Positions 1-64,000 of a stretch of 64,000 nt of DNA are shown here, piece by piece. Each line of letters opens with the position of its first letter. The stretch's first letter is position 1. A program made the position numbers and the translations under genes. Origin of the DNA: Chlorokybus atmophyticus (Eukaryota; Plantae; Mesostigma and Chlorokybus algae). The notes below the pieces were generated by a model, which did not search any database, was not told where the DNA came from, and was given only the letters and a program-made list of their open reading frames with translations. The DNA lies in contig RHPI01000260.1 of the NCBI GenBank assembly GCA_009103225.1, positions 382,203 to 446,202 on the forward strand, given 5' to 3'.

Positions 1-1
1 G

Positions 2-3000
2 CCAACCACCACCTTTGAACCCAGCCCGTTGGACACGTATCGAGACCGCCGAGACGCCATCCAGCAGCGAATCGCCGACGCAGCCGACCTGCCTTTGGGC
101 ACTGATGAAGCACTCGGACCTCCTACAACCGCTCGTCTTCATCAGCGCTACCACGCACTGGAACAAGCATATCATTGGCGACAGGATCAAACTGCCGCCA
201 TTGCTGCACGTGAACAAGCTCTTGAAGCTACACGTGCACCAATACCTCAGTCACCAACTGCTGGTCCATCCTCCAGCACCACTCCGCTCTTCGTCGGGAC
301 CAACTCTGACCAAGCGAGGGCGTTGGCTCAACAAACCAGGGGGGTGATCGCCCCGTTGCTGCCTGCGCTGGTGGAAGATCTACCAAAGGACCAAAGGGAG
401 CCAGGGAGGGGCTACCTTACACCACAAGGGTGTACACAAAGAGATGGAGTAGGACTGGTTGGAGAGCAACAACTACGCACTGCTCTGCTGCGACAAGCAA
501 CCATGCTGCATCGGCAAGAAGGCATCGGACTGCGGCAGATGCTTGGGATGCCAGACAGTGGCAACGCGGCACGCGCACGGTTAGTGACGTGGCTGGTTAC
601 CAACCATCCCGCAGTCCCGTTGTTCGCTTTCGGCGCGAGAATAGCGTGGGTGGACGCATTCCTTCGCTCCATACGGCAAGCCTATGATGAAGTGGCTTCC
701 GCCGCCACTGACACTCTGGAGGGAGCTCTGGAGGCGATACTGAGTTTGCCAGGGGTGGAGGCAAGACGTCAGCGCAGACGCATCGCCACTGCTTACGAGC
801 AGCATGTCCAACAGCCAGAGACCCAGCTCACTGTACGCACACGAGCAATAACAGTGCTGGAAGTGGGAGTGGTCAACGGCAGATGGGATGCTTACATGGC
901 AGGGATCCTCAGGGTGCCCACCATCACCCACGACATGAGAGCGCGGCTCCTACGCGCAGTGTACCTGCAGCCCATGCCTCAGAACCATCGCTATATAGAT
1001 GCGGACAACAATGCGACGGCGACATGGGAAGGTACACTAGTCAGAGAGGCAGCCCATGCTGTGCGATGGACCTATGCAGAGGAGCAGGCTGCACGAGAGG
1101 CAGTCCCGCAAACACCAGGTCCTCCAGGGTTCCCGCCACAGCCACTGGCCACTCCTCCTGGCATGACAACAGCTGCACAGAGGGTCAACCCTCCTGCACC
1201 TCCACTTGGACAGGTTGCAGCAGCACCTCCAGTGCCTAGGCCACCGCGCGTGTACCAGCAACCGCGACAAGGACGGTTTGGACAAAGCCGAGGACAAGGA
1301 GGCCCACAAGATCCATCAGGCAGAGGAGCCCTGGCTGCCCTACGGTCAGGCCCCGCAGATGAGAATAAAGCAACAGTCTCTCCACGCAAGAGGTTCCGTC
1401 GCTTCAAGAGGCTGCGCATCAACGCCAATGCAGCCATGATCGCCAACCAAGGCAAGCATGTGACCGTCAATGGGCGGGCACCCAAACGCGTGATGCTGGA
1501 CACTGGAGCACAGCCTGTCATCATTGGGCGCTACCTCGCACGAGATCTCGGCATCACCAGCGCTGAGCTGCTTCCCTGTCCCTATCAGCTGGACACCGCA
1601 ACCGGCAACCGTGACAAGGTACTCGGCCTTACCAAGCAGGCTGTGAGCATCCGCCTCACCGGACTAAACCCTTCCCACAGCACCGAGATTGTACAAAGGT
1701 GTGTGGTCACCGATGCCGGGTCCTTTGACCTACTGTTGGGACAGGACTGCAACTTCCCTGTCGGCATGGGGCTGGACTGCTGGACTGAGCAGGCATGGTT
1801 TCGACCACATTGGGATGAGGACGATGGAGAGGAGCAGGGATTCCTACCTCTCGAACTGGTGGCCAAGGACCGCTCGCAACGAAGATCGGCTGCAGCAGCC
1901 ACCTACAGTCTTACAAAAAGCTCACGTGTGCCTCGTGCCCGAACGCAGCCGAGGACAACTGCAACGAGCTCGAGCCCGAGCCTAAACGCTGAAGAGGACT
2001 CCCCTACACCGTACGATGAGTCTCAGGAGACTGTCACCAAAGAAGTGGCCTTTCAGGAGCCATCCGAGCGTCGCTGGAGCGCACAAGTAGCAGCACACAT
2101 GCTGCTGACCAGGCCTCAGCTCACTGCACACTTCCCTGCCTACAAAGACCAGGCTACAGTGCAGGAGCAGTACCACATAGCTACGGGAGTTGTGGAGTTC
2201 CACATGTTCCGCCGACAACAAGGCATCACCGTGCTGGAGCTGTTCGGAGGCATAGGCAGTGGGCTTGCGGCTGTCCTCAACACAGGAACAACAGTCACCA
2301 AGTACCTCTACTGTGACCCTGACCCTCATGCACAGGAGGCTCTGAGCCATCATTTACGACAGCTGCACCAGCGCTACCCGCAGCAGCTACCACTGTCGGC
2401 ACTGCAAGGGAGCCAGAAGGCTCTACCGCAGGACATCCGCTGGATTACCAAGGATCACCTGCAGGCAGTCGGCAACATTGACCTGCTGATAGCAGGGTGG
2501 GAGTGTCAAGGGCACTCCAGGGCAGGCAGAGGCCAAGGGCTCTCGGATCCTCGCTCACAGCTGTTCTGGGAGCTAATGAGAGTCATCAAACTCCTACAGA
2601 TCAGTCAGATCGCTAGGCCCTTGGGGTACATCATCGAGAATGTGCACTCCGAGGATGACAAGCGGCACCACGTCGCCAAGGCCTATCGGCAAGTATGCTC
2701 CTTGCTGGGGCATCCTCTCAAAATCAACGCCGCGCGTCATGGATCTCGTGCACACCGCGTCCGCGCCAAGTGGACCAACCTGGCCATTGTGGAAGACCTG
2801 TTTCTGGCAGAGTACCTATACAGCAATCGGCCACGAAATCTCGTCGTCGATGACATCCTGGACCCTGGACGCACAGCGCAACCAGTCACACGCCTTGACC
2901 ACCACCACTTCTACCAGTGCAACCAGCCTGGTCAGCCGCGCCGCGCGCTACCCACACTAGTATCCTATCCAGGCTCCTACGCGTTCCGCAATGCAGGCGA

Positions 3001-6000
3001 CGGCATGGTGTTGGACTCCAACACTGGACAGCTGGAAGAACCCAATGCCCGCGAGCGCGAGCGTGCTATGGGATTCTTTCCAAGCAGCATCACAGGCTCC
3101 ACGCTAACAACCAGTCAACAATGTCAGTTGTTGGGGCGCGCCATGGATCAGAACAGCATGGTGTGGTACTTGGAAATGTGCTTTGCTCTCCAGGATCGCC
3201 ATGTGTCCTTCCAGGAGCTCGAACACCTGGCTGGGGGGTGGATTGCTCGCTTTTCAGAGACCAAAGCAGCACACACCGCCCTCGAGACCGCCCACATGGA
3301 GGAGCAGGCAGCAGTTACTGTGGAAGACATTCCAGTGGTCGCCAACGCTACCTCATGGTCCCACGCCATTGGACCGCTGGCCACAGGCCAGACTCGAGAG
3401 CAACTCGAGGCTCTCCTCAACAAGTGGAGGAGCCAATTCAGTTTCAGTGTGAAGGAGCTGGGCATCTGCTCAGCATACCAGATGGACATTGAACTAGTGG
3501 ACACCGAACCGGTGTTCAGAAGACAGTACCGCCTCTCCAAGCTAGAAGAAGACTTGGTGGAACAGAGGTGCAAGGCGCTGCTAGATGCAGGCCTGATCGA
3601 GGAGTCCACATCGGACTTTGCGGCCGCGACCGTCATGCCCCTGAAGAAAGATTCAGCTGGCAACTGGACAGACCGGCGCATGTGTGGCGACTATCGCCCC
3701 CTCAACAACAAGACCAAGCAGGACAGGTATCCAATGCCTACCGCAGAAGGCATCTTTGACGATGTAGGAGACTGCACGGTCTTTAGTATCCTGGATATGC
3801 GCCAAGGGTACAACCAGATCGCCATCAAGGAGGAGGACAAGCACAAGACTTCCTTCTGGGGAAACCGGCAGCTGTACCAGTGGAAGGTCATGCCCTTCGG
3901 ACTGAAGAACGCTCCGGCCAAGTTCCAGCGCGTCATGGACAAAGCCCTCAAGGGGTTGGACTTCGCGCGCTGCTACATCGACGACATCCTCATCTTCAGT
4001 CACAGCAATGAGGAGCATCTCCAGCACATCGAAGAGGTGCTACAGAGGCTGAAGGAAGTCGGGATGACGGTGCACCCTGACAAGTGCACCTTCTTCACCC
4101 ACAAGGTACCCTACCTAGGACACATGATTGTGCCCCATGGTGTGTACGTACAGCAGGCCAAAGTGGAGGCACTGGTGGCTATCCCTGCCCCCACAGACCT
4201 CACGCGGCTGCGGGCCTTCCTCGGCCTTGCCAACTATTACCGCCGGTTTGTCAAGGACTTTGCCAAGATCGCAAGGCCTCTCAACGAACTACTGAAGAAG
4301 GACACCGAGTTCTTGTGGAAGGAGGCACAACAGGAGGCCTTTCAGGAGCTGAAGCTCCGCCTCACCACAGCTCCCATTCTGCAACGCCCTGACTACACCA
4401 GGTCGTTCATCCTGCACACAGACTGGAGCAAGCTCGGCATGGGGGCCGTGCTCGTACAGCATGACAACAACAAGAAGGAGCGCGTAGTGTCGTACGCCAG
4501 CCGCAGCAACAACAGTGCTGAGGCCAACTACAGCAGCTACGAAGGGGAGTGTCTCGCCGCAGTGTGGGCCATCTCCTTCTTCCGACCCTTTCTGTTTGGA
4601 CGGCAGTTTCAACTGGTCACTGACCATCAACCCCTCAAGTGGTTAATGAACAACCAGCACCTAACAGGAAAGTTAGCACGATGGGCGTTGCTGCTCCAGG
4701 AGTACGAATTCGAGGTAGAACACCGCGCAGGCCTTGCCAACCAGGATGCGGATGGCCTCAGCCGTAACCCCCACCTCAGCACCAACGACGCCACAGGCGC
4801 CCGACATGAGTTGGGTCCTACAGCTGCACCTGCAGGTGTGGCCACCATGTTCGCTGTCGCTGCGCTACGCTCAGGACGCAGGACTCAGATCGCTGAGGCA
4901 GCAGCAGACGGGGACATGCCCGCTCTCGAGCCCGCCATCACCAGCACCGATCCTTTATCAGAAGAAGCAATCGCTGCCGACCCTGAGGTGGATGACGAGG
5001 AGCTGGCACCCACCGACACACGACAAGACATCTGGCTGGACGAGCCATCGCTCGCACTGCTTCGGACTGGAAAACTTCCAGTAGGCATGAGCGCACGCGA
5101 GAAGGACCGCGTCCGGCAACGCACTCAGCGTTACGGCTGGGCCAACGACAGGCTGTATCGACGGATACAAGATGCAGATCAGGAGGTCCCCACACCAGCT
5201 GCACGTGAAGGCATCATCTCCTCCCTTCACACCGAGCTCGGGCACTTCGGTGTCAAGCGCACGGTCAGCCTGGTCAGGACCCGGTACTGGTGGTATGGGG
5301 TGCACAGACAGGTGCGGGAGTTCGTCAGCAACTGTCAGCAGTGTGACATGGTTCGCGCCAGCCTCAACACGCGCAATGCCACCTTGCATCCCCTTCCCAT
5401 CTCCGGGTTGTTCTACCGCTGGGGACTGGACATCCTTGGAGACCTAGCGCCCTCAGCGCGAGGCAACCGCTACATCCTCGTCATGATCGAGCACTTCTCC
5501 AAGTGGGTGGAGCTGGTGCCCCTGCCCGACAAGAGCAGTGAGGGAGTAGCCCAGGCTTTCCTCTCCCATGTACTCGGACGCTTCGGCAGCTGCGCTGAAG
5601 TCATCACCGACCAGGGTACGGAGTTCAGAGGAGCCTTCGACAAGCTTATCGACAGATGCTTCATCGACCACCGTCGCACCTCACGCGACCACCCGCAGGC
5701 CGACGGCCTCGCCGAGCGTACCGTGCAGACCATCAAGAAGGCACTGCGCAAGTACGTCCTCGCCTACGAGAAGAATACCTGGGATGATCACCTCCCATGG
5801 GTAGCAATGGGCTACCGGCTGTCCAAGCAGGCAGCCCTGCGAGAGTACAGCCCATACTATCTACTGTTCGGAAGGCAGCCATTGCTCCCTTTCCGCGCAC
5901 AGCAGGAGGTCGACAGAGTGGTGGACAATCTCGACAACCCCGACGAGATGTTGTATGATCTGACAGTGCGCAGTGCGCTGTTCGAACACACAGTCCCCAT

Positions 6001-6490
6001 GGCCTTCAACAACCTGCGCATCGCGCAGCACCGCGACACGCTGCGTTACGAGCGTGTGCGCAGTGGTTTCTACAAGGAGCGGGAGCGCCGCTTCGAGTCA
6101 GGAGACTTCGTCTACCGTATGGCGTCTACACGCGACACCCTCGATACCTCCGTCGGGCGTGCTGTCTACAAGGTATTGAAGGTGCACCCCACAGGGGTAC
6201 TGGACCTGTTGGGACAACGAGGCGAGCGCATGAAGGACAACATGGTCAACTGTGCGCCCTGTCATCTCCCCTACATTGCTGGCTTCACCAAGATCCAGCA
6301 CCCGCGTCCGCTGCGCAGCACCCGATGCGAGAAGTGTGGCAGCGCCGACGACGACCCATTGATGATGTTATGCGACGGCTGTAATCAAGGCATGCACTGC
6401 TACTGCCTTGACCCTCCACTGGACGCAGTACCCTTGTGGGAGTACTGGTGCGATGACTGCCGCATCAACGGTCCCCCACACAGTCGGTAG
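2..6490 (+). CDS. Gag-Pol polyprotein, >2153 aa, uninterrupted; frame is open from base 2, so the true start is upstream
   Basis: Protease VMLDTGA (DTG at 1499-1507). RT PFGLKNAPAKFQR and YIDD (3974-3985). RNase H LHTDWSKLGMGAVL...TDHQPL. Integrase H-x4-H...CQQC zinc finger and D,D,E core (WGLDILG, ITDQGTEF, GLAERTV). Stop TAG at 6488-6490. Confidence 0.96.
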   Translation, partial: PTTTFEPSPLDTYRDRRDAIQQRIADAADLPLGTDEALGPPTTARLHQRYHALEQAYHWRQDQTAAIAAREQALEATRAPIPQSPTAGPSSSTTPLFVGTNSDQARALAQQTRGVIAPLLPALVEDLPKDQREPGRGYLTPQGCTQRDGVGLVGEQQLRTALLRQATMLHRQEGIGLRQMLGMPDSGNAARARLVTWLVTNHPAVPLFAFGARIAWVDAFLRSIRQAYDEVASAATDTLEGALEAILSLPGVEARRQRRRIATAYEQHVQQPETQLTVRTRAITVLEVGVVNGRWDAYMAGILRVPTITHDMRARLLRAVYLQPMPQNHRYIDADNNATATWEGTLVREAAHAVRWTYAEEQAAREAVPQTPGPPGFPPQPLATPPGMTTAAQRVNPPAPPLGQVAAAPPVPRPPRVYQQPRQGRFGQSRGQGGPQDPSGRGALAALRSGPADENKATVSPRKRFRRFKRLRINANAAMIANQGKHVTVNGRAPKRVMLDTGAQPVIIGRYLARDLGITSAELLPCPYQLDTATGNRDKVLGLTKQAVSIRLTGLNPSHSTEIVQRCVVTDAGSFDLLLGQDCNFPVGMGLDCWTEQAWFRPHWDEDDGEEQGFLPLELVAKDRSQRRSAAAATYSLTKSSRVPRARTQPRTTATSSSPSLNAEEDSPTPYDESQETVTKEVAFQEPSERRWSAQVAAHMLLTRPQLTAHFPAYKDQATVQEQYHIATGVVEFHMFRRQQGITVLELFGGIGSGLAAVLNTGTTVTKYLYCDPDPHAQEALSHHLRQLHQRYPQQLPLSALQGSQKALPQDIRWITKDHLQAVGNIDLLIAGWECQGHSRAGRGQGLSDPRSQLFWELMRVIKLLQISQIARPLGYIIENVHSEDDKRHHVAKAYRQVCSLLGHPLKINAARHGSRAHRVRAKWTNLAIVEDLFLAEYLYSNRPRNLVVDDILDPGRTAQPVTRLDHHHFYQCNQPGQPRRALPTLVSYPGSYAFRNAGDGMVLDSNTGQLEEPNARERERAMGFFPSSITGSTLTTSQQCQLLGRAMDQNSMVWYLEMCFALQDRHVSFQELEHLAGGWIARFSETKAAHTALETAHMEEQAAVTVEDIPVVANATSWSHAIGPLATGQTREQLEALLNKWRSQFSFSVKELGICSAYQMDIELVDTEPVFRRQYRLSKLEEDLVEQRCKALLDAGLIEESTSDFAAATVMPLKKDSAGNWTDRRMCGDYRPLNNKTKQDRYPMPTAEGIFDDVGDCTVFSILDMRQGYNQIAIKEEDKHKTSFWGNRQLYQWKVMPFGLKNAPAKFQRVMDKALKGLDFARCYIDDILIFSHSNEEHLQHIEEVLQRLKEVGMTVHPDKCTFFTHKVPYLGHMIVPHGVYVQQAKVEALVAIPAPTDLTRLRAFLGLANYYRRFVKDFAKIARPLNELLKKDTEFLWKEAQQEAFQELKLRLTTAPILQRPDYTRSFILHTDWSKLGMGAVLVQHDNNKKERVVSYASRSNNSAEANYSSYEGECLAAVWAISFFRPFLFGRQFQLVTDHQPLKWLMNNQHLTGKLARWALLLQEYEFEVEHRAGLANQDADGLSRNPHLSTNDATGARHELGPTAAPAGVATMFAVAALRSGRRTQIAEAAADGDMPALEPAITSTDPLSEEAIAADPEVDDEELAPTDTRQDIWLDEPSLALLRTGKLPVGMSAREKDRVRQRTQRYGWANDRLYRRIQDADQEVPTPAAREGIISSLHTELGHFGVKRTVSLVRTRYWWYGVHRQVREFVSNCQQCDMVRASLNTRNATLHPLPISGLFYRWGLDILGDLAPSARGNRYILVMIEHFSKWVELVPLPDKSSEGVAQAFLSHVLGRFGSCAEVITDQGTEFRGAFDKLIDRCFIDHRRTSRDHPQADGLAERTVQTIKKALRKYVLAYEKNTWDDHLPWVAMGYRLSKQAALREYSPYYLLFGRQPLLPFRAQQEVDRVVDNLDNPDEMLYDLTVRSALFEHTVPMAFNNLRIAQHRDTLRYERVRSGFYKERERRFESGDFVYRMASTRDTLDTSVGRAVYKVLKVHPTGVLDLLGQRGERMKDNMVNCAPCHLPYIAGFTKIQHPRPLRSTRCEKCGSADDDPLMMLCDGCNQGMHCYCLDPPLDAVPLWEYWCDDCRINGPPHSR
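2225..3170 (+). other. C5-cytosine DNA methyltransferase domain within the polyprotein
   Basis: Motif I VLELFGGIG (2231-2257). Motif IV AGWECQGHS with the catalytic Cys at 2504-2506 (EC rather than PC). Motif VI IIENV (2636-2644). Motif VIII-like AHRVRAKWTN. Motif IX/X-like ERERAMGF...QLLGRAM. Confidence 0.93.
6323..6462 (+). other. PHD finger (C4-H-C3) at the integrase C-terminus
   Basis: CEKCGSADDDPLMMLCDGCNQGMHCYCLDPPLDAVPLWEYWCDDC. Confidence 0.93.
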
Positions 6491-6541
6491 GAACTGAGTT
6501 CTGGAGCAGAGGGCTACCCCAGAATCTCAGGGGGGGTGGCT

Positions 6542-6843
6542 TGTTGACTGTGTGCACTACGACACAGTCTGTACACAAAGGTGGCGAGCGGCATCGGCTC
6601 GTCCACTGCACTAAACACCGCGTAGGCTCATCTTCAAGCCTATGCCCACGATTGGGGGGTTGTCTTTTGCTTGCATGACTCCAATGCAGTGCCCAGCACT
6701 AGCATGCGTGCAGCACTAGCACTCCTCTGCAGCCTGTCCGAGACAAGGTTGCCCTCGACCATGACAGGCACGACAGCCAGCACGCTACTGGGTTCCAATG
6801 CCTGAGCCCACCAAAGTATTCAACTCCACCATTCTGTTGAACA
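6542..6843 (+). repeat. 3' LTR of the DNMT-Gypsy (about 300 bp; right boundary approximate)
   Basis: Starts TGTTG right after the PPT. Candidate end ...TGTTGAACA gives TGTT/AACA termini. The partner LTR is not in the window, so the end cannot be confirmed. Confidence 0.65.
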
Positions 6844-6889
6844 AACATATTTGTGGTTAACTTATGTGGTATCGCATGCTTTGTGCATT

Positions 6890-7899
6890 AAACTCTTATT
6901 AAATCAAGCCGTGCGCATGCAACATATATACCTTGTTCATCTTGCCGTTTCGAGACACAAAGCACAGGATGACGCCTTGATCCGGGCCTAAAAAGGTCTT
7001 GTCGAGCTTGTAGATGAAAAGATCGCAGATCTCTACAGCGCGAGAAACATCTCCACGCGTGAGACACACGTGCCGTAAACACAAATCAAGCCTAGAGTGC
7101 ATAAACAAAATGTTAGACAATAAACATAATGCGAACACAAGCATCTGACTACTGTACATACCGTGCTCTCATTGCTGCTGCCTGTTTTGCTGCGTTCCCT
7201 AATCGCAGTGCCTTTTGCAACCAATACTCGCTTGTCCGTCAATAATCATCTGCAGTGTACGACTCCGCACCCGTGCCGGTCAACGGATCGCGAAACTCAC
7301 TGTTATAACAATTAAACTATAATGCATAAGGTAAATAAATAAGCAGTTGTGCAATGAAACATACTTGGACTGCAATATGTGTAATACACACACATGCTCG
7401 AAGTGTAGTACATGCATGCAGTGCTTACGCTTTTGCTTTGCTGGAGATGTTTCGTTTGGCTACATTTAGGATAAGCTGTACTGCTTGCTTCTTTCGCAAG
7501 TCTTCAGGAAAACAGTCATCTACAACACTTTGATCTTTCAAAGCATCCTGCAAGCCCTTCACATAATTCTCCAAAGTGCTCCAAGACTGGTCTTGTTTGG
7601 AGATTAGAAACTCTAACGCGCGATCAATGGTTACGCGCGTCAGTAGGCCATGCTCTGTGCACCAACCCTGCAAACATGTACATGCACACTTCAGTCAGCA
7701 TGCCATCATGTCGTCACACATTATGTTGATGCTCCAAGACACTTAGGCCTCATACCTCATAAGCCTTCACAGCGCGTGTATAGGCAGCTCTTGTGGACGA
7801 TGGTCGAGCTGCTTGCTTGGCCGATAAGAGATCCGACACTGTTCGTCTGCGTAACGGCGCATGCTGCATATCATCATCATTAAAGTCTTCGTTGTCCAT
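6890..7899 (-). mobile_element. Crypton-type tyrosine recombinase gene (intron-containing, N-terminal part; interrupted by the DNMT-Gypsy; probably defective)
   Basis: ATG at 7899. Exon ...RPSSTRAAYTRAVKAYE|gt, then ag|GWCTEHG...STLENYVKGLQ (core-binding-domain pattern). Later exon RLDLCLRHVCLTRGDVSRAVEICDLF...GPD...GKMNK matches my recollection of the Crypton/NDC10-II catalytic segment (first Arg and Lys). An in-frame TGA near 7243-7250 appears in the third exon. Confidence 0.72.
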
Positions 7900-7936
7900 T
7901 GTGGCTTGACGGGCGTTCCTGCCCACACCTCATTGA

Positions 7937-8696
7937 GTTGCCACAGCAAGACACAACAACAGCAACAACAACGACCAGCCCTTGTGCTGGTCGTTGTTGT
8001 TGTTGCCACAGCAAGACACAACAACAACCACAACAACAACAACAACGACCAGCACAAGGGCTGGTCGTTATTGTTGCCACAGCAAGACACACCAACAACA
8101 ATAACAATCGCAACAACAACGACTAGCACAAGTGCTGGTTGTTGTTGTTGTTGCTACAGCAAGACACGACGACAACAACAACAACAGCAACAACAACCAC
8201 CAGCCCTTGTGCTGGTCGTTGTTGTTGTTGCCACAGCAAGACACAACAACAACCACAACAACAACAACAACGACCAGCATAAGGTCTGGTCGTTGTTGTT
8301 GCCACAGCAAGACACACCAACAACAACAACAACAGCAACAATAACCACCAGCACAAGTGCTGGTTGTTGTTGTTGTTGCTACAGCAAGACACGACGACAA
8401 CAACAACAACAGCAACAACAACCACCAGCACTTGTGCTGGTCGTTGTTGTTGTTGCCACAGCAAGACACAACAACAACAACAACAACAACAAGCACGGAC
8501 GCTTGTTGTTGTTGCCACCGCAAGACACAACAACAACAACAAGCGCTAAGTGTTGCAACAGCAAGACACAACAACAACAACAACAACAACCAGCACTTGT
8601 GCTGGTTGTTGTTGTTGTTGCCACAGCAAGACACAGCAACAACAACAAGAGCTTGTGCTTGTTGTTGTGGTTGTGGCAACACTTAGCAAGCAACAG
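7937..8696. repeat. Tandem array of about 11 palindromic units (CAA)n-GACCAGC-core-GCTGGTC-(GTT)n separated by CCACAGCAAGACAC, with a 3-unit (about 225 bp) higher-order period
   Basis: GCAAGACAC recurs about 11 times. Unit variants repeat at about 8007/8233, 8079/8304 and 8155/8380. Confidence 0.92.
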
Positions 8697-10466
8697 TAAT
8701 AACATGGACGACATATGCTTACAGGGTTAATGTCGCTGTGAATCCTTGCTTTGCTGCCGTGAGCTACACCTGCTCCTGACATGCCGCACCTGCATGTATG
8801 CGTGTAAGCGCGCATATTGCAAAGACAGAGTGATAGAGCATGTGCATGCTCATGCGTGCGTGTATGTATGGCCAAGTGTGTGCTTTGTGTGCGTTGGTGC
8901 AACGATTTGCCCTCCCCACCCCCTTACGCACAGGAGCCACCGCCCTGCGCACACATCCTTACGCACAGCAGCCTGCTGTGCGTAAGGATGGCTCCACCGC
9001 CGCTTGGTGCTTTAAGCCGTGCACTGCAAGCGCAGGCAGCGCCTGCACCCTTAACTTATCTAAACCATGAGAGCACTACAAACCCTTTTCCCACTCCTTC
9101 AAGCTACTTTTAGCGCCGCCGCCGCCAACGTCAACGCCAACGCCAACGCTAACCTGACGCTCACTGGCTCACTGTTAAGCGTTAATCTCGTAATGCTTAG
9201 GCTGGGGGGAGAGGAAAACTTAATACCTAATCACTACTTGGTTATGTACATATAACGTACCTAACCTAAATGACTAGCGGAGACATAATTGTCTACACAC
9301 ATAGCCGGCACACTGTCTACGTAGACAATTATCAATACATATACGCATTCGGTAACTCACCTATTGGTAACTGACACAAGCGGCTTATTGCCTGTACTGT
9401 CATCCCGTTTAAGCTCTCAGTAACGGCACATAATTATCACTACCACCATTGGCATAAACTTGTAGTATTAATGCCAAGACTGGCACAAATGTTTAAGCAC
9501 GAGTGCTTACAACATTGTTGTTTTTACCACTACTGGCTTAAAGCGGCAGTGCTGTTTGAGTAATGTTGTGCCAGTATAGGCATTGAAGATCTTGTGTCAG
9601 GTCAAATCCTTTCACAAGCATTAACGGGTTTAAAACCCGTGCTGATAACAATGATGTGTCATTCATGAATGCACACAGGCTCAAATGATACAGTATTGGC
9701 ATAATGCATTCAAAAACACGCATGGGATTGTCTACAGCAGTGCCACGCTGTAGAGGTAGCCAGTTGCTATCAAAAACTCTATGGAGAGCCTATGCAAAGC
9801 CTTTAAAGAAAGCCCCAAAAGATCTTGGACCTGGAGCTGTGCAGTAGAGGTTAATGACATCTGAAGACTTTTGTTTTGAACAACCGAACCATGGTGACTC
9901 TGGTTGGACTTGAGCTGTGATACACCTTTGCAATCATTATTTCCGCCGCCAGTTCCAAATTCAGAGCCAGACCCTGCAAAGACCCCGCCGTACAACGTTC
10001 ATACCCATACCTAGACTTTGTAAATCCCAAGCTTGCCAAACCAAGACCCTCCAAACTCTCTGCAAAGAACCTGCCTCAGAGCCTTATAACCCAGATCCTG
10101 CAAAGACCCCGCCTTTAAACCTTCAAAGTCCCCTCAGACTCAGGCTCAGACTCAGACTCTTTCCAAACTTGGGCAAAACTCACCAGTGTTCTTCTGTCCA
10201 GCAACCTTCATCTCATGCCCTGCAACACCTAAAGACTTTTGAAATTACAGAGGAGTGAACCTTTTGTTGTTAAGAGACCTCACCACACACTCAAACACTG
10301 TTAGACTTCACAAAACCTTGTAGCACCTCACAACAATGCTCGATGTCTCTTTATTGAAGACTTTTAGCTCATGCCATGCGCGGCCTTCATGGCATGCTCC
10401 ACCACTAGCCACTATTCTGCTAATCCAAAATTGACCAATACCATTGCGCTCTGCTTGTTGGTGAGC

Positions 10467-10740
10467 TTAGCGAGGCAGTGCTCCTCCCTCGGTAAGGGTG
10501 TGATCACGTTGCCATAAATGTGCCTTCAGGCCTTGTATATCTCGAGCATCTTCTCCCTCGTTTGTGGATTGCCGTCCCTGTCTCCACAGTAGATACCAGC
10601 AGGTGAATTTGGCGAGGCAATGCTCCTCCCTCGGCAAGGTGATCACGTTGCCATAAATGTGCCTTGTATAGCCCTTGTATACCTCAAGCATCTTTTCCTC
10701 GTTGATGGATTGCCGTCCCAGTCTCCACAGCAGATGCCTT
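10467..10740. repeat. Degenerate tandem duplication, 2 x about 140 bp
   Basis: GCGAGGCA(G/A)TGCTCCTCCCTCGG...GATCACGTTGCCATAAATGTGCCTT...GGATTGCCGTCCC...TCTCCACAG occurs twice in succession. Confidence 0.85.
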
Positions 10741-10874
10741 CCCAATTCATCAAATAAGGATGTTCTAACACATCTTGCAAGTAGACTTGTGTTAAACCTA
10801 GCATAACCTAGCAACATGCAGACTTGCCCAGACAAACCCACTAGCCAACACAGCCAAAGAACATTTGACTAGGT

Positions 10875-11723
10875 TGTCATGCCGAAAGGGCTGGCAAAAG
10901 TCACTCTCATGTTCCTTACTTATGTGGTAAGAAGAACTAAGTGAGGATCCCGTATAGTCAAGTTGTGTAGTACTTTGCATATGTGCTCATGAAGTTAGTT
11001 CTTGTGCACTTAATGTGCAAGGGCGTTGTAGCTACACATAGGCACTGTCTACTAGCAAGCACAGAGCTGGTTGGTGTCATATGTCCGCATGTATACATAT
11101 GGTTGCATATGCATGCATGTGTCCGCATATGAGTTCATATGTGCGGATATGAGTGATGTATGCATGTGTATGCATATGTCCGCATATGTATGCATATGTA
11201 TGAGGTCCTAGACTGATGTGACCAGCCTTGGGCGTTCACAATGTCCGAGGCTGATGTGTGATCAGTCTTGGGCGTTGACAAGATGTCCTAGGGCTGATGT
11301 GGCAGCTCCTAGGCATGAGTATAGGTCAACGTTGCCATGACAAGGCAAGTAGCCTTGGACATGGTTGTTCTAGGTCGGAGAGCAGCAAAGAGGGGTTATA
11401 TGAACGGCCTCAACAAGTGTTGAGGCAGCTCAGCATGTGCATACTCGACTCTTGTGTGTGGGGTGCCTAGTTCAGTTGTTCAAGGGGCTCTCCCTCTCAT
11501 CGCAAGTGGGGTGTAGTGTTCGTAGCAGCCTTGCACGTGAGTAAGGTGTGCTTGAGTGTGTGTGAGCTGAGTGGAGGGTTTGTTGTGCATCCTCTCCATC
11601 CCGTTGCGGTGCTGGTCATTCCTTCAACAAGGTGCTGCACCGTGGTATGTTGTGAAGAAGTTCTTGTGCGTGTGCACAAGTATGTGACATACACGAGCAG
11701 GTAAGTGTGTGTCCCACGTTACA
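10875..11723 (+). repeat. 5' LTR of chromovirus A (849 bp)
   Basis: Near-identical to 17249-18103; hand count gives about 15 substitutions and 2 indels totalling 6 bp. Confidence 0.95.
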
Positions 11724-12039
11724 TTGGACTCGGAGCTTGTTTTCAAGCCTTGCATGCTTGCCCATCAGCTTGTACACTTGCTACACGGTGCGTGTGTTGC
11801 ATTCTTTGCTTGCACGCGCTACATGGCAGTGTTTGCATGCTGATTGTGCATGTAGTTGGTTGCACCAGCTGCACGCACACTTGCATGCACGGTGTGGGTT
11901 GTATTCACACTGATTTGCGAACTAGTTGTGTGCATTTTCGCTGCGTTTTGCTGCGTGCACAGCTGGACTTGTGCGCGCGTGTGTGTGTTGAACACTACAC
12001 TCATTACGTGCTTGTGCACGAGCAGATTTTCCTTCGACA

Positions 12040-15000
12040 GTGACTGATCCGAATGCCAACACACTCGCGGCCCAAGTGATGGAGCTGCAAAACCAGGTGC
12101 AAGCCATGGTCACAGCCAATGCCTCCATGAAGGAGCAACACGAGCAGCAGCTACCCAAGATGGCAGCCGCAAAAACCCACAAGATGATGCCACGCTTGGA
12201 GTTCTTCTCCGGTGCCCATGATGGGAAGGGCAAGGATCTTGGTGTTGCCGTGCGTGACTAGCTTTCTGGTTGTAAGCATGTGTTGCATGCCGCTGACATA
12301 TTGCCTGGGCTTGAGGCCAAAGCAGTGTCGCTTTTGGCATCCTACTTGCGGGGAAGTGCTGCCCGCATGTGGGAAGGGGCTTCCCCACGTCTTGAGGCTG
12401 CTGGCAAGGATGTCGCAAGCCTTGACGTGTTTGAGACTGCTATGTCGTAGGCCTACGGGGGTGTAAACCCATCACAGAAGGCGCGTGACAAGTTGAGACG
12501 CTTGAAAGTCAAGCCCAATCAGTCCATTGAGGACTTCACTGTCTACTTCGAGACGGTGTGTGCCGAAGTTGGCCCCGACATGCCCTTATCAGAGGCAGAG
12601 AAGATGGACAAGTACTGGGCGGCTTTGCCTGAGGATACGGCAAAGCAATTGACCTTCAAGGAGGGCCTGGAGTCTTTCACACATGCTGACCATGACTTGA
12701 TAAAGCGCACGGCTGTGCAGTATGACAACAGCCAGCGCATGATCAACCAGACACGGAAGTTGTCCATTGTTGCCAACCAGCCCTCGAGCTCGACCACTCC
12801 CGCTGTGGGAAGTGGCAATGGCAACAACAGTCGCAAGCGCGGCCGCCCGGACGGCAAGGGCAAGCAGCCCTTTCAGCCAGTCAACAAGCAGCGCGCTACC
12901 AGCATCCCCGGAGTCAGCGTGGAGCTGAGGAATGCATGCTTTAAAGCCGGACTTTGTCTCAAGTGCGGGGAGAAAGGCCACCGCAAACTGCCCCAACCCC
13001 TCCAACGACAAGCCTGTCGCATAGGAACTCGGGGTGAAGAGTTGTTCTACTAGTAGCCCTGTTGCCAACTCTGTAAGTTGCTTGATGACTGTTGGCAATC
13101 CACATGCTTCCCTGTTGACATGCGATGTTGCTGTGAGGGAAAATGATGTGGGTGTGCCTGTTGACTCCGAATTTCTGATGCATGACTGTGTGAGCAAGCA
13201 AGTGCTGCTCAATGCGCCCTTTGACAAGTTGTCAATGGTGCTCAAGCACTATGTTGAGTGCAAGAGCAAGAGTCCGCATAACACAAGTGCATGTGTCATT
13301 GTGCCCGCGTATAGAGGACCATGGTCGTCTTTTACAAAGGGTATGCAAGTCATTCAAGAGATTGACAAGTCACAAACTGGCATAGGGTGCTAAGTGCGTG
13401 TCATGTATGACCCGCCTGTTCTCCACCGGGGAATCACTTGGACCTTACATGGTTGTTCAAGGCGTCAGTTGCACGCATACCAGCTACTCTGATGATAGAT
13501 ACTGGTACACCGGAGAACTTTGTAAGTGAGTCTCTGGTGCGGCGTCTTGGCATTCATGTTGAGAAGGCAAGTGAGGCAGTGACCTCACTTAATGAGCATG
13601 AGATCCCAGTCAAAGGGTCAGTGCAGCTGTCTTTGCGTGTGCAAGGCTATCATGCTCAACTGAGGTTCTTGGTTGTGCCAGTTGAAGTACCAGGTACGCT
13701 ACCAGGTACGCTACCAGGCACGCTTGCTGGGAGCGTGCTAATGGCCTGCGCACAGATGCAGACACTGGCCTTTGCAAAGTGCACAAAGGGCGAGGGCGTG
13801 TGACCCTGAGAGCTGAAGGGTGTGATGTCATGCCCGCTACTCACGGTGACACATCAAGTGATGTGTTCCCTCTGTTGTTGAGTGCCATGCAGGTGAAAAG
13901 AGCTGTGCGGAGAGGTGCTTAACCTCTTCTGGTCCTCGTCAAGCCACTTGCCAACGATGAGGGCACCACTCCACCCGGTGAGACTGTTAGCAGCTCACAG
14001 GACAATGCACTTGACGCTCTGCTGCATGAGTATTCTGATGTGTCTCAAGCTGACTTGCCTGAGTTGCCTCGTGAGCGGGAAGTGTGGCACACTATCCCTC
14101 TCGTATTAGGAGGACAACCCATTTAGGCCTGTGTATAGGCTAAGTCCAGCTGAGTTTGCGGACATGGAGAGGCAAATCAAGGCCTTGCTTGCGAAGGGAT
14201 TGATTGAGCCAAGTAGCTCTCCTTTTGGAGCACCCATTCTGTTCGTACCTAAGAAGGACGGTAGGCTGCGCATGTGCGTGGACTATAGGGCCTTGAACAA
14301 GCTTACCATTAAGAATGGGTATCCGTTGCCAAGGATAGATGATTTGCTTGATCAACTGAGCGAGGCCTCGGCGTTCAGCTCCATGGACTTGATCAGTGGG
14401 TACCACCAGATGCCGATCACACCGGAAGATGTGCCCAAGACAGCGTTTAGAACGCCTGTGGGACACTTTCAGTATAAAGTGCTGCCATTTGGGCTGTTGA
14501 ATGCGCCAGCTACCTTTCAAGCTATGATGAACCGTGTATTTCACAAGATGTTTGGGAAGACAGTACTTGTGTACTTGGATGACATCATGGTCTGTAAAGA
14601 CCCTGAGTCACATGTTACACATGTGCGTGAGGTTCTTGAAACGCTGCGTGCGAACAAGTTCTTTGCGTACATGCCCAAGTGTGAGTTTGGGAAGACGGAA
14701 CTTGAGTTCTTGGGGCACATTGTAAGCAAGGAGGGCGTGCACCCTGACCCCAAGAAGGTTGCTAAGGTCCAAGAATGGCCCGCACCCAAGAACGTGCATG
14801 AGCTGCGAGCATTCTTGGGGCTAAGCAACTATTTCCGGAAGTACATCCTTGGATACTCATTGCGAGTTGCTCCTCTCACAAACTTGCTACGTGACAAGGT
14901 TGTGTGGAGGTGGGGACACGGGCACCAGGTTGCCTTTGACTCTATCAACGAGGCTCTGGTGACAGCACCTGTGTTACAGTTGCGAGACTTCACCAGGCCC

Positions 15001-17000
15001 TTGGAGGTGATTAGCGATGCATCTCTAGATGGCACGCGAGCTGTGTTGCTTCAAGACGGACACCCTCTTGCGTACTTGAGCAAGAAGTTCTCTCCTGCTG
15101 AGAGAACCAATACCACAACTGAGCAAGAGTTGTTGGGAGTGGTCCATGCACTGCAAAAGTGGCGCTGCTATCTGGAGGGGGTGGAAGGTGGGTTCACGGT
15201 GATTACTGATCACAACCCACTTGTTTTCTTTCAGATCCAACCAACCCTGTCCCGAAGACAAGCAAGGTGGGCTAAGTTTTTGTTGCGTTTCAACTTTACT
15301 TGGGTATATTGTTCAGGTAGGTTGAATGTGGCAGATCCCTTGAGTCGCTCGCCTTTGTTATTGGCAGCAACAACACGTGCACGTGCACGCAGTCAAGGGT
15401 GGGCACAGTCTGATGACACAGGTGCTGGTACATCAACGCAGCCAGCAACATGTGAGTTGCCAGTTGCAAGTGAGGCAGCCAGCGGTGATGCACCAATGGT
15501 AGCTTCCAATGCAAGTGGGGAGGACCCACTGGCTGTTGATATTGAAGACATTGTGGCACGTCTACTATGGGCTTATGCACTTGACAACTGGTTTGCCGAG
15601 CTGCTCAAGCAAGGAGACGACAAGATCACTTGTCACAAAGGGTTGTGGTACCGCGAGGGCAAGTTGATTGTGCCAAATGCACTCGGACTTAGGCAAGAAT
15701 GCTTGTTTGAGGCACACGATGCTGTATACAGCGGTCACATGGGCATGACCAAGACCATCAACTTACTGCAGCGACAGTACTGGTGGCCGACATGGGTTGC
15801 TGATGCAACCAAGTATGTGCAAAGTTGTGACACTTGTCAACGTGACAAGGTCTCACACCGCAAGTCAGCAGGGCTACTTAAGCCGTTGGCTATCCCAAGC
15901 TATCAATGGGAGAGTGTGAGCATGGATCTGATCACAGATCTGCCCGAGACAAAACAAGGGCATAATGCCATCATTGTCTTTGTTTATCGGTTGACCAAGA
16001 TGGTCCGGTTTGAGCCATGTCGCACAGATGTGAGCGCGCAAGAGTTTGCGTATGCTTTTGTGAACACGGTGTTCAAACTGCACGATGTACCCAAAGAGTT
16101 GGTATCAGACCGTGATCCCAGGTCTACCAGTCAGTTCTGGCAGGCTGTGTGCCAATACTTGGGAACCAACCAGAGCTTGAGCACTGCTTACCATCCACAG
16201 AGTGATGGACAGACGAAGCGTGCAAACCAGGTGCTTGAAGACGTGCTGCGCCACTACACGTCACCCAAGTTTGATGACTGGGATGTGCATCTTGCATTGG
16301 CCGAGTTTGCTGTAAATCATGCATGGCAAGAGTCAATGCACAGCACTCCGTTCTTTCTCAACTATGGTCGTCATCCGTTGACACCAATGTCTCTGCAAGT
16401 TCAGCCATTTAGCAAAGTGCCAACGGCTAGAGACTTTACAAAGCACATGCATGCTGCATTGGCAAGTGCCAAGGACTGCTTGAGAGCAGCCCAAGATTGG
16501 CAAAAAATGTATGCTGATCGGCAGCGCAAGCCTGGTGCAGGTCTCAAAGTAGGAGACAAGGTCTTGCTGAGTTAAGAACATTGCTAAGAACATTAGACTC
16601 AAGACTAGTGGTGTGCGCAAGCTTCCACCGAGGTGGCTAGGGCCGTTCACAATCACAGCAGCTGTTGGTGGCCGTGCCTTTAGGCTTGAATTGCCAAAGA
16701 GCATGCGAATCCACAGTGTGTTCCATGAGGCACTGTTGAAGCCATACAGAAGTGATGGCCCGGTGCAACCTCCTCCACCTCCATATGCATGTGAGGTAGA
16801 GGGAGACCTCGAGTATGAGGTTGAGGCAGTTGTTGGCAAGAGGTTCCGGAAGTACAAGAAGACCTTCCGCACTGAATAATGTCAAGTGGCTTGGTTATGG
16901 CAAAGAGCATAACACCTGGGAGCCTATTTCCAACTTAACAAACTGTGCTGACAAGTTGGGTGAGTTTGAGAGTGAGCTCAAATCCACAGGTGCCACTTGA
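12040..17000 (+). pseudogene. gag-pol of chromovirus A (Gag, CCHC, Dam-like domain, PR, RT, RH, INT, chromodomain) with stops and frameshifts
   Basis: Gag LRRLKVKPNQSIEDF. Zinc knuckle CLKCGEKGH (frameshifted). PR MIDTG (13498). RT YLDD. RNase H ISDAS...TDHNPL. INT HDAVYSGH...CDTC and SMDLI...SDRD. Chromodomain EYEVEAVV...VKWLGYGKEHNTWEP. Confidence 0.93.
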
Positions 17001-17248
17001 GAGCATGTGCTCGGGTTGCAACATAGGTGTTGTACAAACACGTGCAACTTTCTCTTCTATGTGACATGCCAATACGCGCGCACTGGTACTTAGTATCAGA
17101 GTTGATTGTCACTCCCGCGACTTGCATTTTGTTTTACGCGTAGTGTGCGGTGGTTTAGCAGGCTTGGCCAACCTGGCTGGCAATCATTGTGCGGGGCAAT
17201 GAGCTCCATTATTTGCAACATGGGAGTTGCAATGCAAGTGGGGAGGAA

Positions 17249-18103
17249 TGTCACGCCTAAAGGGCTGGCAAAAGTCACTCTCATGTTCCTTACTTATGTG
17301 GTAAGTAAGAAGAACTAAGTGAGGATCCCATATAGTCAAGTTGTGTAGTACTTGGCATATGTGCTCATGAAGTTAGTTCTTGTGCACTTAGTGTGCAAGG
17401 GCGTTGTAGCTACACATAGGCACTGTCTACTAGCAAGCACAGAGCTGGTCGTCGTCATATGTCCGCATGTATATGCATATGGTTGCATATGCATGCATGT
17501 GTCCGCATATGAGTTCATATGTGCGGATATGAGTGATGTATGCATGTGTATGCATATGTCCGCATATGTATGCATATGTATGAGGTCCTAGACTGATGTG
17601 ACCAGCCTTGGGCGTTCACAATGTCCGAGGCTGATGTGTGATCAGTCTTGGGCGTTGACAAGATGTCCTAGGGCTGATGTGGCAGCTCCTAGGCATGAGT
17701 ATAGGTCAACGCAGCCATGACAAGGCAAGTAGCCTTGGACATGGTTGTTCTAGGTCGAAGAGCAGCAAAGAGGGGGTATATGAACGGCCTCAACAAGTGT
17801 TGAGGCAGCTCAGCATGTGCATACTCGACTCTTGTGTGTGGGGTGCCTAGTTCAGTTGTTCAAGGGGCTCTCCCTCTCATCCCAAGTGGGGTGTAGTGTC
17901 CGTAGCAGCCTTGCACGTGAGTAGGGTGTGCTTGAGTGTGTGTGAGCTGAGTGGAGGGTTTGTTGTGCATCCTCTCCATCCCGTTGCGGTGCTGGTCATT
18001 CCTTCAACAAGGTGCTGCACCGTGGTATGTTGTGAAGAAGTTCTTGTGCGTGTGCACAAGTATGTGACATACACGAGCAGGTAAGTGTGTGTCCCACGTT
18101 ACA
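17249..18103 (+). repeat. 3' LTR of chromovirus A (855 bp)
   Basis: Direct repeat of 10875-11723, preceded by the PPT and followed by the TSD. Confidence 0.95.
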
Positions 18104-19710
18104 TAGGTGCTCGCATCGTCCCGAGTCTCCGTTTGCTGACGCCGATCCTTCAGACACGAACGCAAGCATTTAATGATGTCCCCTCTTCGCCCTCATCACA
18201 CGTGTTGCCACTGCAAGGCCATGTCTCTGCAACCAGACATGCTGGCCAGGCCACCGTACGACCCTGCAAAAGCATTGATACTCAATAAAGTTGCACGATC
18301 AGGTGTATGTTCAGCGCTGCACAAACTTACTATGATGGTTTCACGCAGCTTGATCGTGGTAAGGCCAAGGGATCCTGCGCACAATCAACTCGATCACCGA
18401 TTACAAAACCAACGCAATGCATTAGTAATTACAAATGATGTCGCCAATGCTCTCGCAACATGTCTTCGGTTGAAGGTTCCGGTGATAATGGAGTCGGTAG
18501 CACAACGCTGACTCCAGCCTCGGAGTTTACCATGGTAAACTCGGATCCCAAACCGTTGGTGGTCCAAAATTTGCGTCGGGGGTGGTGCTGGCCGCCGCTT
18601 GCAGCCGCCCACCACTCGCGCTTCTCTCTTCTTCTTTCATTGTTCATATTTGCGCTGATCCTTAAACTTCCCTTTTCCTCGACTCCCGGTGTTGCACATG
18701 TCTTTGATGTGCTCCTTGATGTACTTTGCCACAACGCATGTTAGAGTTAACACCAATGACTTGGCATAAAAAGAACAGCTTTATGCAGCACAAAAAAAAG
18801 TAGACAAAGACAAACCCTGCACAGCATTGAAGGTGTCCAAAGCCCACAGCATAATTGTAACTGAACTGACAAATGTTGACAAGAGCAAGTACACAGGACT
18901 TTAGACTGTAGACTTAAACGGACAGGACAGTACTTGAACCCACACTCTCACTTGTTGGCTAGCTCAGGCTGTGCCCATTGCTCTGCAGTGGTGTGTGCTC
19001 GTCCAAAACCTCAGCGATTGCCGCGTTGCGTCGTTGCATGTCCTCGTCCTGACGCATGCGAAGGTCCACATTCAACAACTTCGCGTTTTGGGGGAAGTGC
19101 TCCGCTATCTTTGTCTTCAGCAGCTAGATGTTGTGCAATTGCGTGTAGTACTGTGCTGGGTAATGTTTCTGCAGCAAAGTTTTCCCTAATGGTTCGTCCT
19201 TCTCTCTTCTGACTCTGAAACACTTGACCTCCAAAAGACCCTTCTCCTAAGCTGCAGTCTCTCCCGTGTTTGACTCGCCTCTGTTACCATCAGCGCTTGC
19301 ACAGATAGCAAGTGCAAAACATAAACATCTATGGCTAGACTTTTAGAATCAAGGCTGGACTGCTACAAGGAATCAAAAGACCAATCGTTCTGAGAGTTTA
19401 AAAGCATGTAACATTGTCAACTTGCACAATGCTAACTTAGTCTTGTGCTTGGAGCTGCTTGGTGACACTTATGCACATCGTCGATTATGAGGGTTGCGAG
19501 ACAAAGGGTGGGACGCAGCATTCGAATGACGCTCATATTGAGCTTGATATAATATTTACCATCAAGTTTTTGAAGTTGTAATTGTTCAACGACAGTCTGT
19601 GCATGTTTGCTCTTACCACAATTTCTGCTCACACAATTAGCTATCCCTGCAACACCAAGCTGGCGACTGCTCCATACTCATTCAATGCCATGCTTGAAGC
19701 TACACATCTT

Positions 19711-19747
19711 CCTAACCTAACCCTAACCCTAACCCTAACCCTAACCT
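19711..19747. repeat. Interstitial telomere-like (CCCTAA)n tract
   Basis: Four perfect CCCTAA copies at 19721-19744 plus flanking partial copies. Confidence 0.8.
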
Positions 19748-22700
19748 TATAGATGACTAGCATGCAGGAGACCCAATCAACTGCAATTGCAAGCAAACCA
19801 TAAACCAAGCCAGCGAGTAGACTCAAAGTCCACTAGAACAACACTGCACCACAGTGTTTATTGTACCCCCAAACGGCTCCACACATGCTAGCAATGACAC
19901 ACAATGATTACCAGTAAAAGACTTAGTGATGTCCGATGCCCGCCAATACTGAGGCCATGTACCCGTAAAAACATGTGCAAACCTTGTGCCCGCACTTGAA
20001 ACCTCCTCGCCAAACCTCCTACCTTCCTGCGTTCAGTTGCAAGACCTTAAGTCTAAGCCCTCGGATAAATAATTTGCTGTTTTATGACCCTTTCAGCAAC
20101 CGGGTTTCGTTAACGGTATTGTCAAGACCGCAACAATGGGCATTTTTGCAATGAAAGTGGGAATATCAATCAAGTCATTGATGGAATCAGTATGGATTCA
20201 ATCGCAATGGTAGTCATTTTCGTACCGCCTCAAACCTAGCCGACTGGTCGCAGACACCCTGTCTGCGAACAAGTTCATCGATAAGCCCTATGCTGCCCGG
20301 TTTAACTCAACAGGTTAATAGGCCTTCAACACTTGAAAGCGGTCTCCCGCGAATTTCGAGGAAGCAACCCTAACCCTTGAGTTGCGGGCAGATTTTGTCT
20401 TGTTGTTCTGGGCGGTTTTCGTGTGGGCGGCTATGGTGTAGGTAGTTTTGATCTGTGGGAGGGTGTGTGGTGTGCAGTTGTGGTCTGCTGAGTTGGGCTC
20501 TGGTCTAGGCGGCTGCGGTTTGGTCTTTGTGTGTTGGGAGAAGATGGCGAAGGAGAAGGTCAACTACCGCTGGGAGATGCTGGCGCTGCCAACCAGGCGC
20601 TTGGCCGACTAGGCTATGGTAGCAAAAATCGCTACCATGAGAGATTGTGTATTGCTTATTAATGCTTCACAAGCCCTTCTTAGCCTATTCCACATTAACC
20701 GGCATTACACCTCCCCTTTTTAATGTCATCAGACTTTAAGAAACTCCCCTCCAGCTCAAGCTTTTCGCTAAGCAACAGCGCCACGAAGTTCATGACATAA
20801 GCGTCTGTCTTGCTTCATCTTGCCTATGCATCAAAACTCATGCATAAAATTTCATGCATCTGCATCTTACATATGCATCATACCTCCTAATCGCCTCTTA
20901 CATCTGCATTCGACCAACACAACTGAGGATGCATCGCGTTCTCCCCGGTGACCATGTGTATGGTGACGACGAGGCCAGTGACGATTGCAATGTAGCTGTA
21001 GCGGTTGACGGAGAGCCCGATACCAACACCCAGCACGAGGACGATCTCAAAGCGCAGCATGAGGACGATCCTGAGTTTTAGCATGAGGCCGATACTTAGT
21101 CTGATTCCCAGCCCCAGCCCCAGGCCCACTCCAAGCCCACACTCCCATACCTACCTCCCCCTCCACAGTACAGGCCTGGTCTTGTGTATGCCTACGATGA
21201 TGAGTGCTAGAAATACGTCTCAGCCATCAGCCCGAGGCTTGGCGGTGCCTACTACATCTACAACGTCTCCATGGGGGTCACGAGACCGTGTCAAGGACAA
21301 GTACCTGCGGCTTCTGCGCCTTCCAACCAGCATCCTCCGCCTCCTGCGCGTCCAGCTCATGCACTTGAAGTTTGTGCACCCGCAGCTCCAAAGGCGCCTG
21401 TCGAGGCTATCGATCCGGCCCACAGCGCATCGGAGCGAGGAGCTCGACGTACGCCAGATACCAACAGCCCAGTGCAAAAGGCGAGACTCTGTCTCCTACT
21501 GTTCCGAAGCGGGCAAGGCGCAAGCTGCAGCAACGCCCAAGAAAGCTCAACCTCAGCCCAGCACCGCAACGTTGCCAATGTTACCAACAGACTCTGGCTC
21601 TCGCCCTCCATAGGGGACGCCCAAGGTAACTGTTTGCGGTTTTACAATGGTTTTAGATCTGTAGATTGTAGACTTACTATCTGCTTGCGTAGGCACTTGT
21701 ATAGAAACCAATCTCTCTTACGATAGACAAATCATCAGCGGTCGCCACTCCAAGTGCATTGCAACTCCCTCCCGCAGCAAAAGTCCTCTTCGAGATTGCA
21801 GCTCCTAGCCAACCACCTGTTAAAACTGGTCGATCAGCGCAAGATGGCACGAAATCAGGACCCCCGGAGCCCCCTAAACAGCATTTGCCAAGCAAGCAAT
21901 AAGTGCGTTGTTGTTCTTACTGTTGTTGTTGTTGTTAACGTAGGTATCGTATCCACATAATGTTCTTAGTGATAGGCAACTAAAAAGTGCAAGGCCTTTA
22001 ACCCTGTGGAATTCAAGAAGCGTGTTGATAGCGATGCTGCTATCGCTGAAGCACTTGACATGGTATGTACCAGATCATACATATAGTACAGCCACATCAG
22101 CCAGTCTAGCACTCGGATACACGTCTGTCAATATGTCCAGGCTGCCAAACGGTTACATCACATATTTAAAAGCATATTCTCTATGGGAAAAATAGTCAGT
22201 AGAGCGTCTACGTGAAGCTGTTCATATTGAAAAAGCACATGCTGATTATATGCGCGGCATTCATAAAGCGCAAGCAAAAGGCTCTCGGGAACGAGAGACT
22301 TAAGATAGTGGTGAAATTGTAGATGTTTCATGCATGCTTTGTAATGCGGTGCTCCTGGACCACCAGGTCAGTCTTGTCCAATCTAGCCTAAAACTTCTGG
22401 CTTTCTTGCTAGTCTGTCATGCAAATGACAATGAGTACTCACTTACATGAAGTTTAAGTGCTAAGTTTAAGTGCTACAACAAGCCCAACGAGCGGAGCTC
22501 CCAAGTCTACAAATATAGAGGCTGCAGCAAACACAAAGAGCGGAGCTTCGAAGCCCGAAGCTCCCACACCACCACAAGCATGAGACCACAAGCCCTCAAA
22601 CCTCTGCTGCCAATTATCCCTACGCCAACCTTAGCTACGTGCATATCATAGCTGCCGTCTTGCAAATTAATCAGCGCCTCTCCGATATCAACCGTCGAAA

Positions 22701-23189
22701 GACAAAGGCGATCAGTGTAGCTGATCATGCTCGTGAAGCTGCGCGCAAGGCTAATGAGCAGACAGAGCGTGTGTCTAAGACTCAAGTAGAAGACTAAGGA
22801 TGACAACTCCAGCGGAGTGAGATCATACTTATAATAGAGTTAGTAGAGGTTCCTCCAAGTGATTGTGTTGTGTACCCAACCGCCATCCCTGTATACACTC
22901 TTCAAATTGTTCCAGGTGCGTCAGCCTCACAAGGTTTTGGAAGTTCGTCAGCCGCACAAGTTGCTGCTCTTCCACCCCTTCTCAGGCCCTCCCGCTTTGC
23001 AGCTACCGCAAGATCTAGAGTTGCCGCAAGGTCAAGATTCTAAGGACTGCATCTGTCTGAGTGGGGATCCTCTGTAGAGGCAACAGGAGCAGCAGCAGCA
23101 GTACCCTTGCGTCGTCCCCACGAAGACCCTCCATCACCCTTAACCCAGCATGGCTAGATTCTGTGTAGGACTGTAGATTGGTAGGATAA

Positions 23190-26100
23190 CTTTAAAATTG
23201 TGAAAGCCAACACTGTGAAAGCCAACCTTTCTGCCTTAGTGTTTGTAGTCCCATAGTAAAGCTTCGTGCCTTGGTTGTTGCAACCTGAGGAATCCGTTGC
23301 CTGCGATCGCGTCCGTTGTAATGTTCAATCAATTTCACAAGTACATATGGTACTTGTAAAACTTCATAATGCATGGAGATTGCCATGCAGTCTCATGCCA
23401 AGTCGTCTTGTCGATACAGACGCATGGCATTGAACGCGCTATAACCTTGCTGCTTGCGGCCTCTCTTCGATAGTTCTGGTTGATAACCCACCGTCCACCT
23501 TGCTCTTGCTTCATGTAGTCTGTGATAGCCTCTTTGCTAACTTCCCGTACCACAGCAAACCCAGGGCCGGGATCAGCTGGATCTTCAGAGTATTCCTCGC
23601 TGCTCTCCCTAAACGTAGAGTCTACTACCACCTTGCGTCGCTTTGCTTTGCGCTGAAAGCGCTGGCTGACACGCTTGCGTGTGCTACTTTAAATCGGGTT
23701 GCAGTAGTCCTCCACAGCCTCAGTGGGCAACTTAATTCCCACACGCAGTTTGCTTCATTTCTGATTTAAAATACGTCTCCAGGTTCAGGCCAGATGGGTA
23801 CATCAACAACAATAGCCCTCACACACAAGTCTGGGTTCCTATAGTCATAAGCCAGCTGGTGATCTGGAGTCGACTCCGTTAAAGTTAAGGTCTCACAACG
23901 TTTTAAGAGGTAAATAAATTTCCGTAACAATTGGCGTGCTGGCATGCAAATCACCTGACTTTTTACTAATTGCACAAGTGCAGCTCTAGTATCCCCGTCT
24001 TGGAAGAAAGCACCAGCAGCGTTCCTATACATGTGGTAAGGGGTTGCTGCAATGAAAACCCTTGGAACTTTGTAAATGTGGACAAAAACTTCGTTGACAG
24101 CAATGAAAAGGTTGTCATCTGTCTACACCGGTGAGAGAATGAGTCTCGGGGGGGGGGGGGGGGGGGNNNNNNNNNNNNNNNNNNNNNNNNNNNNNNNNNN
24201 NNNNNNNNNNNNNNNNNNNNNNNNNNNNNNNNNNNNNNNNNNNNNNNNNNNNNNNNNNNNGGGGGGGGGGGGGGGGGTCTTACAAATTGCACATTGCAAT
24301 GGCAAATGTTTGGTTTCACAACCAAGCCCCGATAATTGGACCAAGTCCATAACCAGAAGGAGACTGAGACTTAGAGCAAGCCAGAATTAAAGGCCCGGGC
24401 ACATTTGAAGCAGCTTAAACAGAGGAACAAGACCAGAACCAAGACTCAGACCAAGACCCATAACCAAGACCTAGATCAAGAAACCAATTACGACCTAAAC
24501 CCGGACCCACAGACAAACACAGACCCATAATAAGACCAAGATCAAAACTTGATATTACTATTACCTGTAGATCTCGCCTCCTTGCAAGATAGCCTTGTAA
24601 TTGTGTGTCAAATTCCGCGCTGGCAGTCTATCGTCAACACGCAGCAAGTTCCGGACCAACGCAAAGCATGCATGGTTTAACAGACCCATTCTCCCATTTT
24701 TGGTACCTATGAGAATGCCACTGTGGTGGATGCCGACATACTCTGGCAGCTGAGGGTAGGTCTCAGCCAGCTTCGAGAGGTGCTTGGCCTTTTTTAATTT
24801 GGTGCTACGTACCAAGAACCCGCTCCACCGCACGAAGTGCGATGCTCGCGTAGCTGTACTTGGCAGCGTCGAGCCTAGACCATACCAGTGCGCTGGTATT
24901 CATAAAGTACAGCCATGAGGCTTTCGAACCAAAGAGGCACCCACCGATGAATGTAGGTGAACTCATAGTCTTTGTTGTTGATTGATGTTTGTAGGTGTCT
25001 GGAGACTGAACCCAAAAAAACGTAACCTAGTAGCTCCCGTGGCGGCGAATGTCGTTAAGCATATAACGAACTTTAGCCACGTGCTCCAGGGGCTTGCTGT
25101 TGATACTAAAACAATCCTCGGCATTGAGGCGCCAGTATTTGAGCAGGAAGTTTGCCAGGCATAGACTGTGTTGAGTCCAACCGTATACTATACGGTTGGA
25201 CATGCTAGTAGCCTGCAGTTTTTGTGAAAAGCTGCATAATCTTGTGCAGCGCCATGCACACACCGCGACGCTCTTTGCCCACAAGGTCTGTGAGCACGTA
25301 GGGTGCGCAGTCTTGCACGAAATTTTGGTAGTCCTCTGCCTTCTAAAACCAAGTTTATTAGTGACGCCGCTCAGAACACGCCCAGATGGCATCTCCATGG
25401 GTCTTGCCATCATGAATCTTTTCAAGGAACTGCCTCAACAAGCTCCAGCAGAGCAACACATTTTTCTCCTCCCTTATATGGAATTGCTGCGAGAAGACCC
25501 TTTGCAAGGCCTTCACATAGTGTGTGCATTTGATCCTGTATGATTAGAATCACACCCGTACAGGTCATACAACCGCAAGAGCTTGCTCCAACCGGTGACC
25601 CCAAGAATCTGGGCTAGGTCTTTTGCTTTTGCTTTTGGTGCAGACTCCAACTCCTCAATGTTATTTAACGTTTGTTGTTTGTTGTTGTTCTGCAGTACGC
25701 TCGGGAAAAGGATGTTTAAAAAGCTTTCGGTTGCTGCCGCATTTTAACCGTGTAATAGTAGTCTTTATGGGTTTTGCAGATTGGCGGGGTTTGCTAGCCT
25801 TATTCTTGGTTCTAAACTTGGGAGATTTTGTTGTTGTTTTGTTTAAGGGGGAGTCTCGTAAGGTGCTCTGCACCTTTAATTTCAGGCACCTTGAGTTTTA
25901 GAGCTACTTGATGTGACTCACCAACCAACAAGCACCGCCGACATGCACATTTGCTACCATCCTTCATCTTCAATACTTGGCACTGGGCAATATGATCCCC
26001 AGTCCACAATAGCAGCATAGCACGCAACCTTGTTGTGCTTCTGCAGTATGCATTGGAGTCAGATTTTGAGACACATTAAACTGTCAGCACATTTGAACAA

Positions 26101-27200
26101 TCAAGATGACAGGTGCACCTGCCGCTTGCTGATGCAGGTTGTCCGCAACATCGAAAGTAGGCAGCCCGTACTCAATGTCGAAACCTTTGATGTAAAGGGA
26201 CTCCAACTCATGTCACGAGGGGCTCCAAAAACGGGTCCATGTTGTCAATGTCATTGAAAGTCTAGTCTTTGGGTACGGAACCCACTAGCAGCAGCGAGGA
26301 AGTTTGCGCGCTTAAGATTTCCGCACCATTTAAGACTGCACATTAATCAAGAGGGTGCCCCTTTTGGTGGTCATGGCAGTGCTAAAACTTTCCCATTGGC
26401 TATAAAAGCAAGATTCCTCGGGTCTCCAGAGGCTTTTTGCCTTAAGGTTGTTGTCACTTGCTGGCAATTGTGGTTGCGGCACTTGAAAACCCATGCTGGT
26501 CCGGAGTCTGTTGCAGCAAAGTGATGGTTGAACGATGGATTGTTCAACAAAACTCACATCTGACAAGAAGTTAAAAGACCTGTCCGGGTTCCCGAGTATG
26601 AAAATTTTCTCTAGGGAAAGCTATCATAGGCCTTACGCTGTGCTGAAGGAGGTACTGCAGGGTCTTTATCAAGCCACCTATTACACTCGCGCCACAATTG
26701 ATGCTAGTCATAGCAATTCGTAGGGCAACAAAACATCAACTGCAGCCTTTCCTTGAGAGGGAGGTAGTAGTAACTCACGCAATCTTTGCGCACGTTGCCA
26801 CACGCACACTGCTCTTGCTGCATTGTCTTGCGCATCTGCTCGCGCCGTTGCCAAGTAAAAGACTCTTCATTATCGTTATCACTAGACCTTAGGTATGGCT
26901 TGCTAAAGAGGTAGGAGCAATCCTTGCAACCGGAGTAGTGAAAAGGCGTTGGCATACCCATCCGATTGAACAAGCTGGTGGCGGTTTTGCAACCTTCCAC
27001 TGTTTGATCAAAGGCTTTATTCCGGGCCATGCTGAGGAGGGAGTCCTCACTTTTCAATAATAATAAGGAGGCTAGAAGCTTGTTGATGCTGTCTGTTGTG
27101 AACTCGCCCTCGTCAGCAATTGTTATGATGTCAAGGAACTTGTTCATTAAGACTTTTGCAGTGCCTCGTGCGCAGGGAGTGGATCACATTCTGCAGGAGC
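23190..27200 (-). pseudogene. CACTA/En-Spm (Transposase_21-like) transposase remnant; element termini not located
   Basis: CACGNVR...YYYLPLKERLQLMF (about 26720-26800). MDPFLEPLV..LESLYIKGFD (about 26180-26230). RAMLLLWTGDHIAQ...CACRRC (about 25940-26020). DQMHTLCEG (about 25520). Multiple stops and frameshifts. Confidence 0.82.
24167..24260. other. Assembly gap flanked by poly-G
   Basis: N run with G tracts at 24148-24166 and 24261-24277. Confidence 0.99.
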
Positions 27201-28739
27201 TTTAGCAGGTAAAACGACCATTTGACTGGCCTGAAAGTGCTGCAGCGCACGATGTTTGCGCAAGTGCGCGTTGATGACTACATCATCTTGCAGCACATGT
27301 GACAAACAAAAGTTAACAAGGTCCTTGCACATGCATGCCAGCAGAACTAACAAATGTGCAAGGCTTGGCAGAGTACCTCGTTATTGCACTTGTATCAGGA
27401 ACAAGGTTTCCAAGTTGCAGACAACTGCGGGGACTCATTGAGCTATACAGGTGGTTCTAGAGGATCTAGAGGTGCTGACGGGTCCATGAGCAAGCCCATT
27501 GAGAGAACTGGTTGTTGGTCTTGGCAGTGTGCAGCACCTGAAAAATCTTCTAGGAATCTTGATGGACCTTCAGCGTGGTGTCAATGGTAAGCAGTGGGTT
27601 TTCCAACAGATCTTGACTTTGGATCCAAATTCGAGATTCTGCCGGTGAATTTGATGATGCTCTGATATAGTAACAACTCACGTACCGTTGGCATAAATAG
27701 CGGGGCTTCCTGTGTGTCTTGGTGGGGATGTGGCCGCGGCTGATCGTCTATGATGTTTGGCATGGGTTGTAGTAACGGCTGCTCGCTTTGCAACTGATGG
27801 CTTTAACTTGCACACAGGCTTTGCTGCTGGCTATCAAATTGCGACTGAAGTGCAGACTGTCTTTGCAGCTTGAGTTGTAGCTTGAACTTTGCTTGCGTGC
27901 GTCTTGGTGCTTTATGGACCGGTACGTTGAGCTTGGCAACCGCGTCGTGAAATGCCTTGCGGTGGGCTATAGCGTCCAGCTGTGCAATACGGCTAGTCAT
28001 AGATCTAGGTAAAACACGTAATAAAACTTCATGTCAGCATTAAAACTTTCGACAAGCCTTCAAGGCAGTCGAAAGAACTAGATGGCTGAAACCCGCTAGG
28101 TAACCAAAATCAAAAATTGATGGGCGGAGACTTACAGAGGCAAGACAATGCATGGCTGAAAGAAACAAGGCTGTAGAGACTTGATCACAGCTGTAAAACC
28201 AGATTAAAACAGAGGCGAGGCACGAGTTTCAAGAAAAGTACTTATCAAGCTGGAGCAAGGTTCTTGTAGAGGTTTTCGTCTAGCAAATCGTCTAGCAAGC
28301 TCCCCAAACCACCGCAATAGGGATCACACCGGCTTAAACCCTAGACAGCAACTGTCTAGCTTGAGCACACGTCGACAGTAGTGGCCATGCCAGCCGTTTG
28401 CAAGTTGGTCTAGCCCAGACCGCATGGTCTGCAAGCTTGAAAATACCAATACTTGGTCTGCAACCCCTGAGCTTGAAATTGCGGTGGGTGAACATTTTTG
28501 AAGGATGTTTCACAGCTTAAACAATGTTTCTCCAGCTTCAGTACCGTCCAACACCATGGGTTTAAGGTCTTGCAAGCTTCCGCCATGGGTTTTGCATCAC
28601 AAATTGAGCCGCATGCATGATAGTCTGACCTGGGTCCTAGGTGCCTAAACTCCAGACCCAACAAACCCTGGTCGTTGTAATGCTTCTCAAGTTTGTAAGT
28701 CAGTATAATAAATAATGGCATGGATGGTAAAGTGACATT

Positions 28740-29290
28740 GCTGGTACGGGTTTTAATTTATGTCTTGAGAAACGGCAATGAGGTTTTGCCAGTATGGGCA
28801 CACATGCAGCTTGTGCCATCGCTGGCAAACATGGGTTAAAACTATGACAGTTTTGACATTGGTTATTTCAATACTAGTCAGCATGCCCTAAGACCAGCAT
28901 TGGAGCTGCAAGTGCTTAAGCAAGTGCTCGTTCTTGTGGGTCTTCGAGGTTTGCTAGAAGGTTCTGACAGTATGGGCATGTATGTAGCTTGTGCCCTTGT
29001 TGAAAGATGCGGTTTGCAACTATTGCTGGCCTTAGACCTAGTTTAACAATGCTGGCATGGATGATTTAACACCAGCGCTCAAGTTGCAAGTGCTTAAGCC
29101 AGTGCTGGTTTTGTTTGTGTCTTGAAGGCGTACTAGCAAGTCTTGCCATCATGGGCACGCATTTAGCATGTGCCACTGCTAGCATACATAATTTGCAACC
29201 AATGGTGGTAGTGGACTCGGCTTCGCACAGCCGGCACAAATAGTTTAAGACAAGCACCAGTGTACAAAAGGCTTAAACCAGTGCTGAATT
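28740..29290. repeat. Degenerate tandem repeat, about 3 x 180 bp
   Basis: ATGGGCA...AGC(T/A)TGTGCC recurs at about 28794, 28972 and 29151. TGCAAGTGCTTAAGC.AGTGCT recurs at about 28907 and 29085. Confidence 0.7.
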
Positions 29291-30674
29291 GAAATGCTGT
29301 ATCATTATTCTTGTTCACATACCATATATAATGTGCAATATTAACAAATGATGTAAAACATCGAGTTTTCAATATCGTGCTCACACGGGTTGACGTGAAG
29401 TTTACCCTAAAGATTACATCTTTTATTTGTCTATGCGTATGTAAGTGGCACTCATGCATAGCGTATGTTGCGAAAGCAGCAGGTTTGCAAGTGGGCATCA
29501 TCCTCCAAATGAGCTGGGCAGACCTTCAGCCATGCATCCGCATTGGCCTGTGACTCTCAGCAGCTACAAAGGCAGTGACGGCGCTAGACAAAGGGGGAGA
29601 CGAGTCATACCTTGGAATATATGTAGCGTCATAAAGCGTATTTGAGTGGCACTCATATATACATAAACCCACATATATTCCTGCTAGAGAACTTGAGCAG
29701 TTGCGCACAAAAGCGCACAGCTTATATGATACCAAAACTAGTTATTGATGATGTCGACGCATATGCATATTGCATTTACATACATAATTATATCGCACTG
29801 CCAGTGCGGTTCAACACAATGCGTGTGCCCACTCCGAGTCAACACTACTTGCTCAAATCTAGTATTTTACATGCTAATACACGCGCGCAAGCTGGACAGT
29901 TTCAAGCAACTCATCTTATTGTTTATGATACAATACAATATACCTTCACATGATCATGGTCACATGAAAATAAACGACTGATCTGCAGTGTGATCTTATA
30001 ATCGGTAATTCGCAATATTCACATATGTTTCGTGCATCTGATAGCTTGCGGGCCCTGCGATAAAATTAATAAGCTATTACTCATGTAAATAATATCAGTT
30101 AACAAAACATTTGGTACAATGATTCATTCAATGGATATACAAATCCAAGATTCATCGAGGCCAGTGTTATTAATAGAACTTGAGTGCGAAGGGGAAAAAG
30201 CAGAGAGTGCTCTGTTGAGAATTATGCAACCACGTTAACAATAATGCTTGAATACGCAGAACACAAATGGAGTTATAACAAGCGTGTACTTGTAGCCGTT
30301 TGGGCTATTGTAGATTGCCGCTATGTTATAGTAACGTTTTTATCATAATAGCTCTTTAATAAACATCATGGGCTAGAGAGTATTACGTTAACGAAAGGCA
30401 CGGTAGATAGGTAGATTCTACACTAATCATGACAAGCAATACGAACTGGTAGCATCACTCAATTGCATCAGCATAATGCGCAGTAACAACTTGCCAACAC
30501 GACCAGCTCACACTCTGCAAACATGAAGGATAGGGCCCTACGCCTAGGGCTGCCCACCCCAGTGCCTTGCATCACGGGGCACGGGGTTGGTAGCTCAAAG
30601 CTGCCCCTGCGCTCAGACTACACTCTAGCAACCTTGGCATGCAAACCATGCACAACCGCACACAAACCTGCCGC

Positions 30675-33600
30675 ATGACCCCGCCGCCCGTAGAACCGCC
30701 GCCGCCGCCGCTGCGCGTGGACATTCGTGATGAGCAGCAACCAAAGAGAGGCAGGTAGTGTTACACAGCACTTCGGATAAAGATGAGGATCGGATAAGGA
30801 CCTAAGGATAAGGTTAAAAGCTCCGCTGTTGTTGAGTAGGTTGGCGGCGAGGCGGGCGGCCACAATCTACTTGGCGTCTCTGGCACCCTTGCACTACGAT
30901 GAAGTGCTTGCCGCGAGGGTCTTAAAGCATACAGCATACGGTAGTGGGTTGTCCGCTTCGTGCTCCAGCAGCAGGGCGCTGAGCCCTAGGCCGTGTACAT
31001 GAGCCAGCGGCAGGCTGTTTGTTCCTGGTTGTTGCCGGCAGGTGGCGGCGGCGGCGGCGGGAGGACGTGGCGCCCCAACCGGCACGCACGTGGATCCGAG
31101 CTGCAGCTTCAGCGGCATCCTGGGCGTAACACCCAATGCCGATGGGATTGACTTCGGCGGGAGCAATGATATTGATGTTTACGGCAACTACAACAGTCAG
31201 GCCTCTGTGCCAATTGCGCTCATGGGGCGTGCGCGGCAGGCTTGCCATGCATGGCTACCGCTGTACATGTGCCCCGAGCAGAACGAGGTGCTAATTCGCT
31301 GCCGTTGTTGGCACTGCCGTTGTTGCAAACGTGTTTAGCACAAGGCTGACGAGAGACCCTTGTTTGCAACAATGCGCAGATGGCAGACAACTGGCTGCAG
31401 AGCAGCCTCGGGTATCTGCTCCCGCTCGATACTCTCAGCTACAAAGTTGCACAGATGACCTATACAAGCAACTGCACACATGCCCCCCNNNNNNNNNNNN
31501 NNNNNNNNNNNNNNNNNNNNNNNNNNNNNNNNNNNNNNNNNNNNNNNNNNNNNNNNNNNNNNNNNNNNNNNNNNNNNNNNNNNNNNNNNNNNNNNNNNNN
31601 NNNNNNNNNNNNNNNNNNNNNNNNNNNNNNNNNNNNNNNNNNNNNNNNNNNNNNNNNNNNNNNNNNNNNNNNNNNCCCCCCCCCCCCCCCCCCTCCCTGC
31701 ACGGCCCACCAACCCACACAGCGTTGCCTTTACAACATGCTCAGACAGTGTGCCATCAGCTACACTCTTCGTTCAGCTATACTCATTTGTCGCTGTATTT
31801 CCTTCTTTATAGCTCTTGGGGCTATTCTCAATTTTAAAACAGATGCTCGCGCACCATCGACTTGCCATCAACGCCTCGCACGCGCAAGCTTTCGACGCAT
31901 GCGACTGCGGAGCAGGAGGTGGCAACGTTCTGCAAGGATGATGTCGCGGCCTGCTTGCAAGAGGGTCTGCTCAGGGCTCCGGTCTTGCGGTCTCCTGCGC
32001 CCGAGGACCGCACAGTGCAGGTTGTGCGCTGGTGTTTGCATGTGCATGGGTGCATGCATCCGAGCATGTCTTTGTGTGTGCGTGCGCGCGTGCGCCACTG
32101 TGTCTTCCAGAGTGTGGGCTCGGATATGTAGATGTAACGGTGTCATTCCATGAGTGAAGAACTCTCATGCATATCAACTTGCGTCTAGCAGTACCGAACA
32201 TCGGCACTGACTGAGTGTTGCAAAAGACAAGGATTTGCATATTCGCCTAGCCTGATTTGGACAGCCAAGGAACAAGCAATGCAACATTACGTCACTTATT
32301 TGCTGTCAACAACAGCAGCATGTTCAATGGTAACAGTGCAACAGCTCACATCTACGTGGTGGATAAAAGCGGTTCTATGCATGGCAATCCCTGGGAGCAG
32401 ATTCAGAGCGCCATTCGCTACATTACCGGCAAGTGAGTAGCGGTCACGACGATTTCAGGCCAAATTATCAAGCCATATGCATGCGTCAAAGGACTGTATG
32501 CCACAGTTGTGTCATGCATGTGTGCAAGCGCGCGCACATTTCTCGCACGTGCATGCCTCAACCAAGCCAAGTCTCTCAGTGGCATGCAATGCCTACCTGC
32601 GACTCAATTGTAACCCACAGCTAGTTTTCATGCATGAAACACCAGCACGGCAAAGGGGCAGCTCGTGCGCTTCGTGACGTACAGCATGCGCGCGGAGGAG
32701 CGCAGCCCCCAGAACGTGCGCACCATTTGCGCAACCGGGATGACAAACTTCACCGCGGCTTTTCAGGCCACCCAGAGCATCATCACCAAATACCGCACTG
32801 CCAACGATGTGGACAAGTTTGCCATCACGTTCATGACTGATGGCCTCGACACAAGCGGGCTGGACGTGCCCACGGCCACGCGCGTCCTTCATGAAGCATT
32901 GACAGATCCCACACTCAATGCCGAGACCATCGTGCACATCGGCTTCAGCAGCAACCACAACCTGAAGTTCCTTGAGAAGCTTCGCCGCATTGGCAACGCA
33001 GAGGGCTTCTACCGCTACGCCGACGCCAACTCCTCCTCCCTCGTAGACAAGTTTGGGGAGGTGTTTGACCTTGTTGCCGTGGGCGGCACTTTCCTCGTTG
33101 CGTACATGTTGGACAAGGATGGTACTGTTGGTGAGGCCAACAGTGTCACGTGGGTCGAAGCGCATGTGCAAGCGTCTCCTGGCCAGAAGGGCTGGCTTGA
33201 GGTAGAAAAGCTTCCTCCTTGTACGATGTGTTGGGTTGGGTCTCTCAATGCCATCATTTGCATGTTGGTTTATAAGGTGTTGCTGCCTGTGGGTGTGGTG
33301 CCCAGCTGCATCACTCTACGTGTACCCGCTGCTGCCGCCAACAACAAGAAGGACAGCAAGGCGGAGACCTATACAATCACTATGCCCGTGCACGTGTGCC
33401 AACCAGACGACTCCTTCCGCATATTGCATTGAGCACGAGGCTCAGCAGCCGTTATGCATGTGTGCTTATGCGTGCACGTGTGTTACACTTGCACATGCTG
33501 CGGGTGGCTTAATACTGAATCATGCATAGGATTTGGGTGATGCGGAGCTCGCGAGGCTGCAAGCAAGGCTGAAGTGATCAACGTTTTCAAGGCACCGAAA

Positions 33601-36600
33601 GCTGAGCGCGAGGACCTCGCAGAAGCACGTGCCGCCATCCAAGCCCAATTTGACGCCCTCCACAAATACGTATTCAATAGTATCGCTGATGTCATCGTCA
33701 TTGTCACAACCATTATCATCATCCTCTGTCTATGTGTGGGTGTATGGACAGGTTAAGAGCAGAGTTTTGGAAGGATTCGGCAGCAGCAGCGGCAGTGTCT
33801 GCGGACTTGTGATATGCTGCGGTGTTCTCCGAGGCGAGGCGAGGCGGGCGAGGGCGATGGACGTGCGGGTGGCTTGCAACGCCCACCGACTCGATGGAGA
33901 CACCCTCGCGCAACTCGGGGACCTTTTCGTGTGCGACGTGTCGGGCACGAGCGCGCGCGAGTGCGTGGAGGACGGGGACGTCCTCGGCGTGGGCCACGGG
34001 AGGGGCGAGCATGCCGTTGATGCCCCCACGGAGTTCCGTGTGGAGGACTTTACCCTGACGCTCGTCTCACGCAAGACCTTTTAGCTCGCTACGCACTACA
34101 AACTCTCCCTTAAAGGCCACGCTGGCACGCACGCGGGCTTCAAGCGCAGCAGCAAGGGGCCCACTGCCAACAAACTCAAAGCCAGTGGGATGTACTTTAG
34201 TAGGGATGATGGTGAAGATACCAATGGCGGATATGATAACTCTTGGACCGATGACGATGAAGATAGCGACAGTGGGGTCCGAGTGGGTGGGCTCTGTGCC
34301 GAACGCGCTTGTGGGGCGTGCGTGCGCCTATGGATGCGTGGTTGCCGCTGTACGTGTGCCCCGCGCACTTTGAGGTGCAAGTCCACTGTTGTTGCTGCTT
34401 TTGTTGTTGTAAGTGGAGTGAAGTTCGAGGCTAGCAAGAGACCTTTGCTTACAACCTTGTTCAAATGGCAGACATTTGGCTAGAGAGCAGCCTTGGGTAC
34501 CTGCTCACGCTCGACCCTCTGGGCTACCAAACTGCACAGGTGATATACAAACACGCGCACCCGCGCATCCTCCTTCCCCATTTAAAAAACAAGCGCGCAC
34601 GCACGCACGCACGCACGCGGAGCGCAATGCCTCTTCAATAAAGACACTGTGCTTGCTAATGCTCTGCGCCTGTGTCATCAACTAACCTTTGGCTGTATTG
34701 CTGCCTGCAACAGCTCTTGGCTCTGTACTCAATCCTTGGCCAGATGCACGCGCACCTTTGCCTGCCGATTAACGCCACGCAAGCGCAATCCCCAATGAGC
34801 GTGCCCTTCTCATCCTAAGGGTGAGTCAATAGCATCAATCAGCACTGTAAACAAACCCGGACACGTGCGCGCACAGAGTTACTCATGACATAGCGCGTGC
34901 AGGAGTACACAAGGCTCTGCACTGCCCTCCTTCCCCGCTCCCGTGGCATGCTCGCGTGCATCCATGATGATCATGAGCAGCAGAAGGCCAAGCAGGAAGA
35001 GCAGCCGCAGTTTGTTGACTTGACTAATGCGTTTGTGGCATCCACAGCGGGACGCACGAGGGCTGCCATGCCCGAGATCGCCACTGCGGCCGGGTGGTAC
35101 GCTGGTACGCTGCCAAAGAGGAGAACGGTGATAGCATGCGTGACAACAGCGAGAAGTTGCTGATGCTGGAAGAGTCCATCCGCCGCAAGCTGTCAAGAGT
35201 GAGCATTGCATATGGTTAAGTGGTTTATACCTACCAGAGCCTCATGAGTGCTTCACTCACATGCCTCTACGTGTGTGTGTGTGCTTGTGCATTTGCATGT
35301 GTCCCTTTTCAACCCACTCTGGCAGCGATTCATGGCGGAGTCAAGGCAAAACATGTGGGGGCACATCCGGTGCGTCTGTACGGCGACGGCGTGACGCCCG
35401 CAGATTCCCCTAAGGGGAAGAAGCCGATATCCATGACAAGGTTGTCCAGAGCAAGGGTTGAACAAGGCCAAGGACAAGACGTTTGCTAACTTGGCTAGGT
35501 TCAAGTTAAGGGCAGAATGAAGTTCAAGATCACACTGTGGCTCTTTCTTACACACCAGTTATTATCAATCAGATCTCTGCGGTTGCTATAGACTGGCCTG
35601 AGCGAGGAGGAAGTCGAATGCCCGGAGGTGGAGTCCCTTGCAACAGGTAGTTGTTGTGTTAATTGCTGTTACAAGCGACGGTATTTACATATGCGGTTGT
35701 TGTGCATTCCGGATCGCGCGACTGTCGTGTCAGGCGAGTTTGATGACAGCAACAGAGTCCCGCTGCAACCCGCGTACACCGTCGCTGCGGTGGACGAGAA
35801 AGTTAAGGAACTGTGGGCGCTTGAGAAGGATGCTCACCTCTCTAGGGCCTTCACCTTCCCAGGTGACCCTTGTACGAAATTCAGGGCCCCTACAACTATT
35901 GACTGAACCAACCGAGTGAGGCTTGTGCCATGAAGCAAGGGCGCGCACACATGCACGCATGCACGCCCTCAATCACGCTCATGTGCAGATCTCGAGGGCA
36001 ACTTGGTACGCAGAAAGGCTATTCTGATGCACAGCGTGTGGTACTTCACTAACGCTATCGTAAATGAAGCGCTGGAGGAGGTCAACAACAGTGCCAGCGC
36101 CAGTAATCCACAGCAGCAGCACAGCCATGAGCTAAGCGGGGTGCTCGACCCTATGGGCACCCTGCAGTTGGCACACGAGGTGCTGCAGGAGGAGAAGAAG
36201 CTGCGCGAGTTGGCCAAGATTAAACAGCTTGAGGCCACATATAGGGCCTCCAACGCTTTCCACACCGGTAAGAGATTGATAGTAGTATTATGTTACAATT
36301 TGCATAATCAGTGACATGACGATGTGTGGTGTTTGTGTGTGTGCCAACTGATATATGGACGTTCGCGGGTCGTCTTGTGGCAATGTGCCCTAACCGTGGA
36401 GGCTTGGTGTTTGACAAGTTGGTGCACCTCCTCCAGCACCTCCCTCATGCAGTAAGCCATCCCCCCCACAAGGCTGACGAGAGACCCTTGTTTGCAACAA
36501 TGCGCAGATGGCAGACAACTGGCTGCAGAGCAGCCTCGGGTATCTGCTCCCGCTCGATACTCTCAGCTACAAAGTTGCACAGATGACCTATACAAGCAAC

Positions 36601-37111
36601 TGCACACATGCCCCCCNNNNNNNNNNNNNNNNNNNNNNNNNNNNNNNNNNNNNNNNNNNNNNNNNNNNNNNNNNNNNNNNNNNNNNNNNNNNNNNNNNNN
36701 NNNNNNNNNNNNNNNNNNNNNNNNNNNNNNNNNNNNNNNNNNNNNNNNNNNNNNNNNNNNNNNNNNNNNNNNNNNNNNNNNNNNNNNNNNNNNNNNNNNN
36801 NNNNNNNNNNNNNNNNNNNNNNNNNNNNNNNNNNNNNNNNNNNNNNNNNNNNNNNNNTGGTTGGTAGCTTAGTCGAGCAGAACGACTTTACCCCCCCCGT
36901 TCTTGTGCCTTAGGTGCCGCTTCACTCCGACAAGATTCAACTCATCACTCTCGGCCGCAGTGTAAGTAGTGACTGCGATGAGGAACTGAGCGTGTTGTCG
37001 GAGGGCAATGCTTGGCGCATGCCAAAGAGCGTTGAGAAGGGGTTCAGGCAGGCTATTGGGGCCGACGCGATGGGCAAGATCATGCTGCTTAGAGAAGGTC
37101 GGGTGATGTGA
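30675..37111 (+). CDS. Multi-exon host gene encoding a von Willebrand factor A (VWA) domain protein; exon structure partial, two gaps inside
   Basis: MIDAS motif HIYVVDKSGSM (about 32347-32380), GMTNF, FMTDG and HIGFS in the following exon (32665-33200). Further GT-AG-bounded exons at about 33530-33660, 33810-34010, 34900-35150, 35700-35880, 35990-36270 and 36914-37111 (TGA). The start is tentative. Confidence 0.7.
31489..31675. other. Assembly gap flanked by poly-C
   Basis: N run; C tracts on both sides. Confidence 0.99.
36617..36857. other. Assembly gap preceded by poly-C
   Basis: N run. Confidence 0.99.
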
Positions 37112-37358
37112 GGTGGTAAAGTATCGTGGTTGATGTAAAAATGCACCATCTCTGTGTAAACTTCCATTTTCTTGCAGGGAGGGAGGCTAGGCACATGTAC
37201 CGGGGGTATCTGGGGGACATACCTAATAGGTGAGTTCTTGTTGGCAATTGGTCGCAACATGCGTGCTGCTGCAGCACAATTGTTTTGTTGTTGTCGTGCT
37301 GTTGATAGAGGCATCACACACACGCGCACGCACGCACGCATTTTGAGTGCACATATGG

Positions 37359-37884
37359 TGTAACGGGAGCAATAATTATAGGGGTATTATTGCTACCTAA
37401 ATAACACATTTTGTATGAATAAGTATTTAAATATGCTTATTTATACCTCTTTTCTACGGTTCCTCGCTTATTAAAGGCTATGATGCTTTATCATAGCTTA
37501 AATAAGTCCCAATGGGTGTAGAATCGCTTATTCAAGCCTATTTAGTGTCACATTTGATATAATGTGATCACTATCTCGTTAAGTACCTTACGATAGGTAT
37601 CTTTGGATAGGTACCTTATCGATGGGTACCTTATCTGAGCTGTGATTGGCTCACGCTAGATTTCCTAACTACTCTATCTGTAGGGTCGATGTCTAGTTGT
37701 GAGTTAATTATCGAGAGGTATATAGTTGATATACTCTTGATATAAAAGGTCACATCAATCTGATGTGGGGACTTTCAGTTCTCTGCTCAGTGGCGGCCAC
37801 GCCGTTGAAAGGCTTGTCATAGGCGGTGTGGGTGTTGGGGTAGAGGATTGAAGGGGCATCACCGGCGACGGTGGTGCTGTTACA
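37359..37884 (+). repeat. 5' LTR of chromovirus B
   Basis: Hand count gives about 12 substitutions and no indels versus 47150-47675. Confidence 0.95.
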
Positions 37885-38118
37885 TTGGTATCCAGGAGCT
37901 ATGGGGTGACGTGGGTACTTATAGGGGGCGGCGACATGCTTTCGGCCAATCAGAAGGCGTCGGCGGCGGCCTCCTATTCGTCCAGGCAGCCCAAGCTTCA
38001 AGTTCGCTTCCCTGCGCTACCTCCACGTTGAAGCCACCTATCAAAGAGGCAGCCTCTCCACGTGTCCCTTACCATCACACACGTCGGTGACTTGCCTGCT
38101 TGCCAGGTGCTTGCCAGG

Positions 38119-41100
38119 TAGGCCTGGTCGCTTCCGTAGACGGAAGTACCTTCCGGAAGGTGCGACTTCCGAGAAATTCCGGAAGCAGGGCTAAAGGGCT
38201 GCTTTCGTCATCAAACCTTCCGGCACCTTCCGTTCGTTCTGTGGAAGTCCGGTTCGTCAGCGACGGAACCTTCCGTCCGCTAAATCAATCAACTCGTGTT
38301 TAGGGTTGTCGCAGCAAGACTCTGCCTTGGCGCCAGAAACGACCAGGGAGGCCACGGCGTGGACGCTGGCGGCGGCGGCGGTGATGGCGGGGGAGCCGCC
38401 GTCAGCAGGCGAAGGAGCATCATGCTCTGTCAATAGTGCTGCTGTTCGTACACTAGATGGGGCAAGGGCTGTGACTAGCACCATGCGCATAGAGCGCAAG
38501 CTTAAACAGGCTACTAGTCAGCGTGCCTGGACGCTTGATAAGATGAGGCAAGAGTATAGCAGGCTAGAAACCATGCGCAATGCATCTGTGCAGTCCAACC
38601 ATGTGACCTTCTGGTCGTTTCTTAAGCCTGTGCTAGTGTGTGCCACAGAGGTTGTAGATGATGATGTCAAAGGGATTGGCCTGTTGTGTGTGTGCGGCGA
38701 TGTGCACTTCAACGTTTCCAACCCTTCAAAGGTGGCGCTAGATCACTTGAAAGCTCCTGGTGTCTGCAGCGGCATTACTGAACAAGAGAGAGACGCTTTG
38801 GTAAGAGGCATGCACAGCAGGTACTCTGCATTGTCATTGTGGGGATGTGTGCACATGTGTCGTGTTATGCTGCTGCTGTCGCTTGTCATGCTGTGCATTA
38901 TCATCTGCCAAGCGCATGCAACAAAAACATTGCATCTCATGATGTGTGCAATGTGTGCGCGAAGTCTTGTGCATGAAGGGCGTTTAATGCACAGCATGTT
39001 GCAGTTGAAGAAGAAGTCAAGGACTAATGGGCAAACGCTGTTCCTTGGAGGTGGAGAAGCAGATCGGGTGGCATGGGAGCAGCATCAGTCAGACGCAATC
39101 TGCTACAGGTGGTATTAGTGCAGATGGCAAGCGCAAGGCAGAGCAAATGACCATGAAGAGCTACACACCAAGCGCGGTAGCAATTGCAAAGGCCACGAAG
39201 TGCTTTTGCAGGTGGATATATCGCAATTGTGGTTCAATCCCTATATCTGCAGTGCAACACACAGACTTTAGAGAAGGACTCAAAGCGTTAGGGCATCCGG
39301 GTTTACGTCGCCATACTGTAGCTGGCCCATTGTTGAATAGCATGCATGATGAGGTGCAGGCAGAGATCAAGGTCTCTCTTAACAACCTGCAGGTAGCGCT
39401 CAACGTATTGATATGCTGTATACATGTAAGTTATAATGGCTGACTGCTTTGGCTGCAGTGCATGCAGATTGCTCTTGATGGGTTGAAGAAAAAAAATGTC
39501 AACGAGGGAAAGAAGATTATCAACTACCTAGTGAACTTACCAGATGGAGGGGCCATGTTCTTCAAGTCAATGCCAACTGATGGCATCACTAGTGTCAACG
39601 GCCCTTATCTGCTGAACGAGTGCAAGCAGGTGTGTACACTAGTATCATTCATGCTGTTACATGCATGATTGCTGCAAGTAGTCTTCTTGATTGTTGATTG
39701 CTACAGATCTTTGAGATGATAACTGGAGGCAATGACAAGTCTGCATTTTCAAGCATTGCTGGTGTCATAGCTGATGGGGAAAACTTGAACAAGCTAGTGC
39801 TTCGTGAGTTGGAGCAGAGCTTTCATTGAATGGTTTGCTGCACATGTCAAGAGCATGCTCTGTCACTCTTACTTAAAGATTTTCCCAAGCATAGCGGCAT
39901 GGTGAAGGAGGTTGTGAGGAAGGCTCGTGTGGTGGCAGGGTTCTTTCGTGACAACTCCAAAGCCCGAACCATACTGCAGGTGTGAAGGGTTAGGGGTTGT
40001 GTATGTAGAATTTCCGTTGGGCTAATGCATGAGCACATGCAGATGAAGCAAAAGGAGCAATATGGCAAGACCAAAGCACTGGATGCCCCCGGATATCAGA
40101 TTTGGCTACATGGTTGAGCTGCTACAAGACTTGGTTGACTCGGCCGCAGCATTGCGACACACCGTTGTGGAGCCAGAGTTTGAGGTGGAGTACTCGTTGA
40201 CAACTGGTGCAGCCAGTCGCACCATTGTCTTGGACTCTGAGTTCTGGTCAACTGCGTCTTCCACGCTGCATCTATTGAAGCCTGTTCGCAGCCTTATAGC
40301 ACAGGTGGAAGGTGATCGGCCATTGCTCTCAACGGTGTGGAGCATGTGGCAAAGTATCATCAGCCACATCAAAGAGGTACATGCAATGTTGCAGTTTGCA
40401 TACTTGCACCGCACATGTCTCCACCTTGCATGGTATATCATGTTCACTTGTACATATGCAGTGGTGCACGGATAATGGCGTTGCATACTCCGCGATGGAA
40501 GCACTTGTTGAAGCGCTGGTCCAAGTCAGAGCATCCAGCAATTTACCTCGCGTTCCTCATTGATCCACAAACGCATGAGCGTAAAAATGGCAAGTTTGTC
40601 CCACCTTTCGCTGCATTGACCGCCAAGCAGCGCCAAGCAGCGCGTGATGTGCTGTTTAGGCTGGTCGGCGTTGCGGACAACACTGCTGCTGGTAATGCAC
40701 TGCAGCTGCAATGGATGACTTTCCTAACCACAGGACTTGATGTGGCCAGCGTTTTTGCCCTGCACTCAGTTAGTGAACAGTCCAGTGCATTTCAGACAGG
40801 CAAGGTGGCAGCCGTTGAGTTGAGGAGGATGGCTTGGTCACTAGACACGCTATACCCTGCCATGCAACAGGCAGCAGTGCGCCTCATGAGCTTGCATGGG
40901 ACTGCATGCAGCCCAGAGCGTGCCAACTCATCTTCGAGGTGGTTGTTTTGTGAGAACAGGTCAAGCTTGGCGTTTCATCGTGCAGAAAAGATGATCACAA
41001 TCCAGAGCTTTTATGCCATCAAACAGCGTGAAGGCCTTGTGGACTACGCGGCTCAGGACTCGGACTTGTTGTGCATGCCGCTACCCGAGGGTCGCGATGT

Positions 41101-41501
41101 GCTTGACTCTATGTATGATTCTGAAGTTGTTGACTTGATTAAGTAGTGTCATAGCAGCAGGTCTATGAGCTGTTATAGCAACATTCCTAGTGCATGTGCA
41201 ACTTGCGCAAAGTGACCATGCATTGTGCGATGGCATGTGTTTGTTGTGTGCAATATTCACTACATAAGTCACGTAAGCACTCTGCACCGCATGCAACACA
41301 CAAGTTCACACGCAGCTTGATGCAAGAAGCATAGTGATGTACTATATGCGTGACCTTGCGTGACTTTAGCCCATGGAAGTCCCTACATCAGGGCTTCCTG
41401 GAAGCCCAATTATTAAATAATTATCATAGATGCTGTGCTTCCGTCAATTTTCGGAAGGTTTCGGAAGCTCATGGCCAGAGTCACGGAAACGACCAGGCCT
41501 A
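38119..41501 (+). mobile_element. hAT DNA transposon nested in the 5' leader of chromovirus B
   Basis: 19-bp TIR TAGGCCTGGTCGCTTCCGT (38119-38137) / ACGGAAACGACCAGGCCTA (41483-41501), 18/19 match. 8-bp TSD TTGCCAGG / TTGCCAAG. Subterminal TTCCG/CGGAA repeats. Confidence 0.93.
38384..41146 (+). pseudogene. Intron-containing hAT transposase with at least one premature stop
   Basis: BED-like finger (FWSFL...CVCG...DHLK). DUF659-like IALDG...INY, CQEHALSLLLKD (CxxH), PPDIRF, and dimerization domain LYPAMQQAAVRLMSLHGTACSPER. In-frame TGA at 39827-39829. Confidence 0.88.
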
Positions 41502-42099
41502 TTGCCAAGTGCACGTGTGTACTTTCATGCACATCACACAGTGACTTGCCAGTGCACTATCGTTGCTTGCAGTGATTGCCTGTCATTGCATGCGGTGATT
41601 GCGGCTCATTGTGCTTGCCAGTGCATGTCACAGTTAGTCACCGTAAGGCTTGCCTGTTGCATGCCTGTGGCTTGCCTGTTGCATGCCTGTGACATACCTG
41701 TGACTTGCCAGTGGCTTCGCCGGGTCGTTTGACCCGGGTCCGTAAGTTCCAAACCAAACTGTTCCAAAACCCTCCCCCTCTGGCTTCGGCCTGGAGATCG
41801 GGACTTGGTTAGGACAGTTGTGGGGAGGTTCTAGGACAATCTGTTCCCAAACCCTGTTAGTCTGAAACCCTCCCCCTCTGGCTTCGGCCTGGAGATTGGG
41901 ACTTCGTTGAGGACAACACAGGGTTAGGACATTCTGGTCCCACTCAGACTTGTTCTGTTTGGTGACACTCCAGATCCAACCTTTCCTACTTTGAGACTGG
42001 TTCGGACTCTGTTTGGGACTTTTACAACTTGGGGTCATTTCGATCCTCTCGTTGAACCTGGCCCATTGGTGAGGTTCTCACCATCCCATTCTGCCTGTT

Positions 42100-45000
42100 T
42101 TGCAGACAAATGGAAGAAAACTCGGTGCCCACCTCAAAGGAGAGAGCTCGGAAAAAGAGCAACCTTCCCGTGAGGAGGAATTTCCATCCATGGAAGATAT
42201 TCCGAATCCAGATGATGCACCTGATGAGTCTCAGGCTGCCAAAGCTGCGGAAGCTTCAGTGGATGATAGATCACCTTCTATATTCCCTGAGTTTTCTATT
42301 CGCATGACACAGCAGAACTTGATGGAGCATTACCTTAACACCTATGATCAGGACCCTCGTGAGGCAATTGTCTCATTCGTGAACTTTCTCTTCCTTTTGG
42401 CAGAAAAAGTTTCAAAGCTCACCACCTTTATGGGGCGAGATTGGGAGGGGCAGATGGGTGAAGGCAAACGAGTTCTGAACATGATCGAGCGTCTTCAACG
42501 TGCTGACGGTGGTCCACCTGTTCAAGCTCTTGCTCGTCCTGCCGAGTTTGTTCCCAACAAGCAAGCGGCCATCTTCGACTGGCTTGTGAAGTTGCGACAC
42601 TATGTCAACTCCCTTCACACTTCTGAGGAGGGAAAATTGCGTGTAGCTGCGTTGCTGATCCCAAACGATGCTCTGGCAGAGTGGTACCGCCGCAAGCAAC
42701 GGGATACAAACCACGGGCGGGAAGTAAATTAGTTGTGCTCTTTCATGGAGCAGCGCTATGGTGGCGCAGATCCTGCCCAGGTTGCTCGCAACCAGCTGCA
42801 CAACCTGCGTCAGAACGGGCGTCCGGTTCAGCAGTATATCCAGGATTTTCAATCGTTTGTCAGCAAGATCAATGCTGGCAAACTACCTATTAGTGATGCT
42901 GATCAGCTGGATATGTTCAGGCGTGGCTTCGACACAGATCTCGTGCAGCATGTGGCCGTCAACCCCGCAAGTTTGCAAGAGTGGGCCTCGACGGATTTAC
43001 CAATGCTGATGCAGATGGTTGCTGCTGTGGACAGTGTAAAGCGCTCTCACGCAAACATGCAAACCACGGCAAAAGAGGCAACCCAGGTTTCAGCTGCAAA
43101 GCGCCCGGCCACTGACAACAACCTTTTGTGAAAAAGGCGAAAACATCTCATCCTGCTAGCCCCTACAACGCGGCCAAATCCATCATCACTTGCAGTTTCT
43201 GCAAGAAGACAGGTCATGGGGAGGCTAAGTGCTATGCAAAACAGAATGCACAGAAGGCCAAGCAGCAGAGAGACAAGAAATAGGAATTGTCCGTGGTTGG
43301 TAGCTTAGTCGAGCAGAACGACTTTAGAAACTCTATACTTCTTGATAAAGTTTCCTCTCTTTGTGATGTATCAGATGTATGGACTGATATGAGCACACCA
43401 CCTGTGTTGACAAATGCAAACGGTTGTGTTTTAATCAATGTTCCATTCTCTGAATTAGTAACTGCTGTTAAGCACTTACACGAGTTGCAATTACAACATG
43501 CTATTACTGCATGTGTAGTTATTCCTCGATATCATGGCCCGTGGTCGCGATTGTTGAAAGGGGGAGAAGTAATCATGCAACTCTCACGCAAAGATACAGG
43601 AGCTTCACCGTTGCAAGTGATCTTTATCGAGTCTGCTACCAATCACGGCACTCCGACATTAGCTACATTTGATGGTCACTCAGTGCCACTCAAATGGAGA
43701 TTTGAGAGTCAACTTATGGGTACACCATGTACAGCATTGATTCATACTGGTGCAAACCATAACTTTGTTAAACATGCTTGGGTGAAACGTAATAACATTC
43801 CTTTCACAACAGTCACGTCATATGTACGTGCTGCTGGTTCCACTCTCAATACAATGGGAGAGGTAAAAGGGCGTTTTGTTAATAATGGCCATAAAACCCG
43901 ACCAGCCTTCATCGTGGTGGATATTGGTATCCCGGGGGTGGATGTTGTTTTTGGGGGAACAATGGCACACTGAAGCAGGTCTACAATTAGACTCTCGAGC
44001 CAATACGTGCACCCTTCGTAAAGGGAAACGTAGGATGACTTTAACAGCATCTGTACTCGCACGTATACCTCGCGATAATGTTCCGCTCCTCTCTGCTATG
44101 CAATTGAAACGTTGCATGCGTAAACGTGAGGAAGTATACTTACTGCACTTACGACAGGTGGAAAACAGGCTATCAGTGACCCTGTGGTGCAGTCATTTAC
44201 GGAACAATACGCAGATGTATTTCAGGATGAACTCGCAGAGTTGCCTCCCGATCGAAACATACATCATACCATTCCGTTAGAGGAGGGGGCAAAGCCACCT
44301 TGGCGGCCTATATACAGGCTAAGTCCCTTAGAACACGCGGAGATGGGAAAACAGCTCAAGGAGTTATTGGACAAAGGTTTAATAACAAAGAGCATATCTT
44401 CTTTTGGTGCACCAATTTTGTTTGTGCCCAAAAAGAATGGCAAGCTACGCATGTGTATTGATTACCGTGCGTTGAACAAGGTAACTGTGAAAAATAGATA
44501 CTCTTTGCCTCGGATTGATGATTTGTTTGATAAGCTGTCAGGTGCAACAGTATTCAGCACGCTGGATTTGACCAGTGGTTATTATCAAATCAAAATCCAC
44601 CCGTCGGATATACAAAAAACTGCATTTCGCACCCCACTAGGACACTTTGAGTATAAAGTGTTACCATTTGGGTTAACAAATGCACCGGCTACATTTCAGA
44701 CAGCAATGAACGCGGTATTTGCTGATGAATTGTACAAGTTTGTACTGGTATATCTAGACGACATTATTGTGTTCAGCAAAACCCGGGAGGACCACCACAG
44801 GCATGTGGAATTGGTTCTAGCTAAGTTACGCGAACACAAATTCTATGCCAACCTGTCCAGATGCAACTTTGCAAAGGATGAACTACCCTTTTTAGGGCAT
44901 GTGATTGGTAAAGAAGGATTGAAACCAGATCCTCAAAAGGTGTGTGCGGTAAAGGATTGGCCACCACCCAAGGATGTACATCAGTTACGTGCTTTCTTGA

Positions 45001-47000
45001 GGCTAGCCAATTATTTCCGCAAGTTCATGCGAGCATATTCTGGCATGGCAAATCCTTTAACATTTTCACTAAGAAAAGATGTTAAATTTGTATGGACGGA
45101 GGCACACGAGGTTGCTTTTACACGCATTAAAGATGCATTAACACAAGCCCCTGTGTTAGCCTTCCCCGACCACACCAAGCCTTTTGTGGTGATCAGTGAT
45201 GCTTCCACCATTCGGACCATGTGGGGCAGTCCTTCTACAGGACGACAGACCATGTGCATATGAAAGCAGAAAGTTCATTCCTGCTGAACGTAATTACACA
45301 ACCACTGAGCAGGAATTGCTCGGGGTGGTGCACGCGCTGCGCACTTGGCGTTGCTACTTGGAAGGGGTGGAGTTTTCAGTGATTACTGATCACAACCCGC
45401 TCACATTCTTTCATACGCAACAAAATCTGTCGAGGCGGCAGCTAGGTGGAATGGATTCCATTCTCGATTCACTTTCACTTGGCAATACCGTCCGGGTCGC
45501 ACCAATGTGGCGGATCCACTAAGTCGCAGCCCTGCTCTTTTGGCACTTACGCGCTCACGAAGTACGCGTAATGTACAACAGCCTGAAGATCCTTTTTGAA
45601 AGGAAGTGTCCACATGTTATAACTCAGATGGTTGGTTTAGCAGTCAAACCAACTTGCAACAGCTTACTGCTGTTAGCAATCTGTGGTATAAAGGGGAGCA
45701 GTTGGCAATTCCCAACTCGGGCGACTTGCGTAAGCAATGCTTACATTCAGTGCATGACCCGCCGTATGCTGGGCATTTGGGGAAACACAAAACACTCAAA
45801 TCTGCGCAACAGTTATACTGGTGGCCGTCAATGTCAGCTGACGTGGATCAATATGTTCGCACATGTGACGTGTGTCAATGTAATAAGCCACTACGACAAA
45901 AACAAGCGGGATTGCTTAAACCATTGCCAATTTCAGAACAAAATGGGACAGTGTCAGTATGGATTTGATTACTGACCTACCTGAAACAGCAGCTAAATAC
46001 ACTGCTATTGTGGTTTTTGTTGACCGTTTGACTAAAATGGTGCTTTTGCCCCGTGTTGCACAACTGTAAGTGCACGGGACTTGGCACACTTATTTGTGTC
46101 CACGGTCTTTCGCGTTCACGGTGTACCGCGTGAACTTGTCACATATCGTGATCCTCGGTTGTCTCCAAGTTTTGGCGAGAAGTCTGTGAATTGTTGGGGT
46201 TAAAACAAAGCATGTCGACTGCTTTCCACCCGCAAACGGACGGTCAAACTGAGGGAGCAAATCAAATACTGGAAGAAATGCTTCGCCACTATGTGGCTCC
46301 TAATCATGCTGATTGGGACAGGTACTTGCCAATGGCAGAGTTCGCTGTGAACAACGCGTGGCAGGAAAGTGTAAAGGAAACCCCATTTTTCTTGAATTAT
46401 GGGATTCGCCCGAACACACCAGCGTCATTGCGTGTACCTCGCAATGCCCTGACTGTACCAGCGGCAAAGGAATTTGCCACTGATATGCAAGAAAATTTGG
46501 CTCGAGCCAAGCTGTGTCTGTCAGAAGCACAGGACAGGCAAAAAGCTTATGCTGATACACATCGAAAAATGGCCACTTTCGATGTCGGCGATAAAGTTTT
46601 GCTTAACGCAAAGAACATAACCATCAAAGGTACGGGTGCTCGCAAGTTGCTGCCCCGATGGTTAGGTCCTTTCTCTATCACTGATAGAGTTGGTACGCAC
46701 GCTTATCGACTGCAATTGCCCCCAAGTGTGCGTATACACAACGTGTTCCATGTAAACTTGTTGAAACCTTACCGCTCAGACGGTAGAACACAGCCTCCAC
46801 CACCGCCAGTTGAGGTGGACAGCGAGCTCGAATACGAGGTGGAAGCTATATTGAACCATAAGCTGAATAGTCGAGGACGCGCAACTCGCTATTTGGTGAA
46901 ATGAAAAGGGTATGGCCCGGAACATAACAGTTGGGAGCCCGACAGGCATCTTACGCACTGCCGCGAGTTGCTTCGAGCTTATTGGAATGTCCTGTCCCAT
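42100..47000 (+). pseudogene. gag-pol of chromovirus B (Gag, CCHC, Dam-like domain, PR, RT, RH, INT, chromodomain), multiply frameshifted
   Basis: Gag LHNLRQNGRPVQQYIQDF. Knuckle CSFCKKTGHGEAKC (43191-43232). PR LIHTGAN (Asp replaced by His). RT YLDD. INT HDPPYAGH...CDVC. Chromodomain EYEVEAILNH...YLVK*KGYG..HNSWEP. Confidence 0.93.
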
Positions 47001-47149
47001 AAACTGTGGGCTTGGTTTAATGACAGACTGGCAGTGCAGTTTCATTACCACCCTGTCATTTCCTGCTATCTCACTGGTAACAATTACTCGAAATCAAGCC
47101 TGATCAACTTGAGTTCAATGAGGACGTTGAAAACCCAAGTGGGGGGGAA

Positions 47150-47675
47150 TGTAACGGGAGCAATAATAATAGGGGTATTATTGCTACCTAAATAACACAT
47201 TTTGTATGAATAAGTATTTAAATATGCTTATTTATACCTCTTTTCTACGGTTCCTCGCTTATTAAAGGCTATGATGCTTTATCATAGCTTAAATAAGTCC
47301 CAATGGGTGTAGAACCGCTTATTCAAGCCTATTTAGTGTCACATTTGATATAATGTGATCACTATCTCGTTAGGTACCTTACGATAGGTATCTTTGGATA
47401 GGTACCTTATCGATAGGTACCTTATCTAAGCTGTGATTGGCTCACGCTAGATTTCCTAACTACCCTATCTGCAGGGTCGATGTCTAGTTGTGAGTTAATT
47501 ATCGAGAGGTATATAATTGATATACTCTTGATATAAAAGGTCACATCAATCTGATTTGGGGACTATTAATTCTCTGCTCAGTGGCGGCCACGCCGTTGAA
47601 AGGCTTGTCATAGGCGGTGTGGGTGTTGGGGTAGAGGATTGAAGGGGCATCACCGGCGACGGTGGTGCTGTTACA
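47150..47675 (+). repeat. 3' LTR of chromovirus B
   Basis: Direct repeat of 37359-37884, preceded by the PPT and followed by the TSD. Confidence 0.95.
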
Positions 47676-50600
47676 TATGGCAGGCATGGCTTTTGCAACT
47701 GCAAGCCGAGCCGGTAGGCATTGGGTCTGGAGCAGGATGACAGAGCGGATCAAGACAGAGACATGTGCAACGTAGTTTTAAGTTCAAGTGGGCACGCAGA
47801 GGCCACTTTGCAGTACATTGTATAGTCCAGTGTGGTTGGATTTCCACCCAGCTTGCGTCTTGGGGAGCAGCTAGCAGGGGGCGCTCTGATGCCTGACCTA
47901 CACGCCGACCCCATGCTAGCATAGGAGCCCTTGCTGTAGCTCCCTGCCATTGCACCTGTTCTCTCTGGAATTACTTGCCAAAGCTCGGGTACAGGTACAC
48001 CCTTTGCTCTTGTCGCATGCGGGCTCCGGTTCCCGCCCTCTCCAGGTGGACGCTCCTCTCCCCCTCCCTTGGCAGCAGATATGGGGTTCTATACATCGAC
48101 TTCCCCTCCCTCGCAAGATCCACTCCTTGCTGTGGCTGTGGCTGATCATGCACAAGGCCTTGTACACTGGAGACAAGCTCCGCCATATGAGCTTTTCTTC
48201 TGCCTGCCTATAATAATTGAAGGCCATGTTCACCGCTTTGTCCTCTGCGGCTTCTACACGAGTTTGGACCTGGCCCTTATCTCTGTTGCAGAGGATGGGA
48301 GGCTCCCCCTCATCCCTGCTCGTTGCTGACGCTCTCGTGTCTCACACACCTTGGAAGATGCAGCAACTATGGTGGCCTGTTTAGGCCTGTCACCTTGTGG
48401 CAGCAGCAATGGGATGGGCATTTCAAGGTATGACTCGTCTCCCCCTTCGTCTAGCGGCGTCACTGCTTTTGTAGCTGCTGAGAGTCATAAGCCAATGCGG
48501 ATGCATGGCTGAAGGTCTGCCCAGCTCCTCTGGAGGATGATGCCCACCTGCAAACCTTCTGCTTGCTCCTCGTTTTGGAGTGCGGGGGAAGAGCTATGAA
48601 CTTGTGCACGGCAGCTTCCAATCCCCCTTATACAGTCTTTCCCTTTTCCGTCATGTTAACATACCGCTCTGGCAGAACACATGCACCTTTTGTTTGTCAA
48701 TTTGTCAATTTGTCAATTTCAATTCTTTTTCGATCTTTGCAACGGCGCTGCAGGCTCATTAATGATTGCAATGACCATTCATAATTCGTAATCTAAGCCC
48801 TATGAAAGGCATGTACCTGCCTTCTACAAGCCGTCCGGTTTTCGTCGGCTTGGAGTCTCAAACCAATTTTGATGTTTAATCAATTGTTGCCGACCGCACT
48901 GAAGAATTGTAAACAATTAGCATGATGGCTATAAGTGTTTTCTTCATCGGATGTTTTGTGATGTGGTATGTGGTACATGCTTGACGCACGGCATTCAAAC
49001 TATGTGCATAACAAGAGGGTGAGCACGTACTGGTAGCTTTACAATAGGAGGTTATATGTATTATGTAACAATGTCTTTAGTCTGCAATTCATGGATGCTC
49101 ACCGCAAGTAATAAAGCTTATTGCAACCATAAGACAGAAAAGAGGGAGAGTGCATATGCTGAATCAAGGTATCTAGGAATCTATGAATTTTGCAGTGGAC
49201 GATCACCAATCGTTCATATGATTACAATCATGTGGGATTTTTATTATATACTCGGTATTATAACAATGAATCACTTAAATGAAATGTGATTAACTATGCA
49301 TCTACCAGTAATAATGTATCATGCCATATTGTTATATATCTATCAAGATGTGATTAACGTGTGATTTGAGACGAGCTGATGTATAACCCGTTGTTTGCAT
49401 GGGTATTTATATTCATGTCTTTACCACGGAAACATGATTCATTGAAAATCCTTAAATGTACAACCTATTTTTACTTTCATCTTGCTAGGTTACCAAAATG
49501 CTCATCTTACGTAAAAACTATAAACAATTTTAGTCACAATCGTATCAACAACAGCATGTGTTATTTAAAAATAAACATACACATGATGTTGGGCATTGTT
49601 ATGTGTATACATATATAAATTTCTAACAACTTCGAAAGGTTCACGCCACAAGGCGCAATTAAACCGCAGTAGATGCTTTGTCGCATTTGCAAAGCACGCA
49701 ACGTGTTTATATTTTACGCAAACGTGGATTTGTTGCTGCCGTTTGTTAAACACAAATTCACTTTTATGCACATCATGTGCATTTATTAATACACATGATG
49801 GAGCTTGATAACATCAGTGTTGTTGTTACAAGTGTCAATCACAACATACCACATAAGATACAACATCATGCTGTTATTTACCTTTGCGATTGTAATCACA
49901 ATAGCATTACATGTTGCTGCAACGACTTGCTCATTATGGTTCATATGGGTAAGCCATTAAAGCCCCTTTTGTTCATCAAGCTTGATAAACATGTGGGGCC
50001 TCAATGGCTAGTCTCTTACCCTGCTTGAAAAAGGAAGCATACAAATTTGTACAATGCAACATGCACTTCCAAGTTTGAGGGGAGGTGGTTCGGGGAGGGN
50101 TTATTGTAAAGCATATATGAGCGGTTAGAATTTTATGCCTTCATTTCTCAATTGATATTTTAACCAAATATCATTATAATGCATCGCAATAATTTTGCAT
50201 GCAAGATAATGCCATATCAAATGTAAAGCAGCAAAAGTGTTAATCACAATACGCTTAGGTGAGCATAATCTTATGTATATTGATTATGCTCACATACGGT
50301 GCCACTCAATTGCCACACTTAGCATCTGCACCAAACCGTTAGTAAAACCCTCACTATTAATTTTTGCCACATTGGCATCTGCACCAAACCGTTAGCAAAA
50401 CCCTTATTGAAAATTTACGCCTTCCGAGTGATTGTATGTATATAACTGGTATCACTGACTGTGTGTAATTTAAGGTGTTACCTTGCATCAATGGAGAATC
50501 TGTAACACGCAAGCAACACGATGCAAGGCGCCCTGTGCAGGTAAGACTTATGCCGCCCTATGCTGTTTGGTATGCAGCATAATGCAGGCTGCACAACAGG

Positions 50601-51440
50601 ACTGCCGCAACTGCATAACATTGAATGCCTATATCAGCGCTAGACTAGCCGTTTATCGTACGGCAGAACCCACTCCGATGGACTTTCGTCCGTCCACTTC
50701 ATACCCATCGGACGGCTAAGCGGTGTATCCCGAATGCCCGTTATGACTTTGAACTGACCGAGTCGTCAAGCTCAACGCAATGCACTGGCCTCAGCGCTAC
50801 ACTGCAGAGCAAGCAGCCTGGCCTGGTGGTGGACCGGACCAAACTAGGCCAAGACACGACGCCCGACCAGGGGCGATCAGGCCGGACCACGCCCAGGCCT
50901 AGCCTGAAGGCAACGGCGTTGTTGGGTACGCAGCTGGTGGTGGCGGTGGTGGCGCTGGCGTGGTGATCGGCTCACTGGTGAGAGCGTTGCGTTGATGGCA
51001 GTGGGATTGAATACGTCATAAACCAGCATAAGCTGATCAGTAGACTGACTTTTTAACTTTGAGAACAGCACGAAACATTAACATGACGGCTGATGCTCAC
51101 TGCCTTTACTGCTGTAACATTCTTTACTGTGTGGTTTAGCTTGATGACAATCACCGCAAAGGTGCCTACAGCTAAGGGCTGGACTCCTGCCTGCAGGTTT
51201 CTGCCCTCAAGTTGCTAGTCTACATGTTGAACAATATAGCAGGCTTGCATGCCTGACAGCCAAGCACGGACTTTGTGGAAAAAGAGGAAGTGAGTGCCTG
51301 AGTTAGTGTTTAAGCAATGTCAGTATAGCTGGAAGATGGCAAAGGTAAAGAGTTGCTAATGACTTCGCAATAGGCGTGGCCGTCGACGTGATCAAGCAGG
51401 CGCCGCAGCACAAAGCAGCTGCTGGCGAGTTTGGAAACCA

Positions 51441-54113
51441 ATGCGGGTGCTGTTGTCAGCAGTGGCGGTGCTGCTGCTGATTGGGTTGCACGTCATGTTG
51501 GTACACACGCATGCGGATGTTGGCGACTTGGGAGCGCCGCCCCCGCCTGCTGGCCACGGAGGCCAAGGCAACTTGTCTCCTCCTTCAACCTCGCCAGACC
51601 ACACCGTGGCCCCCGCCCCACCCCCGCCTCCGCCCCCGCCAGACAGCGATGCAGACTTCACGCCACCTCAGGTGTGTGCCAGCCAAAGCTCGTGCGCATA
51701 TTCATGAAAGTGCGAGCGAGTGTATGCCTGTTAGCAGACACGCATGCGCATGTGTGTGCTTGTCTTTTGTGCCAATGTGCACTTGTCTGCAGGCGCGTCC
51801 TACTTCATCTCTATATCCTCCTTCCCCACCTGTGCAAAGTCCCCCTCCTCCCTCTGTGTATTCCTCACCTCCAACATCACCTCCTCCTCCTTCTCCTCCT
51901 GTTCTTTCTCCCCCGCCAATTGAGCTGCTAACCGGGCCATTTTCCTGGAACATCAGCGCTTGGGGACCATGCAATGCAACTTGTGGAGGAGGCATCCAGG
52001 TTAGCTGCATTGTCTTCGTAGTGTATTGTTGTTGTTGTTGTTGTTGTATTTGGCCGTGGTGCTGTTGCTGTCAGTGGTTGTGGGTGGTGGCATTGTTGTT
52101 GCTGCTGTTGCTGCCGTCGCTGCTGTTGCTTTGCTAATAACGTGTACATGTGGCCAGAGTCGCAATGTACAGTGTGTGGATGCGTATGGAAGGGAGATTG
52201 CCGAGGCGCTATGTCCGACTTCAGCGCCTGATTCAACACAACTCTGCAATGTAGCGACGTGTCCAACATACCGCACTTATGCAGCCTCGCGGCCTCAGGA
52301 CTGTCCTGTCACATGCGGTGGCGGGGAGCTGCAAGACTCAATGCTGTGCGTGAGCTCGTACGGTGTAGTCGTGGACACAAGTATGTGTGGACTGCGTGGT
52401 GAGGATGTCACACGCACGCAGACATGCAGCAACACCACGTGCAGTGCATTCAAGTGGGTCGTCGGTGCGTGGAGCCCGTGTGATGAACCGTGCGGGGGAG
52501 GCGTGTCCATGAGAACAGCCAAGTGCGTCGACTCGCGCTCAGGAGCGCGCGTGAATGACACATTGTGCGCGAAGCAACAAGTTGTGCTAAAGAAGGCGTG
52601 TAACACGACCCCTTGCCAGAGCTACTACTGGCGCATTGGTGAGTGGAGCGAGTGCGATCAGATTTGCGGAGGAGGGGAGAGTAGCAGAGAAGTTATGTGC
52701 ATAGACTCGCTGTCTTCCAACACAATGGACGATGCTTTCTGCTCTGCTGCCACGCCAAAGCCTGCCACACTGCAAGCGTGTAATGTGCTGAAGTGCGACT
52801 TCTGCGCCAACGAGACGTGTTTGGGGCGCGGCGTGTGTTACGACGGCGTGTGCACGTGCGATGCCAACTATACTGGCGACAAGTGTCTCGTGCCTGTTGG
52901 GTGCAACTCTACTGTGGATAGATACAACAACTGCTGCAATTCGGGTGTCGTCAGCGTGTTGGGACTTTGCTGCAACGGCACTTCTCCTGTTCTTGACGTG
53001 CGGGGCGAATGTTGTGCCCAAGGTAATGTGGACGCGTGTGGCGTGTGCGGAGGGAAGGCTATTGTTGTGGACGTGGCGGGCGCGTGTTGCAACACTCTTC
53101 TCGATGGCGCGGGTTACTGCTGCAAGAGCGGGTTTGTTGACGAATGTTGGGTGTGCGATGGAGATGGCAGCAGCTGCGTGACGAAGATCGTTGTAAGCGC
53201 ACTGGTTGAAGCCAACATAACCGAGGCATCCATGCTGAGACCGCGCATTGAGACAAACATTGCCTCTGCGCTGGCTATCTCAGTTGTTGGAGTCAACGCC
53301 ACATCCGTTGCAGTTGACACCAACGTCAACACCCACGCAAAGCGTCGTATGCTTGCTGCAGAAGTAGCGCCTGTGACAGCAACAGTGACAATCCAAGGGC
53401 AACGCAGCACGCAGTTAAGTGAACCCGCCATTGAGACAGCACTGTTGGGTTTCAAGTCAGACCCGCTGCTGCGCTTTGTGAGAGTGGTGTCGGCATCCAG
53501 GCAAGGAGTATGTGGGAATGGCATCTGCGAGGTGCACGAAAGATGCACAAGTGACGCAAACCAATCATGTTGCAAAAAGGACTGTCCGTTTGTTTTGACC
53601 TTGTGTCCTGCACCCGAGTACAACCACCTAGTATGTGGCGGGTACGGCAAATGTTATACATCTTCAGGCCAGTGCGAGTGTTACGTTGGCCACACGGGTT
53701 CCGACTGCAGCGAGTGTTCCAACAGCTTCCAGCGCAACGCAGACTACGAGTGTGTGCCCGACTTGGCCGTGTTGTTTGGAGGAGACATCCTCACCCCGCG
53801 TGAGGGGGATGGCTCACATGCTGCACCCGCTCCCGGCCCCCAACATGGTGCACCCGTGTCTCACGGCTTGTCCGGGCGCTCTATCGCAGTGATTGTGTCG
53901 GCTGGCGTGGCGGGACTGATGTTCTCTGCAACCATTGCGGCTTTTGCTGTCATTGCGTGGAGGAGGCGAAGAAGACGCATGCGCCAACAACTCCACATGT
54001 TGTTGGGTATTTCCCCGCCTTACGACCTTGAGAGACTCAACTCTAGACTGATGCACAGACATCCGTCGCTTGATACCCCGTTGATACCTGGCTCAATAGC
54101 CGTGTTTGTGTAG
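51441..54113 (+). CDS. Type-I membrane protein: signal peptide, Pro-rich (SPn) region, 4 TSP1 repeats, EGF-like and Cys-rich modules, TM helix; 3 exons, about 797 aa
   Basis: Exons 51441-51671, 51793-51999 and 52158-54113, all phase 0 with GT-AG. W..W..C...CGGG...R.V.C repeats x4. EGF CLGRGVC...CTCDANYTGDKC and CGGYGKC...CECYVGHTGSDC. TM IAVIVSAGVAGLMFSATIAAFAVIAW followed by RRRRRR. Confidence 0.9.
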
Positions 54114-54242
54114 CAGTATTCACGCTGTTGGTGTGGTCCTGCTTGTTGTTGAACGTGTTCACTCAACATCGAGTGACTTTGTGCAGTTAATCAAGGCAAT
54201 GCCAGGTTTTGAGTGCGACCAGTAATTTGTGTGCAACTGCTG

Positions 54243-57200
54243 CTACTCTACGGTCTGCATGTCCATATCCACTATGGCATTCTGATCCCATCTTAATATG
54301 ATCTTTGTGTTGCGACGCTCTTCACATGCGTGCTCGAGAGCTTCAGTGAACTCCGTGGCCATGTCATACCTGTCAGTGACATCGCTCGTCAGTCTGTGCT
54401 GTACAAGCATGCACTCAGCAATGGAGTGTGTGTTGGACTCACTCTGTGTAAGGGATGTCTATTTTTCCGGTGTTGACGAGCTTTGCCAGCTGCTCCAGCA
54501 TTGGCAGCAGCTACTTGGCCATGAGCAGCATGTAAATGGCGTTCAAAATTGCAGTTTTATACATGCACACAGTGAGATGCATTGGCCAGCGCACACACAA
54601 GCAGTCTGTACAGTGAAACACGTGTGGTATGTGGCACTCACGCATCACATACCTTGTCTCTATTGTTGTCCACCCACTGTGCAAGTGAGAACCCGCGCAC
54701 GTGCAGGTCCTGCACATGATACATTGCGTGCATGTTGGCAGCGACTCCACTGTCATTGTCGTGCTGTGAATATGCGTCATGTGTACGGTGAACTTACCCT
54801 GCAGACCCACTGGTGCCACGCAAACGTGGGTGGCTTGGCGCTGGCGCACGCGTACACGACGAGCGAGCCGCCCTCGCACAGGCTCTCCGCCAGCCTCACG
54901 GCAGAGTACCCGCCGACGCCATCGAGGGTGAGTTTCAGCCGCGCGTAGCTCTTGTTGGTCTCAAGGGCGTGCTTGATCGAGCCCTCGTCGGGAAGCACTA
55001 AGTCTGCACCGAGGTCCTGCAGGGGAAGGAGGAGGTTGCTCACGTGCTCCTCAAGCGAATCAGTGGATGTGAGTGGGTGAGAGATGGAGTGTGAATGTGG
55101 GGTTGAATGCGAATGAGTCAGTCAGTGAGTAATGAGACGACAGTAGAAAGACTAAGTGACTGAGTGAGCGAGGTAGCGCGCAAGTGTTCGTTTGTATCTT
55201 TCCGTTGTTTGCATGCGTTTTGTACAATGCTTAGTGTAGTGTAAAGTGTGTAAAAGCAGCGATGTCGTCAAGTTCACCATGTGTGGTTGACTCACTGTGA
55301 GGGACTGGGCAAGGGACTCGTAGTTATCCGACTTCCTGATGACGGCAACCGTGTGTAGCCTCAGCATCTTGCAGAGCTGGATGACAACCTGAGGCAAAGG
55401 CGTCACCAGTCAGACAAACAGTCATGCAATAGGCAGGACACCGCTGTGCTAAATCCGTTTCATCTCAATAATTACTCGTTGTTCAATACCAAAGTAATTA
55501 TTCAGATGGGACAGCGTCCCGAGCACTCATACTTGTATGACAGGACTCCCAGCCTATCAGTTGCAATCTGCAATGTTGCTGCAATGAATTGTCAGATACA
55601 CATTGTTACTGACTCTCGCACGCCCAATTGCACGCACACACATGCATGCAGGTGTACACACGCATGCATGCTCACGCATGAACACACAGCATCATGTGCA
55701 AGCACCAGCGACTCCACGCACCCGTCCAACAGTGGAGTTGGCAGCGTTGAGTGCGACCCAGCATCCGGGCAGCACGTCCGCGGCGTCCTCAAGCAGACGG
55801 TACGCGCAGCAGAGGGACCGCCAGCTGGCTGCCAACTCGGGAGCCATCCACTCTTTGGGAATCTGCCATTGCGATTACTCATCTTTTGGACTGGACTGAT
55901 CATCACACTCACGCACAGGACCACATCACTTACTTTGATGAGGTCTTTCTCTCGCAGGACGGCGAGCGGGCGCCAAGTCCCGAGTGGCCCGCTCGGGTGG
56001 GCCAAAGGCAGCGCCCAGTCGCCTTCACGCAACCGGGTGCATCCGGGACCCACCTGCATGTGTGTAATGTGAGGCGTGTTCAACAGTGGGTGCGAGGCAA
56101 GGGGGAGAGCGTGTTGTTGTGTGTTACGACTTTTGTCACTGTGCAGACGGCGTCCCAGCCTGCTGCAAAAGGAGGCGCAGGGGCTTCGCCGCCTCGGGGA
56201 CCACCCATCGGCACCGCAGAGCCAACCTGCAGCGCACATACGCTTACCGTTATGGTGCATTCTTGTTGAAACAACAGATTGTTCAATGGTTGTTTGTTAG
56301 TGCCACACTCACTTGGCACGTGATCAGGTCCGTTGTGGAGATGGGAGCTGCCAGCATGGTCACCAGTACCTGTATGCGGTGATGTTGGCATGCTACAAAT
56401 TATAACCTTGCTGTCTTCTTGCAAACAGTACAACAGTCGTATGATCATCATAGTCTACCTGGCCATACTCTAGTTGCGCCGGCAGCTCCTCAAACGACAT
56501 TTTGACCACTTCAACGGGCTTGCCCAACCTTGTGACCTGAAGTGGTTGGCACCAGTAAGACCACAGAGCACATCCAACACATAACATGTTACTAACTTGT
56601 GAGTGGCTCATCAGAAACTCGCAGTGGCAGGTTAAAGCAAGATATACTCACTGTTGCTTGGCAGCACTTCACACGCGGAAGAGGCACTGCTACATAGCCG
56701 GAGCTGTCGACACCAAACTGCAGAACAAAGGATACAACACCACTGGTATACCACAAATGCTATCCCACAAACCATCTTCTTAAGCACCAAGTGATGTGTC
56801 AGAGTGCGTGATAGCATACCGTCTCCACTATGTCTGAATCTGTCACGGCGCTCTTGATGGCATCTCCTCGGCTGCACACATGCACAATATTGGTGAACTA
56901 TAGCCTGTTGTTCACCAATCCTGAGGATTTTGGCTTAGCGCTGCATTATTCCAGAACCACATGCATTGCAAAACCACTTGCATTCTACAACCACACTCGG
57001 ACAGCATGCTTGTTTCATGTGACTCTCACCTTCGCATAAATGCTTCAAAGCGGGCAGTGTGGCTGTGAGATTCAGCATCTTGTCTCACAGTGAGCTGCCA
57101 CACAACGCAACCACTATGACGCAATGGCCCCACAAAACGACAATCAAATGCCCACACTCAACACAACAGTACTCACAGCATCCGCCATGCTCTCCCTCTC

Positions 57201-58358
57201 CTCCTCCTGCCTTCTCCTCTCCATCCTGTCGCGGTAGGCGCCCCCACCGAAGCTGTCAAGCAGCTCCTCGTCGGGGGTCTTCTCCACCTTACCAGTCTCA
57301 TCATACATCCTCCTCTGCAGTATAAATCAGTCAACCACCACCACCATCAACAACAACATGATAAACAGCAGTACCTTCTCAGAGTCAGAGAGCACGTCAT
57401 GGGCGCGCCTGACGGCCGCAAAGGCATGCTCGTCACCGCCCTTGTCGGGATGCAGCCGCGTGGCGAGCGTCTTGAACGCACGGCGGATCTGAAGCGAAAG
57501 CAACCAACACACAGCATCACTCCGCAGACATGCAGGCCTTCCTTTCGTCAGATTTGTGTTAGTTCAGAGAAACAGGGGGCGTGGGTGAAAGCATGCAGGT
57601 GCGAGTTGATTGACCAAGGGTCCCCCTGGTGTAGGGAGAGGACGTGGGAGAGAGTGGAGAAGTTGAATAAAAGCATGGAGGAATGAGTCAGAGACAGAGA
57701 GAGGCTATAGCCTCTCTGTCTGTGACTTAAGCTTTTGGCTAAGACTTTGTCAAAAATTGATCTAAGACCTTGACAGATAACCATTCCCTCCCAATAACTC
57801 CCTCCAGATACAACTGCGTTTGTTATCCTATGCAGCATGCTGTATAGGATTCAAGTTTGCACCCTTAAATGGAGACTGAAATCAAGCATGCCAACCGGAT
57901 TGTTCGAGGGATGAAAAAGCGATTGGAACCGGGGGGCATTCATTCAGTTTTTGTTGCCGTATTGTTTACTTGGGGGGGGGGGGGGGGGGGGGNNNNNNNN
58001 NNNNNNNNNNNNNNNNNNNNNNNNNNNNNNNNNNNNNNNNNNNNNNNNNNNNNNNNNNNNNNNNNNNNNNNNNNNNNNNNNNNNNNNNNNNNNNNNNNNN
58101 NNNNNNNNNNNNNNNNNNNNGGGGGGGGGGGACATGCTGCTCTACCTCGGTGGCAGTGGCTTTCCGGTTGACATTGAGCACTTGGTAAGGGTTGAACGCC
58201 TGCTGCTGTTCAGCTGCAGTCTGCTTTCCCCCTGCAGCCAGGGCCGGAGGCGCCAATTTAGGTCCTGAAGCGGAGCTCTCCGCAGCAGCAGCAGTCAGCG
58301 ACTCCGCCACCATCCCTCCTCCTGCACCAAAGCCCTCCTCCGCTGCCACCGGCGCCAT
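54243..58358 (-). CDS. DnaJ-domain + MDR-family trans-2-enoyl-CoA reductase (MECR/Etr1-like) fusion protein, multi-exon
   Basis: J domain NPYQVLNV...|IRRAFKTLATRLHPDKGG...|RRMYDETG. Phase-compatible linker exons lead into LGKPVEVVK, VLVTMLAAPISTTD, AYRLLED...ALNAANSTVG, VIQLCK, LTLDGVGG and VRGFSL. Stop TAG at 54245-54243. The ATG at 58358 is the likeliest start. Confidence 0.85.
57993..58120. other. Assembly gap flanked by poly-G, in intron 1 of the DnaJ fusion gene
   Basis: N run with G tracts at 57972-57992 and 58121-58131. Confidence 0.99.
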
Positions 58359-58684
58359 ACTACCACCCTCCTCTCCAGCCTGGCCTGGCTCTCCCACACA
58401 CATGCTCTCTCTCTGTGCATGCATGCGGTTAGACTTGACCGCAAACTCAGGCGCAGCAAGCAGTCCTCAAACCGCTGACCGCGATTACCTGACGGTGCCA
58501 AACGAACTGACGTTACGTAAGGCAACTGCTGCATGCGGTGACCCTCTTGACGCCTTAACAAGAATGCGCTGGCCCGGGATGTTAGGTTTAAGTCAAAGTT
58601 TAGGTTTAGCTTTGGGTTTGGGCTCACAACACTCTCGGCATTGTGTTGGGGATTAGCGGCAGTGGCGGTGGTGTGGGCGTCACG
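58359..58684. promoter_or_regulatory. Probable bidirectional promoter
   Basis: 326 bp between the divergent putative ATGs of the DnaJ fusion gene (58358, -) and RPAP1 (58685, +). No specific motif confirmed. Confidence 0.5.
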
Positions 58685-61600
58685 ATGAGGCGTGGGGTAA
58701 AGACAGGTGTGAGCGGCGAGGACAACGAGGTTGAAGATGAGCTGCTGCTCATGCAGCAGCAATTCCTGCAGGGTCGCGAGGCGCCTGCAGCCAATGTCCG
58801 CCGTGTTGCTGGTATGCTGGTAGAGCGGCCTGGTAGGCTGCTCCAGCATGATGGTGGCCTTAACTGAGGATTTGCATGTGCAGGAAAGAGCAAGAATGCT
58901 TCTCCTCAGCTGGAAGAGGTTCCCGAGGTGAAGGAAGAGGAGGAACAGGCAATGGACGAGCCCCCTGGGCCTTCCATTCCTCCGCCTGCGGCGCATCCTG
59001 TGGTTGGCGGTATAGTAGAAAGAAATCCTGTGCATGATCCTGCCTACGACATGCCGCCGCCTGCTGCCCCCGTCGCCACCCCGTTCCCGCAAGCTCGCCA
59101 CAGACGCTTCGCACCGGTACAACTTGACTGGAAGGCATGCATGCACAGTTGCACACCTCCTGCAGTAGGTTTTGGCTTGAAACTATAAGTTTCAGCTTGC
59201 TTTTTCTTTTCTTGCAGCCTACAGGCCTCGTCTTCCATGCTTGTCATTTGGTACTTGCTTGCTGTTAGCGCATAGCGAGTGGGGAGAAGCCAGCTTGTTG
59301 TACACCGCTGTTGCAAAGCACATTGCAGGACGGCCATCATTGCTGTAACGCTTGAACTTAATATCGTCTCCAGTTCAGCAAGAGAGTGAGAGCGGCACCT
59401 GCAGCAAGTGCGAGTGCGGCTCAGCATGAACGCATGGGAGCGGTTAACATGGAGCAAGGCCCCTCTACCTCATATGCAGTGGTGGCCAGCGTTGCACCTG
59501 TGGAAACCTCCAACGGCTTGCAGCGGACACATTTTGACACCGAGCGCGATGCTATAGACCGAGAAAACCGACAGCGTCTTGCTGCAATGTCCGGAGCAGA
59601 GATCGCTGAAGCACAGGCGGAGTTGGCTGCCCGGTTCACGCCTGAAAAGGTAGCTGCACTGCGAAGGCGAAGAGAAAAGACACATGGAGCTGAAGCGGGT
59701 GCAACGGGTCACACTGATGTTGCAATGGCTGAGGCGAATGTAGAGCCCTCAACTGCAGCAGAGACACATGCAATGGTCTCAACTGAAAAGCGCGCAGCTT
59801 CTCCACCTGTTGGCTCTACGACTGTACACCAACCACTGGATAGCCACGCAGTGTCAAGTGCTGCGCCAGCTGGCGTGTCGGCACTGCGGTTTTCTCTGGA
59901 TGGAGCTCTCATACCACCGGCGACACTGCAAGCTTTGGACGCTGGTGTGCGAGATTCGGTGCTTGGTGTGAAGCATGTTGCTGAGCGCGACCCGTTGCGA
60001 GCAGGAACGGATTCGTCCATGACTGGCTATACTCTAGGTGAAGCAGTTGCACTCACCCGCAGCACTGTAAGTCGCATGGTGACAGTCAGTTAATGCTTGT
60101 CGCTGCTAAGAGGGTACGCTGCAACAGCTTACAGATTGTGTGTCTTGTATGTATTGCTTGCAGGTGGCTGGCCAGCGTGCAATGGCTCTCAAGCTGCTAG
60201 CAAAAGTGCTTCAGCGTGCGCGGGAGTCTTGTGACCAGCCAGCACATCAGCCCCAAGACTGGTGTGCCATCAATGAGTATCTGCATAGCGTTCGCCTCGG
60301 GTTGCCTACTGCTTTGCGGTATGTTGCTGTGCACGTCATTGCAAAATAGTACAACACGAAGTTGCTCAGGCAGCAGTCACATCGCACTGCATATCTCACG
60401 CCATGCATATGTGCAGTATGGCAATCGATGACTCGCATGCTTCCGTGGTCATTGCAGCTGCTTTTGCGATACGCGCTTTGCTATGTGCGCCTGACGAGGA
60501 GACCAAGCTGAATGTATATGAGGTATCGTTTGATTTATTGCTGTCGCTATACCTGTTGCAACTAGCTGTAGTGTATGGTTCCAAGAATTTGCAACTTGTG
60601 CCCAGGCTTTGTACGGTGGCGAGGTGACAATAGCTCTGGCGCCGGTTTATCGTCCTCAGTATGGCAATGCACCTTGGCAGCTACAGACAGCGCGCTTCAC
60701 AGAGGAGAGAGACAAGGAGCACAGTAGTGAAGAGCCCCCTGGCACGGGAGACAAGATCCGCGATGACGCTGTGGTTGCTGAGACAGATCCTGTAGCTGGC
60801 ATGCTGCGCATGAAGCTGCTGGAACGCATTGTGTACATACTGCAGGTGTGTTGCATCGCTTTTGTGCATGTCATGTGAGTAACAGGCTTCTCATATGCCT
60901 TACTTGCAGACCATGCGTGTGACTGGTGCTGTGGATTCGCTGCTCGACATCCTCATTGCTTGTGCACGTCACTCGCGAAGTAGCGCGGCTGCAATTGTGC
61001 AAACACCGTCTCTGGTGTCAACAGTCACTCGCAATTTCATTGATGCCGATCTGCAGCCCGTTGCTGGTGGGGGTTATGCTCATCTTGTGCCTAAAGCAGT
61101 CAAAGTTATAAAGGTTAGCATGTTTACGGCAAGAACGGCCAGGACATCATGTGCATCTTCATAATGGCGGATGTGCTCATGGAGATTTTGGTTGTGTTGC
61201 AGATTTTGTGCCAGGCTCTGGGACCCTCACCATTTGCTCAAAGTGGCGTGCTGGAGACTGTCAAACGTCACCTTTTCCTGCCTGGAAACTTTGATGAACC
61301 TGGTCAACCCTACCCTCGCAGTCCCCGCCGAAGAACCGCTGCAGCCATGCGATCGGAAACATTGAGACTGTGGCGCGTGTGCATTTATCAAGGCACGGGC
61401 ATCACTGCCTTTGATGATCTATTCCAGGCCATCTGCAACGCGCTACCCGCCACCAGGGATTGGAGCAAGTGGGAAGACTCTACTCTTTCCTACAACGTGC
61501 TTGAGGCCCTGGCAAATGCACCCGCCCATTCAACACAGGACACAGCAGCCTGGAACCGATTCGTCTCGTTGGTGGGAAGTGCTTGCGAGTGGCTAGGTCC

Positions 61601-63936
61601 AGGTATAGTGCAGAGTGTCAAGGTGTGTTGCGATGCAAGTGACGATGTCACGTATAAGCGCGCAACGATCGCGCAGTGCTTCGGCTCCGTTATGCACTTT
61701 TTGGCTTCTTTGTACAGCAACGGCGGCTCCCATATGGACACCTGGGCTGGTCCTTCACGCGCACAAGTGGCTGAGCTATTGATGACTGCGACGCAGGCTC
61801 CCTCTGACCAGTTCAACATGGTGGAAGTCTTAACGCAAGAGAGCGATAAGCCAGCCTCCTGCCATGCACTGACAGGTCTCATCAGACTGTTTGTCGCTGT
61901 CAATGTGCCAGCATCCGCCCTACGCCACGAAACATCATGGCACGCAGGCTTGGGTCGCTCCCTCTCTCTGTTGCAATCCGAGTCTGAGCCTCCCGGGCCT
62001 TCTTGGAAGGCTCTATACCACCGCCAACAGTGTTACCTGATGTCCAGTATCTGCGGCATTCATACACACGTGTGTGGTACGCCGTCCGACGGGGGGCTGT
62101 TTCCTACAAGCACTGCACAGGACTCCAGCCTGCAGGTGAAACGGTATATGTGGGATTGTGCTTGGGCCGCAGCGACGCTGGCAATACCAGGCCAAGAGCC
62201 GCTGGTTCAGACAGCAATGTTGTCATTGTTCGTCCCGTCGTCATTGGCGAAGCTGCTGCCGACTGCTCTTGGCGCTGCTGTGGCTGCCATAGCTGTTCCA
62301 TCATCAGCGCTAGCGGTCCTGTTGGTCGACGAGGCATCTGATACGCAAATGGTTCAGCTGCCTGATGCTGCCATAGCCAAAGTCAATGCTGAGCTCCTAA
62401 AGGTGAATTTCAATGAGGTTAGTGCGGCCTTGGTTCAGCACTACGCCGGCACGTGGCTGAGACCGCAAGCCAGTTCCACTTCGTTGATGGCAGAGTATGA
62501 CAAGTCGTTGCTGCCTCTGCCTCTGAGCTGGTTGCTAGCGTCCCCACGCAGCGCACCAGAGGCTGGTGCGACCGGATTGGATGTTGCTGAAAACAAACCC
62601 TCCCACTTGACCGCTTCGTCCATCATGCTGTACCAGCTTTGCTTGGAAGGGCTGGGGTCCCGCTCCAACCATGTCTTCCAGAACGTCCACCATCTTCACT
62701 TCCTGTCGGAGCTGCTGCTGGCTTTCAATGACTTGTTCCTGGAAGCAAGTATGACACTCAATTAAGGAACGTTACTTGTACGTTGTCAGCCATGTGGCGA
62801 CTACTTTCTGACATCTTACATCATTGTCACTCACTGTTATGAGTTTGTTTGACCAGACACGAGGTGGCTCCTCGCGGCACTGCACGATCTATACACGCTG
62901 CCGCTGTCGCTCACCCACCAGGGAGAGCAGCGTGATCTGAGTGCATTGGTTGGGTTCGATAGGGTGACGGGGCCTGTGGCGGACACCTTTGCTCGGGAGT
63001 TGGCTTCGCATTTTGCGTCCGTGTCTTACGGAGACTGGCTGTTTGGGCGCCAGCTGGCACTGTACCTGGCTGTGGACGCGCCGGTGTCGTGCCGTGTGGC
63101 TGTGTGGCGTGCCCTTGAAGACAGCCAATCGCTGCATCTGCTTCCCACAGCAAGCGACTGCACCGGCACTGCCTGCGTGTATTTGTTTCCGTTTGAGGTG
63201 AGGTCATGTTGGGTTGTTGCATCTCTACATGTCCACAGAGTGACTGCGGTCAATCTGTTTTGATGTGGGTCATCTGCAGGGCGACAAGGAAGTGCTGCAG
63301 GCGTACGCATCTGCACTGCGCACCGGTGCCTTGAGCAAAGCGATGGATGCAAAGTCTATCAGCTGGGTTCTGGCTTGCCACCACGTGGCTGGCTTTGTGT
63401 TTTCTACAGGGACTACTGATGCCGAGTCGCTTCAACGGCAGCAGCTTCTCCGAAGTCTTCTGCTAGAGGCACCACAGGTACAACAATAGTTGCTGTATTT
63501 TCCAGCTTGAATTGCTGCAGCGTGAGTGTAATTATGTGTACAGACAACATGCACACATGCAGGATGTGTTGGCAGCCTTCTTCTCATACCGCGTCTTTTC
63601 CCGGCTGCCAAGCAATTGCGGCACAAACTGTCCACGATACATGGCAGTTGCGCATGATCAGGCGTACAGCCAAGTGGACGACATTACATATCGGTTCCAC
63701 TTGGCACGAGAGGCGTGCGCGCACGACGAGCAGCTGCTGAGCGCATTGCAGGAACTTGTACATATGGTCTGAATTGCTTGACTCGTGTGGAGCAGCTTTG
63801 CGTCCGTGCTTGTCTTGTGCCACTGTTGCTGCAGGTGGAGTTCGCAATCTCTGTCTCAGACTCACTGCGATTGCAACAATGTGCTGAACTGGTTTCAATT
63901 CGTGGCATTACAAGCGGCATGGCAGACAGGAGTTGA
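58685..63936 (+). CDS. RPAP1: RNA polymerase II-associated protein 1 (RPAP1/Rba50/MINIYO), multi-exon
   Basis: RPAP1_N-like IDRENRQRLAAMSGAEIAEAQAELAARFTPEKVAALRRR. LRFSLDG. RPAP1_C-like VAERDPLR...GYTLGEAVALTRST|VAGQRAMALKLL. Also FPQARHR and LR|MAIDD. Long ARM-like body; putative stop TGA at 63934-63936. Confidence 0.9.
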
Positions 63937-64000
63937 CCGGTCAGCACGCTTGCATGCTCTTACATGATCAGCACGCGTCGGTGGCCACGTGGCGTGCTGA

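Follow-up and report, generated by a model that had tools for sequence, protein, structure and literature searches.

What would a retrotransposon do with a cytosine methyltransferase of its own? The role of DNMTs borne by retrotransposons has been an open question since 2018, and it is raised here by an element found at the 5' edge of a 64,000-nucleotide stretch of Chlorokybus atmophyticus DNA, called the window below.

The element is a Ty3/Gypsy retrotransposon with a methyltransferase in its polyprotein

An ORF scan of the window revealed a stop-free frame of 2162 codons on the forward strand (positions 2 to 6490), which runs past the 5' edge of the window without a start; in run X2, one contig extends it by at least 398 nt in the 5' direction. 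According to Pfam, the domains are ordered protease, C5-methyltransferase, reverse transcriptase (RT), RNase H, integrase and PHD finger. The aspartyl protease (LDTGA, aa 487-582, positions 1460 to 1747) matched PF13650 (E 9.9e-8), the RT (YIDD, RVT_1 aa 1223-1376, positions 3668 to 4129) PF00078 (E 1e-33), the RNase H (aa 1439-1568, positions 4316 to 4705) PF17917 and PF17919, and the DDE integrase, with its H2C2 finger and core (aa 1732-1897, positions 5195 to 5692), PF17921 and PF00665, both above cut-off. The C-terminal PHD finger (PF00628, aa 2109-2153, positions 6326 to 6460) had as its best PDB matches UHRF2, KMT2C/D, BAZ2A, UHRF1, ATXR5 and KDM5B; the PHD fingers of UHRF1/2, BAZ2A and KDM5 read unmodified H3 tails.

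An initial annotation had placed a C5-methyltransferase in frame between the protease and the RT of a stop-free polyprotein of more than 2150 aa, and both the length and the Pfam order agree with this. The three domains that it named were confirmed by Pfam, but it had overlooked the PHD finger. The ORF is, however, larger than the Pol that it described, because about 480 unassigned codons, which are probably Gag, precede the protease. Gag is a putative identity given to this N-terminal region (positions 2 to 1459) by its position; codons 1-480 had neither a Pfam match nor a real PDB match, and their single-sequence model reached a pLDDT of 39.

The order protease-RT-RNase H-integrase and a DDE integrase with an H2C2 finger are those of Ty3/Gypsy elements, as is a polypurine tract (positions 6529 to 6541 with its spacer) ahead of a repeat bounded by TG...CA (positions 6542 to 6775). 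The element had been called an LTR retrotransposon, and the domain order, the polypurine tract and the 3' repeat, which lie within the window, agree with this; the 5' end lies outside it. A DIRS/PAT element with a tyrosine recombinase is ruled out by the DDE integrase, and scans of the element ORF and of 95 further ORFs in the window found no tyrosine recombinase family. Contigs covering the element were about 5-10 times as deep as the flank, a depth that does not equal copy number.

The methyltransferase domain is of the DNMT3 type

The domain spans positions 2222 to 3190, close to the 2225-3170 first proposed, and its model had a pLDDT of 93.7. The HMM search with PF00145, suggested in the initial annotation, gave 40.1 bits (E 3.9e-10) with the full ORF and 44.3 bits with the domain alone, against a curated cut-off of 22 bits. 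Each motif on which the claim of a complete enzyme had rested is present, in frame and in order: the SAM-binding motif I FGGIG (FxGxG, positions 2243 to 2257), motif IV WECQ with the catalytic Cys835 (positions 2498 to 2509, the cysteine codon at 2504-2506), motif VI ENV (positions 2636 to 2644) and motif VIII RVR (RxR, positions 2756 to 2764), and motif X was also found. The sequence GRAMD was read in the same frame at positions 3134 to 3148.

When profiles were compared, E-values were 1e-23 for DNMT3A, 9e-13 for DRM and 1e-7 for the bacterial HhaI/HaeIII. Foldseek with the predicted domain model retrieved DNMT3A (E 6.7e-19), and in the VIA structure comparison the model aligned with DNMT3B over 275 residues (Z 28.4, rmsd 2.8). 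In sequence and fold ranks the domain is thus nearer DNMT3 than DNMT1, 2, 5, DRM or bacterial enzymes, and from these ranks, the second of which uses a predicted structure, it can be placed as DNMT3-type, closest to DNMT3A/B. For a stored relative, the Atlas structure search returned DNMT3 clusters and the Atlas feature search no match. The domain shares with the catalytic domain of animal DNMT3A/3B/3C and with plant DRM the predicted fold (Z 28), motifs I-X and the AHRxRxxW-NL signature; it differs from them by an identity of about 21-24%, by additional residues that separate motif II from motif III, by GWECQ in place of GSPCN and by having no PWWP or ADD. DRM is circularly permuted, whereas here motif I lies at the domain N-terminus and the motifs are unpermuted, which rules out a DRM identity.

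We then compared 92 domains of relatives, aligned at about 35-50% identity. The catalytic cysteine is present in 88 of them, the E and N of motif VI in 90 and 91, and the two arginines of motif VIII in 91 and 88. A proline before the catalytic cysteine is typical of C5-methyltransferases and is not a catalytic residue; in the window domain it is replaced by Glu834. The earlier reading of WECQ for PCQ was therefore correct, but the substitution is not unique to this copy, since the residue is Glu in 28/92 domains and Pro in 60/92; a Marchantia domain, for instance, reads WPCQ. The two were exchanged at least five times on the domain tree, so that the position looks tolerated, and WECQ is, as judged from the alignment, a family variant.

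Selection was examined at two depths. Between related X1 and X2 copies, 29 of the 40 variant sites listed (of 216) were synonymous (25% expected), and dN/dS was 0.10-0.20 in four pairs of relatives; these substitution patterns show that the domain is under purifying selection. A dN/dS of 0.98 between two decayed sister copies counts against it. CpG loss as a footprint of self-methylation was not seen in the element, whose observed/expected ratio is 0.73 (neighbouring Gypsy elements without DNMT, 0.53 and 0.76; host exons, 0.71 and 0.93).

The element belongs to a widespread family

The window copy combines an intronless DNMT3 domain, an RT in the same ORF and a charophyte host, which a host gene also indicates to be Chlorokybus, and it is a newly added member of the Gypsy-Dnmt3 kind known from Klebsormidium since 2018. 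KnitGypsy-Dnmt3 of Klebsormidium nitens, described by de Mendoza et al. 2018 (PMC5890265), likewise has a charophyte host, an intronless unpermuted DNMT3-type domain in a Gypsy Pol ORF and purifying selection. Compared by description, the window element differs in its host and in its WECQ motif, and it has a PHD finger, a term absent from the main text of that paper; nothing on readthrough, liverworts or chlorophytes was found in the part of it consulted (PMC5890265). The class had been called rare as well as not new. The 2018 precedent for a DNMT in charophyte Gypsy Pol confirms the second point, but the first was overstated, as a protein search gave 151 related proteins (none of them named for Klebsormidium) and 72 metagenome loci were found.

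The relatives include Closterium, liverworts and a chlorophyte clade. Since the liverworts include Marchantia, which is genetically tractable, the role of the domain can be tested. A protease ahead of the domain or an RT behind it was seen in 61/152 proteins. In the chlorophyte-containing clade the methyltransferase is relocated behind RNase H and adjoins the integrase, and several relatives with the order RNase H-methyltransferase-integrase score below the Pfam cut-off. A single capture followed by relocation of the domain is fairly probable on a tree of 33 RT-RNase H rows with two distant outgroups, from which RT relatives without the domain were left out. As for the donor, the seven viral loci found were no more than 26-40% identical, over part of the domain, and L080, the sole close match when prokaryote genomes were scanned, consists of a complete Gypsy element and is probably a contaminant; both candidates were rejected, although the viral and prokaryote scans relied on a single short peptide pattern and are weak as negatives.

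DAM-LTR/EpiLTR elements are also Gypsy elements with DNA methyltransferases and chromatin readers, and one of their clades has the enzyme between RT and integrase, as in the chlorophyte-containing clade here; their enzymes are, unlike the DNMT3-type domain, an adenine methyltransferase or a DNMT4-related domain (bioRxiv 10.64898/2026.05.21.726589). The same source treats the acquisition in 'streptophytes (Gypsy-DNMT3)' as already known and distinct from these.

An in-frame stop precedes the RT in the liverwort-containing clade

Among the 37 loci having a methyltransferase-RT linker, 36 contain an in-frame stop in it. Six (L002, L005, L007, L009, L060 and L080), whose domains are down to 50% identical, have the exact context TAG-CAR-YYA, the DNA counterpart of UAG-CAR-YYA, the consensus for readthrough in TMV (PMC3159437). 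As a control, the exact CAR-YYA context followed 0/548 stops inside domains; this control covers the exact form, the relaxed CAR-YY-C having none. In the largest family, whose copies have decayed, the stop is often TAA and the CAA-CCC behind it departs from the exact consensus. Tests for an RNA stem downstream of the stop gave mixed results (z -0.5 to -3.0), with 4/9 loci beating 98% of synonymous resamples, and we propose no such stem.

It is likely, judging from this conservation, that in the liverwort-containing clade a stop of the readthrough type puts the enzyme at Gag levels; if the stop is read through, these elements would make it as a bulk particle component, and the stop position fits a putative packaging of the enzyme. 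In the window copy the linker from methyltransferase to RT is free of stops, and in L044 the stop lies ahead of the methyltransferase domain, meaning that Gag-level supply is not universal.

The terminal repeats of the relatives suggest integration of a circle

In the window, the polypurine tract (AGGGGGGG) and a 5-nt spacer (positions 6529 to 6541) are followed by repeat B (TGTTG...CACGACA, positions 6542 to 6775), then by GC and a low-depth flank, the depth falling after 6800. The identical G-run and spacer precede B in L002, L009, L037, L044 and L080, and B has the same ending in the relatives. One X1 contig departs from the window at 6777 into TGTCATG..., the letters with which repeat A of the relatives begins. 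A second B, the palindrome described below and an A start were not found within the 64-kb window; with one B repeat there, the element's own terminal layout rests on this single loose contig end.

Both complete relatives (L037 and L047) read A-coding-B-GC-A-B and are flanked by 4-bp target duplications. All 16 copies of the 5' A, in 13 different flanks, begin with TGTC, and B stands in front of none. The letters after A are complementary to A itself over 12-17 bases and differ between families, which suggests that the element RNA may prime its own reverse transcription. Priming by the transcript 5' end, not by tRNA, is likewise predicted for Tf1/Sushi and Tcn1, which in the part of the source consulted differ in having ordinary paired LTRs and no methyltransferase described (Neumann 2019, PMC6317226).

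On balance, the layout of the relatives may well arise from integration of a two-LTR circle opened at an internal palindrome. The linear DNA, with B-GC-A as its true LTR, would close into a two-LTR circle, and the integrase would open it at GACA-GC-TGTC within the 5' LTR, giving A-coding-B-GC-A-B and the 4-bp duplication. Two-LTR circles are held in textbooks to be dead ends for DDE integrases. If the layout does reflect circle integration, it would be an exception to this view, and finders demanding two matching TG...CA LTRs would mis-delimit such elements.

Similar arrangements have been described. KnitGypsy-Dnmt3 combines Gypsy domains with repeats laid out as in DIRS elements (legend of Fig. 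4c, PMC5890265), to be compared with A-coding-B-A-B in the relatives here, and the text consulted gives no repeat mechanism and does not mention target duplication or a primer-binding site. SymbioDIRS-Dnmt3 of Symbiodinium also has a DNMT3 domain in Pol and A-coding-B-A-B repeats (PMC5890265); as a DIRS element it uses a tyrosine recombinase, whereas the window element relies on a DDE integrase and target duplications of 4 bp are made by its relatives. The open literature covered yielded no paper on Gypsy-DNMT3 of Chlorokybus or of liverworts, on readthrough in Gypsy-DNMT3 elements, or on circles as the explanation of split repeats in a Gypsy element; subscription journals, like the supplement of the 2018 paper, may bear on the matter.

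Possible roles of the methyltransferase

The explanation that we favour, with moderate confidence and from sequence and modelled structure, is that the DNMT3-type domain acts on newly made DNA of its own element, which it would methylate ahead of integration or in the course of it. The protease would cut it out of the polyprotein, the particle would carry it, and it would modify the cDNA there or as integration occurs, while the PHD finger would recognise histone H3 tails and so steer the integrase. A copy bearing methylation on arrival could resemble host DNA or stay quiet from the start.

A more specific proposal, which we consider doubtful, is that this old Gypsy lineage of chlorophytes and streptophytes opens its circle at GACA-GC-TGTC and that its DNMT3 methylates the new DNA, the CAGCTG core of the palindrome included. 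Methylation might then settle at which of two identical sites the cut is made and shield the palindrome left inside each integrated copy. The link between methylation and palindrome, taken alone, is similarly doubtful.

An active enzyme could instead act mainly on host chromatin, methylating with the PHD-integrase complex the insertion site or competing elements. The resemblance of the PHD finger to those of UHRF1/2, BAZ2A and KDM5, the position next to the integrase in the chlorophyte-containing clade and the lack of CpG depletion in the element itself would all suit this role, which is unlikely given that in the liverwort-containing clade the domain stands together with Gag ahead of the stop, away from the integrase.

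Points against self-methylation of the cDNA include Glu for Pro at motif IV, no extra CpG loss, and the Klebsormidium Gypsy DNMT, which gave no methylation in yeast in an assay that its authors call inconclusive (PMC5890265). In its favour, SymbioDIRS-Dnmt3 domains performed de novo CG methylation in yeast (PMC5890265). The window copy provides an unbroken coding sequence, and the natural Glu/Pro variation of the family a further type of enzyme to assay now that the yeast test has failed. These three points, together with the relatives under the Pfam cut-off, would also be expected of a module that binds DNA or SAM and whose catalysis is slight or absent, for example one coating or shielding cDNA in the particle; this is rather improbable, as Cys, EN and RxR hardly vary among such divergent domains and the repeated Pro/Glu exchange suits a tolerated position.

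Action on packaged RNA or an RNA-DNA hybrid, not on double-stranded DNA, would account for both the negative yeast DNA assay (PMC5890265) and the absent CpG footprint, but it is very unlikely for a domain far nearer DNMT3 than DNMT2 in sequence and fold. Finally, an artefact in which part of a host DNMT is nested in a Gypsy copy, or was joined to one by misassembly, is scarcely credible in spite of the assembly gaps (651 N), as the single frame has no stops, contigs from two runs span the domain borders, and the architecture conserved among the relatives refutes it.

A DNMT3-type methyltransferase inside a Gypsy polyprotein

The element at the 5' edge of the window carries a polyprotein ORF (positions 2 to 6490) of 2162 codons with zero stops, the window beginning within the frame. 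Pfam domains in this ORF are a protease (aa 487–582), a C5 methylase (PF00145), RT, RNase H (RH), integrase (INT) and a PHD finger. The initial annotation had described a motif-complete C5-methyltransferase (MT) between protease and RT of a stop-free polyprotein, and this was borne out: the domain lies in frame at about 2222–3190, with FGGIG, WECQ (Cys835), ENV, RVR and GRAMD in the usual order, and the PF00145 search it had proposed gave 40.1 bits against a cut-off of 22. Its reading of motif IV as WECQ rather than the usual PCQ was also correct; the Glu is Glu834. The MT structure predicted from 45 sequences (pLDDT 93.7) had DNMT3A/B/C as best Foldseek matches (E 7e-19). VIA likewise placed DNMT3A/B/C on top (Z 28.4, rmsd 2.8, 275 aligned), followed by the bacterial M.MpeI (Z 26.2), and profile comparison gave 1e-23 for DNMT3A, 9e-13 for DRM and 1e-7 for HhaI/HaeIII.

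Across 92 domains, the residue before the catalytic Cys was Pro in 60, Glu in 28, Ser in 2 and a gap in 2, with at least five switches between Pro and Glu on the MT tree. The Cys itself was conserved in 88 of the 92, motif VI E in 90 and N in 91, and the Arg pair of motif VIII in 91 and 88. Judged from these sequences, the position before the Cys looks like a tolerated site rather than a sign of decay.

Contigs over the element in two sequencing runs are near-identical, accompanied by divergent subfamilies, and reach about 5–10 times the flank depth, a value that is not a copy number. Between 2392 and 3196, 29 of the 40 variants listed (from 216 sites) were synonymous, compared with an expected 25%; dN/dS was 0.10–0.20 in four pairs of relatives and 0.98 in one decayed sister pair. 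No self-methylation footprint was seen when CpG observed/expected was compared with neighbours and host exons, since the element (0.73) falls inside the range of two nearby DNMT-free Gypsy elements (0.53 and 0.76) and host exons (0.71 and 0.93). The element is a genuine, novel Gypsy-Dnmt3 member with an intact-looking coding region, and we consider, with moderate confidence, that the likeliest role of the predicted enzyme is to methylate the element's own cDNA.

This kind of element is already known from KnitGypsy-Dnmt3 of Klebsormidium, the charophyte Gypsy precedent that the initial annotation had rightly claimed; SymbioDIRS-Dnmt3 of Symbiodinium has been described as well. According to the available text of that study (de Mendoza et al. 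2018, PMC5890265), KnitGypsy-Dnmt3 has an unpermuted DNMT3 within its Gypsy Pol ORF, a Ka/Ks below 0.2 and a DIRS-like repeat layout; in yeast its domain gave no DNA methylation, a result its authors called inconclusive, and the SymbioDIRS-Dnmt3 domain did methylate. No Klebsormidium sequence was among the 46 and 105 related proteins matched in our two MT-domain searches, so kinship with the Klebsormidium elements rests on shared features. The additions beyond this precedent are a broader host range, a readthrough-type stop and circle-like ends; a literature survey, mostly at title level and with the large 2018 supplement outside its scope, returned nothing on these points except the 2018 repeat legend.

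Hosts and domain order of the relatives

The named hosts are Marchantia (13), Closterium (9), Calypogeia (3) and the chlorophyte Hariotina reticulata, plus a bacterial bin (1) that probably reflects contamination; the majority of matches are nameless. A complete Gypsy-DNMT element (L080, 1–9203) lies on a contig from a cyanobacterial bin, probably eukaryotic contamination, and P0057, a protein labelled bacterial, looks like a similar case. According to an opinion paper (PMC6338049, available part), land plants, tracheophytes for example, lack transposon methylases; the liverwort matches show that these enzymes occur in non-vascular land plants.

With the window copy counted, 61 of 152 proteins have a protease before or RT after the MT domain, 15 have the order RT-RH-MT-INT-PHD, with RNase H ahead of MT, 6 are MT-INT pieces and 70 contain MT by itself. 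In the RT-RNase H tree, the proteins with the RT-RH-MT-INT-PHD order group as one clade (support 100/99), and they are set apart in the MT tree (SH-aLRT 97), which holds the 92 of 152 rows of sufficient length. One locus, L044, retains the first order (MT before RT), yet clusters with this clade in both trees. With a root of two distant outgroups and sampling without DNMT-free close relatives, these sequences would fit a single capture followed by relocation within Pol.

The PHD finger is found with both orders. Its closest counterparts are those of UHRF2, KMT2C/D, BAZ2A, UHRF1, ATXR5 and KDM5B, several of which read unmodified H3 tails, and we infer that the finger has a part in target choice. 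In two Hariotina proteins (P0163, P0164) a Tudor-like match lies C-terminal to the finger, and P0044 has a G-patch between MT and integrase.

A stop between methyltransferase and RT

Proteins of a 49-row clade including Marchantia and Calypogeia (support 99) mostly terminate 57–170 residues past the MT domain. At the DNA level, an in-frame stop interrupts the MT-RT linker in 36 of the 37 loci having such a linker, a count that skipped 3 loci with long linkers. The exact context TAG-CAR-YYA, which matches the TMV readthrough consensus UAG-CAR-YYA (as given in the available part of PMC3159437), is found in L002, L005, L007, L009, L060 and L080, and in 0 of 548 control stops within domains; the 32 loci of a decayed family have TAG or TAA at the linker stop, followed by CAA-CCC, or differ from this by one letter. 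Because of this TMV-type context, Gag-protease-MT would be the main product in the liverwort-containing clade, and RT-integrase the readthrough product. Against the generality of this arrangement, the window copy, Closterium P0075 and some further proteins are stop-free across the linker, and L044 has its in-frame TAG ahead of the MT domain. That TAG-GGG, which lies between protease and MT of this GC-rich relative (L044 3365–3450), has a possible hairpin (z -1.4) downstream and is perhaps another readthrough site. In a Marchantia gene model (P0020), MT is joined straight to the RT side, the stop-bearing linker of its relatives being apparently spliced out.

Terminal repeats and a possible circular intermediate

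In the window, a polypurine tract (PPT) is followed by repeat B (TGTTG...CACGACA, 6542–6775, 234 nt), then by GC and low-depth flank; one contig of the X1 run continues from 6777 with TGTCATG. Relatives account for this arrangement. Two of them, L037 and L047, have the layout A1-coding-PPT-B1-(GC)-A2-(AT or GT)-B2, A and B being terminal repeat pieces numbered for their 5' and 3' copies, between 4-bp target duplications (AAGG and AATC). The 16 A1 copies, with 13 distinct flanks, always start with TGTC and never have B in front. At the B-A joint, L002, L009, L010, L020, L023, L037, L044 and L080 carry the palindrome GACA-GC-TGTC or a form of it with one letter changed; the joint of L047 has decayed.

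The letters directly 3' of A pair with a stretch inside A, about 30 nt past a TATA-like box, over 17 bases in L037, L033 and L028, 16 in L002, 12 in L080 and 10 in L010 and L047, with compensating changes between L080 and L002. Pairing was partial in L029, and none of 10 or more bases was found in L003. By analogy with Tf1 and Tcn1, for which self-priming has been predicted (PMC6317226, available part), this pairing points to self-priming in the relatives.

With such a primer site and the PPT, normal reverse transcription would yield an LTR of B-GC-A at both ends and could not place B downstream of A2. Joining the ends of the linear DNA would create CA-GT-TG as the A2-B2 joint; this joint is present in L047 and L020, and its GT is the two letters right after the PPT. 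Cutting the circle at the 5' palindrome would then give the integrated form of the relatives, and we infer such a circle-opening origin for their ends, a proposal of our own from these joints. The lone B of the window could have arisen by deletion between B1 and B2, by collapse of the assembly or by cleavage of the other palindrome.

Other features of the window

About 1.2 kb 3' of the element lies a CAA/TTG-rich tandem array with inverted pieces inside (7937–8680). Two ordinary Gypsy elements without methyltransferase (10875–18107 and 37359–47676) have paired LTRs that are 97–98% alike, and their target duplications are 5 bp long (TAGGT and TATGG); a weak hAT transposase dimerisation-domain match (40316–41143) lies within the window's third Gypsy element. 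The membrane protein encoded by a long exon (52005–54113) has thrombospondin-1 and EGF repeats, which looks odd for a streptophyte alga. The host RPAP1 gene occupies about 58700–63780, with an exon at 61197–62753 that is 99% identical to jgi/Chlat1/1447, a code that we take to denote the charophyte Chlorokybus atmophyticus.
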